From the NCBI GenBank assembly GCA_036794765.1, contig DAIRGB010000001.1, positions 11,752-75,751 on the forward strand: 64,000 bases of DNA, given 5' to 3'. The DNA comes from Patescibacteria group bacterium. GTDB lineage: Bacteria > Patescibacteriota > JAHJAL01. A program made the position numbers and the translations under genes. A model generated the notes under the pieces. It ran no database searches. It was not told where the DNA came from and saw only the letters and a program-made list of their open reading frames with translations. How positions within the stretch are numbered: position 1 is the stretch's first letter; every line of letters begins with the position of its first letter. Of the stretch, positions 1 through 64,000 are shown in pieces.

Positions 1-15
1 TGCAACCTGGCGGCA

Positions 16-978
16 ATGCACAATATCAATGTTTTGGATTACCCACGGGTTTCGGTGCCTAATCTGGAATTTGTGTCGGAGGTTTTGGATTGTTTTAATA
101 TTATTTATGATCGGATTGCAGATAAAATATCGACCGAAGATGGTTTAAAGCAGATACGTGAAAACTGGCTCGAGAAAGAATTGATCGATAATATTGAGAT
201 AAAGGGTCATAGTGAGTTTTTTAATATAAATAAAGAGGTGGCGCAGGGATTGGTAAAATCAGAATTATCTATCGATGACAATTTTCGACATCTTACGGTC
301 GTAAAAAAAGAGTTGGAACAGTTGAGGCAGCGTCAGTACCAGAAAATTGATCAGATTACTGCCTTGCAGTGGAAAAAAAGTTATTTGAATTATCTGACAA
401 ACAGCTGCTCGATATTGAAGATTGTAGCCAAGAAAGATTTGATTGAAAAGCAAAGAATGGAGGCAGAGAAATTTTTACCTGAATTAGAAAAAATTGAACA
501 ACTAGCTGAATCAGATTTGAATAAATTGGTTAAAGTTGAGAATAAAGGAAGTTTTTATTTTGTTGATAGTTTTCGGGAAATTGAAGAAAGTAAACGACGA
601 TTTGATGAACTTTTTGGTCAAGTTGAGGAAATCAGAAAAGGGATTGAGGAAGCGAAAAGTTGGCCATTTTATAAAAAAATATTTGAAAGAACACAGATAC
701 GACAGTTACGAGATCAGGAAAATATACTATTGGCCCAACTTGGAGTGGAAAAAATAGGTATCGAGAATGTGATGTATCTTGATCAGTTGATTAGAGAAAA
801 GTACGTTGATCTGGTTGAGATAATTGAAACAGCTGGTGGAGAAAAATATTTATTGAAGGAATATGCTTTGGGTGAATTGTTGAATGTGGTGCGGATTGAT
901 CTGAAAGCTAAATTGAGAGCTGATTTGACTGAAAATGAAAAAAAGAGGTATTTCGAATTTAAGTATTTATCTGAATAA
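16..978 (+). CDS. Hypothetical coiled-coil protein. Rich in E/K/L/Q heptad-like segments. May begin upstream of the window, because there is no in-frame stop before position 16.
   Basis: 320-aa ORF in the six-frame track. Charged helical composition. No motif I recognise. Confidence 0.45.
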   Translation: MHNINVLDYPRVSVPNLEFVSEVLDCFNIIYDRIADKISTEDGLKQIRENWLEKELIDNIEIKGHSEFFNINKEVAQGLVKSELSIDDNFRHLTVVKKELEQLRQRQYQKIDQITALQWKKSYLNYLTNSCSILKIVAKKDLIEKQRMEAEKFLPELEKIEQLAESDLNKLVKVENKGSFYFVDSFREIEESKRRFDELFGQVEEIRKGIEEAKSWPFYKKIFERTQIRQLRDQENILLAQLGVEKIGIENVMYLDQLIREKYVDLVEIIETAGGEKYLLKEYALGELLNVVRIDLKAKLRADLTENEKKRYFEFKYLSE

Positions 979-1164
979 AAAATATTGTGGTCTTTCAGGG
1001 GTGTGTTATAGTAGGGTTAAATTTGATTTAGATTTAAAGTAATGAGAATTAAAGCTTACATTTTACACATGAATTATCGCGGTTGCGTAAAACCGCATTT
1101 TGTCGTGGGCTTTTTCTCTAATAATTATCAGAATATTTCATAGGATACAAATAATTTTTAAAGA

Positions 1165-1197
1165 TAGAGCCCAGAGATTTACTTCTGGGCTTTTTTA
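1165..1197 (+). terminator. Rho-independent terminator-like hairpin followed by a T-run. It lies about 60 nt upstream of the ABC-F start, so it may be an attenuator.
   Basis: Stem GCCCAGA at 1169-1175 pairs with TCTGGGC at 1184-1190, with an 8-nt loop between them. TTTTTT follows at 1191-1196. Confidence 0.5.
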
Positions 1198-1259
1198 TGT
1201 AAGAGTTTGCTATATTCTACTAGGCTTTTCTATTTTTTAAACGAAAAAATGGAGTTGTT

Positions 1260-2732
1260 ATGTTACTTGTAAAAAATTTGACAAAATACATTAATCACCA
1301 ATTGCTTTGGGAAAATCTGAGTTTTACTCTGCACAAAAAAGACAAAGTGGGATTGATTGGTGCGAATGGGTGTGGAAAATCGACGTTGTTGAAAATAATT
1401 GTGGGATTGGAGAATTGTGATGAGGGTTCGGTTTTGGCGAAGGGGGAGAGAATTGGGTATTTGTCTCAGGAATTTTCAGAAAAGAAAGAAACGACGATAA
1501 GTGAATATTTGAATCTAGAAAATGATTATCGCGGTTATAAAGCTTTGTCGAAGGTAGGATTGGATGAAATTGATATGTACATGCCCGTTGGAAATCTGAG
1601 CGGTGGTCAGAAGACGCGATTGGTGTTGGCCAAGGTATTGATTGATCAACCGACTTTATTGTTGATGGATGAGCCAACCAATCATCTGGATGAGAGTGGA
1701 ATAAAGTGGTTGGAAAAATTTACACGGGATTTTCCCGGTATAGTATTGGTAGTGACTCATGATCGACAGTTTTTACAAGAGGCGGTAAATAAGATTGTAG
1801 AAATCGACAAAGCCAACAATCGAATAAACGAATATGTGGGAAACTATGAAGATTATTTGCGGGAGAGAGAGATAATGATGAAAAATTGGCAGGTCAGTTA
1901 TGAAAATCAAGAGAAGGAAAGAAAAAGATTGGAAAATTGGCTAGCTTTAAAAAGACAGGAAGCAAGTGTTTTTAAAGATCCGGCCAAAGGAAGACAGGTT
2001 AGACAGATGGAAAAAAGGATTGATAGAGAGATTTATCAGAACAAGATAGCTAAACCATTGGATTTGAAAACGGTGGCGGGGTTGTCTTTTAAAGGTAATA
2101 TATGGCGCGATAAATTGGTTTTAAGGTTAGAGGATTTGACAAAAAAATTTCGGGACAAAATAATTTTGAATGGAATAAACCTTGAAGTGCGAGGGCAAGA
2201 TAGAATATTGATTGGTGGTGACAATGGATCGGGAAAAACGACTTTGCTGAAAATTATCGTTAATGATTTGGCGCCGGATGATGGTTTGGTAAAGATTGGT
2301 GAGAATTTGCGATATTCATATTTTTCACAGGAGCTGAAAAATCTTGATGGTGAGCGAACGTTGTTGGACGAATTGTTGGTTTCCAGAACAGAAGATTATA
2401 TTGGTATTAGTCAGGCCAGATCGATATTGGGTTGTTTCCTGTTTTCCAAGGATGATATTTACAAAAAAGTTGAAGTATTGAGTTTTGGTGAGAAGGTTAG
2501 ATTGATTTTTGCCAAGATGATAAATCTAGAAAATCATTTATTGATATTGGATGAGCCGACTAATCATTTGGATATTCCGACCAGGGAAATTATCGAAAAA
2601 GCGTTAAATGATTATGAGGGTTCGTTGATTGTTGTCTCGCATGATCGTTATTTTGTGAAACAGATTGGATTGAATAAAAAGTATTTGTTGGAGGATGGTA
2701 AACTAAATTTAATACAGGAGCGAATCAGATGA
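1260..2732 (+). CDS. ABC-F family protein. It has two ABC ATPase domains and no transmembrane domain. The class resembles the EttA/Uup/antibiotic-resistance ABC-F proteins.
   Basis: Walker A motifs GANGCGKST and GDNGSGKTT. ABC signatures LSGGQKTRL and LSFGEKVRL. Walker B motifs LLLMDEPTNHLD and LILDEPTNHLD. An interdomain linker of about 80 aa rich in charged residues. GGAG ribosome-binding site 8 nt upstream. The stop overlaps the next start as ATGA. Confidence 0.85.
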   Translation: MLLVKNLTKYINHQLLWENLSFTLHKKDKVGLIGANGCGKSTLLKIIVGLENCDEGSVLAKGERIGYLSQEFSEKKETTISEYLNLENDYRGYKALSKVGLDEIDMYMPVGNLSGGQKTRLVLAKVLIDQPTLLLMDEPTNHLDESGIKWLEKFTRDFPGIVLVVTHDRQFLQEAVNKIVEIDKANNRINEYVGNYEDYLREREIMMKNWQVSYENQEKERKRLENWLALKRQEASVFKDPAKGRQVRQMEKRIDREIYQNKIAKPLDLKTVAGLSFKGNIWRDKLVLRLEDLTKKFRDKIILNGINLEVRGQDRILIGGDNGSGKTTLLKIIVNDLAPDDGLVKIGENLRYSYFSQELKNLDGERTLLDELLVSRTEDYIGISQARSILGCFLFSKDDIYKKVEVLSFGEKVRLIFAKMINLENHLLILDEPTNHLDIPTREIIEKALNDYEGSLIVVSHDRYFVKQIGLNKKYLLEDGKLNLIQERIR

Positions 2733-3715
2733 AAAATGTAATTGAAGTAACTAATTTGTGTAAATATTTTTCTATAAAACAAAAAGAGTTTGGGTTTTTG
2801 GGTGGGATAAAGTCGTTGTTTAGACCGAAATATAAAATGGTCGAAGCGGTAAACAATATTTCATTTGAGGTAAGAGAAGGTGAATTGTTGTCATTTATCG
2901 GTCCAAATGGGGCAGGGAAGTCAACAACAATAAAAATGCTGACAGGTATATTGTTTTCGACTGGTGGACGGATCGAGGTTTTAAATGTTGATCCGCAAAA
3001 ACAAAGACAAAAATTGGCTTTTAAAATCGGGTCGGTGTTTGGACAGAAGTCGCAGCTTTGGTATCATCTGCCACCGTTGGATACTTATAATTTGTATGCC
3101 AAAATATACGAATTGGATCAAAAGAAATATAAAGCAAGATTAGATTTTTTGGTGGAACAGTTTGAGATTGCTGATTTACTCAAAATACCGGTTAGAAAAC
3201 TGTCTTTGGGACAAAGGATGAGGTGCGAAATTGCTGCTTCGCTTTTGCATCAGCCTCGAATATTATTTTTGGATGAACCAACAATCGGTTTGGACGTGAT
3301 TGCTAAACAAAAAATTCGGGAAGTTATAAAGTTTTTGAATGAGAAAGAAAAAGTGACGATTTTTTTAACATCGCATGATGTCGGTGATATTGAGTCTTTA
3401 GCCAAAAGAACAATTATTGTCAATCACGGTCGAATTGTTTTTGATGACGAGACAAGAAGATTGAAGGAAAGATATGTAACGAAGAAGATTGTCGAATTGA
3501 TATTTGAGCAAAAAGCCAAAAAATTTGAATATCCTGCTGGGAAAGTAATTGAGAGAAAGGAAAATCGAGTTAAAGTGGAAATTGATTTGCAGGAGAAGGC
3601 GATTGATAAATTGCTGGGTTTTGCGGTTAAAAATTACGATATTATCGATATGAATGTTTATGATCGACCGATGGAGGAAATAATCGCGGATATCTATCGG
3701 CAGGAGGATTTATGA
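2729..3715 (+). CDS. ABC transporter ATP-binding protein of the ABC-2 exporter type. It resembles the COG4586-type ATPase with a C-terminal extension.
   Basis: Walker A GPNGAGKSTT. Signature LSLGQRMRCE. Walker B LFLDEPTIGLD. H-loop TSHD. ATGA overlaps with both neighbouring genes. Confidence 0.85.
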   Translation: MKNVIEVTNLCKYFSIKQKEFGFLGGIKSLFRPKYKMVEAVNNISFEVREGELLSFIGPNGAGKSTTIKMLTGILFSTGGRIEVLNVDPQKQRQKLAFKIGSVFGQKSQLWYHLPPLDTYNLYAKIYELDQKKYKARLDFLVEQFEIADLLKIPVRKLSLGQRMRCEIAASLLHQPRILFLDEPTIGLDVIAKQKIREVIKFLNEKEKVTIFLTSHDVGDIESLAKRTIIVNHGRIVFDDETRRLKERYVTKKIVELIFEQKAKKFEYPAGKVIERKENRVKVEIDLQEKAIDKLLGFAVKNYDIIDMNVYDRPMEEIIADIYRQEDL

Positions 3716-4542
3716 GAACCCGGGAGATGATAATAAATATCAATTGGAAGTTGACTAAATATTTTGAGATAGCTCGTTTGGCTTATGTTAATTCCGGGGC
3801 GTATTTGGCCAATATTTTGGGTAAAAGCCTGACAGTGGTTTTACGAATTTGGATTTTTACACAATTGTATCGAGTAACTTTTGCGGTTGCAGCTGTTGAT
3901 GTGGTGGGAGGTTTGACAGTAGCACAGGTGATTTGGAGTTTGATGTTGGTTCAAAGTTTTGAGACCTCAACCAAACCAATGATTTCCAAATTGATTGATG
4001 AAGAAATAAAATCTGGTTCTTTTGCTTATCAAGTTAATAAACCATATTCGTATATTTTTTATCATTTGGCCGGTTATTTCGGGAGGGTGGCGGCTAATGT
4101 TGGTTCAAATTTATTGATTGGATCGGTGGCGGCTTGGTTTTTAGTGGGAGCTATTGGTTCGAGTTGGTTGGGATTGTTTTTTGGTTTGTTGATTTTAGTA
4201 TTGGGATACGCTTTGGATTTTTTAATTTCATTGAGTATTGGTTTAGTTGCTTTTTGGTGGGAAGATTCAAATACAATTATGTGGATGTATTCTAAAGGCC
4301 GATTTTTATTGGGTGGTGTGATTTTGCCGATTGCTTTGTTTCCGGAGAAGATTCAGAAAATTGCTGAGTTGTTGCCTTTTGCCAATTTGTATTATGCGCC
4401 GGCGAGAATAATGGTAAATTTTGAGTGGAATTTGGTGGAAAAATTTGTGTTAGTTCAATTGGCGTGGATTATTTTTTTTATTATGATTGTTTCAATAATG
4501 TATAGTCGGGGAGTAAAAAATGTGGCAATTAATGGTGGTTAA
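3712..4542 (+). CDS. ABC-2 family transporter permease, designated subtype A.
   Basis: 276-aa protein with about 6 hydrophobic helices. Translationally coupled to the upstream ATPase. Confidence 0.65.
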   Translation: MRTREMIININWKLTKYFEIARLAYVNSGAYLANILGKSLTVVLRIWIFTQLYRVTFAVAAVDVVGGLTVAQVIWSLMLVQSFETSTKPMISKLIDEEIKSGSFAYQVNKPYSYIFYHLAGYFGRVAANVGSNLLIGSVAAWFLVGAIGSSWLGLFFGLLILVLGYALDFLISLSIGLVAFWWEDSNTIMWMYSKGRFLLGGVILPIALFPEKIQKIAELLPFANLYYAPARIMVNFEWNLVEKFVLVQLAWIIFFIMIVSIMYSRGVKNVAINGG

Positions 4543-5323
4543 AAAATATTTCGGTTTGATCTGGGAGGTGGTGAAAACCAATTTGATGACGGCGATGGAA
4601 TATCGGATGAGTTTTATCTTGCAGGTAATTGGTATGATGGCCAATGATTTGTTGATGATTGTTTTGTGGGTGATATTTTTTCAGCGGTTTGGCGAAATCA
4701 ATGGTTGGACTTTCCAAGACACGGTAATGTTGTGGTCGATTACGACGGTAAATTTTGCGATTGTTATGGTGATGTGTCGTGGGGTTTTTGAATTGGCAAA
4801 AACAATTACTCGTGGGGATTTGGATTATTATTTGTCATTTCCGGTGGATACTTTGTGGTATGTAGCGGTGAGCCAAATGTCGGTGCCGGCGGTAGGGGAT
4901 TTGTTTTTTGGGATTGTGTTGTATTTGTTGTATGGCGATTTGAGTCTTTCGGGTATTGCTTTGTATATTTTTTTGTGTGGGGTGACGGCTTGGATATTTT
5001 TTAATTTTGTTGTTTTGACACAATCAATTGCTTTTTTTGTGGGTAATTTTGAAGAAGCGGCGGAACAATGGTATCACTCGTTGCTGGGTTTTACTTTATA
5101 CCCACAATCGGTGTTTCATGGTGTTTTGAAAATGTTGATGTTTACTTTGGTACCGGCGTTTTTTATTGCAACTTTACCGGTGGATCTTATCAATCAGTTT
5201 TCTTGGGAAAAAATATTCTGGTTATTTGGTTTTGGTTTGATTACTTTTTTGATAGCAGTTGGATTATTTAGACGGGGATTGAAAAGATACGAGTCGGGAA
5301 ATTTGATTAGTTTCAAGATGTAA
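4520..5323 (+). CDS. ABC-2 family transporter permease, designated subtype B. It has an N-terminal KYFxxxW amphipathic segment and a C-terminal GLKRYESG motif.
   Basis: 267-aa protein with about 6 transmembrane segments. Overlaps the upstream gene by 23 nt. The same family recurs five times downstream. Confidence 0.65.
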   Translation: MWQLMVVKKYFGLIWEVVKTNLMTAMEYRMSFILQVIGMMANDLLMIVLWVIFFQRFGEINGWTFQDTVMLWSITTVNFAIVMVMCRGVFELAKTITRGDLDYYLSFPVDTLWYVAVSQMSVPAVGDLFFGIVLYLLYGDLSLSGIALYIFLCGVTAWIFFNFVVLTQSIAFFVGNFEEAAEQWYHSLLGFTLYPQSVFHGVLKMLMFTLVPAFFIATLPVDLINQFSWEKIFWLFGFGLITFLIAVGLFRRGLKRYESGNLISFKM

Positions 5324-5384
5324 TTTTTAGATTAAAAAATGATAGAATATAGTTAATTACTGATTGAATTGGTATTGATTTGAG

Positions 5385-5503
5385 TGAAATATTTTTATGT
5401 ATTATTTTTTCTTTTTTTAAGACTCGGGCAATACCTCTAATGAAAAGATTATTTATCTTAAACAAGTTAAAAAAAGAAAAAATAATACATAAAAATATTT
5501 CAC
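5385..5503. repeat. Copy 1 of a long palindromic element. It has perfect 37-nt inverted-repeat arms and a core of about 45 nt. It may be a structured ncRNA, a bidirectional terminator or a MITE-like element.
   Basis: The left arm GTGAAATATTTTTATGTATTATTTTTTCTTTTTTTAA is the exact reverse complement of the right arm ending at 5503. The core contains GACTC, CTAATGA and AACAAG, which are shared with copy 2 at 36824-36940. Confidence 0.55.
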
Positions 5504-5550
5504 CCAAGTTATTCTTTTGATAAAGTTTTTTATAAAAATAAATAAAAATT

Positions 5551-6528
5551 ATGTCGATTATAAAGGTTGAAAACTTGACCAAGGTTTTTGAATTGAATAA
5601 AAAGAAGGAAGGATTTTGGAATTCGGTTAAGGGACTTTTCAAGAGTGAAAAAACTTTGGTGAAGGCAGTAGACAAAGTGTCGTTTGAAATTGAGAAAGGA
5701 GAGTTGGTTGGTTTTTTGGGGCCAAATGGGGCAGGGAAGACCACAACTTTGAAAATGTTGGCGGGAATATTGTATCCGACTAGTGGTAGTGCCAAGATTT
5801 TAGGATATTATCCCTGGGATCATCAAAATGAGTTTAAGTCGCAGATTGCGATGGTGATGGGACAGAAGTCACAATTGTGGTGGGATTTGCCGGCGATGGA
5901 AACTTATTTACTCAATCAAGATATTTATGAAATTCCAGAAAAGACTTTTCGTAAAAATTTGAATTATCTGGCGGATATTTTGGATGTGGGGGAGTTTTTG
6001 GAGGTGCCAGTGCGGAAGTTGTCTTTGGGACAACGTATGAAATGTGAGTTGATTGCGGCTTTACTGCATGATCCGAAAGTGATATTTTTGGATGAGCCGA
6101 CGATCGGATTGGATGTGACTAGTCAAAAAGCGGTGCGAAGTTTTATCAAAGACTACAATCAAAAAAAGAAAGCGACGATTATTTTGACTAGTCACTACAT
6201 GGAAGATATTAAAGAATTGTGCAAGCGGGTGATTATTATCAATCAGGGACAGAAAATATATGATGATACTTATGCCGGATTGGTAAAAAAATATGCTCAA
6301 GAAAAACAGATTGAAATATTTTTTGAAAAACCGGTTTATAAAAGAGATTTTGTGGGATTGGGAAAATTGTTGGAGTTTTCCAACCAAAAAGTTTTATTAT
6401 CGGTTTCAAGAGACAAGGTGTCGGATGTGTTGGGTAAATTGGTCAAGAAATTTGCTATTGATGATATTGATGTTAAAGAGAAGCAAGCGGCGGATATTAT
6501 TGCCGAGATGTTTGCGGAGAATAAATAA
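5551..6528 (+). CDS. ABC transporter ATP-binding protein of the ABC-2 exporter type. It is a paralog of the gene at 2729-3715.
   Basis: Walker A GPNGAGKTTT. Signature LSLGQRMKCE. Walker B IFLDEPTIGLD. H-loop TSHY. Same length class as its paralog (325 aa). Confidence 0.85.
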   Translation: MSIIKVENLTKVFELNKKKEGFWNSVKGLFKSEKTLVKAVDKVSFEIEKGELVGFLGPNGAGKTTTLKMLAGILYPTSGSAKILGYYPWDHQNEFKSQIAMVMGQKSQLWWDLPAMETYLLNQDIYEIPEKTFRKNLNYLADILDVGEFLEVPVRKLSLGQRMKCELIAALLHDPKVIFLDEPTIGLDVTSQKAVRSFIKDYNQKKKATIILTSHYMEDIKELCKRVIIINQGQKIYDDTYAGLVKKYAQEKQIEIFFEKPVYKRDFVGLGKLLEFSNQKVLLSVSRDKVSDVLGKLVKKFAIDDIDVKEKQAADIIAEMFAENK

Positions 6529-6529
6529 T

Positions 6530-6608
6530 ACATTTAAAACTCTTTAAAACTAAAATAGTAACAGTTTGTCAGGGTTTGTAAGTGTTTATAAGAGTTTTTA
6601 AGGGTTTT
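6530..6608. repeat. Phased A-tract repeat spacer made of roughly 10-bp units such as TTTAAAACTC and TTATAAGAGT, present in both orientations.
   Basis: TTTAAAACTCTTTAAAACTA is followed by an inverted GTTTATAAGAGTTTTTAAGGGTTTT. The same word family occurs at 8276-8355, 9163-9252, 10070-10160 and 32620-32742. Confidence 0.5.
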
Positions 6609-7403
6609 ATGCAAAGGTATTTCAAAATATTATGGCGGATTGCGCGGATGTCGTTGGCGACTAGTTTGATGTATAAAACTGATTGGATATTGGGGGTATT
6701 TACAACATTTTCATATTCAGGTTTGCAGATATTTTTTATTGCAATGCTTTTTAGTTCAGGGGGATTGACGAGAATTGTTGGTTTTAGTGTTTGGCAGATG
6801 GTTTTAGTTTTTATGTTTGGGCAGATAATATATTTTTTTGCATTTACTTTTATATTTGAAAATGTTGGTTTGTTTCGTTATAAGGTAATGCAAGGAGAAT
6901 TGGACCATTTTTTACTGAGGCCAATTTCGCCGGTGTTCTTGTTGTCATTTCAAAAATTTGGTTTGGTTGAGGCTTCGGCAATAATTACATATACTTTGGC
7001 GACGTTGATATATTTGTTTATTAGAACGGATGTGTTATTTTCTGAAACGCAATGGTTGACGATTGGTGTGATATTTATTGGTTCTTTGGTTTTGATGTCT
7101 TGTATTTATTGGATCGCCGGGTTGATATTTTTTTATTGGCCAAATTTTTTGGCAATATGGTGGATGTTAAATAATATTAGTGATGTGGCCAAATATCCTC
7201 GTAGGATTTATCCCTCAGCGATGCAATGGTTTTTAATATTTTTTATTCCATTATTTTGTATGGTAAATCCGCTTTATGATGTTATGGATGGATCATTTGA
7301 TTTTTGGCGCGGTTTGGATATTTTTTTAGTAATAACGATGTTTGTTTTAATATATTTAATGATGTGGAAAGATGGTTTGAGACGTTATTCTTCGGCGGCT
7401 TAA
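6609..7403 (+). CDS. ABC-2 family permease of subtype B. The ORF track starts at 6582. The start proposed here is the Met of MQRYFKILWRIARMS, which matches the paralog N-termini.
   Basis: Conserved N-terminus KILWRIARMS...Y and C-terminus GLRRYSSAA. Six hydrophobic helices. Confidence 0.65.
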   Translation: MQRYFKILWRIARMSLATSLMYKTDWILGVFTTFSYSGLQIFFIAMLFSSGGLTRIVGFSVWQMVLVFMFGQIIYFFAFTFIFENVGLFRYKVMQGELDHFLLRPISPVFLLSFQKFGLVEASAIITYTLATLIYLFIRTDVLFSETQWLTIGVIFIGSLVLMSCIYWIAGLIFFYWPNFLAIWWMLNNISDVAKYPRRIYPSAMQWFLIFFIPLFCMVNPLYDVMDGSFDFWRGLDIFLVITMFVLIYLMMWKDGLRRYSSAA

Positions 7404-7482
7404 ATAGTCAATTAACAATGAATAATTAACAATTAAAAATTGATTGTAAAAAGTAATATTTTCCAAATAATTTTTTTAAAAA

Positions 7483-8274
7483 ATGAAAAAATATAAAAGA
7501 CTGTTTAGTAATTTTATTCAGATGAATCTGGCTTATCGCGAGAATTTTTTTGCTGAGTTGGTGATGCGGTCACTGGGGTTTTTTATTATGATTTTTTTGT
7601 GGAAAGCGGTGTATGCACAGAGGACATCGATTCAGGGATTTAGTTTCAATGAATTGCTAACATATTTTTTGATTGTGGAAGTTTTTCGACATTTGTTGGA
7701 AGCGAAAACTTTTTTGGAGATTAAAGAGGGGGTGCAAAAGGGGACGATTGCCAATTACTTATTATTACCGATTGATTCGATTAAAATATATTTTTCCCGG
7801 ACATTGGCGAGGAGTATTTTGTCGTTTGTCTTTTTTATTGTGCCGGTTTTATTTTTGATATATGGGACGAAAATTTTTGTGTTGCCACCGAGTATTTGGT
7901 ATTCGTTGATGACAATCGGGATGGGAATTATTGCGATGTTTATGAGTTTGTTGTTGTACACGATATTTGGCAGTATAGCTTTTTGGACGGTGGAAACGGG
8001 AAATATTATTTGGGCGTTCAATTTTATTGTGATGTTTTTGGCGGGAAAGATGATCCCTTTACAGTTTATGCCTGGTTTAATTAAAACCTTAGTTGGATAT
8101 TCGCCATTGGCGTCATTGTTCAATTTGCCGGCGACTTTGTATTTGGGAAAATTATCTTATACAGAAGCTTTGATCCAATTTGGGGTGCAGATTGGTTGGC
8201 TTTTGATTCTTTATTTGTTACTCAGATGTATTTGGCGAAAAGGGCTTAGGAGAATGGAGTTGGTGGGAGGGTGA
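7483..8274 (+). CDS. ABC-2 family permease of subtype A. Its N-terminus NLAYRENFFAELVM resembles that of the permease at 3712-4542.
   Basis: 263 aa, polytopic. C-terminus GLRRMELVGG. Confidence 0.6.
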   Translation: MKKYKRLFSNFIQMNLAYRENFFAELVMRSLGFFIMIFLWKAVYAQRTSIQGFSFNELLTYFLIVEVFRHLLEAKTFLEIKEGVQKGTIANYLLLPIDSIKIYFSRTLARSILSFVFFIVPVLFLIYGTKIFVLPPSIWYSLMTIGMGIIAMFMSLLLYTIFGSIAFWTVETGNIIWAFNFIVMFLAGKMIPLQFMPGLIKTLVGYSPLASLFNLPATLYLGKLSYTEALIQFGVQIGWLLILYLLLRCIWRKGLRRMELVGG

Positions 8275-8275
8275 A

Positions 8276-8355
8276 AAACTTATCAAACTTATCAAACATA
8301 GCAAACAAAAACCCTTATAAACTCTTTAAAACACTTTTAAACTCTTAGAAACTAT
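8276..8355. repeat. Phased roughly 10-bp A-tract repeat spacer.
   Basis: ATCAAAC, AGCAAAC, CTTATAAACT, CTTTAAAACA, CTTTTAAACT and CTTAGAAACT follow one another at about 10-bp spacing. Confidence 0.5.
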
Positions 8356-8364
8356 CATTATGAT

Positions 8365-9159
8365 ATGCAAAAGTATGGAAAAATTTTGTGGCGGATAATC
8401 AGAATGGCGGTGATGCGGGATATGATGTATAGGATAGATGTTTTTATAAGCTCGCCCGCGGCTTTTTTTTATATTTTGATAAATATTTTTTGGATAAAAT
8501 ATTTATTTGGGGCGATCGGAGATCAAGAAATTGCCGGGTATAACAATTGGGATTTTTATCTGCTGTTGTTTACTGGACAAATTGGGGCGGCGTTGTTTTT
8601 TGCCTTTATACAAAAGAGTTCCAATGCTGTTCGAGAGCAAATATTGAAAGGAGATTTGGATTATTTTTTGATAAAACCGGTTGCAAGTTGGTTTTTGATA
8701 AGTTTTCAGGACATTAATTTCCGAGTGTTTGTTTCTATTATTGGATATTTGGTAATTGGGGTTCCTTGGATTATTGTTGCCGGGAATTATCATTTTAATA
8801 TTTGGCAGTGGATAAACATTGTTTTGATATTGGTTTTTTCATTTGTTCTATCATTTGCGGTGCGATGGATAGTAACTTTGTTAAGTTTTTTTTGGGATAG
8901 ATTTGATGCCGGGATATTTTTTATTGAGTCGTTGGAAAATGTAAGTTCCTTTCCAAAATCAATTTTTCCCGGGAGTTTGCAATTCATTTTTTTGTATATA
9001 TTGCCGATGGCAATGATAAATGCACCGATTTTTCAGGTAATTGACTATTCATGGAATATTAGTTTGTTGATTGAGATGATTGGGGTGATGATCATTTTTC
9101 TTCTATTGCTGGGGTTGATGTGGAGGTTTTCATTAAAGAAATATGGGTCGGCGGGGTGA
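8365..9159 (+). CDS. ABC-2 family permease of subtype B.
   Basis: N-terminus KILWRIIRMAVMRDMMY. C-terminus KKYGSAG. Polytopic. Confidence 0.65.
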   Translation: MQKYGKILWRIIRMAVMRDMMYRIDVFISSPAAFFYILINIFWIKYLFGAIGDQEIAGYNNWDFYLLLFTGQIGAALFFAFIQKSSNAVREQILKGDLDYFLIKPVASWFLISFQDINFRVFVSIIGYLVIGVPWIIVAGNYHFNIWQWINIVLILVFSFVLSFAVRWIVTLLSFFWDRFDAGIFFIESLENVSSFPKSIFPGSLQFIFLYILPMAMINAPIFQVIDYSWNISLLIEMIGVMIIFLLLLGLMWRFSLKKYGSAG

Positions 9160-9162
9160 GAG

Positions 9163-9252
9163 AAGCAAAAACTTAACAAACATATCAAACATATCAAACG
9201 TATTAAACACTTAGAAACGCTTTTAAACGCTTAAAAACACTTTGAAACTGTA
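9163..9252. repeat. Phased roughly 10-bp A-tract repeat spacer.
   Basis: AACATATCAAACATATCAAACGTATTAAACACTTAGAAACGCTTTTAAACGCTTAAAAACACTTTGAAACTG. It can be aligned with the spacers at 8276 and 10070. Confidence 0.5.
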
Positions 9253-9269
9253 ATATTTAAAATAAATTA

Positions 9270-10064
9270 ATGAAAAGTTATTGGAAAATATTTTGGCGGG
9301 TGGCGAAGATGTCGTGGATGGTGACGGCCAGTTATAAAATTGATCTATTGGTGGGTTATACTACATCATTTATTTATTTTTTGTCACACTTGGGAATGGT
9401 ATATATTTTATTTCAGATATCTGAAAATAAGACAATTGCTGGTTTTGGTCAATTTGAGTTTTATTTTATTTTCGGTTTGGTTGAAGTATTATGGTTTATT
9501 TGTTTTGGTTTCTTTTATATCAATTCAAATAAATTGATTGATCAAATAGTTGAAGGCAAAATTGATTTTCTTTTGTTAAAGCCAAAAAATAATTTATTTT
9601 TAGTGATTTTTCAAGAAATAAACTTGGACGATTTATTGGCGATGTTTTTTTATCTTTTTTTGACTTTGGGATTGGTGAATTACATGGATTGTTGGGAATG
9701 GTTGATCAATAATTTGTGGTCGATAATAATGGTAGAAATCTGTTCAATAATTTTACTGTTTCTTTTAATTTGGATTGGTTCGTTTATCAATTTTTATTGG
9801 CCGCGTTTTATGGTGTTTAGATTGATGGTGATACACAATTCTGATATTTCACAGTTTCCCAGGCAAATATACCCTAGGTGGATGCAAGTAATATTGATGT
9901 GGGTTTTTCCATTACTTTTGATGACTTCGCCAGTTTTTGATTTGTTTTCCGGGGGTTTAAATGGGTGGTTTTGGTTGAATGTTTTTCTAGAGATTGTTGC
10001 CTTGTCATTGATTTTCATTTTAATGTGGCGGGATGGTATTCGGAGATATTGTTCGGCGGGGTGA
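9270..10064 (+). CDS. ABC-2 family permease of subtype B.
   Basis: N-terminus KIFWRVAKMSWMVTASY. C-terminus IRRYCSAG. Polytopic. Confidence 0.65.
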   Translation: MKSYWKIFWRVAKMSWMVTASYKIDLLVGYTTSFIYFLSHLGMVYILFQISENKTIAGFGQFEFYFIFGLVEVLWFICFGFFYINSNKLIDQIVEGKIDFLLLKPKNNLFLVIFQEINLDDLLAMFFYLFLTLGLVNYMDCWEWLINNLWSIIMVEICSIILLFLLIWIGSFINFYWPRFMVFRLMVIHNSDISQFPRQIYPRWMQVILMWVFPLLLMTSPVFDLFSGGLNGWFWLNVFLEIVALSLIFILMWRDGIRRYCSAG

Positions 10065-10069
10065 GGGAG

Positions 10070-10160
10070 TGAAAAACATAACAAATTTATCAAACATATC
10101 AAACTTAGCAAACACTTAGAAACTCTTTTAAACTCTTTGAAACGCTTTTAAACTGTAATT
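10070..10160. repeat. Phased roughly 10-bp A-tract repeat spacer.
   Basis: ACAAATTTATCAAACATATCAAACTTAGCAAACACTTAGAAACTCTTTTAAACTCTTTGAAACGCTTTTAAACTG. Confidence 0.5.
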
Positions 10161-10168
10161 ATTAAAAA

Positions 10169-10966
10169 TTGATGAAGAAATATTTTAAAATATTTTGGCG
10201 GGTGGGGAGGATGAGTTTGATGCGGGATATGATGTATCCGGCTGATTTTTGGACGGGGAGTTTTTCGGGAATTGTGTTTATGGCTTCGCAAATGTTGTTG
10301 ATCTGGTTTTTATTTAAAACCAGTCAGTCGGAGACTATTGCGGGATATGACATGTGGCAGATTTATTTTGTATATGGAGTTTATAATTTTGTTGTTGGTT
10401 TGGCTTATGTCTTTTTGTTGAATAATTCTTGGTCGTTCACGAGTGGAATAATTGCTGGCTTGCTTGATCTGGATTTGATTAAACCGATAAATAGTTTTGT
10501 GGCATTGTATATGAAAGAATATGAAATGGTGGTGGAGGTGATTAGTGTATTGGTTTCGTTTTTCTTGAGTTTTTGGTTGGCGATAAGCGGCAGAGTTGAA
10601 TTGAATTGGACTCAGGTTGTTTTGATATTGGTGGTAATGTTACAATCTTTTTGCCTGTATTGTGTATTGTATATTATTAGTTCAGTAATTGAACTTTTTG
10701 TTAGCCGATTTTCGGTTTTAAGGTTTATGATGCATGAATTTGATGTGGTGACAAGTTATCCTCGGCGAATGTATCCGTTGGCGATGCGGTATATTTTGTT
10801 GTTTGTCTGGCCGTTTTTTATGATTGTTAGTCCGATTTATGATATTTTTGATCAAACGTTTGATTTTGAGAAAATATTTATTTGGTCGGGAGTGAACATT
10901 ATTTTTTTATTGATATTAATCTTGATGTGGACAAGTGGTTTGAAAAAATATTGTTCGGCGGGATAG
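10169..10966 (+). CDS. ABC-2 family permease of subtype B.
   Basis: N-terminus KIFWRVGRMSLMRDMMY. C-terminus LKKYCSAG. Polytopic. Confidence 0.65.
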   Translation: MMKKYFKIFWRVGRMSLMRDMMYPADFWTGSFSGIVFMASQMLLIWFLFKTSQSETIAGYDMWQIYFVYGVYNFVVGLAYVFLLNNSWSFTSGIIAGLLDLDLIKPINSFVALYMKEYEMVVEVISVLVSFFLSFWLAISGRVELNWTQVVLILVVMLQSFCLYCVLYIISSVIELFVSRFSVLRFMMHEFDVVTSYPRRMYPLAMRYILLFVWPFFMIVSPIYDIFDQTFDFEKIFIWSGVNIIFLLILILMWTSGLKKYCSAG

Positions 10967-11026
10967 CGTTGGGAGAAATTTGAATTATTATTTGTTGTCG
11001 GGTAAAATGTAAAATAGTTAGTTTTT

Positions 11027-11098
11027 GCGGGCATAGTATAAAGGCTATTATATTACCTTGCCATGGTAAAGATACGGGTTCGATTCCCGTTGCCCGCT
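11027..11098 (+). tRNA. tRNA-Gly with anticodon GCC.
   Basis: Acceptor stem GCGGGCA pairs with TGCCCGC. Anticodon stem-loop TTACC/TTGCCAT/GGTAA. T-arm ACGGGTTCGATTCCCGT. Discriminator U. CCA is not encoded. Confidence 0.85.
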
Positions 11099-11189
11099 TT
11101 TTTGTAGTGAGAGGATTAACGTTTTTTTCTTCTCATTTTTTTGTGTCTTTACATTGTATTTATCAGATTATATACTTTGAGAGGAAAAA

Positions 11190-11585
11190 TCGGGTAATTG
11201 CTCAATTGATTTTTGGAGTTAATTGAGAGGAAAGTCCGAGCGTTTTTAACAAATTTTTGATTTGTGATGGTGATTGAGAGAAACAATCGTCCTCCTTCGC
11301 CTAACGGCTACGGCGGATAGGGAAAGTGCCACAGAGACGATACTAGTCCGCCTTCGCTTTTTTAGCTATGGCGGGTGAAAGGTGAAAAGTTTGCTTTTAA
11401 GCAAATTACTTATTGGTGACAATAAGTGTTGGTAAACCCCACCAAAATGCAAGAGGATATAAACCTCGCCGGAGCTTGGTAGCGATATCAAGCCAAGATA
11501 GATGATTACCGTGAGAATTTTATTCTCATACAGAACTCGGATTATAGATTTTTCCAATCAAATTACGAATTGTGAGTTACAAATT
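11190..11585 (+). ncRNA. rnpB: RNase P RNA, bacterial type A-like. The ends are approximate.
   Basis: Conserved P4 5' strand GAGGAAAGTCCGAGC at 11226-11241. GGGAAAGTGCCACAGAGACG. GGGTGAAAGGTGAAAAG. GGTAAACCCCACCAAAATGCAAG. P4 3' strand ACAGAACTCGGATTAT at 11530-11546. The terminal sequences are complementary, which gives a P1 helix. Confidence 0.75.
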
Positions 11586-11669
11586 ACGGGAAAGTAATGG
11601 TAAATCAGGGTTCGTAATTTTTTTTAGGTTTTTTGTTATAATTGTGATGATTCGTAAAAACTTAATTTT

Positions 11670-13115
11670 ATGAAAAGATCGGAAGTATTTTTTAATATTT
11701 CTTTGGTTTTTATTGATATTGCCATGATTTTGGTTGGCTTTGCTTTGGCCTACGAGATTAGATTGTATGCTTCAGATTTTGTGCCGGTGAAATGGGTTTT
11801 GCCTTTGAATGAATATTTGAGGTATATTATTTTGTTTATTCCGGTTTGGTTGGGAGTTTTTGCAGTGATGGGTTTGTATGCTTTTCGGGGGGTGGGGAGT
11901 TTTGTGTCGGAAATGTTGAAAGTAGTTTTGGCGGTATCGGCGACGATTAGTTTGATGATTTTGATTATCTTTTTTAATCGAGATCAATTTTTTTCACGTT
12001 TAATAATTATCTATGCATGGTTGTTTGTGACGGCAATGGTGGTGGTTGGTAGATTGGTTTTGCGGGCAGGTCAAAAATTTTTGTATCGATATGGGGTTGG
12101 AGTGCGAAGGGTGTTGATTGTGGGAGCAAATACTGTGGCGTGCGAATTAATTGAAGTGTTGGCAAAAAATAGTGATGGTTGGGAGTTGGTAGGAGTGATG
12201 GACGAAAAAAAACAACAAGGAGAAAAAGTATTGGGGAAATATCGGGTTTTGGGAGGGAGAGATAAGTTAGAAAAAATTAGAAAAAGATATCATATTGATG
12301 AAATATGGTTGGCTGAGGCAAAAAAGACAGATGAGGAAATGATAGATTTGATCAGTTTTTGTCAAAATTATGATCTGACTTTTCGTTTTGTTCCCAGTAT
12401 ATTGGAAGTAGTAAGTGCCAATGTGGAAACCCAGGCGGTAGCGGGTATGCCTTTGATTGCCTTGAAAGATACTGCTTTGGAGGGTTGGGGAAGAATAATT
12501 AAAAGAGTATTGGATATAATATTTTCTGTGGTAGTTTTGGTTTTTTTGTGGCCAGTTTTGTTATTGATTGCGTTGGCGGTAAAGTTGGATTCGCCCGGTC
12601 CAGTTTTTTATAAATCTGTCAGGGTGGGAAGAAAAGGAAGACTGTTTACTTTGTATAAATTTCGGTCAATGAAAGTAGAATATAGTATTGGTGAAGAGTA
12701 TGGTGGAAAAGAGGCGGAAAAGTATCGGGAAGAATTAAAGAAAAAAAATATAGCTGATGGTCCGATGTTCAAAGTTGAGGATGATCCACGAATAACCAGG
12801 GTAGGGAGCTTTATTCGCAAAACGAGATTAGATGAATTGGCTCAGATAATAAATGTGATGCGAGGGGAAATGAGTTGGATTGGTCCTAGGCCGCCATTGC
12901 CAGATGAGGTTAAACAGTATGAATCTCATCATTTGAAGAGGTTGGCAATTAAAAGTGGGATTACTGGTCCGTGGCAGGTGACGGGACGTCATGATTTGAC
13001 TTTTGACGAGATTGTGAAGTTGGACACGTATTATATTGAACATTGGTCTTTGGGCTTGGATTTGCAAATATTTTTTAAGACGATTTGGTTGATGTTGACG
13101 AAGAAGGGAGCTTAG
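11670..13115 (+). CDS. Polyprenyl-phosphate glycosyl-1-phosphate transferase of the bacterial sugar transferase family (WbaP/EpsL-like).
   Basis: Four or five N-terminal transmembrane segments. The C-terminal domain contains KFRSM...DGPMFKVEDDPRITRVGSFIRKTRLDELAQIINVMRGEMSWIGPRP. Confidence 0.8.
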   Translation: MKRSEVFFNISLVFIDIAMILVGFALAYEIRLYASDFVPVKWVLPLNEYLRYIILFIPVWLGVFAVMGLYAFRGVGSFVSEMLKVVLAVSATISLMILIIFFNRDQFFSRLIIIYAWLFVTAMVVVGRLVLRAGQKFLYRYGVGVRRVLIVGANTVACELIEVLAKNSDGWELVGVMDEKKQQGEKVLGKYRVLGGRDKLEKIRKRYHIDEIWLAEAKKTDEEMIDLISFCQNYDLTFRFVPSILEVVSANVETQAVAGMPLIALKDTALEGWGRIIKRVLDIIFSVVVLVFLWPVLLLIALAVKLDSPGPVFYKSVRVGRKGRLFTLYKFRSMKVEYSIGEEYGGKEAEKYREELKKKNIADGPMFKVEDDPRITRVGSFIRKTRLDELAQIINVMRGEMSWIGPRPPLPDEVKQYESHHLKRLAIKSGITGPWQVTGRHDLTFDEIVKLDTYYIEHWSLGLDLQIFFKTIWLMLTKKGA

Positions 13116-13163
13116 AAATAATTTCCAATTCTCAATTTTCAAACAATATTTTGTTGGGATATT

Positions 13164-14297
13164 ATGAAAAACATTAATAATATAAAGGTGGCGATTGTTT
13201 GTGATTGGTTGACTAATCCGGGTGGAGCAGAGAAGGTGGTGGAGGTGTTGGCGGATATTTTTCCTGAAGCTCCGATTTTTACTTCGGTTTGCGATCGAAA
13301 TCGTTTTAAATGGTTAAAAAAAAGAAAATTGATTACTTCCTGGTTGGATAGATTGCCGATAATAAGATACAAACATCAGTTGATGGCGCCATTTCGGCCA
13401 ATGGTGTTTGAAGGTTTTGATTTTTCGGAATATGATTTGGTTTTTTCTTTGACGAGTGCGGAGGCAAAAAATATTATAACTAAACCAAAAACTATTCATA
13501 TTTGTTATTGTCATACGCCGATAAGATATTATTGGAGTGATTATCATGAATATTTGAATCATCGTTTGGAGTTTGGGGTATTTAATCCTTTGATAAAATT
13601 GATTATGCCATTTTTGGTAAATAGTTTGCGGATTTCTGATAGAATGGCGGCAGATAGAGTAGATTATTTTTTGGCTAATTCTATCAATGTAAAAACAAGG
13701 ATAGAAAAATATTATCGTCGAGAATCAGAAGTGATATATCCGCCAGTGGAAGATGAATTTGAGGTAAAAAGGGGAGAAAAAAGTCAGAATGATTATTATT
13801 TGTGTTTAGGCCGTTTGGTTCCTTATAAAAAAGCTGATCTGGTCGTAGAAGCGTTTGTTAAAAATGGAAGAAGACTATTGGTTTCCGGTGAGGGGCCTTT
13901 GTTGTCTCGGTTGAAAAAAATAGCTGAGGGAAAAAGGAATATTGAAATATTGGGACGGGTGGATGATAATGAAAAAAAGATTTTGCTGGAAAATTGCAAA
14001 GCCTTGGTTTTTCCTGCGGAAGAAGATTTTGGAATTGTACCGGTGGAAGCAATGATGTGTGGCAAGCCGGTAGTTGCTTTTGGTAAGGGGGGGGCAAGGG
14101 AAACGGTGGTGGAAGATTTGTCGGGTGTGTTTTTTGAAAAACAGGATGTGGATTCATTGAATAAGGCAATAGTAATTTTGGAAAGAAAAAGATGGGATGA
14201 AAAAAAAATATCGGCTTGGGCGAGTAAGTTTAGGCGTGAAGTGTTTGTGAAAAATATCAATGAATTTGTAGCTAAAGTATTAAAAAGAGAAGTTTAA
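13164..14297 (+). CDS. Glycosyltransferase family 4.
   Basis: C-terminal GT-B motif EDFGIVPVEAMMCGKPVVA. Confidence 0.75.
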   Translation: MKNINNIKVAIVCDWLTNPGGAEKVVEVLADIFPEAPIFTSVCDRNRFKWLKKRKLITSWLDRLPIIRYKHQLMAPFRPMVFEGFDFSEYDLVFSLTSAEAKNIITKPKTIHICYCHTPIRYYWSDYHEYLNHRLEFGVFNPLIKLIMPFLVNSLRISDRMAADRVDYFLANSINVKTRIEKYYRRESEVIYPPVEDEFEVKRGEKSQNDYYLCLGRLVPYKKADLVVEAFVKNGRRLLVSGEGPLLSRLKKIAEGKRNIEILGRVDDNEKKILLENCKALVFPAEEDFGIVPVEAMMCGKPVVAFGKGGARETVVEDLSGVFFEKQDVDSLNKAIVILERKRWDEKKISAWASKFRREVFVKNINEFVAKVLKREV

Positions 14298-14346
14298 ATT
14301 GATAGTTGGCAATTAAAAATTGTGTTTTTAGTTTTTAATTATTAAT

Positions 14347-14970
14347 TTGATCAAAATGGATTTTAAAAAATCAATTCGTCCGTTGGTTGATTATTGGTGG
14401 TTAGTGTTGTTGAGTATGGTTATTGTTGTAGTGTCTCTGGTGATAATTGATAAATCGCAAAGTGCTGAATATGAGGGGACTATGACTTTGATTGTCAAAC
14501 AGACTATGCCTGTATCTGATGATTCTGGTTATAAATACGATGGATATTATGCAGTAATGGCCAATCAAACTTTTGCGGATACTTTAGAAAGTTGGCTTAA
14601 GAGTCCAGAGATGGTAGCGGAAATTTATGAAAAAGCAGAAATTGCTTATCCTAAAACTATGAGTGCATTAAGAGGTAGATTTGACGTGGAAAAGGTCATA
14701 TCTCAGAGTGTAGCGGTGGGAGTTAAGACTGGTTCCAGACAAGAAACTGAGGATTTATTGAATGCGACAAATGAAGTTATGAAATCGAGAATTGAGGGAA
14801 TGTTGGTTGATAAAGATGGTAAACCATTATTTACATTGAATAGATCAAATGTTTTAGTTTTGCCTTATACGATTGATTATCGATTGCAATTTGGGGTAGG
14901 TATTATGGGGGCAATTTGTGTGGGGATCTTTTTAGCTTATCTTATGTCGGCGATTTCTAAAGAAAAATAA
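14347..14970 (+). CDS. Wzz/CapA-like polysaccharide chain-length determinant protein. This is a small form and the assignment is tentative.
   Basis: N-terminal basic segment followed by a transmembrane segment, WWLVLLSMVIVVVSLVII, and then YEGTMTLIV. A C-terminal transmembrane segment. This topology matches the Wzz-like 2-TM fold. Confidence 0.45.
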   Translation: MIKMDFKKSIRPLVDYWWLVLLSMVIVVVSLVIIDKSQSAEYEGTMTLIVKQTMPVSDDSGYKYDGYYAVMANQTFADTLESWLKSPEMVAEIYEKAEIAYPKTMSALRGRFDVEKVISQSVAVGVKTGSRQETEDLLNATNEVMKSRIEGMLVDKDGKPLFTLNRSNVLVLPYTIDYRLQFGVGIMGAICVGIFLAYLMSAISKEK

Positions 14971-14982
14971 GAGGGAGGCAGT

Positions 14983-16071
14983 TTGAGAATATTGGTTGAT
15001 GCCAGGGGATTACTTGAAGAGACGAAGGCGGGTGTTGAAGGATACACTTACAATATGTTGGTTAATTTACAGAGAATGTACCCAAAGGATGAGTACATTC
15101 TTTTTTCATATTCTAGAACCAGAAGTCCAGAATCGGAGTTGGCAGATAAATGGCAATGGAAGCATTTTAGGTGGTCAAATCTTTTGGTTTCGGCTTCGTT
15201 TAGAATGTTAGGATATCCGGTAGTGGATAAGATTTTGGGTGATTTTGATTGGGTTTGGTTTCCGAATATTCGTTTTTTTCCGGTTAGCAAACAGATAAAG
15301 AAAATTGTGACAGTTCATGATTTGTCTTTTGAGATTATGCCTGATTGTTATTCGCACAAAAGAAGACTATGGCATTGGTATATGAATATCAGAAAAAATT
15401 TATTGGCGGCGCAAAAAGTGGTTTGTGTGTCGGAAAATACACGTCAGGATTTACTGGAAAGATATCATATTGAAGGGGAAAAGGTGTTTACTATTTATCC
15501 AGGGTTGGAATGTGAAAAATTTTGTGTTCCAAAGAAAGGAAAAAAAAGTAGATATATCGTATTTTTAGGAACATTGGAAGAGAGAAAAAATATTTTGACT
15601 TTGCTTAAAGCATATGAATATTACTCTCTTAGATTGACAGAACGTCCTTTAAAATTGGTATTAATAGGATCAAATTGTTTGACGTGGAATATTAAAGAAT
15701 ATTTGCGAGAGAGAAATATGCAAAACAGAGTAATGGTGTGCGGGTATTTGAATGATGAAGATCGGAATAAAATATTGTCGGAGTCGGCTGTGGTGGTATA
15801 TCCTTCTTATTACGAAGGTTTTGGTTTTCCCCCTTTGGAGGCGATAGCAATGGGTATTCCATCACTTTCTTCTTTTTGTGGTTCATTGGGAGAAGTATTA
15901 AGTAATAAATGTATGTTGCTTGATCCGTTGGATTATAAAACTTTAGCAGTGAATATTTCTCAGATATTAGATTCTGATTTGGAGAAAAAGAATAATGATT
16001 TAGGTGATTTTTTTCAAAGATATGATTGGGAGAAGTCGGCGTATCTTTTTCGAGAAATATTGGATAGTTGA
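14983..16071 (+). CDS. Glycosyltransferase family 4.
   Basis: YEGFGFPPLEAIAMGIP motif. Position in the locus with the other glycosyltransferase. Confidence 0.75.
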   Translation: MRILVDARGLLEETKAGVEGYTYNMLVNLQRMYPKDEYILFSYSRTRSPESELADKWQWKHFRWSNLLVSASFRMLGYPVVDKILGDFDWVWFPNIRFFPVSKQIKKIVTVHDLSFEIMPDCYSHKRRLWHWYMNIRKNLLAAQKVVCVSENTRQDLLERYHIEGEKVFTIYPGLECEKFCVPKKGKKSRYIVFLGTLEERKNILTLLKAYEYYSLRLTERPLKLVLIGSNCLTWNIKEYLRERNMQNRVMVCGYLNDEDRNKILSESAVVVYPSYYEGFGFPPLEAIAMGIPSLSSFCGSLGEVLSNKCMLLDPLDYKTLAVNISQILDSDLEKKNNDLGDFFQRYDWEKSAYLFREILDS

Positions 16072-16092
16072 TGATATAATTGGATTATAAAA

Positions 16093-18249
16093 TTGATCAA
16101 GAGGATGGGTAAGCAAAAGAAAAATATTGATGGCATAAATATTGTCAGGCAAAAACGGGCTGTTCAAAAAAATAATTTTGAATGGCTGGTTTTGCTGCAA
16201 AAAAAATTGAATATATTGTGGTTAGGTGGCGTGGGATGGTTTAAGTCATTGTTTACTCGGAGAGAAAAGGTTCCAAAAAAAGAGTTGGCTAGCATGCAAT
16301 GGGATTTTTTTGAGATGCGTAGTTTTTTTGTTAAAAATTATTCATATTTGATTGTGGCTGTTTTGTTGATTGGTTTTGTTTCGTTGACAACTTACAATCT
16401 ATGGGGAGTTAAAAATAGGGTGGTGTCGGCGGCGGAGAATGGTGCGGATCGGATGAAGATGGGAGTTGAAGAGATGAAAAAAGAAAATTTTTCTCAAGCA
16501 GTTGAAGATTTTGCCGTGGCCAATAATGAGTTTTTGAAGATAAAACGAGAGTTGAATCGGGCTGGGCAGGATAGTAATTTTATGTCAAAGAGTTTACCGA
16601 AAGACGAATATGAAAACGTTACTAGAGCGGTTGATGGTTTAATTGCGATGAGTCGGGGTGCGAAGTTGTTGGCTTTGGGATTGCAGGAGATTACTGTATA
16701 TGCCAATGGAGATTTTTCTGGCTTGGTGGTGGGGATTTTGACCAACAAGGATGGTTCGGAGAATATTTTGCCGGTAGTGGATAAAGCAGGAGATTATTTT
16801 GCCAAATCAACACTTGAGTTGGAAAATGGTATTACTTTGTTTCGACAAATTGATGAGAATCGGGTGCCGGATGAATATAAAAAGTGGTTTGATTTGATCA
16901 AAAAGGATTCCCCGAGATATCTTAGTTTGTTGACTGGTGTTAATAGTTTTTTTGGTGATTTGGATACTTTGCTTGGTCGGGATGTGCCAGTAAATTATTT
17001 GTTGTTATTTCAAAATTATAATGAAATAAGACCTACGGGTGGATTTATCGGGAGTTATGGTCTGGCTGAGTTTCGAGGGGGCAAGATGACTGAGTTGGGT
17101 TTTGATGATATTTATAATCCAGATGGTCAAATGTTGGAAAAAATTGATCCACCTTACCCGATTTCAATGATGACAAAATATTGGGAGATGAGGGATAGTA
17201 ATTGGTATCCGGATTTTCCTAGTACGGCCAAAAATGCGGTGAAAATGTATGAAAAAGAAGGAGGTTTTACGGTTGATGGTGTAATTGCCTTTACGCCGGA
17301 GGTTGTTTCCAGATTTTTGGCTTTAACTGGTCCGGTGGAGATGCCTGGTTATGGTACAACCTTGGACGAACAAAATTTTACTCAGGAGATACAAAAAAAG
17401 GTGGAATTGGATTATGATCGAGTAGAAAATAAACCAAAGAAAATTTTGGGGGATTTGTTGCCGGTTTTGATAGATCGTTTAGCCAATTTGCCGGTTGAGA
17501 AGAAGGAAGGTTTTTGGCAAACAATGTTGGATTTATTGAGTGAAAAACATATACTAGTTTTTTCATTTAATCCGGAGATAGAAAAATTGATTATGGATAT
17601 TGGTTGGGCGGGGGAGATGAAAACAATTTCTTCCAATCAAGATTATTTAAATTTGATTCATGCCAATATTGGCGGACGAAAAAGTGATTTATTTATTCGA
17701 GAGGCTATAAAACATACTGTTAGTATTGATTCTGAAGGAAATATTGTCGTTGATTTGGAAATTACCAGGAAAAATACTGAAGATTGGTCTTGGCCCAATT
17801 ATTCCAACTATGATTATTTGAGAGTTTATGTGCCGGAGGGAAGTGAGTTGTTGGCGGTTGATGGTTTTGTTAATCCGGAAGGAATGATTATTGGTGAAGG
17901 TGATGTAATAAGTTATGATCAAAAATCAGGAGAAGCAGGCTTGGGTAATACAAAGGTTACAGTGGAAAATGGAAAGACTGTTTTCTCCAATTGGATGGTG
18001 ACGGATCCTTGGTCGGCCAGTGTGGCTCGATATCAATATAGGCTGCCATTTAAAGCGGGGGAAAAATATAGTCTATATTATCAAAAACAGTCGGGGAGAA
18101 AAGAAATTGATTATATGTTTAAATTTGTTCCCGGAAAACAAAATAAGGTTTTGGGATCAAATTTGAATATTGCAAATAACGCTGGAGATTATTTTTGGCG
18201 AGATACAGTAAAGAAGGATTTGGTGATTAGTTTTGATCTGTCAAAGTAA
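16093..18249 (+). CDS. Large membrane-anchored, exported hypothetical protein that belongs to the polysaccharide locus.
   Basis: 718 aa. One N-terminal transmembrane segment, LIVAVLLIGFVSLTTY. No catalytic motif I recognise. Confidence 0.45.
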   Translation: MIKRMGKQKKNIDGINIVRQKRAVQKNNFEWLVLLQKKLNILWLGGVGWFKSLFTRREKVPKKELASMQWDFFEMRSFFVKNYSYLIVAVLLIGFVSLTTYNLWGVKNRVVSAAENGADRMKMGVEEMKKENFSQAVEDFAVANNEFLKIKRELNRAGQDSNFMSKSLPKDEYENVTRAVDGLIAMSRGAKLLALGLQEITVYANGDFSGLVVGILTNKDGSENILPVVDKAGDYFAKSTLELENGITLFRQIDENRVPDEYKKWFDLIKKDSPRYLSLLTGVNSFFGDLDTLLGRDVPVNYLLLFQNYNEIRPTGGFIGSYGLAEFRGGKMTELGFDDIYNPDGQMLEKIDPPYPISMMTKYWEMRDSNWYPDFPSTAKNAVKMYEKEGGFTVDGVIAFTPEVVSRFLALTGPVEMPGYGTTLDEQNFTQEIQKKVELDYDRVENKPKKILGDLLPVLIDRLANLPVEKKEGFWQTMLDLLSEKHILVFSFNPEIEKLIMDIGWAGEMKTISSNQDYLNLIHANIGGRKSDLFIREAIKHTVSIDSEGNIVVDLEITRKNTEDWSWPNYSNYDYLRVYVPEGSELLAVDGFVNPEGMIIGEGDVISYDQKSGEAGLGNTKVTVENGKTVFSNWMVTDPWSASVARYQYRLPFKAGEKYSLYYQKQSGRKEIDYMFKFVPGKQNKVLGSNLNIANNAGDYFWRDTVKKDLVISFDLSK

Positions 18250-18352
18250 TGATTTTTCCCGGTAATTAAGTTGTTTTTAGTATTATTTTTCGGTAGAATG
18301 GTCTTATGACCTTAATTTATGTTTAGGGATATTATTTTTTTATTTTTGATAG

Positions 18353-20347
<1,995 letters not shown>

Positions 20348-20352
20348 ATTAG

Positions 20353-22914
20353 TTGATTAAGATATTTTTAAATATGTCAAAGAAAGAAAGAAAACAAGAT
20401 AGTATGGAGAAGTTGGATCTGAAAGCAGAAGTGGGATATTTGCGGGAAGTGAATCTGGTTAACGAAATGGAGACTTCGTATCTTAATTATGCGATGAGCG
20501 TAATAGTGTCGCGTGCGTTGCCTGATGTGAGGGATGGTTTGAAACCTGTTCATCGACGAATTCTTTACGCCATGAATGAAATGGGACTTAAACATACAGC
20601 TAAGTTTAAAAAGTGCGCGGCGATTGTCGGTGATGTTATGGGAAAATATCATCCTCATGGAGATATGGCTATTTATGATAGTTTGGTTCGAATGGCTCAG
20701 CCTTGGTCATTGCGTTATCCATTGGTGTTTGGGCAGGGAAATTTTGGTTCGATGGATGGAGATAGTCCGGCGGCGCAAAGGTACACCGAAGCCAAGATGC
20801 AGAAAATGGCTGATATGTTACTCAATGATATTGATAAGGATACGATTGATTGGCGAGACAATTATGATGGAAGTCGGCAGGAGCCCAAGGTTTTACCTTC
20901 AAGATTGCCAAATTTGTTATTAAATGGCTCTAGCGGTATAGCTGTGGGTATGGCGACAAATATTCCGCCGCATAATTTGGCAGAAATAGTCGATGCAACC
21001 ATATATTTGATTGATAATCCAGAAGCAACGATCGATGAGTTGATGGAATTTGTCAAAGGTCCTGATTTTCCGACTGGAGGAGCGATATTTGGCTATGAGG
21101 ATATCAAAAATATTTATGCTACTGGTAGAGGTAAAGTTGTTATTAGAGCAATTGCTGAGATTATCGATAATGATAAAGGAAAGAAACAAATAATTATTAA
21201 AGAAATTCCTTATACAGTTAATAAAGCCGCTTTGGTAGAAAAAATTGCGGATTTGGTTAAAGAAAAAAAGATTGTTGGAATTGCGGATTTGCGTGATGAG
21301 TCGGATAAGGATGGGGTAAGGGTAGTAGTTGATTTAAAAAAAGAAGCTTATGCCAATAAAATACTGAATCAGTTGTATAAGATGACGCCGATGCAAACAT
21401 CTTTTGCGGCAAACATTTTGGCTTTGGTGGATGAGATACAGCCCAAGGTTTTAACTCTTCCAATGGTTTTGGGTTATTTTATTGAACATAGAAGGACTGT
21501 AGTTATTAGAAGAACAAAATTTGAGTTGGCCAAGGCTGAGGATCGAGCGCATATATTGGAAGGTTTGAAGAAAGCCTTGGATCATATTGATGAAGTTATT
21601 AAAACAATCAGGGCTTCTAAAACCAAAGAGGATGCCAAGGTAAATTTGATTAAAAAATTTGAATTAACGGAAAAACAGGCAGATGCTATTTTGGAAATGA
21701 GGTTGCAAACTTTGGCTGGATTGGAGAGGCAGAAGATTCTGGATGAATTGGAAGAAGTATTGAAGTTGATAAAAAAATTAAAAGAGTTGTTGGCATCAGA
21801 AAAAAAGATCATGGCAGTGGTAAAGAAGGAGTTGACCGAAGTAAAAGAACAGTTTGGTGATCCACGTTTGACAAAGGTATATAAAAATCCTTTGGGTAAA
21901 TTGGAGAATGAGGCTTTGATACCAAATGAGCAGGTACTAGTGTCTTTAACAAAGGGTGGTTATATAAAACGTCTTCCGAGTAATACATATAAAGTTCAGA
22001 ATCGAGGAGGGAAAGGGGTTACTGGAGGGGCCTTGAAAGAGGAGGATATTTTGGATGATTTTCGTGTAACTTACAATCATGATGATATTTTGTATTTCAC
22101 TACTGCTGGTCGGGTGTTTAAAGGGAAGGTTTATGAAATACCTTTGGCTTCCAGACAAGCGAAGGGAACGGCGATAGTGAATTTATTGAATTTGGCAGCG
22201 GATGAACGAGTGTCGGGTTTGGTGACGATTGCTGATTATCGAAGAGGTAAATATCTTATGATGGCAACCAAGTCGGGAACGATCAAAAAAACAGAATTGA
22301 GATATTTTAAAAAGGTGCGCAAAAGTGGTTTGATTGCGATTAAACTTCGAGATAAGGATGAGTTGCGGTGGGTTAAGGTGACCGAAGGGACGGATCAGGT
22401 AATGATGGTGACAAAAAAAGGACAAGCAATTAGATTCAATGAAAGTGATGTACGGGGAATGGGGAGGACAGCGGCAGGGGTGAGAGGAATAAAATTGAGA
22501 ACGGGTGACGAAGTGGTGTCGATGAATTTGGTGGTTCCAGGTAAAGGTGGATTTATTTTGGTAATGACTGAAAATGGGTATGGAAAAAGGACGTATCTGA
22601 GTGGTTACAAAGTGCAAAATCGAGGGGGTTTGGGGATAAAAACAGCAAAGGTTATCAAGAAAAATGGAGAAATTGTGAAGGCGGAGGTAATGGATAAAGA
22701 TTTGGATATTGATTTGATTGCGGTTTCTATCCATGGTCAGGTTATTAGGACGCCATTATCCAGTATCAGATTGATGGGTAGAGCTACTCAGGGAGTGATC
22801 GTGATGCGGATGAAAAAAGGTGACAAGTTGGCATCTGTGACTGCCTTTAGTGATTTGGACAAAGAGGTAGAAAGGCAAAGGAGTGTTCATGGAGTTCCCG
22901 TTGAGACAAAATAA
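20353..22914 (+). CDS. gyrA: DNA gyrase subunit A. An alternative start is the Met at 20374, MSKKE.
   Basis: [34 protein letters not shown]. The active-site Tyr region. C-terminal beta-pinwheel repeats. Confidence 0.9.
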
Positions 22915-22929
22915 TATTTTAAGGAAAAT

Positions 22930-25047
22930 ATGAGTGTCAAGATTTCGGATTTAGCGAAAAAATTGGGTTTGGAAATTAAGGCTTTGCGAAGTCAGATAAA
23001 GGATATGCATTTGGGGGTTAGCGAACGAGCCAATGTTTTTCGCGATGAATTGGCGATGGAGATTGAACGACGGATAAAGAAAGACGAGGTAATAAGTAAT
23101 AGTGGCAAAGAGAATGTGTTATTGAAAAAGAAGGTGGAGAAGGATATGTCCGAGGGTGTTCAAGTTGTTTCAAGTGAGGAAAATGAAACTGATTTTGGGG
23201 AAGAGATGCAAAGTGAAGTTCTTGATGTATTGGAAACAAAAAATGATGAGTTTGAAAATGAGTCGGATTTACCAAGGAAACCTCAAGTTGAGATACCGCC
23301 ATTGGTAACGGTAGGTGAATTTGCGGCGCGGATGAATATTGGTGTGTCGGATGTGATAAAAGAACTGATGAAAAACGGTATTTTGGCAAATATAAATGAA
23401 CATATAGATTTTGATACTGCTACCATAATTGGTGAAGATCTTGGTTTTGAGGTGACTTTATGTCAAAACAACGGTAATGATTTGGAAAGTTGTTTGGTTG
23501 ACGAAAATAGATACGATAAAAAATATTTTCAGACAAGACCTCCGATTATTACGGTAATGGGTCATGTTGATCATGGTAAGACTTCGATTTTGGATCGTAT
23601 TCGCAAGGCAGATGTGGTAGCTAAGGAATCCGGGGGGATTACTCAACACATGGGAGCTTATCAGGTTAAGAAAAATGGTAGAACAATTACTTTTTTGGAT
23701 ACTCCGGGTCATAAAGCCTTTTCGGCTATGAGGGCACATGGGGCGAAATTGACTGATATCGCGGTTTTGGTAGTGGCGGCTGATGACGGAGTAAAACCAC
23801 AGACAATTGAGGCTATTAATCATGCTAGGGCTGCGGGTGTACCAATAATTGTGGCTATCAATAAAATTGATAAACCGGAAGCCAATATTGATAAGGTAAA
23901 AAGAGAATTAGCTGATTTTAATCTTTTGCCGGAGGAATGGGGTGGAAATACGATTATGGTTTTGACTTCGGCCAAGAGTGGTGAGGGTATTGATGAATTA
24001 TTGGAGATGATTTTACTGGTTGCTGACGTGGAAGATTTGAAAGCTTATCGTGAAGGTCCGGCACAAGCGTTGGTGATTGAAGCTCATCTGAGTAAAAGGG
24101 TTGGTCCGGTGGCAACGGTAATGGTTACTCAAGGTTGTTTGCATGTCAGAGACAGTATAATTGTTGGTACGGTTGATGGTGTGGTGCGAGCAATGGTTGA
24201 TCAATATGGAGAAAGGATTTCCAAAGCATATCCGGCTGATCCGGTGCGGATCGCTGGTTTGCACGATGTGCCCGAGTTTGGTGATACTTTGTATGTAGTA
24301 AATAATTTGAAAGAAGCGAAGAATATTGTTCTCAGTCGTCGAAAAAGTATGATGACAAAGGGATTTACTCCCAAGACGGTTGGCATGGCCGAGTTGTCTC
24401 AGGCAGTAAGAGAAGGAAAAATAAATGTTTTGCCGGTAATTCTTAAAACGGATGTTCAGGGTTCTTTGGAAGCAATCAGGAGTTCTTTGCAAAATTTACA
24501 TAACGATGAGGTAAAAGTAGAAATTCTTCATGAAGCAGCGGGTTTGGTAAATGAATCTGATATAATGATGGCGGCCAGTTCCAATGCTTTGATTTTGTCT
24601 TTTAGGGCCAATATTGAACCTAGCGCCTTGAAATTGGCCAAGAAGATGGGGATAAAGATTTCTTCTTATGATGTGATTTATCGTTTGCTTGATGATGTGA
24701 CAGCTGCGTTGGAGGGTTTATTGAAACCGGAAATTGTAAAAGTAAAAGTTGGCAAGGGTAAGGTGTTACGCGTTTTTACTCATGGGAAAAAATTCAGAGT
24801 GATAGGGGTTGGGGTAACTAGTGGTTTGGCAGAAAAGGGTTTGGAGGTAATTGTTTTTCGAGATGGAAAAAAGGTTGGTGAAGGAAAGATAGACGGTTTA
24901 AAGAAAGGAACAGAATCGGTAGATAAAGTCGCTGAAAAAAATGAATGTGGTTTGGGATTGGCTGGAGATATCAAGGTTGAGGAGGGTGATAGTTTGGAAT
25001 TTTGGAAATCTGAATCTAGAGTGCGCCGTTTGTCTGAATTGGAATAG
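22930..25047 (+). CDS. infB: Translation initiation factor IF-2.
   Basis: G domain GHVDHGKTSILD, DTPGH, NKID. Domain order typical of IF-2. Confidence 0.9.
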   Translation: MSVKISDLAKKLGLEIKALRSQIKDMHLGVSERANVFRDELAMEIERRIKKDEVISNSGKENVLLKKKVEKDMSEGVQVVSSEENETDFGEEMQSEVLDVLETKNDEFENESDLPRKPQVEIPPLVTVGEFAARMNIGVSDVIKELMKNGILANINEHIDFDTATIIGEDLGFEVTLCQNNGNDLESCLVDENRYDKKYFQTRPPIITVMGHVDHGKTSILDRIRKADVVAKESGGITQHMGAYQVKKNGRTITFLDTPGHKAFSAMRAHGAKLTDIAVLVVAADDGVKPQTIEAINHARAAGVPIIVAINKIDKPEANIDKVKRELADFNLLPEEWGGNTIMVLTSAKSGEGIDELLEMILLVADVEDLKAYREGPAQALVIEAHLSKRVGPVATVMVTQGCLHVRDSIIVGTVDGVVRAMVDQYGERISKAYPADPVRIAGLHDVPEFGDTLYVVNNLKEAKNIVLSRRKSMMTKGFTPKTVGMAELSQAVREGKINVLPVILKTDVQGSLEAIRSSLQNLHNDEVKVEILHEAAGLVNESDIMMAASSNALILSFRANIEPSALKLAKKMGIKISSYDVIYRLLDDVTAALEGLLKPEIVKVKVGKGKVLRVFTHGKKFRVIGVGVTSGLAEKGLEVIVFRDGKKVGEGKIDGLKKGTESVDKVAEKNECGLGLAGDIKVEEGDSLEFWKSESRVRRLSELE

Positions 25048-25112
25048 TATTAAAATTTATTTCGAATTATTATTTTACCCGATTAAATAATTCTAAGGCG
25101 GGTTGTTGTTGT

Positions 25113-27380
25113 ATGAGTCTTGAGAAAATAAATTTTGTTTCTTTGGATTTGGAAACCACTGGATTGGATTCAAAAAAGGATTCAATAATCGAGGTTGGTT
25201 TGGTTCGTTTTGATTGGCGGGGAAAAATCTTGGATCGTTTTTCTTCTCTGGTATATTTTGATGGGGAGTATTCTGATTTGGTTGAATCGTTAACGGGTAT
25301 TTCCGGACGGGATTTATTGTTGGCGCCACATTGGGAGGAGATAAAAAGAGAAATTATTAAATTTGTAAAGGATGAAGATGTTTTAATAGGCCATAATATT
25401 AATTTTGATTTAAGTTTTTTATCTAGTTTTGGGATAAATTGGTTTGGTCGAAAAAATTTGGATAGTTGGTATTTGGCTACGATATTGATAAGCAACGCTA
25501 GATCATATTCTTTGGAATATTTATTGAAGATTATTGGCAAAGAGTATCAAGCTCATCGAGCACTGGATGATGCTGAAGCGGTAGTTGATTTGTATGTGTA
25601 TTGGCAAGCAGAATTGAGTAAAGTTTCAGATAAGGTGTTTGATTTGTTGCAAAAAATTGCCGTCGGTAGTAATTTGCCGGAGGGGATTTTGTACGATTTG
25701 GAAAAATTGCGAAGGAGAAGTGAAGGAGTGGTGGTTAAAATTAATAAGAATAGAGAGGAAGTATTTATAAATACAAGGGTTGAGAAAGAGTTGGATAAAA
25801 CGGATGTTGGGCAGGGTATGAATTATTTGTCAATGAATTTTCGGGAGTTGTTGAAGAGTAAACAAAAATCGGGAGTGGTAGTTGTTGGTTCTTTTTTATG
25901 GAATCATTTTATTCGAACGTTTGATTCTCGAAGGTATGATTTAATCAAATTTGATCGAAGAGATAAATTTTTATGCAAAAATTTTTGGCGAGGTTTGTAT
26001 AAAAAAACTTCTTATTCTGTTTGTGAAGCCAGAGTAGTAATAAAGATACTTTTGAAAATTGATCGGGGATATTGGGATGGATATTTGGAAGACATAATGT
26101 GGTTTAACGAGGAGAGGGATTTGGCGTTTGGACTTGGTTGTCGTGAGACTGAGGATGGACATGATTGTTATTTTGATAGAAAAATTAGAAATATTTTGCG
26201 CACAGATAGTGGTGTGATTTTACCGGCAACAATAGTTGAACAGGCGAAAGTGCTAGGCAAAAAAAGGATTTCTATTTTTTCAGAAGATCCTTTGTTGGAA
26301 GATGGTCTAACTGATTTGACCGGTTTGATCTATGATCGGGATAGCTGGACATTTGATTGCAGGCAAATAGTTGATTTGGTAGAAAAAATGAGATTGCAGA
26401 AGAAAAAAGTCAGATCAATAACTGAGTGGATGGAGAAGATGGAATTGTTGTGGAGGGGGCTGTGGTTGCTGGTTAGATCGCATGGACAAAAAGAGGAAAA
26501 TAAAATCCGATTGGAATTAACGACTGCGGTGATGGCAGAAATTTCTTTTCAGAATTTGTCAAAGCAGTGGGCAAATATTATTTCGCGTTATTCAGAGGTT
26601 TTTGAGGAATTGGAGCGGGAAAAGTTGGGCGGGGGCATAAAGAGAGTTTTTGATAATACTTTTACGTCGAGTGATTGGTTAACTTCAATTGTTGAATATG
26701 GAAGTGGATATTGGCGTTTGGAATTGAAAAGAAAAAAATTCAATGAGTGGATATTGGATTTATTAAAGGACTATTCGGTTATTAATTTGATTAATTTTTT
26801 CCCTGTTTCAAGTAATAATTATTTTTGGAGTTTGTTGGGATTTCACAAAGTGAATATATTGAATAACTCCAAACCGGAAATTCGGGCTAAAATAGAAAAT
26901 ATTTCTTGGGTAAAGTTTAGACAAAATATTGATTGGAAAAATTTGAATAGTCAATTGATAGTTTTTAATTCAAAATCTGATATGTCTGTTGCGTTGGAGG
27001 GTTTACGGGAAGAAAAAAAGGAGGGGAAGATATTTGAATTGGGAACAAAAAGGGGAGCTTGGTATTTTGATTTGTGTCAGGAAAATTTTCAAGGAGTGGT
27101 TTTAACCTCTTATGCAAATTTGGGCGAGTTGGGTGTTTTGGAAAAAAAATTTGACATAATATATTTAGATCGATTACCTTTTGATTATCCAAATAAGTTT
27201 GTATTAGCATCGAGAGCATATGAGTGGCAGGATGATTATTTTAATGATTATTTTTTGCCAAGGATGTATCAGAAGTTGTATTATGTTTCTACTTTATTAA
27301 AGCCGGAAGGAAAGTTTTTTTTGGGGGATGATAGGTGGATAAAGAAAAATTATGTTAGCAAAAGTAACAAAAAGATATGA
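25113..27380 (+). CDS. DEDD (DnaQ-like) 3'-5' exonuclease domain fused to a C-terminal region of about 580 aa with unknown function.
   Basis: Exo I FVSLDLETTGLD. Exo II GHNINFDLSFL. Exo III HRALDDAEAV. The remaining ~580 aa lack Walker motifs. Confidence 0.6.
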   Translation: MSLEKINFVSLDLETTGLDSKKDSIIEVGLVRFDWRGKILDRFSSLVYFDGEYSDLVESLTGISGRDLLLAPHWEEIKREIIKFVKDEDVLIGHNINFDLSFLSSFGINWFGRKNLDSWYLATILISNARSYSLEYLLKIIGKEYQAHRALDDAEAVVDLYVYWQAELSKVSDKVFDLLQKIAVGSNLPEGILYDLEKLRRRSEGVVVKINKNREEVFINTRVEKELDKTDVGQGMNYLSMNFRELLKSKQKSGVVVVGSFLWNHFIRTFDSRRYDLIKFDRRDKFLCKNFWRGLYKKTSYSVCEARVVIKILLKIDRGYWDGYLEDIMWFNEERDLAFGLGCRETEDGHDCYFDRKIRNILRTDSGVILPATIVEQAKVLGKKRISIFSEDPLLEDGLTDLTGLIYDRDSWTFDCRQIVDLVEKMRLQKKKVRSITEWMEKMELLWRGLWLLVRSHGQKEENKIRLELTTAVMAEISFQNLSKQWANIISRYSEVFEELEREKLGGGIKRVFDNTFTSSDWLTSIVEYGSGYWRLELKRKKFNEWILDLLKDYSVINLINFFPVSSNNYFWSLLGFHKVNILNNSKPEIRAKIENISWVKFRQNIDWKNLNSQLIVFNSKSDMSVALEGLREEKKEGKIFELGTKRGAWYFDLCQENFQGVVLTSYANLGELGVLEKKFDIIYLDRLPFDYPNKFVLASRAYEWQDDYFNDYFLPRMYQKLYYVSTLLKPEGKFFLGDDRWIKKNYVSKSNKKI

Positions 27381-28711
27381 ATAAAATAAATCAACAGTAT
27401 GAAGGTTTGATGGTGGTTTTGGTTGGCAAAACCAACGTAGGTAAATCGTCTTTATTTAATCGTTTGAGCGGTGAAGGAAAGGCGGTTGTTTGCGAAGAGC
27501 CTGGCACGACCAGAGATCGGGTAATTTCAGAGGTAGTTTGGCAGGCAAATTCGTTTTGGTTGATGGATACCGCTGGTTTATTGAAAGGATTGGGTGATGA
27601 AGAATTGAAAAAATCGATTGAGGCTCAGATAGATGAAGTGTTGGAGGAGGCGGATGTTTTGTTGTGGGTGGTTGATGGTCAGCAAGGAATAGGGGAAGAG
27701 GATTTGGCGGTTTGGCATCGGATTAAAAAAATGTCAAAAAAAGTAGTATTGGTAGTGAACAAAATTGATTCTCATAAAAAAAAGGAATTGGCTTTACAAG
27801 AAAGAAAAATTGCTTTGTCGGAGAAATATTTTGTATCTGCTAAAAATGGTTTGGGTATTGGTGATTTATTAGATTATTTGGTGGTGTGTTCACAGAAAAA
27901 GAGTTTTGTAAAATTGGATGAAAAAAAGTTTTCGACTAAGATGTGTATCGTTGGTCGGCCCAATGTGGGAAAATCAACTTTGACAAATAATTTGTGTGGT
28001 TTCGAGAGGATGGCGGTGAGTAATAAAGCTGGAACTACCAGGGATGTTGGAGAGGTGGTGATTGAATATGGTATGGAAAAAATTTTATTGATGGATACTG
28101 CGGGTTTGAGAGCAAAGGGTAAGGCTAGTAAATTCGAGATTGAAAAATATAGTGTTATTAGAGCGATCAAAGCAATGGAAATGGCTGATATTGTAACGGT
28201 CGTGATTGAAGCAGTTGAAGGGTTAACTCATCAGGACATGGTGATTTTGTCGATGGCTAGTGAGATGAATAAGGGAATAGTTTTGTTTGTTAATAAATGG
28301 GATTTGGTTGAAGATAGTGAAAAACAAAGGGATAGATTTTTGGAAAAATTACGTCGAAAATTGGGTTGGATGTGGTGGATTCCGTTGGTATTTGGTTCAG
28401 CTAAAAACAAGATGAATTTGAATTTTTTGTTGGAGAAGGTACTTGATGTGAATAAAAATTATACTTGTTGGTTAAATGAAGAAGTATTAAATAATTTGGT
28501 TTTGGATATCAAAGCTGCAGACACAAGAATGAAAGTTATTGGTTTAACAGATATTAAACAAACAAAAACAAGCCCACCGAGATTTGCGGTGGGGGTAAAA
28601 AAGATTGGTTTGGTGAGATACGAAGAGGAAAGAATGCTAAAGAATTATATTAGAGAAGCTTTTGGATTGTATGGGATTTCGTTGCAAATAAGATTCTGGG
28701 AAAATAAGTGA
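27377..28711 (+). CDS. der: GTPase Der (EngA), which has two tandem GTPase domains.
   Basis: GKTNVGKSSLFNR, DTAG and NKID in the first domain. GRPNVGKSTLTN, DTAG and NKWD in the second. C-terminal KH-like domain. Confidence 0.9.
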   Translation: MNKINQQYEGLMVVLVGKTNVGKSSLFNRLSGEGKAVVCEEPGTTRDRVISEVVWQANSFWLMDTAGLLKGLGDEELKKSIEAQIDEVLEEADVLLWVVDGQQGIGEEDLAVWHRIKKMSKKVVLVVNKIDSHKKKELALQERKIALSEKYFVSAKNGLGIGDLLDYLVVCSQKKSFVKLDEKKFSTKMCIVGRPNVGKSTLTNNLCGFERMAVSNKAGTTRDVGEVVIEYGMEKILLMDTAGLRAKGKASKFEIEKYSVIRAIKAMEMADIVTVVIEAVEGLTHQDMVILSMASEMNKGIVLFVNKWDLVEDSEKQRDRFLEKLRRKLGWMWWIPLVFGSAKNKMNLNFLLEKVLDVNKNYTCWLNEEVLNNLVLDIKAADTRMKVIGLTDIKQTKTSPPRFAVGVKKIGLVRYEEERMLKNYIREAFGLYGISLQIRFWENK

Positions 28712-29392
28712 CAGATTGTATTTGGGCGTTATCAACCAAGTGGCGTCTTTAATTGGCCAATAAGTGAATAGTGCGCGGCCGAGGATAGATTTGTAGGGAA
28801 TGGATCCGATTACGCGTGAGTCTTGAGAATTGGTGCGATTGTCGCCCATGACGAAAACTTCATTTTCTTTGACGAGAACTTCTTCTTCTCCATTGGTAGG
28901 GGTGTCAGGTGAGAGATATATTTCTTCAATAGACTCGAGATTGGCGTCGGCACTATTTTTGATATAAACCTTTCCGTTTTTAATGACTACGGTTTCTCCA
29001 GGTAGTCCGATGACACGTTTGATGAAATTTACACTTGGTTCACCTGGTTTTTGGAAAATTACAATTTCACCTCGATGCGGGGAACGGAAATGGTAGCTTA
29101 GTTTGTCAACCAGTAACATTTCTTTGTCGTGGAGAGTTGGTTCCATGCTTTGGCCGTCAACAATGAAAAGTTGGAAGAGAAATGTTTTGACTAAATAGAC
29201 GACGATGATTACGGTCAGTGCGGTCTGGACCATTTCCCAGATAAACTCGGCAATATTTTTTAGGTTGTTTTTTTGATTATTTTGCATAGTTTGTTTATTG
29301 AAATATAAGTCGAATAGTTCATATATAATTATAATAAATTGAGGCAGGAATAACAGGATTTTACATAATATTGATTGGGATTTGGTTTTCAA
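28637..29392 (-). CDS. lepB: Signal peptidase I. An alternative start is the internal Met at 29287.
   Basis: Active-site Ser region VDGQSMEPTL. Box D/E GDNRTNSQDSRVIGSIPYKSILGRA. N-terminal transmembrane segment. Confidence 0.8.
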   Translation of the reverse strand: MKTKSQSILCKILLFLPQFIIIIYELFDLYFNKQTMQNNQKNNLKNIAEFIWEMVQTALTVIIVVYLVKTFLFQLFIVDGQSMEPTLHDKEMLLVDKLSYHFRSPHRGEIVIFQKPGEPSVNFIKRVIGLPGETVVIKNGKVYIKNSADANLESIEEIYLSPDTPTNGEEEVLVKENEVFVMGDNRTNSQDSRVIGSIPYKSILGRALFTYWPIKDATWLITPKYNLSLIFPESYLQRNPIQSKSFSNIIL

Positions 29393-29417
29393 AAGAGATT
29401 AAAAAAAGTCAGAAATT

Positions 29418-30770
29418 TTGTTACAATCAAACGTAGCATTTATATTAATTTTTTTATTGATGAAAAATATTCTTAGATATTGGCATATTCCAATGGCAGT
29501 AGTTTTGGGAGTTGTCATTTTGTATATTGCTTTGATTGGTTATAGATTGTTTTTTTCCGGAAAGGCTGATTCTTCGAATAATAATTCGGGTGATAGTTTT
29601 TGGACAAATATCACTGATAGCATTGGTATCAATACCAGAAAGTTGCGAGGTGAAAGAGAGGGTAGGATAAATGTTTTAATGGTGGGAGTTCCAGGTGGCG
29701 ATCATGATGGTCCGGATTTGACCGATAGTATTTTGTTTGTCTCGGTCAATGTAAATGAAAAAAAAATTGATATGTTTTCTATACCGAGGGATTTGTATGT
29801 AGAGATTCCCGGTTTTGGGTACAACAAAATCAATTCGGCTTATTCAATGGGAAAAAATTATCAATTGGCTGGAGGAGGGATTGATGTCTTGAAAGATACT
29901 GTGGAATCAATTGTTGGTCAGAGTGTTGATTATTATGTAAAAATTGATTTTGATGGTTTTGTGAAAACTGTTGATGCTTTAGGTGGGATCGATGTGACGG
30001 TTGATGAGGATATATATGATTTTCTATATCCTGATGGTTATGGTGGCTATGAGCCGTTTTCTTTGGCAGCCGGAAAACAACATTTGGATGGAAATACGGC
30101 TTTGAAATTCGTCCGGAGTCGTCAAACAACCAGTGATTTTGATCGTTCCAAGCGGCAGCAAAAGGCTTTGGTAGCTATTAAAGATGCTTTTTTAAAAAAA
30201 GGTGTTATTGGTGGCGCCAAAGTATTGATTCAGGTGATAGATATTTTGTCGGATCATCTTGAAACTGATTTGAAGGTATGGGAATGGGAAAGGGTGGCCA
30301 AGATTGCCAAAGATTGGGATAGTGAATTGAAGGTTGCCACTCATAATTTCGATAACTCGCCGGAAGGTTTTTTGGGCGATGGCAATATCGATGGTTTGTA
30401 TGTTTTGCAACCGGTTGCGGGGGACTTTTCAGAGATACAGGAGTTTGTAGAAAAAACTATAAATAGTTCGGAGGCGCCAGAACCAACTAGTATGGTGGTT
30501 AATATTTATAATGCGACCAATCGAGTTGGATTGGCTGGAAGTTTTGCCGAAGAACTAAAAAATCAGGGTGGCGTTGAAGTGCTTGAAGTGGGTAACGCTG
30601 AGGAAAAAATTGATAAGTCGATTATTAGGTGTCAAAACAACAAAGAGTTAAAAAAGAAAATTGAGGAATTGAAGGAAAAATGGGATTTGGTTGAGGATAA
30701 AGAACAATTAGGATCGGATTTAAAATATGATTGTGAGATTATTTTAGGGGATAATTTTATTTTGGAGTAG
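29418..30770 (+). CDS. LytR-CpsA-Psr (LCP) family protein.
   Basis: N-terminal transmembrane segment. LCP domain INVLMVGVPGGD...SILFVSVN...FSIPRDLYVEIPGFG...KINSAYSMG. C-terminal LytR_C-like domain. Confidence 0.75.
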   Translation: MLQSNVAFILIFLLMKNILRYWHIPMAVVLGVVILYIALIGYRLFFSGKADSSNNNSGDSFWTNITDSIGINTRKLRGEREGRINVLMVGVPGGDHDGPDLTDSILFVSVNVNEKKIDMFSIPRDLYVEIPGFGYNKINSAYSMGKNYQLAGGGIDVLKDTVESIVGQSVDYYVKIDFDGFVKTVDALGGIDVTVDEDIYDFLYPDGYGGYEPFSLAAGKQHLDGNTALKFVRSRQTTSDFDRSKRQQKALVAIKDAFLKKGVIGGAKVLIQVIDILSDHLETDLKVWEWERVAKIAKDWDSELKVATHNFDNSPEGFLGDGNIDGLYVLQPVAGDFSEIQEFVEKTINSSEAPEPTSMVVNIYNATNRVGLAGSFAEELKNQGGVEVLEVGNAEEKIDKSIIRCQNNKELKKKIEELKEKWDLVEDKEQLGSDLKYDCEIILGDNFILE

Positions 30771-30771
30771 T

Positions 30772-31533
30772 ATGAGTTGGCTTCGATTCAAACCATTAGT
30801 GATTAGTGTGGTATTCTTGGTTATTCTGGAGTTTTTGTATTATTATCCCAGTTTGGTGTTGTGGGGCGGTTTTGTATTATTGCTAATTATTTTGGCTGGT
30901 GTGTTGTGGATTATGAGAGGTAATTGGGAGGATGGTATTATTAGGAGATCGATTTTACCTGTATTATTGGCAATGGGAGTATTGTCTTTCGGTTTTTTCA
31001 TGCATATGCCTTATTATCGTCAGGTGGTTTTGTTTGTTGGTTCTTTTTGTTTATATTTTTTGATGGTCTATGTTGATCAGTTTCCGTACAAAAGTTTTTT
31101 GATTACGCGTTTAAATTTCTCTTTTGTAGCTTTGGTGGCAGCTTATCTTTTGTTTTTTTCGATTACCAATTTTAGCGTTAGTTTGCAAATGCCTTTATGG
31201 ATATTGATGATCATTGTGGTGATGGTTAGTTTTTTGATTTTTTATTCAGTATTATGGGCTAGTGGTTTGGAAAGATCTTATGTGATGTTGTATACTGTAT
31301 TGTTGGGACTGATGATGTCCGAAATATTTTTGGTGGTTAGTTTTTGGCCGGTTGATCCTTCGGCGAAGAGTATGGTTTTGGTGGTAGTTATGTATATCTT
31401 TTGGGGATTGCTTAGTAGTTGGCTGGAAAAAGTAATGACGACGAGAGTAGTGATAGAATATTTGGCTATAGGTTTAACTTTGATGGCGGTGGTATTGTTG
31501 ACGGCAAGTTGGTTACCGCCATTTTTAATTTAG
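30772..31533 (+). CDS. Polytopic membrane protein of unknown function.
   Basis: 253 aa with seven or more hydrophobic helices. Confidence 0.5.
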   Translation: MSWLRFKPLVISVVFLVILEFLYYYPSLVLWGGFVLLLIILAGVLWIMRGNWEDGIIRRSILPVLLAMGVLSFGFFMHMPYYRQVVLFVGSFCLYFLMVYVDQFPYKSFLITRLNFSFVALVAAYLLFFSITNFSVSLQMPLWILMIIVVMVSFLIFYSVLWASGLERSYVMLYTVLLGLMMSEIFLVVSFWPVDPSAKSMVLVVVMYIFWGLLSSWLEKVMTTRVVIEYLAIGLTLMAVVLLTASWLPPFLI

Positions 31534-31558
31534 GTTGTTTATTTAACGTGGGAGATTT

Positions 31559-32608
31559 ATGAATAAAGAAAATGAGAAAATAGAAGGTCAGGTCGAAGAC
31601 AAAAAAAGTGATTTTTTTGAAAATAATGATGATTTGGTAGCTGTGCCAAAAAAAGGAATGAATTGGATGTCTATTTTGGGAATGGTGTTGATATTGATAG
31701 TCGTGGTTTTTGGAGTTGTAGCAGTTTTATTGTATGGTTTTAAAAATGAATCTCAGTTTGTAAAAATGATGGCGACTCAGTTTTATTATCCTTTTGTTGC
31801 GGTAGAAGATAAAGTGATACCGATGTCTGAATATTGGAGTAGTTTGGAATTGGTAAGGAAAAATTGTGAATTGGTGGGGACAAATTGTCAGACGACCGAT
31901 GATGATCGAAGGACAGTGTCAAAGAGATTGATTGATGAGAGATCGGTGGAAGTATTGGCTAAAAAAGAAGGGATAAATGTGGACAATAGTGAATTGGATA
32001 CTGAGTATCAGAAAATTGTGGAACAAAATGGTGGTGAGGCTGAGTTTACCAATGTAATCAGGGATAAATTGAATTGGAGTACCGATGAGTTCAAACAAAA
32101 GTTGTTGATTAGTTTGTATGGTCAAAAGTTGGAAGATAAAGTTATAGAAAAAGTGAGCGCTAAACATATTTTAATTTCTGCCGATCAGTCTGCTAGCGAA
32201 GAGGATGTAGCCAAAGCCAAGGAGAAAGCTTTAGAAGTTATTAAAAAATTGAAAGAAGGTGGTGATTTTACTGCTTTAGCAAAAGAGTACAGTAATGATC
32301 CCAGCGCAAGTCAAAATGGGGGAGATTTGGGTTACTTTTCACGAGGGATGATGGTGCCGGAATTTGAAAAAGCTGCTTTTGCTTTGGAAAAAGGTCAGAT
32401 TAGCGAACCGGTAAAAACTGATTTTGGTTGGCATGTGATCAAGGTGGAAGACAAAAAAGGTTCGGTTAAAAATAGTTTTACCGAGTGGTTGGAAGAACAG
32501 AAAAAACAGATGAAGATTGTGTATTTTTATAAGATACCGGCGGAGAAAACAGGTGATAGTGCGACCGATGCAAACCAAGTTGATGCCACTACTCCGGCTA
32601 ATCAATAA
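31559..32608 (+). CDS. Parvulin-type peptidyl-prolyl cis-trans isomerase, PrsA/SurA-like and membrane-anchored.
   Basis: N-terminal transmembrane segment. Parvulin domain KHILI...GGDLGYFSRGMMVPEFEKAAFAL...GWHVIKVE. Confidence 0.75.
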   Translation: MNKENEKIEGQVEDKKSDFFENNDDLVAVPKKGMNWMSILGMVLILIVVVFGVVAVLLYGFKNESQFVKMMATQFYYPFVAVEDKVIPMSEYWSSLELVRKNCELVGTNCQTTDDDRRTVSKRLIDERSVEVLAKKEGINVDNSELDTEYQKIVEQNGGEAEFTNVIRDKLNWSTDEFKQKLLISLYGQKLEDKVIEKVSAKHILISADQSASEEDVAKAKEKALEVIKKLKEGGDFTALAKEYSNDPSASQNGGDLGYFSRGMMVPEFEKAAFALEKGQISEPVKTDFGWHVIKVEDKKGSVKNSFTEWLEEQKKQMKIVYFYKIPAEKTGDSATDANQVDATTPANQ

Positions 32609-32619
32609 GATAATAGATA

Positions 32620-32742
32620 ACAAACCCTTATAAACTCTTTAAAACTCTTTTAAACACTTAAAAACTATGGGAATTATGAGAGTGTTTATTGTAAAGTTTG
32701 TAAGAGTATATAAGGGTTTCTAAGTGTTTATAAGAGTTTTGT
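32620..32742. repeat. Imperfectly palindromic block of the 10-bp phased A-tract repeat family. It lies upstream of tRNA-Asp.
   Basis: AAACCCTTATAAACTCTTTAAAACTCTTTTAAACACTTAAAAACT is followed by the same word set in inverted orientation, GTTTATAAGAGTTTT etc. Confidence 0.5.
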
Positions 32743-32834
32743 ATTTTGTGGTTTCATTGAAAATATTTTCATGCTTTATGTAATGAGGTGGATTTATTGT
32801 TCCAGGTTTGCTAATATTTATATGTAAATTTATT

Positions 32835-32909
32835 GGAGCCGTAGTTCAGTTTGGTTAGAACGCAGCCCTGTCACGGCTGAGGTCGCGGGTTCGAGCCCCG
32901 TCGGCTCCG
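32835..32909 (+). tRNA. tRNA-Asp with anticodon GTC.
   Basis: Acceptor stem GGAGCCG pairs with CGGCTCC. Discriminator G. Anticodon stem-loop CAGCC/CTGTCAC/GGCTG. T-loop GGTTCGAGCCC. Confidence 0.85.
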
Positions 32910-32917
32910 CTTCGTTT

Positions 32918-32950
32918 TGAGAGGAAAACCAATGGTTTTCCTCTCAACGT
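32918..32950 (+). terminator. Hairpin downstream of tRNA-Asp.
   Basis: GAGAGGAAAACC, loop AATG, then GGTTTTCCTCTC. Confidence 0.4.
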
Positions 32951-33037
32951 TTCACTGCTCTCCTTTCCTTTTCAAGGAACCAAAAATCCCGAAATGAATT
33001 CGTTGATTTTTGATAATAGATAATAAGCAGAATATAA

Positions 33038-33065
33038 AAAACCGAGTGATCGGTTTTTTTTGATG
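33038..33065. terminator. Bidirectional terminator hairpin, A-run / CCGAGTGATCGG / T-run. This is copy 1 of a direct repeat of about 28 nt.
   Basis: AAAAAACCGAGTGATCGGTTTTTTTT. An identical core recurs at 33955-33982. Confidence 0.55.
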
Positions 33066-33137
33066 GGGAGAACTGGTAAGATGAGGGTTTTGGGCATGAA
33101 AAAAGGGAGTTTCTTGCTCCCTATTGTTTATAGCGGC

Positions 33138-33326
33138 TTATTTATATCTGTTTTTGTATGCCCAGTGAAGGGCATTTGCAATTAACATTGCAAAAAAGTA
33201 AGCAATGCAAATTATTGATCCTGGCGGATAAAATTTTAGACAAAATATAAAAGTAATTGCCATAATTGTTCCACCAAAAATTGGTGCCCATTTGTTTAAA
33301 AATTTATCTTCTCTAGACAGTTTCAT
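33138..33326 (-). CDS. Small two-transmembrane-segment protein of unknown function.
   Basis: 62 aa with two hydrophobic helices. It overlaps the upstream gene by 4 nt (ATGA). Confidence 0.4.
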   Translation of the reverse strand: MKLSREDKFLNKWAPIFGGTIMAITFIFCLKFYPPGSIICIAYFFAMLIANALHWAYKNRYK

Positions 33327-33796
33327 TTTTTTTCTCCCTTCTTTTTTATTTTCTGGATTGTTCTTTTGTGTTCGGGGGTGAATTTGTATCCCCCGATTTT
33401 TAATTCATCAAGTATCTGTTCAAAGGTCTGAATATTAATTTTTTGTAATTTTACAAAAGAATGTAATCTTTCAAGATCCAGTTTCATTTCTTCGCTGTCG
33501 TGATTGGCAAAAATTTTTTCGCAGCAGTCATCGAATATTTCCTGAAAATTGACAATTTTTAATTTTGCAATTTTTTTGAGGTATTTTCCCTCAATGATGT
33601 TATTTCTCAAAATGCAACAGAAATAGTTTTTAAGATTAAGTCCTGGAGGTATTTCGTAAATTTCCTGAATGACTTTTTTCTGAATGTTGTTGTCAAAATT
33701 CAAGAAGTTTTCTAGATCGTCTGCAAAATCTAGCCAAGGTTCATCTTTTTCCATGGCTTTTAGGAGTTTTTTCGTTTCTTCTAACATTTTTTTCAC
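33323..33796 (-). CDS. Hypothetical cytoplasmic protein.
   Basis: 157-aa ORF, charged and helical. Translationally coupled to the small membrane protein. Confidence 0.45.
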   Translation of the reverse strand: MKKMLEETKKLLKAMEKDEPWLDFADDLENFLNFDNNIQKKVIQEIYEIPPGLNLKNYFCCILRNNIIEGKYLKKIAKLKIVNFQEIFDDCCEKIFANHDSEEMKLDLERLHSFVKLQKINIQTFEQILDELKIGGYKFTPEHKRTIQKIKKKGEKK

Positions 33797-33954
33797 TCTC
33801 TTTCTTTTTAAAATTCATTCTTTAAGACCCAAGAACCAAAGCCCTTTCTTGCTTTGGTACGATATTTTGGACTTAAAGAACAATAACTTTGTAGCATATA
33901 TATATATTGTTGTCAATCTTGTACTGGTGGTATTTTTTGAAATAATTATTATAA

Positions 33955-33982
33955 AAAAACCGAGTGATCGGTTTTTTAGTTT
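33955..33982. terminator. Copy 2 of the bidirectional terminator hairpin.
   Basis: AAAAAAACCGAGTGATCGGTTTTTT. Confidence 0.55.
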
Positions 33983-34272
33983 GATTTTTGTGTTATTTTT
34001 GTTGTTTGTATGAATTTTTCATGATGGAATGATAATTACAATGATTTTTAGAACTTTTTCAGCATTATTTTGGAAATATTTTATTATTGCTAGACGCTTG
34101 TTAATGATTTCTAGTATAAATCGCATGCGACCCAGAATGGACAGTATATGATATTTGTTTCTCTTTTAGTGTTCCAAAATTTTTTAAGATATTCTTTGCC
34201 AAGATCTTTATATTTATTGTATTATCATTATTGTTGTATTCTACCATTTCAAATTAATATTTTGACTATATC

Positions 34273-34301
34273 TTGACAATATTAATTAATAGTGTTATAG
34301 A
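34273..34301 (+). promoter_or_regulatory. Candidate sigma70-like promoter. TTGACA is followed by a 17-nt spacer and then TATAGA.
   Basis: TTGACA at 34273-34278 and TATAGA at 34296-34301, about 30 nt upstream of the ATG at 34332 in an AT-rich gap. Confidence 0.3.
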
Positions 34302-34331
34302 TTTAGTATTATATCTTTTATCATTTTTTGT

Positions 34332-35408
34332 ATGGAAAAATTTTTCAAAGAGGAAAAAAACGAAATAGTAAGTAATGGAGAAAATAGGAATAGTCATTTT
34401 AAAGAAGGAATAACTAAAGCTTATAAATATATTAGTATGCTTGATGACGATATAGTTAATAAAGAAATAGTTAATGGGGAGGAGGATATTGCTTTGTTGT
34501 ATTCAAGGTATTATAAAGCATCAAAACAAATAGCCATTGATTTAGGTGTAGAAAATGAATTTGGAATTGATGCCTTAACTGATTTGCTTGTTAGTGGAGA
34601 ATATAAAAAATATCAAACAGATATAATATTTCTGACGGTATTATTTTTTAGAATAAAGAATATTAAGTTGAAAATTATTACTGAGAACAGAAAGAAAAGT
34701 TATTTTTATATGGACGAACAAAAGAAAGACGGTACTCCCTTTATCGAAACAATTCCTGATAAAAATAATGATATTGATAAGGTGATTTTCAAAGAATATT
34801 TTTGTTGGTTAACAAATCAAATAAATGAAAAATATGGAGATAAAATAAATGCTTTAGAAAAAGATTTTTTGTCGTTTTTTGCGGAGGGGGATGATGTTAA
34901 AGAGATTAGAAAGAGGTTAATAGAAAAAGGGTATACCCAGCCATGGACTTCACTTGGTTTAAAAGGTTTTAAAGAAAAATTATTGAAATGGGGATTGATT
35001 GATGACCCTAATTTTAAGAGAATAGAATGGAAAAAGAATAATGTTTCAAATAGGGATGTGTTAGAAATTTATCTTAAAGAGTCAAGATATTCTTTTTCTG
35101 AGTATGAAGGTCGGTTAGTCGATGTATTTCTAAAAAATGGGAAAATTGATTTTAGCAGTGATTTTTTGGATGTAGATTTAACAAGTCTGGCTCAGAGTTT
35201 AAAAAAGAGATTAAGAGCTCATATGGCTAAGAGAGGTTTAAATTGTAGAGATTTTTTTGATTTTCTTAATAAGGTATCTATAGATGCAAAAAAAAGAAAT
35301 ATTGATTCAATTGAACCTGAGAGATTTGAACCGGAGTTGGTAAATTTTGAGAATGATTTGAGGCCATCTTGTTATAGGGGTGGAAATATTGAGGATTGGA
35401 TGCTTTGA
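34332..35408 (+). CDS. Hypothetical protein within the tRNA-Asp-adjacent islet.
   Basis: 358-aa ORF. No motif I recognise. Confidence 0.45.
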   Translation: MEKFFKEEKNEIVSNGENRNSHFKEGITKAYKYISMLDDDIVNKEIVNGEEDIALLYSRYYKASKQIAIDLGVENEFGIDALTDLLVSGEYKKYQTDIIFLTVLFFRIKNIKLKIITENRKKSYFYMDEQKKDGTPFIETIPDKNNDIDKVIFKEYFCWLTNQINEKYGDKINALEKDFLSFFAEGDDVKEIRKRLIEKGYTQPWTSLGLKGFKEKLLKWGLIDDPNFKRIEWKKNNVSNRDVLEIYLKESRYSFSEYEGRLVDVFLKNGKIDFSSDFLDVDLTSLAQSLKKRLRAHMAKRGLNCRDFFDFLNKVSIDAKKRNIDSIEPERFEPELVNFENDLRPSCYRGGNIEDWML

Positions 35409-35527
35409 TATTGTATTTTTTGAATTAATAGACTCTATATCAAAACTTTGATATAGAGTTTTTCTTTAAGTATTATCAGGTTTTGTTTTATACTGGGAAG
35501 TAGTTTAATTATTTTATTTTTTTCTAT

Positions 35528-36805
35528 ATGAAGATTGATTACAAATTGACGAAGTTGAAAAATGGGATGCGGGTGTTGTTGGTTCCAAATAAACATGTGG
35601 AGTCGGTGAATGTTTCGATTTTTTTCCGGGTTGGTTCTCGATGCGAGGATGAGAATATTGCCGGGATTTCGCATTTTTTGGAACATATGTTTTTTAAGGG
35701 AACCAAAAAAAGACCGAAGGCAAAATTTATTTCGGAGGCGATTGATAGTGTGGGTGGGGAGATGAATGCGTTTACGAGTTATGAGTATACCGGGTATTGG
35801 ATAAAAGTGGCCAAACAACATACTGATTTGGCGATTGATGTTTTGTCGGATATGATTATTGATTCCAAATTTTTGCAAAAGGAATTGGATCGGGAACGAA
35901 ATGTTATTAAAGAAGAAATGAAGATGTATGAGGATAATCCGGATTATTATATCTGGCGGGTGTGGAACAAGGTGTTGTATGGGGAGCAGGGGTTGGGACG
36001 GGAAATTGCCGGGACACGGGAGGCTTTGGACAATATTAATCATCCGGAGATGATTGAATATCGAAACAATTATTATTCGGTAGCCAATGGGTTGTTGGTA
36101 GTGGTGGGAAACTTTGTGGAAACTTCTTTGATGACGACTTTGAATAAATATTGGAATAAAGTCAGTAAGGGCATGAGATCGGAGTATCAATTGGCAAGTG
36201 ACTGTCAGCCAAAACCGCAGGTTGAATTGTTGACCAAAGATATTCAGCAGGCCAATATGTGCGTTGGAGTGAGGTCATATCGTTCTTTTCATCCTGATCA
36301 CTTTGTAGTCAATTTGATTTCGGTGATTTTGGGACGAGGGATGAGTTCACGATTATTTTTGCGGGTGCGAGAAAAACATGGGTTAGTTTATACGATTCGG
36401 GCCATGGCGGACAATTATGTCGATGTGGGAAATTTGGTTGTAAAAACCGGTTGTGATGCCAACAAAGCCGAACAGGCCTTGAAGATGATTTTGGAGGAGT
36501 TCAAAAAATTGACCAAGGAAAAAGTTTTGAAAAAAGAATTGGATAAAGCCAAAGAGTATTGGAAAGGGACTTTGATTTTGTCTTTGGAGGATTTGGAGAG
36601 TGTTGGTGGTATGGTAGGGATGCAGGAATTGTTGTTTGATAAAGTGGTTACTCCGGATCAGATGATCAAGGCGATTGATAAAGTGACGGCGGAAGATATT
36701 ATGAGAGTGGCAAAGGATATGTTTAAACCGGAAAAATTGAATCTGGCGGTGATCGGTCCTTTTAAAAATAGCAAGAAATTTCAGACGATTGTTTCTAATT
36801 TTTAG
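35528..36805 (+). CDS. M16 family (pitrilysin/insulinase-like) zinc peptidase.
   Basis: Inverted zinc motif HFLEHMFFKGT and downstream E residues. Two-domain M16 architecture. Confidence 0.8.
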   Translation: MKIDYKLTKLKNGMRVLLVPNKHVESVNVSIFFRVGSRCEDENIAGISHFLEHMFFKGTKKRPKAKFISEAIDSVGGEMNAFTSYEYTGYWIKVAKQHTDLAIDVLSDMIIDSKFLQKELDRERNVIKEEMKMYEDNPDYYIWRVWNKVLYGEQGLGREIAGTREALDNINHPEMIEYRNNYYSVANGLLVVVGNFVETSLMTTLNKYWNKVSKGMRSEYQLASDCQPKPQVELLTKDIQQANMCVGVRSYRSFHPDHFVVNLISVILGRGMSSRLFLRVREKHGLVYTIRAMADNYVDVGNLVVKTGCDANKAEQALKMILEEFKKLTKEKVLKKELDKAKEYWKGTLILSLEDLESVGGMVGMQELLFDKVVTPDQMIKAIDKVTAEDIMRVAKDMFKPEKLNLAVIGPFKNSKKFQTIVSNF

Positions 36806-36823
36806 GTAGTGTTTGTATTTATC

Positions 36824-36940
36824 GTGGAATATCCGTATAACTTTTTTTCTTTTTTTAAGACTCAGACATTTTTTCTAATGATTTTGACTATTGAACTCAA
36901 ACAAGTTAAAAAAAGAAAAAAAGTTATACGGATATTTCAC
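36824..36940. repeat. Copy 2 of the palindromic element, with 34-nt arms.
   Basis: GTGGAATATCCGTATAACTTTTTTTCTTTTTTTAA with its reverse complement at 36906-36940 (one mismatch). Core GACTCAGACA...CTAATGA...AACAAG. Confidence 0.55.
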
Positions 36941-36970
36941 TTGGTTAAATTATATTTATAGGAGCGTAAT

Positions 36971-37465
36971 ATGATTGAGCGAACTTTGGTGGCTTTGAAG
37001 CCGGATGCTGTGCAACGGGGTTTGATTGGTGAAGTGATTCATCGATTTGAACGAGCCGGTTTAAAAATTGTGGCAATGAAGATGAAGTGGGTGGATGAGG
37101 AATTTGCCAAAAAACATTATACTGAGGACATTTCGATTAGGAGAGGGGAACATGTTCGTCGTTATTTGGTGGAGTTTTTGTTGGTTGGACCGGTGGTGGC
37201 GATGGTTTTGGAGGGGGTGGATGCGATTGAAGTGGTGCGAAAGATGGTTGGTGGGACGGAACCAAAGATGGCGGTGCCGGGGACTATACGAGGTGATTTT
37301 TCGCATGTGAGTTATGACTATTGTGATTCCAAAGAAATGGTGGTAAAAAATATCATTCATGCTTCTTCGGATGCTAAAGACGCTAAACATGAGATTGATT
37401 TGTGGTTTGACAAGAGCGAGATTCATGATTACAAATCAGTTCATGATCAGCATATTTTTGATTGA
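36971..37465 (+). CDS. ndk: Nucleoside diphosphate kinase.
   Basis: ERTLVALKPDAVQRGLIGEVIHRFE. Active-site His context NIIHASSD. Confidence 0.85.
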   Translation: MIERTLVALKPDAVQRGLIGEVIHRFERAGLKIVAMKMKWVDEEFAKKHYTEDISIRRGEHVRRYLVEFLLVGPVVAMVLEGVDAIEVVRKMVGGTEPKMAVPGTIRGDFSHVSYDYCDSKEMVVKNIIHASSDAKDAKHEIDLWFDKSEIHDYKSVHDQHIFD

Positions 37466-37483
37466 CAAGTTTGTTTGTTGATT

Positions 37484-37516
37484 AAAAAAACCACTGATTT
37501 GACAGTGGTTTTTTTA
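37484..37516. terminator. Bidirectional rho-independent terminator between ndk and the convergent lipoprotein gene.
   Basis: AAAAAAACCACTG, loop ATTTGA, then CAGTGGTTTTTTT. Confidence 0.6.
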
Positions 37517-37545
37517 ATAATTTGTTATTTTTATTAAATGGGTTG

Positions 37546-38331
37546 TTATTTTATTTCGAAGAGAACTGTACTTTTAAGTTTGGTTTGATTGAGGTAAATG
37601 TCGGCGCGATAATTACCTTTGGGCCAGTTGCCATCAGGTGTTAAGAAAGTTTGGTTGTGTTGTTTGTCCAAAGTAAAGTGGGTTTTTTGGTTGGGGCCGA
37701 CGGTGGTACTGGCATCATTTATTTTTTTGGTGTCTGTGGTGTACCACCATTCCACTTTTAAATTCGAGTTTTTAGGTGCTTCGGGTGAAGTGGCAATCGT
37801 TAGAAATATTTCTTTACTGGTGGGAGAAAAGGTGTCAGTTTCGACGATTGGGTTGTGGGCGGAATCAATCTGACTGGCAGTTTTGACTGAACTAATCATG
37901 GCGTCCTGTTTGCCAGTGTCACCGATGGAAAATTTGTAGGTAGCATAGGTTTTTTGGTTGATAATGAAATCAATGCGGTATGAACCAATCTGCCAGTTAT
38001 AACCAGGTCGTTTGCTTTGAAAACCGATGGTGCCGCTGAGATTGGTGTTGATGGTATTGGAGTTGACAGGGACGTCTTCGCCGTTGCCTGTATAATTCCA
38101 GATGATTTGAATACTGGTGGGATTTTTCGTATCGGGATTGGTAAAACTAGCTTGGCCGTAGATGATAGCCGTATTTGCTTCAAAAACGGTTTGCGGATTG
38201 GTAATGAGAGAAGTTTTTTTATCTTTTTGATCGCCTAGTTTGATGTCGCTAAACTTGTACTCGCCTTGGCAGGCGGGTAAAATAAGGATGAAAATAAAAA
38301 GTGATAGGATTAGAATTGTTTTTTTGATCAT
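37546..38331 (-). CDS. Putative lipoprotein of unknown function.
   Basis: Signal peptide with lipobox LILPAC. Rich in T/N/S. Confidence 0.5.
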   Translation of the reverse strand: MIKKTILILSLFIFILILPACQGEYKFSDIKLGDQKDKKTSLITNPQTVFEANTAIIYGQASFTNPDTKNPTSIQIIWNYTGNGEDVPVNSNTINTNLSGTIGFQSKRPGYNWQIGSYRIDFIINQKTYATYKFSIGDTGKQDAMISSVKTASQIDSAHNPIVETDTFSPTSKEIFLTIATSPEAPKNSNLKVEWWYTTDTKKINDASTTVGPNQKTHFTLDKQHNQTFLTPDGNWPKGNYRADIYLNQTKLKSTVLFEIK

Positions 38332-38368
38332 ATTTTATATTTAGATTATTTTAGTTAAATTATATCAT

Positions 38369-39415
38369 ATGAATTATTGGTTGATTTTTCTGGTTGGTTT
38401 AGTGATGTCTTTGACGATAACGCCAATATTTCGTTGGTTGGCTTATAGATTCGGGATTGTGGATAAACCTGACAACAAAAGAAAACTTCACGCCAGAAGT
38501 GTAGCCTACCTTGGTGGCTTGGCTTTGTTTGTGGTTTTTTTGATCGAAATGTTTTTGTTTGTTGAATTAACAAGTAATATTTTGATGATGATTGGTGGTT
38601 TGATTTTGGTGGTTTTGATTGGCTTGGTTGATGATATTTACAAGTTGAAGCCTTGGCAAAAGTTTTTGGGTCATTTATTTGTTGGTTTTTTGTTGGTGAT
38701 TGGTGGAATCGGTATTCAATCTTTTCCTTTGCCTGATGGTGGCTATATCGGTTTAAATCAGTGGTTGGTGGAATTTTCTATTGGTGGAATATTGATAAAG
38801 TTTGCATTATTGTCGGGGGTATTTACGTTATTGTGGACGGTATTTTTGATAAATTCGGTGAATTTTTTGGATGGGTTGGATGGGTTGGCGGGAGGTATTT
38901 CTTTGATTGCATTTTTAATTATTTTTTCCTTGAGCTTATCCAAATACGTTAATCAATCTGATATTGCGGTTATTTCTGTGATTATGGTTGCGGCCTTGTT
39001 GGGATTTTTACCGTACAATTTACCATCTGCCAGTATATTTTTGGGTGATGCTGGTTCGATGATGCTTGGTTATCTTTTGGCTGTTTTATCGATCTTGTCT
39101 GGTGGAAAGGTGGCAACTTTAGTCTTGGTTTTAGGTGTGGTTATTTTAGATACTTTTTTAGTTGTAATTTCGAGAATTAGAAGTGGAAAAAAAATATGGT
39201 CGGCCGATCGCTTGCATATGCATCATCGTCTTTTAGACCGGGGAATAAAACATTGGCAAATATTATTTGGATATTATGCAGTGTCATTGGTTCTTGGTTT
39301 ATCAGCAGTACTAGTACCATCGAGCATTTTTAAGTTAGTGATTTGGTTTATTTTTATTATTATTTTTTTTATTTTTTCTTATTTGTTGATGGCCACTAAG
39401 AAGGTAACAAAATAA
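38369..39415 (+). CDS. WecA/TagO-family polyprenyl-phosphate N-acetylhexosamine-1-phosphate transferase (MraY/WecA superfamily).
   Basis: NSVNFLDGLDGLAGG. FLGDAGSMMLGY. DRLHMHHRLL. Ten or more transmembrane segments. Confidence 0.7.
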   Translation: MNYWLIFLVGLVMSLTITPIFRWLAYRFGIVDKPDNKRKLHARSVAYLGGLALFVVFLIEMFLFVELTSNILMMIGGLILVVLIGLVDDIYKLKPWQKFLGHLFVGFLLVIGGIGIQSFPLPDGGYIGLNQWLVEFSIGGILIKFALLSGVFTLLWTVFLINSVNFLDGLDGLAGGISLIAFLIIFSLSLSKYVNQSDIAVISVIMVAALLGFLPYNLPSASIFLGDAGSMMLGYLLAVLSILSGGKVATLVLVLGVVILDTFLVVISRIRSGKKIWSADRLHMHHRLLDRGIKHWQILFGYYAVSLVLGLSAVLVPSSIFKLVIWFIFIIIFFIFSYLLMATKKVTK

Positions 39416-39497
39416 GTTTGGTTATCTTGTCAATTTTTGCTGTTGATGATATAATTATGGGTGTAAGTAATATTGATTATGAGAAAAAAAGAGGTAT

Positions 39498-39869
39498 ATG
39501 AATTACTTTGATCAAGATAAATTTAGAAATTTGGTGAGGGCTTTGCAGCAGATGGTTCGTTGTCCTCAGTGTGGCGGTGTTTTCAATGAACATGATGTGG
39601 AGTTGGTAGCTGGTATTGGCCAGGCATATTTTGTGAAGATGTCTTGTAGTAATTGCGGAATAAATGTTATGGCTTCTATGATGAATATGGACAAAAATAT
39701 AACCAAAAATACTGCGGTTTCGCCTTTTTCTTCAAACGCCCAGAAAAATCAATATCCGATAATCAAGGAAAACAAAATTCAAGAGGCTATTTCTGCCAAT
39801 GAATTGATCGGTTTGCACGATTATTTGAAGGATTTTACAGGTGATTTTAAATCGGTTTTTGGTAAGTGA
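39498..39869 (+). CDS. Hypothetical zinc-ribbon protein.
   Basis: CPQCGG...CSNCG Cys4 pattern. 123 aa. Confidence 0.45.
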   Translation: MNYFDQDKFRNLVRALQQMVRCPQCGGVFNEHDVELVAGIGQAYFVKMSCSNCGINVMASMMNMDKNITKNTAVSPFSSNAQKNQYPIIKENKIQEAISANELIGLHDYLKDFTGDFKSVFGK

Positions 39870-39959
39870 GAGATTATAAATCTTGCTTTATCGAGTTGTA
39901 TGGGTTAATTTATAAGAGACGAGTTTTATCGTCTCTATTTTTATTTATTGATAAGTGAC

Positions 39960-40640
39960 ATGGAAAAGATTGTATTAAAAGCTAAGTTGAGAGATATTGT
40001 TCAAGAAAAAGTAAAAAAGATCCGCCGGGATGGCTGGTTACCCTTGGTTGTGTATGGACAAAAAAAGGACAATATAAATTTGATGGTTAATTTCAATGAG
40101 TTTGTGAAAGTTTATCGGGCGGCTGGAAATAACACTATCGTTGAGTTGGATGTGGAAGGAAGTGAAAAAGAAAACGTGTTATTGGTGGAAATTGATTATC
40201 ACCCTTTGACGGATTTGCCGCGTCATGCTGATGCTTTACGAGTGAATATGCTTGAGAAGATTAGTACTTCGGTGCCGATAAATTTTGTAGGTGTTGCTAA
40301 AGCGGTTAAGGATTTGGGCGGGACTTTTATTGCTAACATTAGTAGTTTTGACGTGACTTGTTTGCCGGCAGATTTACCCAAGGTTATCGATGTGGATATT
40401 TCTGCGTTAAATACTTTTGAAGATATGATATATGTTAAAGATGTGGTTATATCTGATAAGGTCAAGATTGAAAGAGAATTGGATGATGTTGTAGCTAAAG
40501 TGGCGGAGCCAAGATCGGCAGAAGAATTGGCTGAATTGGATAAAGAAGTAGAAGAAAATGTGGATAAAGTAGAAGTGGAAAAGGCTAAGAAAGAAGGTGA
40601 AACTACTGAAGAAGGTGAAAAGAAAGAAGAAAAGAAATAA
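39960..40640 (+). CDS. rplY: 50S ribosomal protein L25 (Ctc-type general stress protein form). The ORF track begins at a TTG at 39948. The ATG at 39960 is preferred.
   Basis: KIRRDGWLPLVVYGQ. Acidic C-terminal extension. Confidence 0.8.
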   Translation: MEKIVLKAKLRDIVQEKVKKIRRDGWLPLVVYGQKKDNINLMVNFNEFVKVYRAAGNNTIVELDVEGSEKENVLLVEIDYHPLTDLPRHADALRVNMLEKISTSVPINFVGVAKAVKDLGGTFIANISSFDVTCLPADLPKVIDVDISALNTFEDMIYVKDVVISDKVKIERELDDVVAKVAEPRSAEELAELDKEVEENVDKVEVEKAKKEGETTEEGEKKEEKK

Positions 40641-40664
40641 TTTTTTATTGAGAATTGCTATAAT

Positions 40665-40698
40665 AAAACAGGAACTTTATTCCTGTTTTATTTTTTTT
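40665..40698 (+). terminator. Rho-independent terminator after rplY.
   Basis: AAAACAGGA, loop ACTTTAT, then TCCTGTTTT followed by ATTTTTTTT. Confidence 0.65.
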
Positions 40699-40707
40699 AC
40701 AAACTAT

Positions 40708-40779
40708 CTCTCTGTAGTTCAATGGATAGAACAAGGGACTCCTAAGCCCTAGATGAAGGTTCGATTCCTTCCAGGGAGA
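40708..40779 (+). tRNA. tRNA-Arg with anticodon CCT.
   Basis: Acceptor stem CTCTCTG pairs with CAGGGAG. Anticodon loop CTCCTAA. T-arm GAAGGTTCGATTCCTTC. Discriminator A. Confidence 0.75.
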
Positions 40780-40816
40780 TTTAGATGTTTTGTGATTGAT
40801 TAATAACTAGAGTTGT

Positions 40817-41311
40817 ATGAAGAAAAGTAAAAAAGTTTTTCAAGGGCAAAAAGATGGGGAAGAACTGATTATGATTTTTCGTAAGCATTGGTTTGGTATT
40901 ATTAAACCAATTTGTTTGTTTACGTTATTATTTGTGGTGTCGGTGTTGATATTGGTATATTGGTTTGATATTACGATAATGTTGATTGTTGGATTTGTGA
41001 TTTTATTGTTGGCGATTTTTTATTTTTTGTATAATTATTTGTTGTGGTGGCAGGATGTGTATATTTTGACCACTCAAAGAGTTATTGATGTTGATCAGAA
41101 ATCTTTATTTCATCGGGTTGTGTCGGAAGCGGAGTTAAAAAATATTCAAGACACAAATTATGAGGTTGAAGGATTTTGGCGGACAATGTTGAATTTTGGG
41201 CGCGTCAAGATTCTTACTGCATCTTCTGGTCAGAGTATTGTTTTTGAGGATATATCCAATCCTCATAAAGTGCAAGAAATGATAATCCAAGCTAAAGATG
41301 TATTAGGTTAA
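40817..41311 (+). CDS. Membrane protein with a bacterial PH (YdbS/DUF304-like) domain.
   Basis: Two transmembrane segments followed by a bPH-like beta-rich domain. Confidence 0.5.
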   Translation: MKKSKKVFQGQKDGEELIMIFRKHWFGIIKPICLFTLLFVVSVLILVYWFDITIMLIVGFVILLLAIFYFLYNYLLWWQDVYILTTQRVIDVDQKSLFHRVVSEAELKNIQDTNYEVEGFWRTMLNFGRVKILTASSGQSIVFEDISNPHKVQEMIIQAKDVLG

Positions 41312-42673
41312 TGAATCGTTTAGGCTTTGGATTCGTAAGTATTCTATGGCGGGAGATATTTTGCGATCAATTGGTTCGGAGAGGATGAGAAATTCCTTGG
41401 TTTTTTTGATGTCAAGGACGTCTTTCCCAGGGCGGAGGAATTTTAACATTTTTAGTTGATTTTGAACAATATTCTTGAGATCAAAAATATTTTTGAAGGA
41501 TGTGTGGCTAGTAAAGACGCCACTTGTAAGACTTATTGGTGGCGGGGTTGTGTCGGAACCAATATTCCGAAAAATAATTTGTGAGCCCTTGATTGGATTT
41601 TGTTGGATATTTTCGATGGTTTGATCAGATAATTGATATTCTAGTTGCAACATTTCCAGGATGTGAATGGCCAAAAGAGGAATTTGGTTATTTTTCAATT
41701 GTAATTTTGTAACCATAGGAACGGAAGCAGTGAGGCGGGGATTGCACTCGATGAAGAAATGTTGACCGGTTTGAGAATCAATAACAAAATCTAATCCAAA
41801 AAAGCCGTTGTAGTTTAATTTTTGGAGATAAACACCAAATTTTTTCACATCAGAGTAGAGTCGGGATAGATTTTTAAAAACGTTTAGATTGGCAGAATAT
41901 ATATTTCCGCAAGTTCCACCGGGGGAGGGGTTGAGGTCGGGGAGGTTGGTTATTTGAAAGAAAGGTGGTTGGATGACGATTTGAGCTTTGTTGACACTAG
42001 GGTGGAGTATACAGGCATTGAGTGAATAGGTTGGTCCGTCGATTTTTTGGCTGATTTTGGTGGGATAATTGAGATAGTTGTTTTTGACTAATTGAAGTTG
42101 GTCATCTGAAGAGACCAAAAATGTGGAACTACCAGCAAATCCTCTGGGAAATTGGAGAAAAAATTGTGGTCCGTATTTTTGGGAGTAATTTTGATAGGAT
42201 ATTTCCTTTAATTTTTCGATTGAGTAATCGGGTTGAGGGAGAGATAATTCGGTTATGATTTGGGAAAAATTTATTTTATTTTCGATTTGGCGGTTGAGTT
42301 TAGCGGGATTGGCAAGCAATTGCCAGCGATTATTTTGACAAATTTTTTCCAACGAAGGAGACGGTTTATAAACTAAAATATTGGATTGATATTGGTTAAA
42401 TGATGTTATGTGCTTGATAGTAGCTGGATGATTTAGCAACACGTTGGTACTTCGTCTTTTGAGAAGATCTTTGGTGTTATTTAGTAGAGAAAAATGATTA
42501 ACAGAAGGGGGGAAAAGTTTGGTTATTGGATGATCGTCGTAACTGATGATTTTGAGAGGGAAAATTTCTTCTAATCCTAAGGCATCTTTTGGGAAAGTGA
42601 CAGCAAAAAAAATATCGTCAACGTATTGTCGGGTAATAAATTCTTTTAGGTTGGTTTGGTCTTTGATAAACAT
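41303..42673 (-). CDS. ATP-grasp family ligase.
   Basis: GFFGLDFVIDSQTGQHFFIECNPRLTAS. The E-x-N-P-R motif is characteristic of the ATP-grasp fold. Confidence 0.55.
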   Translation of the reverse strand: MFIKDQTNLKEFITRQYVDDIFFAVTFPKDALGLEEIFPLKIISYDDHPITKLFPPSVNHFSLLNNTKDLLKRRSTNVLLNHPATIKHITSFNQYQSNILVYKPSPSLEKICQNNRWQLLANPAKLNRQIENKINFSQIITELSLPQPDYSIEKLKEISYQNYSQKYGPQFFLQFPRGFAGSSTFLVSSDDQLQLVKNNYLNYPTKISQKIDGPTYSLNACILHPSVNKAQIVIQPPFFQITNLPDLNPSPGGTCGNIYSANLNVFKNLSRLYSDVKKFGVYLQKLNYNGFFGLDFVIDSQTGQHFFIECNPRLTASVPMVTKLQLKNNQIPLLAIHILEMLQLEYQLSDQTIENIQQNPIKGSQIIFRNIGSDTTPPPISLTSGVFTSHTSFKNIFDLKNIVQNQLKMLKFLRPGKDVLDIKKTKEFLILSEPIDRKISPAIEYLRIQSLNDSLT

Positions 42674-42684
42674 AGAAATTGGGA

Positions 42685-43782
42685 TTATTTTTTGATGTTT
42701 TGTTGCGACAAGATTGTGTCAATGTCTTGAGTATTTTCGGCAAAATATTCGATGATTTTTGATGTGGATAAGATGGTATTGTGTTCAGTGCCGGAAATGA
42801 TTACAACTGTTGATTGTATGTGATAATACTCAATAAATTCTAGGGCAGCAGCAAGCGATGCGGCTCCTTCAGGTGATGAATTTATTTGATTTTGTTGTAA
42901 TTTTTGATGAGCTTCTAGAATTTTTTGGTTATTGACCCAGTGGATTAGTCCTTGAGGTATTGATTTTATGACCGGAATATATATTTTTTGATTAGAGTAG
43001 TCGGCTGGATTGATTTTTTGATGTAATTTTAAATATATTTCTTTGGCTCTTTTTGGTTTGGTTAGCGAGTTGTTTCCAGCGAGTTGTTTTTCGGCGGAAA
43101 AATTTTGATGGAATAACTCTTTGGCGAGAAAAATTTGTTGACCTGATTGAACACCGACGATTTGGGGTTTGGGGATAATAGGATTTTTGTAGTAATAATT
43201 GTGCAGGCCGAGAATTGAAGCACCAGATGTGCAGTAGGAGAATATTGCCTGGCAGTTTGGTAGTTGATTATTGATTTCCCAACCTAGAGTTTCAAAACCG
43301 GTAATAGCTCGGTTGTCATGGGAAGGGTTTAGTAGAGGAATGTGATATTTTCGACTGATATATTTGGCTAATCGGTAGGCTTTTTTAGATTTAATAATTA
43401 TATGTGGATTTTTGGTGATGATTTGAGAAATTTTGTTGGCAGGAGTGGTGGGGGAAATGAGAATAATTGGCTTAATGTCGTTTTTTTGGCAAAAAGCGCA
43501 GCAAGAGATGGCGGCATTGCCAGAAGAAGACAGGACACAGTATTTTGATTCTATCTTTTTTAGGTGTGATATTTGGTAGGCCAAAGCCCTATCTTTAAAT
43601 GAACCATTGGGATTTAGATCTTCTCGTTTAAGAAATAGTTTTGAATTTTTATTATTTGTTTTTAAAAGATAGGAATGATCTTCTAAGGGGGTGTTGCCTT
43701 GGCCCAAATCAAGCTTGTTTTCCTTTTTGAATTTTTTGATAAAACCTGGATAGTTCCAGAATTTTTGCATGTTTTTTTTCAT
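42685..43782 (-). CDS. Fold-type II PLP-dependent enzyme, threonine synthase-like.
   Basis: GNTPL substrate-loop motif and lysine motif GSFKDRA. 365 aa, matching short-form ThrC. Confidence 0.6.
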   Translation of the reverse strand: MKKNMQKFWNYPGFIKKFKKENKLDLGQGNTPLEDHSYLLKTNNKNSKLFLKREDLNPNGSFKDRALAYQISHLKKIESKYCVLSSSGNAAISCCAFCQKNDIKPIILISPTTPANKISQIITKNPHIIIKSKKAYRLAKYISRKYHIPLLNPSHDNRAITGFETLGWEINNQLPNCQAIFSYCTSGASILGLHNYYYKNPIIPKPQIVGVQSGQQIFLAKELFHQNFSAEKQLAGNNSLTKPKRAKEIYLKLHQKINPADYSNQKIYIPVIKSIPQGLIHWVNNQKILEAHQKLQQNQINSSPEGAASLAAALEFIEYYHIQSTVVIISGTEHNTILSTSKIIEYFAENTQDIDTILSQQNIKK

Positions 43783-43866
43783 ATGAATAATTTGATAGAA
43801 AATTTTTTTTAATGTGTTAATATGGAAAAGAACTTATTGTTTTCAAAATTTATAGGAGAAATAAAT

Positions 43867-44022
43867 ATGAAATGTATGGATTGTGGTGAAGAGTTGATTT
43901 TGGATTTGGATGAAGAAGAATATCAAGTTGGTGATGTGTTGGAGTGCGAGTATTGTGGGGCGGAAATGGAGATTTTGCAATTGGATCCAGTGGTGTTGGG
44001 CTTGATAAATGAAGAAAAGTAG
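43867..44022 (+). CDS. LysW-like zinc-ribbon mini-protein (amino-group carrier protein family) with a non-canonical C-terminus.
   Basis: CMDCGEELILDLDEEEYQVGDVLECEYCGAEMEILQLDPVVLGL aligns by eye with LysW CPECGAEL...GE.V.CE.CGAELEV.GLDPL.L. AGGAG ribosome-binding site 7 nt upstream of the ATG at 43867. Confidence 0.5.
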   Translation: MKCMDCGEELILDLDEEEYQVGDVLECEYCGAEMEILQLDPVVLGLINEEK

Positions 44023-44023
44023 A

Positions 44024-45490
44024 TCAATTGTTTGGATTTTCGTAAATTCTTTCCAGGATGGATTTTAGTGAATATTTGTTTTTTAAGTGTGACTCTTGAA
44101 AATTGGCGCCGGCCGGGGACATCAAAATAATGTCGCCGGTTTTGGTGTTTTTTAAGGCCAATTTTAAGGTATCGGTTAGATCATTGTTTTTATGAATTTT
44201 TACTGATTTTTCTTTTTGATTTAAAAGTGATTTTTCCAGCGAATTTGAAGTTGTTCCTGGTAAAAGATAAAGGTTTTTTATTCTTTGATTAATGATTTTT
44301 GCTAAAAGATTGTGACTAACTTTTTTATGATTGCCCCCGATGATTAAATGAATATTTTTGTTGGGGAAAGAGTTAATGGCGGAAATTGTTGATGTTGGCG
44401 TACTAGATTTTAGATCATCGATTATATCTACGCCTTTTATTTGGGCGATTTTTTCTAAACGGTGGGGGATGCCTTGAAAATTATTTAGTACTTTTGTGAT
44501 AGTAGTTGCTGAAATATTGAATTTGGAGATTGCTCCCAGGGCTGCCAAAATATTGGCTGGATTGTGTGAGTTTTCTAAATATGGATTGGAAATGGATAAC
44601 CATAATTTGTTTTTATAATAAATTTTGTTTTTTTCTATATATAGGTTTTGACTTGATTTCTTTTTTAGAGAGAAAGGAATAATGGGGGCGGGGAAGCGGT
44701 GAAGGTTTTTTTTGATAATTGAATTGTCGATATTAATTATTGCTATGTCGTTTTTGTTTTGGTATTTGAACAAGCTGAATTTCGTTTCTTGATAATTTTT
44801 GTATGATTTGTGTTCGGAAATATGGTTGGGGTAGATATTTGTCAAAACTGCAATATGAGGGCTGGATTGGAGGTCAATGGTTAGTTGTCGGTTGCTGATT
44901 TCCAGGACAAGAATATCTGTTGGCTTGATAGATCTGATTTGGGGTAGTATTTGTTCATAAATACTTCTTTCGTTTCCGGAAGTAAACACTTTGTATCCTC
45001 CTGCTTGGAGAATTTTGGTTATGATTGTGGTGGTTGTAGTTTTTCCATTGCTTCCAGTAATACCGATGATTGGGCATGGGGTTAAGTCAAAGTATAATTT
45101 GGTTAAACTGGAAACGGGGATTTTCATATCGATTGCTTTTTGCAAGTGAGGAAAGTTTGGTGGATAAAGATACCAGGCTTGAGTAAGAAAGATAAGATCG
45201 GCATGGTGTATATTTTGCAGATAGTTTTCTTTGAGATTCAATTTTACTTTAGAGTTTATTATTTTTTTTAGTTTTTTGGATCTTTCTTGAGCCGATAAGT
45301 TGGTGTGAGTTTGTTTAAAACGATGACGGAATGATCGAAGATCTGGTTGAAAATCATGTAGAGTGATTTGATTAATGTTGTTGTCGATTAAAAATTCAGC
45401 AATCGCTGTTCCTTCTGATCCGGAGGCGCCAATAATGTGAATATTCTTTCCGCGAATTGTGTTTATGTATTTTTCAATATTGTCTGACAT
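44024..45490 (-). CDS. murD: UDP-N-acetylmuramoylalanine--D-glutamate ligase.
   Basis: N-terminal Rossmann GKNIHIIGASGSEG. Mur ligase P-loop IIGITGSNGKTTT. GIPHRLE. LIIGGNHK. ILMSPAGANFQ. Confidence 0.75.
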   Translation of the reverse strand: MSDNIEKYINTIRGKNIHIIGASGSEGTAIAEFLIDNNINQITLHDFQPDLRSFRHRFKQTHTNLSAQERSKKLKKIINSKVKLNLKENYLQNIHHADLIFLTQAWYLYPPNFPHLQKAIDMKIPVSSLTKLYFDLTPCPIIGITGSNGKTTTTTIITKILQAGGYKVFTSGNERSIYEQILPQIRSIKPTDILVLEISNRQLTIDLQSSPHIAVLTNIYPNHISEHKSYKNYQETKFSLFKYQNKNDIAIINIDNSIIKKNLHRFPAPIIPFSLKKKSSQNLYIEKNKIYYKNKLWLSISNPYLENSHNPANILAALGAISKFNISATTITKVLNNFQGIPHRLEKIAQIKGVDIIDDLKSSTPTSTISAINSFPNKNIHLIIGGNHKKVSHNLLAKIINQRIKNLYLLPGTTSNSLEKSLLNQKEKSVKIHKNNDLTDTLKLALKNTKTGDIILMSPAGANFQESHLKNKYSLKSILERIYENPNN

Positions 45491-45687
45491 ATGATGCGTT
45501 TTTTTAGATAGTTGAACATGATTAATTATATCAGATTTAGCGATTAAAGGATTTTTGAATGTAAAAAAATTTGTTGTTTTTTATGATAGTTTTGACTGTT
45601 ATCTTGTTGACATGCGATGGATATAAAGGTTATAATGGTGGGATTTATAAATTAATTTGGTTATAAGATATAAATAATTTAAATGAA

Positions 45688-46497
45688 ATGAAAACAAAAA
45701 AACAGTTGTTAAAAGGATGTAATTTAAGACAGAAAATTATAAGTTTGTCAAGTTTGATGGTTACTTTTACTTTGTTATTGGTTGGATGTAACCAGACAAA
45801 TGATTATGCAAATCAGCAAGGTTATTATCAGGCTCAACCGGATCAGAATAGCGGTTATTATCAATATCCGCAACAATTTGGAGCGATGCAGCCAATGAAT
45901 AACAATACTCCGAAATCTGGAAATGCTGGTGGTACTGGTACTGGTAGCTCAAAAAAGAGTGCGCCTAGTTATGGAGGTGGAGGAACAGGACAGTCGGGTT
46001 ATCAAGCGGTGGGAAACATGTGGAATAATATGTGGGGCGGTTCTTCTGATTCGGGATATTATAGTGATCAGGGTTATTATGACCCAGGGTATTACGGGGG
46101 TTATGATTCGGGTAATTATGGTTATGGTGCTGGGGATCATTATGGTAGTGGTTATAGCGATGATTATGCTAATCAAACCTATCAGGATATTTATGAGAAT
46201 AGGGCCGCAACAAATCAGGAAATAAATGATAATACTTCCCAGTGGCTTTACGAGGGGGAAGCGAATTATATCAATCCTGAGACAGGAGAATTGGAGTCTC
46301 ATGATTATACTCAGGGAAATGATTGGTATCAAGATTCCTCTGGAGATCAATGGCAGACGAGTGATTCAAGTTATACTCCGGAATATTCAACCGAAACTCA
46401 GATGGAACAATATGGAGGTTGGGCGAGTGATTACAGTGCTAGTGATTATGGATATGATTCTGGAAGCTATGATTCTGGTAGTTATGATTATGAGTAA
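45688..46497 (+). CDS. Low-complexity Tyr/Gly/Ser/Asp/Gln-rich secreted lipoprotein.
   Basis: Lipobox LLVGC. Repetitive YY, GYY and SGSYD motifs throughout. Confidence 0.5.
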   Translation: MKTKKQLLKGCNLRQKIISLSSLMVTFTLLLVGCNQTNDYANQQGYYQAQPDQNSGYYQYPQQFGAMQPMNNNTPKSGNAGGTGTGSSKKSAPSYGGGGTGQSGYQAVGNMWNNMWGGSSDSGYYSDQGYYDPGYYGGYDSGNYGYGAGDHYGSGYSDDYANQTYQDIYENRAATNQEINDNTSQWLYEGEANYINPETGELESHDYTQGNDWYQDSSGDQWQTSDSSYTPEYSTETQMEQYGGWASDYSASDYGYDSGSYDSGSYDYE

Positions 46498-46520
46498 ATA
46501 GTATACAAGATCAATAAATT

Positions 46521-46552
46521 AAAAAGTCCCACCTATTGGTGGGACTTTTTTG
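46521..46552. terminator. Bidirectional terminator between the Y-rich protein gene and rpmA.
   Basis: AAAAAGTCCCACC, loop TATT, then GGTGGGACTTTTTT. Confidence 0.65.
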
Positions 46553-46574
46553 AATACAAATATTAGATAATTGA

Positions 46575-46847
46575 TTATTTGACGTGAACGATTGTCTTCA
46601 TGCGAAGACTGCCATTGAATCTGGGGAGCTTTTTCTTTTGAAAAGAAACTGTACCATCAGCCATAGCGTAGATAGTATGGTCTTTTCCAAGGGAAACGTT
46701 GTTTCCGGGAAAATAGCGTTTTCCACGTTGGCGGAGGATTATTTCACCTTTGTTGATAGCTTGACCACCAAAAACTTTTACTCCTAGGCGTTTTGATTGA
46801 CTATCTCGCCCTAGACGTGTACTTCCACCGGCTTTTACGTGTGACAT
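46575..46847 (-). CDS. rpmA: 50S ribosomal protein L27.
   Basis: [24 protein letters not shown]. Confidence 0.9.
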
Positions 46848-48022
46848 ATTTTTCCTCTATTGGTTATTTTTTGTAAGACAAGAAGTTGACGATTGATTCG
46901 TTGATTTGGTTGGCTGTAAATCAGATCGCTATGGATTATATTATAGTTTTTTTGGAGATTCTGGTCAAGTAACCTTGTTAAATCGATAGCGACGGTTTGG
47001 GATAAGGTTTGAAAAACAGGTAGAACCATGACTAAAAATCCCGATTTTTTTAGATTGTTGGTGGAGTTGATTAAAAAGTTTCGGTATAAAGGGAGGAGGC
47101 TTTCAATTTTGGAGATAGCGTCGGCAGGGGTTATTTGAGTTTTTAATGGGGGTCCCAAAAATGGTTCAGTAATTATAGCGTCAACAGCTTTATCCAAGAT
47201 TTGTTTGGTGGCATCGGCACAAAAAATAGATTTTTCCAGATTTGGTCGGAAATTTGCTTGTGATAACTTAAATGTTTGGTTAAGCCATTTGAGATTAGCG
47301 ATCGTGTTATTGACGGCGATTTGGCTTATATCGGAGCCAATTATACTGATGTTTCGCAATAATGCTTCTTGAAGAATAACACCACTTCCGCAAAAAGGAT
47401 CGTAGATAGTTTGATTTGCTTGGGTATGTCCAAGATTGAGCATTATTTGAGCGAGCTTGGGAGGTAACATGCCTGATATGGGATCTGGTTTTGGCTTACC
47501 ATAATCTCTTTTGGTGTAAGAGTCGATATTTTGGTAAGCGATTGTTTGACCAATAATTATTTCTCGGTTGTTTTTGATTAAGACTATTTCTACCCCTTTT
47601 TCCAAAAGTCGGTTTTGATTTATAGTAGCGGCGTTGAGAGGTTGTCCTTCATTGTTGATAACAAAGCGTTTGGACAAGTTATTTTGTTTTAATTCTTTTT
47701 TGAGTTTGATTAGGTGAGAAAAAAGATTTTTGTTGAAATTGTAATAACTGATACCAATATCTCTGGGTAATTGAGGATTTTTGATAATATAATTTTGTAG
47801 AGCAGAAAAAAAATCATCCGTGGTTTGAACTTTGTATTCAAGAATTTTGATAGTGCCACCAAGTTGATCAAGAATGTTTTGAGGGTTGGAGACGGATTGA
47901 GTGAGTTTGAGAAGAATAGTGTTTGGGGTTAAACTGGTTATGGGTGGATTGTGAAAAAAACAGTTGATCTCTGCTTTGGAAAGTATTGGATTAGAGCCCA
48001 AAATAAAGATGTATGATTTCAT
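46835..48022 (-). CDS. Class I SAM-dependent methyltransferase. It resembles the UPF0020/THUMP-associated RNA N2-guanine methyltransferases.
   Basis: [24 protein letters not shown]...[13 protein letters not shown]. Motif IV is degenerate (TEPFLGPP). Confidence 0.5.
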
Positions 48023-48066
48023 ATCAGATAAAAAAGAAAATTTAATGTTAGAGATTGTGAGATATT

Positions 48067-51000
48067 ATGACCGAATATACAAAAGAAGAATTATTGAGAA
48101 ATTTTTGTCATCTGCATGTGCATTCCCATTATAGCATGTTGGATGGGGTTGGTAAAATAGGTGATATTGTTGCGAGAGCCAAGGAATATGGAATGAAAGC
48201 GATTTCCTTGACTGATCATGGGACAATGTATGGAATTATTGAATTTTACGAGAAAGCTAAAGAAGCGGGCATTAAACCAATTTTGGGATTGGAGGCTTAT
48301 CTGGCTCCTCGGAAGATGACAGATAAAACACCGCGGATTGATAACGATAATAGACATTTGACTTTGTTGGCAAAAAATATTGCTGGATATAAAAATTTGG
48401 TGAGAATTACTTCAGCGGCTCATTTGCATGGATATTATTATAAGCCAAGAGTGGATTATGATTTCTTGGTCGAGCATAGCGAGGGGATTATTTGTCTGTC
48501 CGGTTGTCTTAATGGTCCGGTGGCGAAGGCAATGATAAATAAAAATAAAAGTGGCGCTTTGGAGCATATCACAAAATTAAAAAAAATATTTAATGATGAT
48601 TTTTATCTTGAGTTGCAGTGGCATGCAAATAGCGAGGATCAAAAAATTGCCAATGAGGGTTTGATTGGCTTAGCGAAAGAATTGAATATTCCTTTGGTAG
48701 CTACTGGAGACATTCATTATATTTATCCTGAGGACAATGAAGTGCAGGATGTTTTGGTTTGTATTCAGACTGGGAAGTTGTTGAGTGATAAAGATAGATT
48801 GTCGTTTTTGGACTATAATCTTTCGATGGCTTCTCCGGAAAAAATGTTGGAAGTTTTTTCACATGTGCCCGAAGCTTTGGCTAATACAGGCAAAATTGCA
48901 GATATGTGTAATACCGAGTTGGAGTTGGGTAAATATTTTTTGCCACAAATAGAAAAACCGGAGGGTTTTAAAGATGATTTGGATTATTTGGAGTGGTTGA
49001 CAGTAAAAGGGATGGTAAAGAGATATGGTGATCCAAAATTGGTGGAAAAAGATAATTTTGATCGGGAAAAAGTGTTACAAACTTTGGATCAAAAATATGT
49101 CGAGCGGATGAACTATGAGTTAGGGGCGATCAAGAATATGGGTTTTCCTTCATATTTTTTGATAGTATATGATTTTGTTCAATATGCCAAAAATAATGAT
49201 ATTATGGTTGGTCCTGGACGTGGTTCAGGGGCGGGCAGTATTGTTTTGTATTCATTGGAGATTACGGATTTGTGCCCAATAAAATATGGATTATTGTTTG
49301 AAAGGTTTATTAATCCTGATCGTATTTCAATGCCTGATATTGATTTGGATTTTGCCGATGATAAGCGGGGTGAAGTATTGAAATATGTATGTGAAAAATA
49401 TGGTGAAGATCGGGTGGCACAAATAATCACATTTGGAACCATGAAGGCCAGAGTGGCAGTTAGAGATGTGGGACGAGTAATGGGTTTTAGTTATTCTGAT
49501 GTTGATCGGATTGCCAAGTTGATCGATCCCAAGGGAAAATTAAAACAATCGTTGGAAACGGTTCAAGAGCTGAAAGATATCTATGAAAAAGATGCTGGGG
49601 TAAAAAAGTTGATTGATATGTCAATGAAATTGGAGGGGGTGGCGAGACATTTTGGAATGCATGCTTGCGGGGTAGTTATTTCTCCCGGTCCTTTGACTGA
49701 CTATGTGCCTTTGCAAGAAGCAACAAAAGGTGATACTAAAATGTTGAGTCAGTACAGTTTGCATCCGGTGGAAGTTGTTGGTTTGGTAAAAATGGACTTT
49801 TTGGGTTTGGCCAATTTGACTATTATGAAAAATGCTTTGCGTATTATTAGAAAAGTCTATGATATTGAAGTTAATCTAAATGATATTCCTTTTGATGATA
49901 AAAAAACATATGAGATGTTGGCCCAGGGTTTGTCTACAGGAGTGTTTCAGTTGGAAAGTCAGGGGATGAAAAAATATTTGCGAAAATTGAAGCCTCAGGT
50001 ATTGGATGATGTCATTGCTATGGCAGCTATGTATCGTCCGGGACCTCTCAATAGTGGGATGACGGATGAGTTTATTGATCGCAAAAATGGTTTAAAGAAA
50101 ATCGAATATTTTCATCCAAGTATGGAGAATGCCTTAAAAGATACTTATGGGGTGGTGATTTATCAGGAACAGTGTATGCAGCTTTCAAAAGATATGGCTG
50201 GTTTTACTGGTGGTGAAGCTGATACATTACGTAAGGCCATTGGAAAAAAAATTCCTGAGTTGATGGCCAAGGTTGGCAAGGATTTTATTGATGGATGTGA
50301 GAAAAATGGGATTAGTAAAGATACGGCTCAGAAAGTATTTGATGATATGGCCAAGTTCGCTGAATACGGTTTTAATAAGGCGCATTCAACTTGCTACGGG
50401 GTTATTTCTTATAAGACTGCATATTTGAAAGCGCATTATGCTCCGGCTTATATGGCGGCGGTTTTGACTTCGGAACAGAATAATACTGACCGGTTGACGA
50501 TTGTGATTGAGGAATGCGAGCGCATGGGAATCAAAGTTTTGCCGCCTGACATCAATGAATCATTTGTGGAATTTGGTGTGGTCAAAGAAACAAAAGATGT
50601 GCGTTATGCTTTGGCGGCGATAAAAAATGTGGGAGAGGGAATTTCGGAAGAAATAGTGAAGGAAAGAGGAAAAAATGGTAATTATAAGAATATTGGTGAT
50701 TTGGTGGTACGTACGATGCCACTCGGTTTGAATCGAAAGACTTTAGAAAGTTTGATAAAATCTGGGGCTTTGGATAGGTTCGGAACAAGAGCGGCAATGA
50801 TGAATGCAATTGAGCTGATTTTGAATTTTGGTAGAGATGCTGGCAAAATTAGAGCTTTGGGTCAGACAGATATATTTGCTGCGATGGGTACGGAGGAAAA
50901 AGATGATGTCAAACCGATGGAAATTGATTTTCCAAAACTGGAAGAAGTAAGTAAAAAAGAGTTGTTGGGTTGGGAAAAAGAGTTGATGGGGATGTATTTG

Positions 51001-51603
51001 TCCGATCATCCCTTGGGAGAATACAAGAATTATTTACGAAAGAAGGCTGTTGGTTTGAGAGATTTGAGTTTGGATCAGGAGGGAGAGAAGGTAACGGTAG
51101 GAGGGGTTATAACCAGGATACAGAAAATTATTACCAAAAAAGGTGATGCTATGGCCTTTACAACGATTGAGGACATAGGTGGTATTGTAGAATTGTTAAT
51201 TTTTCCCAAGGTGTTTAGTAAAAATCAGGAATTGTGGAATGAAGGCAATGTGGTTTTGGCTTCCGGAACTATAAGTACGAAAGATAATCAAATTAAGATT
51301 TTGGTGGATAAGGCAGAAGAGATAAATTTGGTTGAGGCTAAAAAGGTTTCGGACGAGGAAGTAGCTGAGATGGAAAAAGAGACGGAGGTTGCCGAATCAA
51401 TTTTTGTAATCAAGATACCGGAAGGCAGCAAGAAGGAGATTTTGGGGCAGTTGAAGGAAATATTAATCGCAAACGAAGGAAAGAATCAGGTAAGACTATC
51501 CTTGTTTGTTCAAAATAAGGAGGTGATTGTGGAGACAGATTTAAAAGTTAGCTTGACTTCTCAATTGAAGAATCAGGTTTACTTATTGTTGAATAATGGT
51601 TAA
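48067..51603 (+). CDS. dnaE: DNA polymerase III alpha subunit.
   Basis: PHP domain HLHVHSHYSMLDG. Palm GPGRGSGAGSIVLYSLEITD. OB-fold at the C-terminus. 1178 aa. Confidence 0.9.
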   Translation: MTEYTKEELLRNFCHLHVHSHYSMLDGVGKIGDIVARAKEYGMKAISLTDHGTMYGIIEFYEKAKEAGIKPILGLEAYLAPRKMTDKTPRIDNDNRHLTLLAKNIAGYKNLVRITSAAHLHGYYYKPRVDYDFLVEHSEGIICLSGCLNGPVAKAMINKNKSGALEHITKLKKIFNDDFYLELQWHANSEDQKIANEGLIGLAKELNIPLVATGDIHYIYPEDNEVQDVLVCIQTGKLLSDKDRLSFLDYNLSMASPEKMLEVFSHVPEALANTGKIADMCNTELELGKYFLPQIEKPEGFKDDLDYLEWLTVKGMVKRYGDPKLVEKDNFDREKVLQTLDQKYVERMNYELGAIKNMGFPSYFLIVYDFVQYAKNNDIMVGPGRGSGAGSIVLYSLEITDLCPIKYGLLFERFINPDRISMPDIDLDFADDKRGEVLKYVCEKYGEDRVAQIITFGTMKARVAVRDVGRVMGFSYSDVDRIAKLIDPKGKLKQSLETVQELKDIYEKDAGVKKLIDMSMKLEGVARHFGMHACGVVISPGPLTDYVPLQEATKGDTKMLSQYSLHPVEVVGLVKMDFLGLANLTIMKNALRIIRKVYDIEVNLNDIPFDDKKTYEMLAQGLSTGVFQLESQGMKKYLRKLKPQVLDDVIAMAAMYRPGPLNSGMTDEFIDRKNGLKKIEYFHPSMENALKDTYGVVIYQEQCMQLSKDMAGFTGGEADTLRKAIGKKIPELMAKVGKDFIDGCEKNGISKDTAQKVFDDMAKFAEYGFNKAHSTCYGVISYKTAYLKAHYAPAYMAAVLTSEQNNTDRLTIVIEECERMGIKVLPPDINESFVEFGVVKETKDVRYALAAIKNVGEGISEEIVKERGKNGNYKNIGDLVVRTMPLGLNRKTLESLIKSGALDRFGTRAAMMNAIELILNFGRDAGKIRALGQTDIFAAMGTEEKDDVKPMEIDFPKLEEVSKKELLGWEKELMGMYLSDHPLGEYKNYLRKKAVGLRDLSLDQEGEKVTVGGVITRIQKIITKKGDAMAFTTIEDIGGIVELLIFPKVFSKNQELWNEGNVVLASGTISTKDNQIKILVDKAEEINLVEAKKVSDEEVAEMEKETEVAESIFVIKIPEGSKKEILGQLKEILIANEGKNQVRLSLFVQNKEVIVETDLKVSLTSQLKNQVYLLLNNG

Positions 51604-51694
51604 ATATTAAGGAAGAAATATCTAAAACATTTGTATTGTAGGTAATTGTGTTATAATATTTAAGCATATAAAATCTTATTGTTGAGAGGAATTT

Positions 51695-52204
51695 ATGGAC
51701 TTAATCGCATATGTTGAAAAGGCTCAATTAAAGAAAAAGATTCCGGCTATTAAACCGGGCTTTATTGTGGCTGTTCATCAGAGAATTAAAGAAGGTAAAA
51801 AAGAAAGAATTCAAGTGTTTAAGGGAATAGTTATTAAAGTAAAGGGTGGGTATGGTTTAAATGCTTCATTTACAGTACGAAGAGTGGCGTCTGGTGTTGG
51901 CGTTGAAAAGACTTTTTTGTTTCATTCTCCAGTGATTGAAAAGATTGTGGTTTTGAAACAAGCGAAAGTACGTCGATCAAAATTGTATTATTTGCGGGGC
52001 CGTTTTGGCAAGAAAGCCAAACTCAATTTAACAGATGAAACCGGTGTTAATGTAGAGGAATTGATTAATGAGATTGCCGGAGAGGAACCAAAAGCAGAAG
52101 TCGTGAGTGACAAGGAACAAGTTGCTGGTGAAGAAAAAAATGAATTAGTTAATGAAGTAAAAGATAATAAGACGGAAAAGAAGGAGAAGAAGGATGTTGA
52201 ATAG
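51695..52204 (+). CDS. rplS: 50S ribosomal protein L19, with a charged C-terminal extension.
   Basis: AIKPGFIVAVHQRIKEGKKERIQVFKGIVIKVKGG...RRVASGVGVEKTF. Confidence 0.85.
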   Translation: MDLIAYVEKAQLKKKIPAIKPGFIVAVHQRIKEGKKERIQVFKGIVIKVKGGYGLNASFTVRRVASGVGVEKTFLFHSPVIEKIVVLKQAKVRRSKLYYLRGRFGKKAKLNLTDETGVNVEELINEIAGEEPKAEVVSDKEQVAGEEKNELVNEVKDNKTEKKEKKDVE

Positions 52205-52373
52205 ATTGTCTGAATTGCCAGGTTTTCTTGTTAGATATGGAAAATCTGTGAGATTAAACTTAATTGATGAAACTACTTTGTGTTCTGGATTATCAGATGA
52301 GGGTATTCTGGTTTTGGATGAAGAGAAAATAATTGATACTGTCGAAAATAAAGAAAATAAAGAAAAGAGATAA
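52194..52373 (+). CDS. Small hypothetical ORF of 59 aa. It is not in the ORF track because it falls below the length cutoff.
   Basis: ATG at 52194 preceded by an AAGGAG ribosome-binding site 8 nt upstream. It overlaps the rplS stop. Confidence 0.3.
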   Translation: MLNRLSELPGFLVRYGKSVRLNLIDETTLCSGLSDEGILVLDEEKIIDTVENKENKEKR

Positions 52374-52402
52374 AGGTTGAGAACGAGAAAGGGTTTAATT
52401 TT

Positions 52403-53011
52403 TTGTTTATGAGTGTTGGCTGGCGGGAAGAGAAGAGATTGTGGTGCGAAGGTTATCGTTATGTTGCCGGTTTGGATGAGGTTGGTTATGGGGCGTGGGC
52501 GGGTCCGGTGGTGGCAGCAGTGGTTGTGTGTAAGGAAAGTAGGTTGATTTACAAATTGGATGATAGTAAAAAACTTAAGATTAAAGATCGGGAGCGTCTG
52601 GCTAAAAAAATATATAGCCGGGCGTTTTTTGTTTCAGTGGGAGAAGCGTCAGTGGAAGAAATTGCTGATTTGGGTTTAGGTGTTGCTCGAGACTTGGCTA
52701 TGATTAGATCTTTAGAGGGTTTGGAAATTGAACCTGATTATCTGATAACCGATGCGGTAAATTTAAAATGGAAGGATAAACCATGTATGGCGGTGATCAA
52801 AGCTGATGCAAAAATTGCTTCAGTGGCTGCAGCTTCTATTGTTGCCAAGGTCCATCGAGATAATTTAATGAAAAGATTGAGCCAGATTTATAAAAGACAT
52901 GGTTTTGCCAAACACAAGGGGTATGGGACGAAATATCATCAGGAAATGATTTTAAAATATGGTTTGACTGGGCAGCATAGGATAAATTATAAATTGAAGT
53001 TTTTAGATTAG
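52403..53011 (+). CDS. rnhB: Ribonuclease HII.
   Basis: GLDEVGYGAWAGPVVAAVV. DDSKKL. Confidence 0.85.
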   Translation: MFMSVGWREEKRLWCEGYRYVAGLDEVGYGAWAGPVVAAVVVCKESRLIYKLDDSKKLKIKDRERLAKKIYSRAFFVSVGEASVEEIADLGLGVARDLAMIRSLEGLEIEPDYLITDAVNLKWKDKPCMAVIKADAKIASVAAASIVAKVHRDNLMKRLSQIYKRHGFAKHKGYGTKYHQEMILKYGLTGQHRINYKLKFLD

Positions 53012-53072
53012 TATTTTATTGAAGAAAAATTTTGTAATCAAATATTTTTCTTTTGGTAATCGAGATTTAAAT

Positions 53073-53468
53073 ATGGGGAATCAAACTGCAAAACAAATTT
53101 TAGGGAAATGGGGGGAGGAGCAGGCGAGGAAATTTTTGGAAGAAAAGGGTTTCAAGTGGATGGAAAGTAATTTCAAGTATAAAAAAGGGGAAATTGATTT
53201 GGTTATGAAAAACGGGGACGATTTGATCTTTGTTGAAGTAAAAACGAAAGTGGATGATTATTCCGGCGATCCGGCAGACAATGTGGACCGAAAGAAGATT
53301 CAGCAAATAGAGTGGGTGGTGGGATATATTTTGCAAAATATTCTGTTGAAAAATAATTGGGGATTTGATGATGAAGTAAGGTGGCAGATTGATATCGTTG
53401 CAGTTTATGGTGATGGAAGGCAGGTTTTTGATATAATGCATTATGAAAATGTTACGTTTTGGGAATAG
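53073..53468 (+). CDS. yraN: YraN (UPF0102) family endonuclease. The ORF track starts at a TTG at 53019. The ATG at 53073 is preferred.
   Basis: GEEQARKFLEEKGFKWMESNFKYKKGEIDLVM...FVEVKT. Confidence 0.7.
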   Translation: MGNQTAKQILGKWGEEQARKFLEEKGFKWMESNFKYKKGEIDLVMKNGDDLIFVEVKTKVDDYSGDPADNVDRKKIQQIEWVVGYILQNILLKNNWGFDDEVRWQIDIVAVYGDGRQVFDIMHYENVTFWE

Positions 53469-53562
53469 ATGCTATTGCTCAATTAATCGGTCTATTATTG
53501 TGTCATTGAAACATTGAAAATTTATTGCAAGTTATAAATTATAAATTGAAAATTAGTTTTTT

Positions 53563-54999
53563 ATGAATAAACAAATTGTAACCAGATTTGCACCCAGTCC
53601 GACCGGTTTTTTACATATTGGCAGTTTGCGTTCCGTTCTTTATACATATTTGGAAACCAGACGATTGGGTGGGAAGTATATTTTACGTATTGAAGATACT
53701 GATCGTAGTCGATTTGTCGCTGGAGCTATTGAAGACATGCGTGGAGTTTTGGATTGGTTTGGGATCGAATTTGATGAGAGTCCGTTTGTTGGTGGTCCCA
53801 ATGGTCCGTATATTCAGTCGGAAAGAATTGATGTTTATAAAAAATATGCTGAGGAGTTGGTAAAAAAAGGTTGGGCATATTATTGTTTTTGTACGGCTGA
53901 GGAATTGAAAAATGAGAAAGAATCTGGCTTGACGATGTATAGTCGTAAATGTAGTTCTCTTACTCCTGAGGAAATAAAAAGAAAAATTGATGAAGGCCTT
54001 TCATATGTGATTAGGTTGAGAGTGCCAAAAGGAAGAATGGTAGATTATGAAGATAAAATTTTAGGTTTTTTGAAGTTTGAATCGGATATGATTGATGATC
54101 AAGTTTTATTAAAATCAGATGGTTATCCTACTTATCATTTGGCGGTAGTTGTGGATGATCATTTGATGGGAGTAAATCTGGTGACACGGGCGATGGAGTG
54201 GGTATCGTCAACTCCCAAGCAAATTTTGTTGTATGAGGCTTTTGGTTGGGATTCGCCTGATTTTGCTCATTTACCACCTGTTTTGGGAAAAGATAAAAAG
54301 AAGAAATTGGGAAAACGAGATGGAGATACGGCAGTGACTGATTATATTAAAAAAGGTTATTTGAAAGAGGCCTTGATTAATTATTTAGTGATTTCCGGTT
54401 GGCATCCCAAGGACAATCGAGAAATTTTTTCTCTGGAAGAATTGAAAAATGAATTTTCGTTGGATCGATTGAATAAAGTGGGTAGTGCTTTTGATATTGA
54501 TAAATTGAATTGGTTTAATAAAGAATATTTAAAGAGACTTGATACCGATGAGATTTTGGAGAGATTAAAAGATGTAGTCTTGGATGATAGGATTTTGAGT
54601 TTGGATAAAGAATATTTGAAAAAGATTGTTCAAGTTGAAAAAACTAGATTAAACAATTTGTCAGAGTTAAATAATATGGGAGAATATTATTTTTCGGAAC
54701 CGAAAATTGATAAGGAAAATTTAGTTTTTAAGAAGAGTACAAAGGAAACAACAAAATTGGGTTTGGAAAAAGTGGTTGAGAAAATTTCTGGTTGTGAAAA
54801 TTGGGAGTCAGAGGAATTAAATAGATTGATGCAGGAAGTGGTGAAAGAAAATAATCTAACCAATGGTGATGTTTTTTGGCCAGTTCGTTATGCCTTGACT
54901 GGCGAGATGCAAAGTGCTTCTCCGGTGGAACTGGCTTGGGTGTTGGGGAGGGGAGAGAGCTTAAAAAGGTTACAAAATGTTATAATGTTTTTTAAATGA
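53563..54999 (+). CDS. gltX: Glutamate--tRNA ligase.
   Basis: RFAPSPTGFLHIGSLRS (HIGH motif). KLGKRDG (KMSKS-like motif). The size is typical. Confidence 0.85.
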   Translation: MNKQIVTRFAPSPTGFLHIGSLRSVLYTYLETRRLGGKYILRIEDTDRSRFVAGAIEDMRGVLDWFGIEFDESPFVGGPNGPYIQSERIDVYKKYAEELVKKGWAYYCFCTAEELKNEKESGLTMYSRKCSSLTPEEIKRKIDEGLSYVIRLRVPKGRMVDYEDKILGFLKFESDMIDDQVLLKSDGYPTYHLAVVVDDHLMGVNLVTRAMEWVSSTPKQILLYEAFGWDSPDFAHLPPVLGKDKKKKLGKRDGDTAVTDYIKKGYLKEALINYLVISGWHPKDNREIFSLEELKNEFSLDRLNKVGSAFDIDKLNWFNKEYLKRLDTDEILERLKDVVLDDRILSLDKEYLKKIVQVEKTRLNNLSELNNMGEYYFSEPKIDKENLVFKKSTKETTKLGLEKVVEKISGCENWESEELNRLMQEVVKENNLTNGDVFWPVRYALTGEMQSASPVELAWVLGRGESLKRLQNVIMFFK

Positions 55000-55074
55000 A
55001 CAATTAACAATGAATAGAGACATTTTTTCTGTAAATTATTAATTTTCTTTGTTAATTGTTTATTTTGTGTGTGT

Positions 55075-55145
55075 TCCGGGATCGTCTAATGGTAGGACAG
55101 CGGCCTCTGAAGTCGTCAATCTTGGTTCGAATCCAAGTCCCGGAG
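55075..55145 (+). tRNA. tRNA-Gln with anticodon CTG.
   Basis: Acceptor stem TCCGGGA pairs with TCCCGGA. Anticodon loop CTCTGAA. T-arm CTTGGTTCGAATCCAAG. Discriminator G. Confidence 0.75.
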
Positions 55146-56726
55146 TTTTCCTGAACGAAGCATCTTGTGTGAATGGCTATTGACCATATTGGTGCTTGAT
55201 GTCACCTGTTCGAATTTGTTTTTGGTATTTTCGGATAAAATTTCTATATTCGAATTTCGGAGTATATTGGTTAGCTTGGCTAACATTTCAAATGGTTTAG
55301 ATAGCTTTACAGATAGAATTCCGTTTTCAATTTTCATTTCATCAAAGAGGACTTTAAGTAGTTCTCTTTTGTTGTCTGGTAATCCATTTTCAAATATTAT
55401 ATTTGCCTGTTGAGTCAATTCATAAATTGAAATGCCAAGCTCGTAATAAGCATTTTCTTTTCTGGTTAGTCTATCAATGGCTCTGGAAATGTCTTCTTTT
55501 TCTTTCGTGAATTTTTGGTTTAATTCTTTGTAAGTATTATCAGAAATAAGACCATCTAATTTGTCTATGTATAAAGTGTCTAGTCTTTGAGAAAGTTTAC
55601 TGTATTGGATGTGAAGTTGTTTGGCTGATGCCTCCCTAGTGACTATTTCTTCTTTGTGGTCTTCTTTTAATGACATTCTAATCCATTCATCAATTTTAGG
55701 ACTGGTTATTTTGAATCTATCGGTAATATCTGAGACTTGTTCTTCGATTTCGGCTTGTTTTGCCCATGTTTTTTGTTGGCAATTATTTTTGTGATTGCAG
55801 TGACCATATACTATCCCTTTTTGGATTTCCCAAGTAATGGTCCCATTGCATTCTTTGCAGGTCATTAATTTTTGGAAGACATAATGGTGTTTATTGTATT
55901 TTGGAGTTGTTTTGGAAGTAAGGTTTAGTTGGACTTTTTCAAATACTTCTTCTGTGACAATTGGCTCATGTTTTCCAGGATATATTTCATTTTTCCAAAG
56001 GATTTTTCCACTATAGAATGGTCTGGTAAGGATATTATGAAGCGTGCTTTTTGCCATTCTTTTACCTTTAATTGTTCTGAGTCCTTGTTTAAACATGATT
56101 TGACTTAGTTTCTTTAAAGAGTAATTTCCTGTCGCATACAGTTCAAATAACTGTTTGATTAGAGGTGCAATATTTTCATCAATAACTTGGATTTTGTGAC
56201 CTTTTTCTCCTATAGTCTTGTATCCCATTGGTGCTTTATTTGGTAGCCAGCCTTGAGATATTTTTTCTTTAAAACCTTTTTGCACTTCTTCGGACAAATT
56301 ATTGGTGTAAAATCGGGCAATGGCGACTTTCATGTCCCAAACTAGATTTTCGTGTGCTTTGGTATTTTTATTGAGAACAAAAGATTCTTTGACAAAATGG
56401 ACCTCGTGTTTGGGATTGCTTTGGACCCAGTCATTGATAATTGCTGCGTCTTTAAGGTTTCTGGTTAGTCTGTCTATCTTTTCGCATACTATAACTGAAA
56501 TTTGGTTTTGTTTTAGATATTTTAGCATTTCTTGAAAGGTGTCTCGGATTTTTTTGCCACTGGCTGATTCAGAAATACTGAATATTTTGTTTATTCGGAA
56601 TTTATTTTGAGAATAGTCTTTTAATAGTTTTTCTTGAGCTGGCAAGGAATAACCTGTTTCTTCTTGGTCCTTAGATGACACTCGGCAATATAAGACGGAT
56701 TTTGGCATATTGTTGATAGTTTTCAT
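55116..56726 (-). CDS. Large serine recombinase (phage-integrase type).
   Basis: Resolvase catalytic domain VLYCRVSSKDQ...VIVCEKIDRLTRN. Recombinase domain. Zinc ribbon CKECNGT...CNHKNNC. C-terminal coiled coil. The 3' end overlaps tRNA-Gln. Confidence 0.8.
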   Translation of the reverse strand: MKTINNMPKSVLYCRVSSKDQEETGYSLPAQEKLLKDYSQNKFRINKIFSISESASGKKIRDTFQEMLKYLKQNQISVIVCEKIDRLTRNLKDAAIINDWVQSNPKHEVHFVKESFVLNKNTKAHENLVWDMKVAIARFYTNNLSEEVQKGFKEKISQGWLPNKAPMGYKTIGEKGHKIQVIDENIAPLIKQLFELYATGNYSLKKLSQIMFKQGLRTIKGKRMAKSTLHNILTRPFYSGKILWKNEIYPGKHEPIVTEEVFEKVQLNLTSKTTPKYNKHHYVFQKLMTCKECNGTITWEIQKGIVYGHCNHKNNCQQKTWAKQAEIEEQVSDITDRFKITSPKIDEWIRMSLKEDHKEEIVTREASAKQLHIQYSKLSQRLDTLYIDKLDGLISDNTYKELNQKFTKEKEDISRAIDRLTRKENAYYELGISIYELTQQANIIFENGLPDNKRELLKVLFDEMKIENGILSVKLSKPFEMLAKLTNILRNSNIEILSENTKNKFEQVTSSTNMVNSHSHKMLRSGKLRDLDSNQD

Positions 56727-56743
56727 TTTAAATGCTCCTAGAA

Positions 56744-57127
56744 TTAATAAAATAAAGAATTATTGTATTTAGTATGTATTTTTATTTTTGGATATTTTTT
56801 AAGGCAATTATTCAATATATGGGTGTCATAGCGGTTGCGTGTTAATCGAGATATATCTGAGCATAGCAGATGATTAATATTTAATTTATTCATTGTTTGG
56901 AATAATTCTGGAATTATTTTATCTTTTGGCAAGCCTGTAAATTTTAAAGAAGAGACAATTTGAAATTTTTGACCTAAATAATCAATTAAATTCTTTTCTT
57001 GAAGGGATAGTTTTTGTAGATTATCATTTTGTTTATGACAGGCGGAAAACGAGAAACAAATTGCTTGGTTATTCATAATGGTGTTTATTAGATAAATAAA
57101 AAAGGGGCAACCTACCTTGTTGCCCAA
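56744..57127 (-). pseudogene. Degenerate or truncated serine recombinase N-terminal domain fragment.
   Basis: 127-aa ORF with LLCSDISRLTRN, which matches the resolvase DRLxR motif. It lacks the RVS-type catalytic Ser context. Confidence 0.35.
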
Positions 57128-57341
57128 TCAATTAAACCACTAGAAGAGGATTAATTGTGGAAGTAGATTGCCCCGTTTTTGTCCACAAAGAACATAAAAG
57201 ACGAGTTCTCTTCCATGGTTTAATTAATTGATTGAGCAACACTTATATTGTATCAAGTAAAATGCAGGTGATACAATGTTGTTGTGATTCGAGTGTGGCA
57301 AAATTTCTTATCTATAATAGAACGAAATTTTTGCGACACTC

Positions 57342-58352
57342 TTATTTGTGTTCAGGCGCAGGATATTCTTCTGTAAATCGAGGGTGAGTATAGTCTAGTT
57401 CTGGGTAGAGGCAGTTTTTTTCTCCTCTGGTTTCGATAATAATTTTTTCGGAGATTAACTCCTTGTAGGCAGTATTGAAGGTTTTTTCTCCAATATCATA
57501 TCCGTATTCTTTGATTTTGCCGTAAAGTTGGGTTTTGTTCATTTTTTCAGTGTTTTTCTGGAGAATTTCGACGATTGCATTTTTAGAATCAATTTTTTTG
57601 CTGGTCTTGATTTCGTTGTAGCCAGCAAATTCAAAGTCTAGAAAATCCTCATTATTTTTTATTAGCAGTTTGAAACTATTAAGCTCTTGCTGTTGTCTGA
57701 GTTTAGTTTGTTCAATCTCTAAACTGTCTTCGACTTTCGTTACAGCCAAGTGACAATCTATGGATGCTAGAATATCGGATGAACCTCGCATGTTTTGGGA
57801 GTTGGAGGATTTATTGTGCATATTCTGTTTGCGATGGTGGTGGGTCACTATAACAGTGATACCATGTTTCGTCATTTTCTTTAGATAAGCAAATACCTCG
57901 GCCATCTTTTTTGCATCGTTTTCATCGGCGTTGTGTATTCTTACCAATGAATCGAAGATGACTACTTTGTAATCGTTTTCCAAACAATACTCGATTAAGG
58001 TTTGGCATACATTTTCTATTTTTATACCAAGTATTGAAGTGACGGATATTGGTAGTTCAGGGGATGTCTGTAGTTTGACGAATCTATCATGGAGCAGTCT
58101 TTCACCATTTTCTTCGTCTATAATTAGGATTTTGGATTGTGCGGTGCGAAATTGTCCAAAGACAATGTCTCCAATTGCTATTTTTTTGGCCATGTATAAG
58201 AATAGCCATGTTTTAAAACAACTCGGTTGGCCGGAGATAACTGTAATGCCATTAGTTGGTATTAGGTATTCTACAACCCAATTTAATGGTGGGAATTCCT
58301 TGGTTAATAGCTCTTTTAATGGAATAACGTGCTTGCTAAAAATGTTTGTCAT
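57342..58352 (-). CDS. RecA-fold ATPase (RepA/AAA_25-like) with a C-terminal winged-helix domain. It is a candidate replication protein of the element.
   Basis: Deviant Walker A SGQPSCFKT. Walker B KVVIFDSLVRIH. Conserved TVIVTHHHRK. Confidence 0.5.
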   Translation of the reverse strand: MTNIFSKHVIPLKELLTKEFPPLNWVVEYLIPTNGITVISGQPSCFKTWLFLYMAKKIAIGDIVFGQFRTAQSKILIIDEENGERLLHDRFVKLQTSPELPISVTSILGIKIENVCQTLIEYCLENDYKVVIFDSLVRIHNADENDAKKMAEVFAYLKKMTKHGITVIVTHHHRKQNMHNKSSNSQNMRGSSDILASIDCHLAVTKVEDSLEIEQTKLRQQQELNSFKLLIKNNEDFLDFEFAGYNEIKTSKKIDSKNAIVEILQKNTEKMNKTQLYGKIKEYGYDIGEKTFNTAYKELISEKIIIETRGEKNCLYPELDYTHPRFTEEYPAPEHK

Positions 58353-58766
58353 GATAACTCCTATAATTAAAATAAAATATTAGATATTTGGATACATTGA
58401 CGATTATTTAGGGAGGTCCTTTGCATCGATGGTCTTTTGTTTGTTGGTTATACATATTGAGTAAAATGCTTGAAGTTTTTATTAAAAAATCGGCAAGAAT
58501 TTTTGTATCTTCCAATGATAGCTTTTGGTTGTATTCTTCTTCTATGATTTTTTGGAGATTGAGAATGGTTTGTTCGGAGAGCATTTTTTTGCAATAAAAA
58601 ATAATACTAGCCTAAAGACTAGACTAGTATCAAAATCTAAGGAATTTAATTCGTGAAAACTCTAGAAAGTTCCAGAAATTTCCATCTTTTTTAATTTTTT
58701 CAACCATAAAAAAACTCTCATTTGTAATATCGAATGAGAGTAGTTATCTAGTTTTTTCTAATTTTT

Positions 58767-59339
58767 TTACACTTGTATAATTTCTGCTTTATTATTTTTT
58801 TCCATTATTGATATTTTTAGCGGAATTTTTGCTGATATAGCTCGTGTTAAATTTTTTAAACCTTTAATGATTGATTTGTCATCTTCAGTTTTATGGTTGT
58901 CTAAAAAAGCATTTTTTACATATTGTTTCATTTTGTCTAAGTGAAAATGGAATTTATATGGTCTTGAAGCTGTTTTTGATTGATTGTAAATATATTCTAA
59001 TATTATTGAGTTGATTTCTTTATAAGGTCTATACTCTGTTTTTGAAAACTTTATACTATTTTTGTATATTATTACGTTTTCTTTTTTGTTGGATTTATTT
59101 GATTTGCCTGAATTTGTAAGTGGTTTGAATATTACATAGTTTTCCGTAAGTTTTTTTATATGTATTTTGTTAATGTTTTGAAGATAATCGATAATTTTAC
59201 GTTGTGTTCCTCTAGTCATGATAATATTGTCTCCTCCATCTGATAAGGTGATGAAGTTATAAGTAACATATCCCTCTTTGTTTGGTAATAATTCATTGAT
59301 TATTTTATTTACTACATTGAGTTCCCATTTAGTTATCAT
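58767..59339 (-). CDS. Hypothetical protein belonging to the element.
   Basis: 190-aa ORF. K/N-rich. Confidence 0.4.
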   Translation of the reverse strand: MITKWELNVVNKIINELLPNKEGYVTYNFITLSDGGDNIIMTRGTQRKIIDYLQNINKIHIKKLTENYVIFKPLTNSGKSNKSNKKENVIIYKNSIKFSKTEYRPYKEINSIILEYIYNQSKTASRPYKFHFHLDKMKQYVKNAFLDNHKTEDDKSIIKGLKNLTRAISAKIPLKISIMEKNNKAEIIQV

Positions 59340-59402
59340 ATTGGTTTAAAAATTATTATTGCTTTATTTATTAATTATGTTCTGATACGGTCAAAGTAAT
59401 AG

Positions 59403-59987
59403 ATGTCTAATAATTATTATATGAGAAAAAGTATTTATAACAAAAAAGTAGTGATGGCTTATCTGAACGAAGATTTTGATTTATTTGGAGAATATCTGGA
59501 AAAAAGGGACCCAGTGGCTTTGGTCCTTGATGCAATAGAGAAGGGTAATTTTAATCGAGATGCGGCAAGACTAGCCAATATATCAGAATCTGAGTTTTAT
59601 CTTTGGCAACAGGAGAAAATTTCTTTAAATAAAGTTAATCCATACTATAAATTGGAATTTTCGGAGTCGGTTTCCAGGGCTAAAGCAAGAAGAATCAATT
59701 TTCATTTGACTAAAATAAGAGAAGCGAGTGATAAAGATTGGCGAGCCAGTGCTTGGATGTTGGAAAAGATAGAACCAAAAATATATGGTAAAAATACGCA
59801 AATTGGTTTTAACTTTCAACCTCCTCGTATTACAATTGCTACTCAGGAAATTCCAGAGAGGACTGAAGAACAAAAGGAAAAAGATAAAGTGTATGCATCT
59901 GGTTCTGAGGATGTCCAAAAATTTAAAGAAGTAATGGAGGAAATTAAGAGAGATTTGGAAGAAAAGGAGAATCAGGATTATTCCTAA
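59403..59987 (+). CDS. Hypothetical protein with an N-terminal HTH-like segment. It could be a terminase small subunit or a regulator.
   Basis: RDAARLANISESEFYLWQ helix-turn-helix-like. Charged C-terminus. Confidence 0.4.
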   Translation: MSNNYYMRKSIYNKKVVMAYLNEDFDLFGEYLEKRDPVALVLDAIEKGNFNRDAARLANISESEFYLWQQEKISLNKVNPYYKLEFSESVSRAKARRINFHLTKIREASDKDWRASAWMLEKIEPKIYGKNTQIGFNFQPPRITIATQEIPERTEEQKEKDKVYASGSEDVQKFKEVMEEIKRDLEEKENQDYS

Positions 59988-60253
59988 GTGGTGAAATATT
60001 TGATAAATTTTGCTAATATAAAGCCGTAAGTAACAATTCAAGTGCCTAAACTTTGTATTTTATACAAGGCATGGCAGTAAAAACTCAGATACATAAAGAT
60101 GGTCCTTTTGACCAGCTTACTTGTATCTGAGTATATATCCGAAAGGATATATGGTGGACCCGAAAGGGAAAGCCGAGCTGTGTTGGAAGGACCGTTTTTG
60201 GAATGATTTCAACATAGCAGAATAATTTTCTGTTTATTTTTTAAATATATGGT

Positions 60254-60865
60254 GTGACTATGAAAAATTTCTTCAACAAATACACGATTATTGTCGGTGC
60301 TATTTGCTTGGTAGTTGGTTTTTCTTTTGGGGCGGGCGGTTATTATCTGCTTTTGCCTTACAGAACACTAAAAATTACTTCCAATGTTCCAATTCCTGGA
60401 TTGGATTTGATGACGGATACGGCAAAAGAGATATCAAATATTGTTAAACCCGTAGTAGAGAAGAAAATAGGTGAGGATTTTATGTTGGATGATAATATCA
60501 AAGTCACTTACAAATGGACCAAGGAAGAAACAAATCGACTAAGTGACGAAAATAGTTATTTTGGCTATGACCCAAAAGAAGGAATGAAATGGGTAATTTT
60601 GGCTTTTGATGCCGAGAATATTGGAAAAAAAGCTGTAAGTTTAGATATAAACAAAAATAAAGATTTTGTATTATTTGATGAAAATGACAGAGAATATGAG
60701 TCTGATTATGGATATTCTCTTGATAATTATCTTTTTAATTATCAGCTTGTTCCTGCGTTGAAATCTGAAAAAATAGTTGTCTTTTCTGTTCCCAAAGATA
60801 CAAACAAATTCAAATACATTATCTACCATGGAAAGAATGAAGATTATAAATTGATTTTGGGATAA
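60254..60865 (+). CDS. Exported protein with an N-terminal transmembrane or signal anchor and a beta-rich domain (DUF4352-like).
   Basis: Hydrophobic N-terminus IIVGAICLVVGFSFGAGG. Beta-strand-rich remainder. Confidence 0.45.
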   Translation: MTMKNFFNKYTIIVGAICLVVGFSFGAGGYYLLLPYRTLKITSNVPIPGLDLMTDTAKEISNIVKPVVEKKIGEDFMLDDNIKVTYKWTKEETNRLSDENSYFGYDPKEGMKWVILAFDAENIGKKAVSLDINKNKDFVLFDENDREYESDYGYSLDNYLFNYQLVPALKSEKIVVFSVPKDTNKFKYIIYHGKNEDYKLILG

Positions 60866-60880
60866 TACTAAGCAAACACT

Positions 60881-61324
60881 ATGAAAAAATGTCGTTATTG
60901 CATGGAAGAAGTTCAAGATGAAGCAATTAAGTGCAAATATTGTCAAAAAAGCTTATTACCTGAAGGTGTGGCAATTACTGTAATTTCCGATAATGAAAAA
61001 CAAATTGCACGAAGTATTGCAGATTATCTTACTATATCAGGTATTGTTTGGCTTATTATTGGAGCCTTACAAATTGTCGGATTAGTTACTATTATTGCAG
61101 GTATTTGGAATATTATTGTGGCAATATCTCGGTTAAATGCTTCAACTAGGGTATCGAATTTCGATAAAAATATACCAAGGCAATTTGAGAGTATGAGCGG
61201 ATTGATTATTGTTTTGATAGTTAATCTATTCTTGGGCGGAATAATAGGAGTAATTGTCGTTATTTTTGACTTTATTATTCGAGATAAGATTTTATCCAAT
61301 CGTCATATTTTTGAAAGAGATTAA
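60881..61324 (+). CDS. Zinc-ribbon membrane protein.
   Basis: CRYC...CKYC ribbon followed by two or three transmembrane helices. Confidence 0.5.
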   Translation: MKKCRYCMEEVQDEAIKCKYCQKSLLPEGVAITVISDNEKQIARSIADYLTISGIVWLIIGALQIVGLVTIIAGIWNIIVAISRLNASTRVSNFDKNIPRQFESMSGLIIVLIVNLFLGGIIGVIVVIFDFIIRDKILSNRHIFERD

Positions 61325-61332
61325 ATATTTTT

Positions 61333-61626
61333 ATGGATAAATGTCCATTTTGTGCTGAACAAATACAATCAGGTGCTATTTATTGTCATCACTGTAAATC
61401 AGATTTAAAAAAACCTGAGGAAAGAAAAGTATATCGGGATATACAACAGAATAATTCTAATAATTCCTGTTTATGGATAGGTGGAGGAGGATGTTGTTGC
61501 TTATTAGTCGTAATTATTTCAGTATTTATGTTTATGTTCTTTCTGAATGGAATATTTTTAATGGGTAATGCAGCAGTAAAAAATTCAAATCAAACATCTG
61601 TTACAACTATTACACCCAACCCATAA
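61333..61626 (+). CDS. Zinc-ribbon membrane protein, a paralog of the upstream gene.
   Basis: CPFC...CHHC ribbon followed by a Gly/Cys-rich transmembrane helix. Confidence 0.5.
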   Translation: MDKCPFCAEQIQSGAIYCHHCKSDLKKPEERKVYRDIQQNNSNNSCLWIGGGGCCCLLVVIISVFMFMFFLNGIFLMGNAAVKNSNQTSVTTITPNP

Positions 61627-61800
61627 CGACCCGTGAGGTGAATTATTTTATGTGGACTTGATAAAGTCGCCCGAATTACGCGCGAAATTTTTTTTGGGTT
61701 AATAAAATCTTAAGAACAGAAGTGGTAAAATAAAGATGTTTATAAACAAGCGGTATATTTTTCAGAAATAATATTTAAGATATTTATTGATTAAAACAAG

Positions 61801-63486
61801 ATGGCAAAAAAAGATTATACAAACTGGGACAGAAAAGACTTAATTAAAGAGATTGAGCAACTTCGCAAACGCAAGAAATATGGGCTTGTTTGGGAAGAAA
61901 AGCCGGAAAATGTTGTTGAGCAATGCAAAACCGAATTACCAGTTTTAGAAGAAGTCAAAGACAAAGAAATAATTACCGATCCCGACAAACCAGTAAATTT
62001 ATTGATTGAGGGCGACAATTATCATGCTCTTTCTGTCTTGAATTACACTCACAAAGGTAAAATTGATGTTATTTATATTGATCCGCCATATAACACAGGG
62101 GCAAGAGATTGGAAATATAACAATGATTATGTTGATATAAATGATCAGTGGAGACATAGCAAATGGTTATCGTTCATGGAAAAAAGATTAAAGCTTGCCA
62201 AAAATCTGCTCAAAAAAAATGGTGTTTTAATTTGTACGATTGATAAAAATGAGCAAGCTAATCTCGGGGTTTTGTTGCAAGAAATTTTTAATGGAAAAGA
62301 AATAGTATGTGTTACGATCATCCATAATCCTGGCGGTATTCAAGGTAAAAACTTTTCTCATACAAACGAATTTGCTTATTTTATTCATCCTCAAAATGGT
62401 AATTTTATATCAACTATTGCTAGAGATGATGTACCACCGACAGCTTTTCGAGATTGGGGAAAAGAAAGTTCAAAAAGAGAAGCGGCGAAAACTTGTTTTT
62501 ATCCAATTTTAATTAAAGACGAATCTATAGTTGGATTTGGAGGAGTTTCTTTAGATGATTTTCACCCAAAAGGCTCAAACATATTACGAAAAGACGGAAT
62601 TATTGAGGTTTACCCCGTTGATCAAAAAGGCGTTGAACGAAAATGGCGTTTTGGTCGAGAAACCGTTGAGGATATTAAGGAAGAGCTGATTTGCAAAAAG
62701 GTAAAAGGTAAATATTCAATATTCAGAGAGAAAAAAGATTATCGATGGAAAACTGTTTGGACTGAAACAAAATACAATGCAAATGTATATGGAACAAAAT
62801 TACTTAACAATATTATTGAAGCAAAATTTCCTTATCCCAAATCATTATATGCAGTAATGGATTGCGTAAAGGCAGTTATACACGATAAACAAAATTCAAT
62901 AGTGTTAGATTTTTTTGCTGGATCTGGTACGACAGGTCACGCTGTTTTAGAACTTAACAAAACAGATAACGGAAATCGAAAATTTATTTTGTGTACAAAC
63001 AATGAAGACAACAACGGCGAAGGAACAAAAATAGCAGACGACATGTGCTATCCAAGAATAGAAAAAGTAATAAATGGCTATAAAGGTTTGCTAGACGGGA
63101 AAAAATACCAAGGCTTAAATGGAAATTTAAAATACTTTCGCACAACATTTGTATTTGCAGACCCAACAGATAAAAACAAAATTGCTCTAACCGAAAAAGC
63201 AATGGAAATGCTTTGTGTAAAAGAGGATACTTTTGGAGAAGTAAAATCAACAAAGCAATACAAGATTTTCAGAAACAAGAAGCGATATACTGGCATTGTT
63301 TTTGATCATCAAGCGATAAATGATTTTAAAAAAGAAATTGCTAAGATTGACGGCAAATTCAGTCTTTATATTTTCTCGCTTGGCGACGATACTTTTGATG
63401 AGGAGTTTGAAGATATGAAGAAGAAAGTAAAATTATCACCCATACCAGAGGCGATACTTCGAGTTTATCGCAGAATATTTAAATAA
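61801..63486 (+). CDS. mod: Type III restriction-modification Mod subunit, a beta-class N6-adenine or N4-cytosine DNA methyltransferase.
   Basis: Motif IV IDVIYIDPPYNTG precedes motif I DFFAGSGTTGHAV. Confidence 0.75.
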   Translation: MAKKDYTNWDRKDLIKEIEQLRKRKKYGLVWEEKPENVVEQCKTELPVLEEVKDKEIITDPDKPVNLLIEGDNYHALSVLNYTHKGKIDVIYIDPPYNTGARDWKYNNDYVDINDQWRHSKWLSFMEKRLKLAKNLLKKNGVLICTIDKNEQANLGVLLQEIFNGKEIVCVTIIHNPGGIQGKNFSHTNEFAYFIHPQNGNFISTIARDDVPPTAFRDWGKESSKREAAKTCFYPILIKDESIVGFGGVSLDDFHPKGSNILRKDGIIEVYPVDQKGVERKWRFGRETVEDIKEELICKKVKGKYSIFREKKDYRWKTVWTETKYNANVYGTKLLNNIIEAKFPYPKSLYAVMDCVKAVIHDKQNSIVLDFFAGSGTTGHAVLELNKTDNGNRKFILCTNNEDNNGEGTKIADDMCYPRIEKVINGYKGLLDGKKYQGLNGNLKYFRTTFVFADPTDKNKIALTEKAMEMLCVKEDTFGEVKSTKQYKIFRNKKRYTGIVFDHQAINDFKKEIAKIDGKFSLYIFSLGDDTFDEEFEDMKKKVKLSPIPEAILRVYRRIFK

Positions 63487-63497
63487 TTGGAAAAACT

Positions 63498-64000
63498 ATG
63501 CAACTAAAAGATTATCAAAATACGGCTATAAAAAAACTTCTCACCAGAAGCAAGGAATTGTTGGCTCAAAGTGGCGAGAAGAAAGTTAATTTTAAAGCTC
63601 CGACTGGATCAGGTAAAACCATAATGACAGCGGAATTTTTGAAGCAACTTATTGATGATAAGGAAATCAAAACCCCACTTTCGTTTATTTGGACTGCTCC
63701 TCGAAAACTACACAAGCAAAGCAAGGAAAAACTAGAAAAGTATTATGAGGATACAAGGGCTTTGGAATGTTCCGACTTTGAAGACTTGACCGACAAGCAG
63801 ATCGGGGAAAACGAAATTTTGTTTTTGAATTGGGAAAGCATAAACAAGAAAGATAAAAACACGATTGTTAAAGAAAACGAAAAGGAATTTTATCTCGGCA
63901 AAATTGTTGAGAACACGAAAGAAGAAGGGCGGGAAATTGTTTTAATAATTGATGAAAGCCACCACCACGCCACCAGCAAAATTTCTCAAGACTTAATTTC
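63498..64000 (+). CDS. res: Type III restriction enzyme Res subunit (SF2 helicase-like). Partial; it continues past the window end.
   Basis: Walker A KAPTGSGKT. DEAH-like IDESHH. Confidence 0.7.
   Translation, partial: MQLKDYQNTAIKKLLTRSKELLAQSGEKKVNFKAPTGSGKTIMTAEFLKQLIDDKEIKTPLSFIWTAPRKLHKQSKEKLEKYYEDTRALECSDFEDLTDKQIGENEILFLNWESINKKDKNTIVKENEKEFYLGKIVENTKEEGREIVLIIDESHHHATSKISQDLI

What the first reader, a model, noticed from the sequence alone, without database searches (positions are those of the whole stretch)
55075..61626. Integrated element at tRNA-Gln carrying a large serine recombinase
Junction. tRNA-Gln(CTG) ends at 55145. The stop and C-terminal codons of a 536-aa minus-strand large serine recombinase overlap the last ~30 nt of the tRNA. 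This is the classic junction geometry of an integrated element that rebuilds the tRNA 3' end.

Content. Downstream lie a resolvase N-terminal remnant, a RecA-fold replication-type ATPase with a deviant Walker A (GQPSCFKT), several K/N-rich hypothetical proteins, two zinc-ribbon membrane paralogs and a Type III RM pair.

Extent. I did not find the tRNA 3' sequence TTCGAATCCAAGTCCCGGAG repeated elsewhere in the window. The far attachment-site boundary therefore probably lies beyond 64000, and the element is at least 9 kb long.

Why it matters. Mobile elements in CPR-like genomes are poorly described. The large serine recombinase has a zinc ribbon and a coiled coil, as in the phiC31/Bxb1 type. 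Such enzymes are also of interest as genome-engineering integrases.
Basis: partly seen in the sequence, partly recalled or inferred. Interest (0 to 1): 0.6.

Follow-up and report, generated by a model that had tools for sequence, protein, structure and literature searches.

The report
Serine-integrase mobile island at tRNA-Gln
A foreign DNA island of at least 8.9 kb sits directly against the 3' end of a tRNA-Gln gene in a Patescibacteria (CPR) genome, and its large serine integrase belongs to a big, undescribed family that targets tRNA ends, something serine integrases were not known to do as a rule.

Summary
tRNA-Gln(CTG) lies at 55075-55145. A 536-aa large serine recombinase (LSR, 55116-56726, minus strand) ends 30 nt inside it.

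A close relative (GltX 93% identical) is collinear up to 55149. It then carries unrelated housekeeping genes, so it is an empty site. GC skew drops from about 0.4 to 0.12-0.26 at the same point.

This geometry is a family trait. Of 80 homologous loci, 41 have a convergent tRNA (Asn, Gln, Ser or Arg) overlapped by the LSR 3' end, and 5 more have intron-containing tRNAs.

Related element lineages in different hosts place the crossover at tRNA positions 71-73. The overlapped tRNA sequence is therefore host DNA, and no long repeat is expected at the far end.

In relatives:
- attP lies inside the integrase's own 3' end.
- Its outer arm mimics the tRNA acceptor/T-arm, with the T-loop motif exactly 5 bp further out. 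This is the known attP/attB rule for these enzymes.
- A 7.9-kb circular form and complete 6-10 kb integrated elements were found.

The window element's right end lies beyond 64000. The island carries a replication ATPase, a TerS-like protein and a Type III RM. A conserved TTCGAA inverted repeat in the gene tail remains unexplained.

The parts
55075..55145 (+). Host tRNA-Gln(CTG). T-loop TTCGAAT is at 55126-55132, the acceptor 3' strand at 55138-55144, and the discriminator is G55145. No CCA is encoded.
   Evidence: ARAGORN. Rfam RF00005, 60.3 bits. Identical in the relative L003 apart from one T-loop SNP, A55131 versus G.
55125..55149 (.). attL, B arm plus common core. The motif GTTCGAA (55125-55131) lies 13-19 bp from the inferred crossover centre at 55143|55144, which is attB-type spacing. 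The common core GAGTTTT (55143-55149) is shared with the empty site.
   Evidence: Synteny with L003 ends at 55149. The crossover position is inferred from relatives. It is not shown for this element itself.
55116..56726 (-). Large serine recombinase (integrase), 536 aa. The last 9 codons and the stop (55116-55143) are read from host tRNA DNA. The true start may be the second ATG, 18 nt (6 codons) into the ORF (MPKSVLY...).
   Evidence: Pfam Resolvase and Recombinase. PHROG 95 integrase, E 3e-75. AF2 model and Foldseek. Alignment A2 shows invariant R15, S17 and Cys290/293/310/316.
55208..55254 (.). Conserved inverted repeat inside the LSR 3' coding region. TTCGAA occurs at 55209-55214 (motif B) and 55249-55254 (motif A), 40 bp apart, with the centre at 55231|55232, 88 bp from the inferred crossover. 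Its function is unexplained.
   Evidence: Codons F-E are TTC-GAA in 41 of 41 homologues, against a background of 33% TTC and 66% GAA. The next codon always starts with C whatever the amino acid. The arms are complementary at 15-24 bp from the centre. Three of the window's ten TTCGAA sites lie here. The region falls in a tail with pLDDT below 50.
56744..57127 (-). Degenerate resolvase N-terminal domain remnant, 127 aa. The catalytic-motif region is not conserved.
   Evidence: Pfam Resolvase E 0.004, below the curated cut-off. tblastn gives 25-32% identity to LSR N-termini.
57342..58352 (-). AAA_25 / RepA-DnaB-like RecA-fold ATPase, the probable replication module. Walker A is GQPSCFKT.
   Evidence: Pfam AAA_25 E 2e-25. 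PHROG primase/helicase families. A 37%-identical homologue lies at the same position relative to the LSR in L087, L088 and L090 and has the same deviant motif type.
58408..59339 (-). Two small hypothetical proteins of 58 aa and 190 aa.
   Evidence: No family hits. The 58-aa protein has weak homologues about 2 kb upstream of the LSR in L061 and L078.
59403..59987 (+). HTH protein resembling a terminase small subunit, 194 aa.
   Evidence: PHROG 4102 'terminase small subunit', E 5.5e-14. No Pfam hit. A weak Terminase_2-like ORF also sits next to the LSR in the circular relative L039.
60254..61626 (+). Cargo: one DUF4352 protein and two zinc-ribbon membrane paralogues.
   Evidence: Pfam DUF4352 E 4e-8, plus weak zinc-ribbon hits. 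Both paralogues hit PHROG 8436.
61801..64000 (+). Type III restriction-modification cassette. Mod is at 61801-63486. The N-terminus of the Res helicase starts at 63498 and is cut off by the window end.
   Evidence: PADLOC MTase_III E 8e-72. The Res N-terminal translation and its homologues carry ResIII/DEAD domains. The cassette is 78% DNA-identical to another Patescibacteria MAG from the mod ATG onwards. GC skew stays island-like.

Best explanation
Region 55144 to beyond 64000 is a mobile genetic element. Its own large serine integrase inserted it at the extreme 3' end of the host tRNA-Gln gene.

Shown:
- The tRNA/integrase geometry.
- An empty site in a relative, with the synteny break at the tRNA end.
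- A composition break at the same point.
- An intact LSR with all domains.
- The same tRNA-abutting geometry throughout the LSR family.

Shown in relatives and inferred for this element:
- The free form is a small circle, 7.9 kb in L039.
- Its attP lies inside the 3' end of the integrase gene.
- The inner (P') arm is the integrase tail.
- The outer (P) arm is a mimic of the tRNA acceptor stem and T-arm, in which the T-loop-like motif TTCGAAC sits 18-24 bp from the crossover.
- In the real tRNA (the B arm) the same motif sits 13-19 bp from a crossover placed at positions 71|72.
- The integrase thus reads the tRNA T-arm as an attB half-site and exchanges strands at G71-A72-G73. The tRNA stays intact and only the discriminator and trailer are replaced.
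- Integration swaps the integrase's last 25-35 residues (...WDDFRTLKW...PELIIKQVKELLQ in the free form) for a short tail translated from the antisense tRNA (...LRDLDSNQD here).
- The P-arm mimic ends up at the far junction (attR), which for this element lies beyond the window.

Inferred from content: the island probably replicates on its own after excision (AAA_25 ATPase). It carries defence and accessory cargo (Type III RM, membrane proteins), as its relatives do (RM, AbiU2, HEPN).
For: Geometry.

Empty site. L003 (JBMORM010000007.1, GltX 93% identical) is collinear from 43904 to 55149. It then continues with an HD hydrolase, a Ca/Na antiporter, peptide deformylase and other unrelated genes.

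Composition. GC skew falls from about 0.4 to 0.12-0.26 and GC from 0.36 to 0.31 at 55 kb, including over the plus-strand cargo genes.

Family.
- More than 1600 homologues at E<1e-20, named Minisyncoccia/Parcubacteria where named.
- 41 of 80 loci have a convergent tRNA overlapped by 13-63 nt: Asn 29, Gln 9, Ser 2, Arg 1.
- 5 more loci have group I-intron tRNAs and 1 has a partial tRNA.
- In L042 and L055, housekeeping genes lie beyond the tRNA and mobile/defence genes lie behind the LSR.

Mobility and junction.
- In L059, L061, L078 and L079 the LSR genes are 88-92% identical and the upstream 3 kb 79-89% where they align. Beyond the junction only the tRNA matches.
- L042 (tRNA-Gln) and L068 (tRNA-Asn) have LSRs 88% identical.
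- L066/L070 diverge 2 nt past the discriminator.

att anatomy.
- In all 10 non-tRNA 'attP-type' tails and in 5 far-end junctions (L019, L034, L063, L073, L081) the hexamer is at index 20 from the core. In every tRNA junction it is at index 15.
- This matches the published 5-bp ZD-motif shift, 16-24 in attP versus 11-19 in attB (PMC3783163).

Free and complete forms.
- L039 has a 123-bp terminal overlap, so it is a circular contig.
- Complete elements measure 6.3, 8.4, 8.5 and 10.5 kb.

Cargo.
Against: - The right end of this particular element was not found. Its size, attR and present mobility are therefore unproven.
- The relatives used to map the att sites are only 44-54% identical to this LSR. 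The nearest homologue of any kind is 56%.
- This element's tail lacks the terminator hairpin and the TG-CTC core context seen in most relatives. Here the core is AAAACTC.
- The empty site comes from a different species-level genome (87-89% DNA identity), not from the same population.
- A degenerate resolvase fragment next to the LSR hints at past decay.
- Some attP-type tails sit in chromosome-sized contigs, for example L028 at 147 kb. 'attP-type' therefore does not always mean 'free'.
- No recombination directionality factor was identified.
- There is no experimental evidence.
Confidence: 0.8

Rival explanations
1. One reading: classic tRNA-rebuilding integration. The crossover lies inside the tRNA, in the anticodon or T-loop. 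The last roughly 30 nt of the tRNA, which also encode the integrase C-terminus, are element DNA. The displaced host 3' half sits at the far end as a direct repeat.
For: - The LSR reading frame across the T-loop is constant (DSN) in the family.
- One SNP in the T-loop distinguishes the window (A55131) from the empty-site relative (G).
- This is how most tyrosine-integrase islands work (PMC7192596).
Against: - Element lineages with about 90% identical LSR tails abut tRNAs whose acceptor and T-arm sequences differ right from position 70-71.
- The far-end junctions found in relatives carry a 5-bp-expanded mimic, not a tRNA fragment.
- No tRNA repeat occurs within 10 kb in 41 loci.
- The constant frame is equally explained by a fixed crossover position.
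- A serine integrase needs only a 2-bp overlap.
Confidence: 0.08
2. A fixed, no longer mobile remnant island. The element integrated long ago and its far junction has been lost. The LSR is a relic or has been co-opted.
For: - A degenerate resolvase fragment lies next to the LSR.
- There is no attR in 8.9 kb.
- The RM cassette is a separately mobile module that could have been added later.
- The same arrangement is seen in two samples.
Against: - The LSR ORF is intact. The catalytic Ser/Arg residues and the four zinc-ribbon cysteines are conserved, and the model is confident.
- Composition has not ameliorated.
- The closest sequenced relative lacks the island.
- Relatives include a circular form and elements with both junctions.
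Confidence: 0.15
3. A prophage or phage satellite rather than a plasmid-like integrative element. The island would be packaged by a (helper) phage using its TerS-like protein, in the manner of PICI-like tycheposons.
For: - The 194-aa ORF hits the PHROG 4102 terminase small subunit family (E 5.5e-14).
- A weak Terminase_2-like ORF lies next to the LSR in the circular element L039.
- The modules present (int, replication ATPase, terS) match those of PICIs and PICI-like tycheposons (10.1101/2020.12.28.424599).
Against: - No capsid, portal, large terminase, tail or lysis genes occur in the 8.9 kb seen, nor in the complete relatives.
- Only 3 of 2.9 million IMG/VR contigs encode a relative of this LSR.
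- No phage record is more than 30% identical.
- TerS N-terminal HTH folds also resemble excisionases and regulators.
Confidence: 0.15

Closest known systems
Large serine integrases of temperate phages and ICEs (phiC31, Bxb1, A118/LI, SPbeta, TP901-1, CcrAB)
   Same: - Domain order is the same: catalytic domain, alpha-E helix, recombinase domain, zinc ribbon with an embedded coiled coil.
- The att sites are short with a tiny common core.
- The outer motif lies 5 bp further out in attP arms than in attB arms.
   Different: - Sequence is distant: at most 30% identity to any phage integrase, and only the catalytic domain matches solved structures by sequence.
- The target is a tRNA 3' end rather than a protein-coding gene.
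- attP lies inside the integrase gene, so integration changes the enzyme's C-terminus.
- One attP arm is a tRNA mimic.
- There is an extra attP-like inverted repeat in the gene tail.
- The host is Patescibacteria.
tRNA-targeting genomic islands with tyrosine integrases (Islander-type islands; P4, SaPI and ICE types)
   Same: - The integrase gene sits at the tRNA-proximal end of the island.
- The tRNA stays functional.
- Defence and accessory cargo accumulates there.
   Different: - The recombinase family is different.
- There is no displaced tRNA 3' fragment or long direct repeat.
- The crossover is at positions 71-73 rather than in the anticodon or T-loop.
- Mageeney et al. 2020 found tRNA/tmRNA use by 44.5% of tyrosine integrases but only 4.9% (14 of 297) of serine integrases, and called it unreported and in need of proof (PMC7192596).
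Tycheposons of Prochlorococcus (Hackl et al.)
   Same: - They are small elements in streamlined genomes that integrate at tRNA genes.
- They combine a site-specific integrase, a replication module (primase/helicase) and cargo, or a PICI-like terS.
   Different: - 910 of 937 use tyrosine recombinases. The few with LSRs are not described mechanistically.
- They are flanked by partial tRNAs.
- The hosts are cyanobacteria.
- No homology to them was tested here.
phiRSM-type small serine recombinase integrases
   Same: A serine recombinase that integrates at the 3' end of a tRNA gene (cited in PMC7192596).
   Different: It is a small resolvase-like enzyme without recombinase, zinc-ribbon or coiled-coil domains. 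The elements are filamentous phages of Ralstonia.
attP inside a gene: SSV-type archaeal integrases and integration-dependent immunity of mycobacteriophages (BPs, Brujita). This comparison rests on my own knowledge and was not checked in papers here.
   Same: Integration changes the product of the gene that contains attP.
   Different: Those are tyrosine-integrase systems. The gene is split (SSV), or a repressor loses a degradation tag. Here only the last 25-35 residues of a serine integrase are swapped, and any regulatory effect is hypothetical.

Membership tests
Large serine recombinase (serine integrase) | N-terminal resolvase-type catalytic domain with the nucleophilic serine and conserved arginines | tested here: met
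   Pfam PF00239 E 1.9e-24. R15, S17, D85, R86 and R89 are invariant in the alignment of 26 sequences. Sequence match to the TP901-1 catalytic domain 3bvp.
Large serine recombinase (serine integrase) | Recombinase domain followed by a zinc-ribbon domain with an embedded coiled coil | tested here: met
   PF07508 E 1.9e-16. Invariant C290, C293, C310 and C316. The AF2 model has strands at 288-310 and 461-475 around long helices at 358-447. Full-length Foldseek matches to 9dxd/9y66/9dxh, 9rah and 4kis. PF13408 itself was below threshold for this protein but is recorded for many homologues.
Large serine recombinase (serine integrase) | attP and attB with a short common core and the ZD motif 5 bp closer to the centre in attB arms | tested here: inconclusive
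   Met in relatives: the hexamer is at index 20 in 15 P arms against index 15 in all tRNA B arms, in line with PMC3783163. For the window element only attL is visible. Its B arm fits the rule, with GTTCGAA 13-19 bp from 55143|55144, but its attP/attR was not found.
Large serine recombinase (serine integrase) | Recombination directionality factor for excision | not tested
   RDFs are too diverse to recognise by sequence. The small ORFs at 58408-59339 and the HTH protein at 59403-59987 are candidates only.
Integrated mobile element (genomic island) at a tRNA | Present/absent polymorphism between related genomes, with the break at the att site | tested here: met
   L003 is collinear to 55149 and then unrelated. 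Element lineages occur in unrelated host contexts.
Integrated mobile element (genomic island) at a tRNA | Both junctions (attL and attR) identified | tested here: not met
   Only attL lies in the window. There is no attR by exact, mismatch-tolerant or gapped search. Attempts to extend the sequence failed. The feature is met in the relatives L019, L034, L063 and L081.
Integrated mobile element (genomic island) at a tRNA | Displaced tRNA 3' fragment as a direct repeat (Islander criterion) | tested here: not met
   There is none in the window and none within 10 kb in 41 relatives. The far junction instead carries a 5-bp-expanded mimic.
Tycheposon-like / integrative self-replicating element | Site-specific integrase plus own replication module plus cargo, at a tRNA | tested here: met
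   LSR, AAA_25 ATPase and RM/membrane cargo. Relatives carry a CHC2 primase-type zinc finger. This is a match of architecture only. The tycheposon integrase clade (tyrosine recombinase) is not present.
Phage satellite (PICI-like) | Packaging-redirection gene (terS or capsid-size genes) and dependence on a helper phage | tested here: inconclusive
   There is only a PHROG-level TerS-like hit (E 5.5e-14) and no other morphogenesis gene. Helper dependence is not testable with these tools.
Type III restriction-modification system | Mod methyltransferase followed by a Res SF2 helicase-nuclease | tested here: inconclusive
   Mod is met (PADLOC MTase_III E 8e-72). Only 167 residues of the helicase N-terminus lie in the window, so the nuclease domain is unseen.

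The most novel reading that the evidence does not exclude
This is one member of a large, undescribed clade of Patescibacteria serine integrases with three proposed properties.

(a) They use the acceptor/T-arm of tRNA genes as a natural attB half-site. Their attP arm is a tRNA mimic.

(b) Their attP lies inside their own gene, so integration swaps a conserved C-terminal peptide for an antisense-tRNA-encoded tail. This could act as a built-in switch of activity or directionality.

(c) They carry a second, never-recombined attP-type inverted repeat (GTTCGAAAnT-N30-AnTTTCGAAC) about 60-90 bp from the crossover. This could serve as an accessory integrase-binding site, something not known for large serine integrases.
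Probability: 0.3. Interest if true: 0.8.

Novelty: new variant of a known kind. Interest (0 to 1): 0.65.

Why it matters
Serine integrases are the main tools for inserting large DNA cargo into genomes. Their natural targets are thought to be almost always protein-coding genes. Use of tRNA genes was reported as rare and unproven (4.9% of islands; PMC7192596).

Here a whole clade appears to target the most conserved part of tRNA genes. More than 1600 homologues were found, and most of the inspected loci abut a tRNA. The att-site logic can be read directly from sequence: a tRNA mimic with a 5-bp shift.

This gives testable attP/attB pairs for many new integrases. Their landing pad, a tRNA 3' end, exists in every organism.

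It also gives a first mechanistic picture of how small defence-carrying elements move in CPR bacteria, whose mobile elements are barely described.

Finally, it raises the question of whether changing the integrase's own C-terminus on integration helps to control directionality.

Tried and rejected
1. Extending the window to find the right end.
- The Mod protein is not on record by exact look-up.
- The LSR and GltX look-ups return only two ENA contigs that end inside the island. One ends in an Illumina adapter, which is an artefact and not a structural variant.
- A search with the HD protein that follows the tRNA in the empty-site relative found nothing closer than 55%.
- A search with the Res N-terminus led only to other genomes carrying the RM cassette.

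2. Direct repeats of the tRNA. None were found in the window or within 10 kb upstream of the LSR in 41 relatives. This is now explained by the crossover position.

3. Crossover in the T-loop, with an element-borne acceptor strand. I favoured this at first because of the constant DSN reading frame and the T-loop SNP. I rejected it on the lineage comparisons.

4. The 66-nt tail as a degenerate second tRNA or small RNA. Rfam finds only the tRNA, and there is no resemblance to a tRNA 5' part.

5. A-B as the element's real attP. Rejected because it is intact in integrated, free and circular forms alike, and its inner sequence and central dinucleotide do not match the tRNA site.

6. The P arm of L066/L070 as a probe for far junctions. 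No hits.

7. Viral origin. There are 3 weak IMG/VR loci and no close phage records.

8. A family-wide dyad-symmetry scan around the tRNA end gave only a moderate signal, 0.5-0.8 at 8-12 bp for a centre at 71|72. I use it only as supporting evidence.

Full report
**1. The observation**

ARAGORN places tRNA-Gln(CTG) at 55074-55146. Rfam places it at 55075-55145 (60 bits). Read canonically, the acceptor 3' strand is 55138-55144 and the discriminator is G55145. No CCA is encoded; TTTT follows.

The only long ORF on the other strand is 55116-56726 (536 aa). Its TGA stop lies inside the tRNA, giving a 30-31 nt overlap.

The protein is a bona fide large serine recombinase:
- Pfam Resolvase and Recombinase domains.
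- PHROG 95 'integrase', E 3e-75.
- Invariant catalytic Arg/Ser and four zinc-ribbon cysteines in an alignment with 25 homologues.
- An AlphaFold2 model (mean pLDDT 76) with a catalytic domain, alpha-E helix, recombinase domain, zinc ribbon and a long helical hairpin at 358-447.
- Full-length Foldseek alignments to serine integrase-att complexes, PhiC31 integrase and the LI integrase-attP complex.

- a weak resolvase N-terminal remnant;
- an AAA_25 ATPase with Walker A GQPSCFKT;
- K/N-rich hypothetical proteins;
- two zinc-ribbon membrane proteins;
- a Type III Mod, and the start of a helicase that runs off the window.

**2. It is foreign DNA, and the tRNA end is its boundary**

A species-representative MAG (JBMORM010000007.1, Patescibacteria; locus L003) encodes a GltX 93% identical to the window's. 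Its DNA is collinear with window 43904-55149 at 87-89% identity, and the match stops there.

The alignment shows an identical tRNA except for one T-loop base. The four T's after the discriminator are also identical, and total divergence follows.

Downstream of the tRNA, L003 carries ordinary genes and no recombinase: an HD hydrolase, a cation antiporter, peptide deformylase, a nuclease-fold protein and transporters.

In the window, GC skew falls from about 0.4 (1-55000) to 0.12-0.26 (55001-64000), and GC falls from about 0.36 to 0.31. This holds even where island genes are on the plus strand.

**3. The geometry is a family trait**

The LSR has more than 1600 homologues at E<1e-20. None is closer than 56%. 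The few that are named are assigned to Minisyncoccia or Parcubacteria.

Their C-termini end in ...LLRG(x)DSN(L/Q)(Q/R)P.., or stop at ..LLRG. DSN is GAT TCG AAC, the reverse complement of a T-loop.

In 80 metagenome loci encoding homologues:
- 41 have a convergent tRNA overlapped by 13-63 nt: Asn(GTT) 29, Gln 9, Ser 2, Arg 1.
- 5 loci without a tRNA call have a group I intron right after the stop, so they are intron-containing tRNAs. One more has a partial tRNA.

In L042 and L055 (both at tRNA-Gln), the far side of the tRNA holds housekeeping genes (FtsX/FtsE/PrfB; Era). The integrase side holds primase-type, zinc-ribbon and RM genes. Many contigs break at or near these tRNAs.

**4. Where the crossover is**

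One lineage of elements (L059, L061, L078, L079, L065) has LSR genes 88-92% identical. Where the upstream element DNA aligns it is 79-89% identical among L059, L061, L078 and L079; L065 shares little there. Beyond the junction only the tRNA itself matches (76-88%), and the host flanks are unrelated. Within the tRNA the sequences differ from the first acceptor positions on, while the preceding 75 nt of integrase tail are nearly identical.

L042 (tRNA-Gln) and L068 (tRNA-Asn) have LSRs 88% identical, so one lineage uses both tRNAs.

L066/L070 carry the same element as L059 (92% identical) but no tRNA. The homology ends 2 nt past the discriminator.

The junction is therefore at the extreme 3' end of the tRNA. 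The tRNA sequence that the integrase ORF reads through is host DNA. This explains why no repeat of the tRNA is found in the window or within 10 kb in 41 relatives.

**5. attP, attB, attL and attR in the family**

Ten homologues have a different, longer tail (...WDDFRTLKW...PELIIKQVKELLQ*) and no tRNA.

At the DNA level, the tail after the shared core CTC reads, for example, CGCGG-ATGGGA-CGCGT-TTCGAAC (L045). A real tRNA junction reads CGCGG-GCAGGA-CTCGAACC (L060). These have the same acceptor-like inner part and the same T-loop hexamer, but in the longer tail the hexamer lies exactly 5 nt further out.

This holds in every case. The hexamer is at index 20 from the core in all ten such tails, and at index 15 in all tRNA junctions.

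With the crossover centre between tRNA positions 71 and 72, TTCGAAC occupies +13..+19 in the tRNA and +18..+24 in the mimic. Rutherford et al. showed that the zinc-ribbon-domain motif occupies 16-24 in attP half-sites and 11-19 in attB half-sites, a 5-bp shift that underlies directionality (PMC3783163).

I therefore read the long-tail form as attP: the integrase tail is the P' arm and the tRNA mimic is the P arm. I read the tRNA junction as attL.

Three further results fit this reading:
- One long-tail locus, L039, is a contig with a 123-bp terminal overlap. It is a circle of about 7.9 kb.
- The P-arm mimic, preceded by the core and by unrelated DNA, occurs upstream of tRNA-abutting LSRs in L063, L081, L034 and L019, in the right orientation. 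This delimits complete elements of about 6.3, 8.4, 8.5 and 10.5 kb.
- attL and attR of the same locus share the core (TG)CTC, the reverse complement of G71-A72-G73(-C-A).

Applied to the window:
- The core is GAGTTTT (55143-55149), shared with the empty site L003.
- The B-arm motif GTTCGAA is at 55125-55131.
- The last 9 codons of the LSR are host-encoded.
- No P-arm mimic occurs up to 64000, so the element is longer than 8.9 kb.

**6. What the element is**

Complete relatives are small and carry no virion genes. What they carry is:
- a CHC2 primase-type zinc-finger protein together with a roughly 450-aa HTH protein, or an AAA_25 ATPase;
- small ORFs;
- defence cargo: Type IIG or Type III RM, AbiU2-HEPN, HEPN/DUF4145.

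The window element fits this pattern. It has the AAA_25 ATPase (37% identical to the one placed the same way in L087, L088 and L090), membrane proteins and a Type III RM. The RM cassette is itself 78% identical, from the mod start codon on, to one in another Patescibacteria MAG.

A 194-aa HTH protein matches a PHROG terminase-small-subunit family. A weak TerS-like ORF also sits next to the LSR in the circular L039. This keeps a satellite-like lifestyle possible. However, only 3 of 2.9 million IMG/VR contigs encode a relative, and no phage record is close.

The best architectural analogue is the tycheposon: tRNA-targeting, with an integrase, a replication module and either cargo or terS. Tycheposons almost always use tyrosine recombinases and are flanked by partial tRNAs.

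**7. Unexplained features**

Inside the LSR 3' coding region there is a DNA-level conserved inverted repeat, GTTCGAAAnT-N30-AnTTTCGAAC. In the window the TTCGAA hexamers are at 55249-55254 and 55209-55214.
- The F-E codons are TTC-GAA in 41 of 41 homologues, against 33% and 66% background usage. The next codon always begins with C whichever amino acid it encodes. The codon in front of motif A varies (Ser, Gly, Arg, Cys) while keeping its last two bases GT.
- The arms are complementary only at 15-24 bp from the centre, which is attP-type geometry. The central dinucleotide is non-palindromic.
- The region lies in the part of the protein modelled with pLDDT below 50.
- The repeat is intact in integrated, attP-type and circular forms alike, so it is not the site that recombines with the tRNA.
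- TTCGAA is three-fold depleted in the window (10 observed against 32 expected), and three of the ten copies lie here.

I can only offer hypotheses for it: an accessory binding site, or a multimer-resolution site.

Other loose ends:
- L019's left junction carries a 68-nt copy of the integrase tail.
- L028 has an attP-type tail inside a 147-kb contig, next to a tyrosine integrase.

**8. Comparison with what is known, and verdict**

Mageeney et al. 2020 state that serine integrases were 'not known for targeting tRNA genes'. They found such use in 14 of 297 islands and asked for experimental proof (PMC7192596). My literature searches found nothing on serine integrases and tRNA targets in CPR bacteria.

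The enzyme is clearly a member of the large serine recombinase family, and the island is clearly an integrated element. What appears to be new is the clade-wide tRNA-end targeting, the tRNA-mimic attP arm inside the integrase gene, and the resulting swap of the enzyme's C-terminus.

Its mechanism (a rebuilt tRNA 3' end with a repeated attR) is not supported.

Limits:
- Everything is computational.
- The att anatomy comes from relatives 44-54% identical to this LSR.
- This element's right end and its present mobility remain unknown.

Noticed in passing
window 55208-55254 (TTCGAA at 55209-55214 and 55249-55254); same feature in L014-L093: An inverted repeat, GTTCGAAAnT-N30-AnTTTCGAAC, is conserved at the DNA level inside the LSR 3' coding region. 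Its geometry is attP-like, with arms 15-24 bp from the centre. It is intact in integrated, free and circular forms. Its function is unknown.
   Followed up: partly
whole window: TTCGAA occurs only 10 times against 32 +/- 5 expected from shuffles. This suggests avoidance of a BstBI-type restriction site. Three of the ten copies cluster at the tRNA/LSR tail.
   Followed up: no
window 1-55000: GC skew is very strong and uniform, about +0.4 on the plus strand across the whole host part. This is what makes the island stand out.
   Followed up: no
window 32911-35430: A low-GC (0.26-0.31), low-skew stretch lies directly after tRNA-Asp (32835-32910). It holds two hypothetical ORFs (33323-33796 on the minus strand, 34332-35408 on the plus strand) and no integrase. 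It may be a second small islet or a remnant at a tRNA.
   Followed up: no
window 61801-64000; L097, L098: The Mod/Res cassette is 78-82% DNA-identical to cassettes in other metagenomic genomes, starting exactly at the mod ATG, while the upstream DNA differs. Nearly all of the 120 best Res N-terminal homologues are only 126-290 aa long. Either contigs tend to break in this gene or the gene is often split.
   Followed up: partly
L029, L033, L047, L048, L071 (just after the LSR stop): The tRNA genes targeted by the LSR in these loci contain group I introns (Rfam RF00028, 69-89 bits). ARAGORN therefore missed them.
   Followed up: partly
L014-L092, 10-40 nt 3' of the tRNA; absent in window 55146-55200: In most relatives the conserved peptide K-N-R-A-F-D-P of the LSR tail is, on the other strand, a GC hairpin followed by a T-run. 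This is an intrinsic terminator for the tRNA, supplied by the element. The window element lacks it.
   Followed up: partly
L019 1026-1190: The left junction of this roughly 10.5-kb element has a 68-nt copy (91% identical) of the LSR tail in front of the core and the P arm. That makes an intact attP-like site with no integrase body upstream. It may reflect integration next to the scar of an older element.
   Followed up: partly
L028 11400-13129: An LSR with an attP-type tail sits in a 147-kb contig. It is convergent with a tyrosine integrase gene 520 nt away, and the next gene is an archaeal-type EF-1alpha. This may be a nested element, and the host may not be bacterial.
   Followed up: no
L002 12562-12607: The ENA contig NODE_912 (ERZ724098) ends inside the LSR gene with an Illumina adapter sequence (AGATCGGAAGAGC...). 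This is an assembly artefact, not a variant.
   Followed up: yes
window 56744-57127: A 127-aa degenerate copy of a resolvase catalytic domain lies immediately upstream of the intact LSR. No relative has such an ORF at this position.
   Followed up: partly
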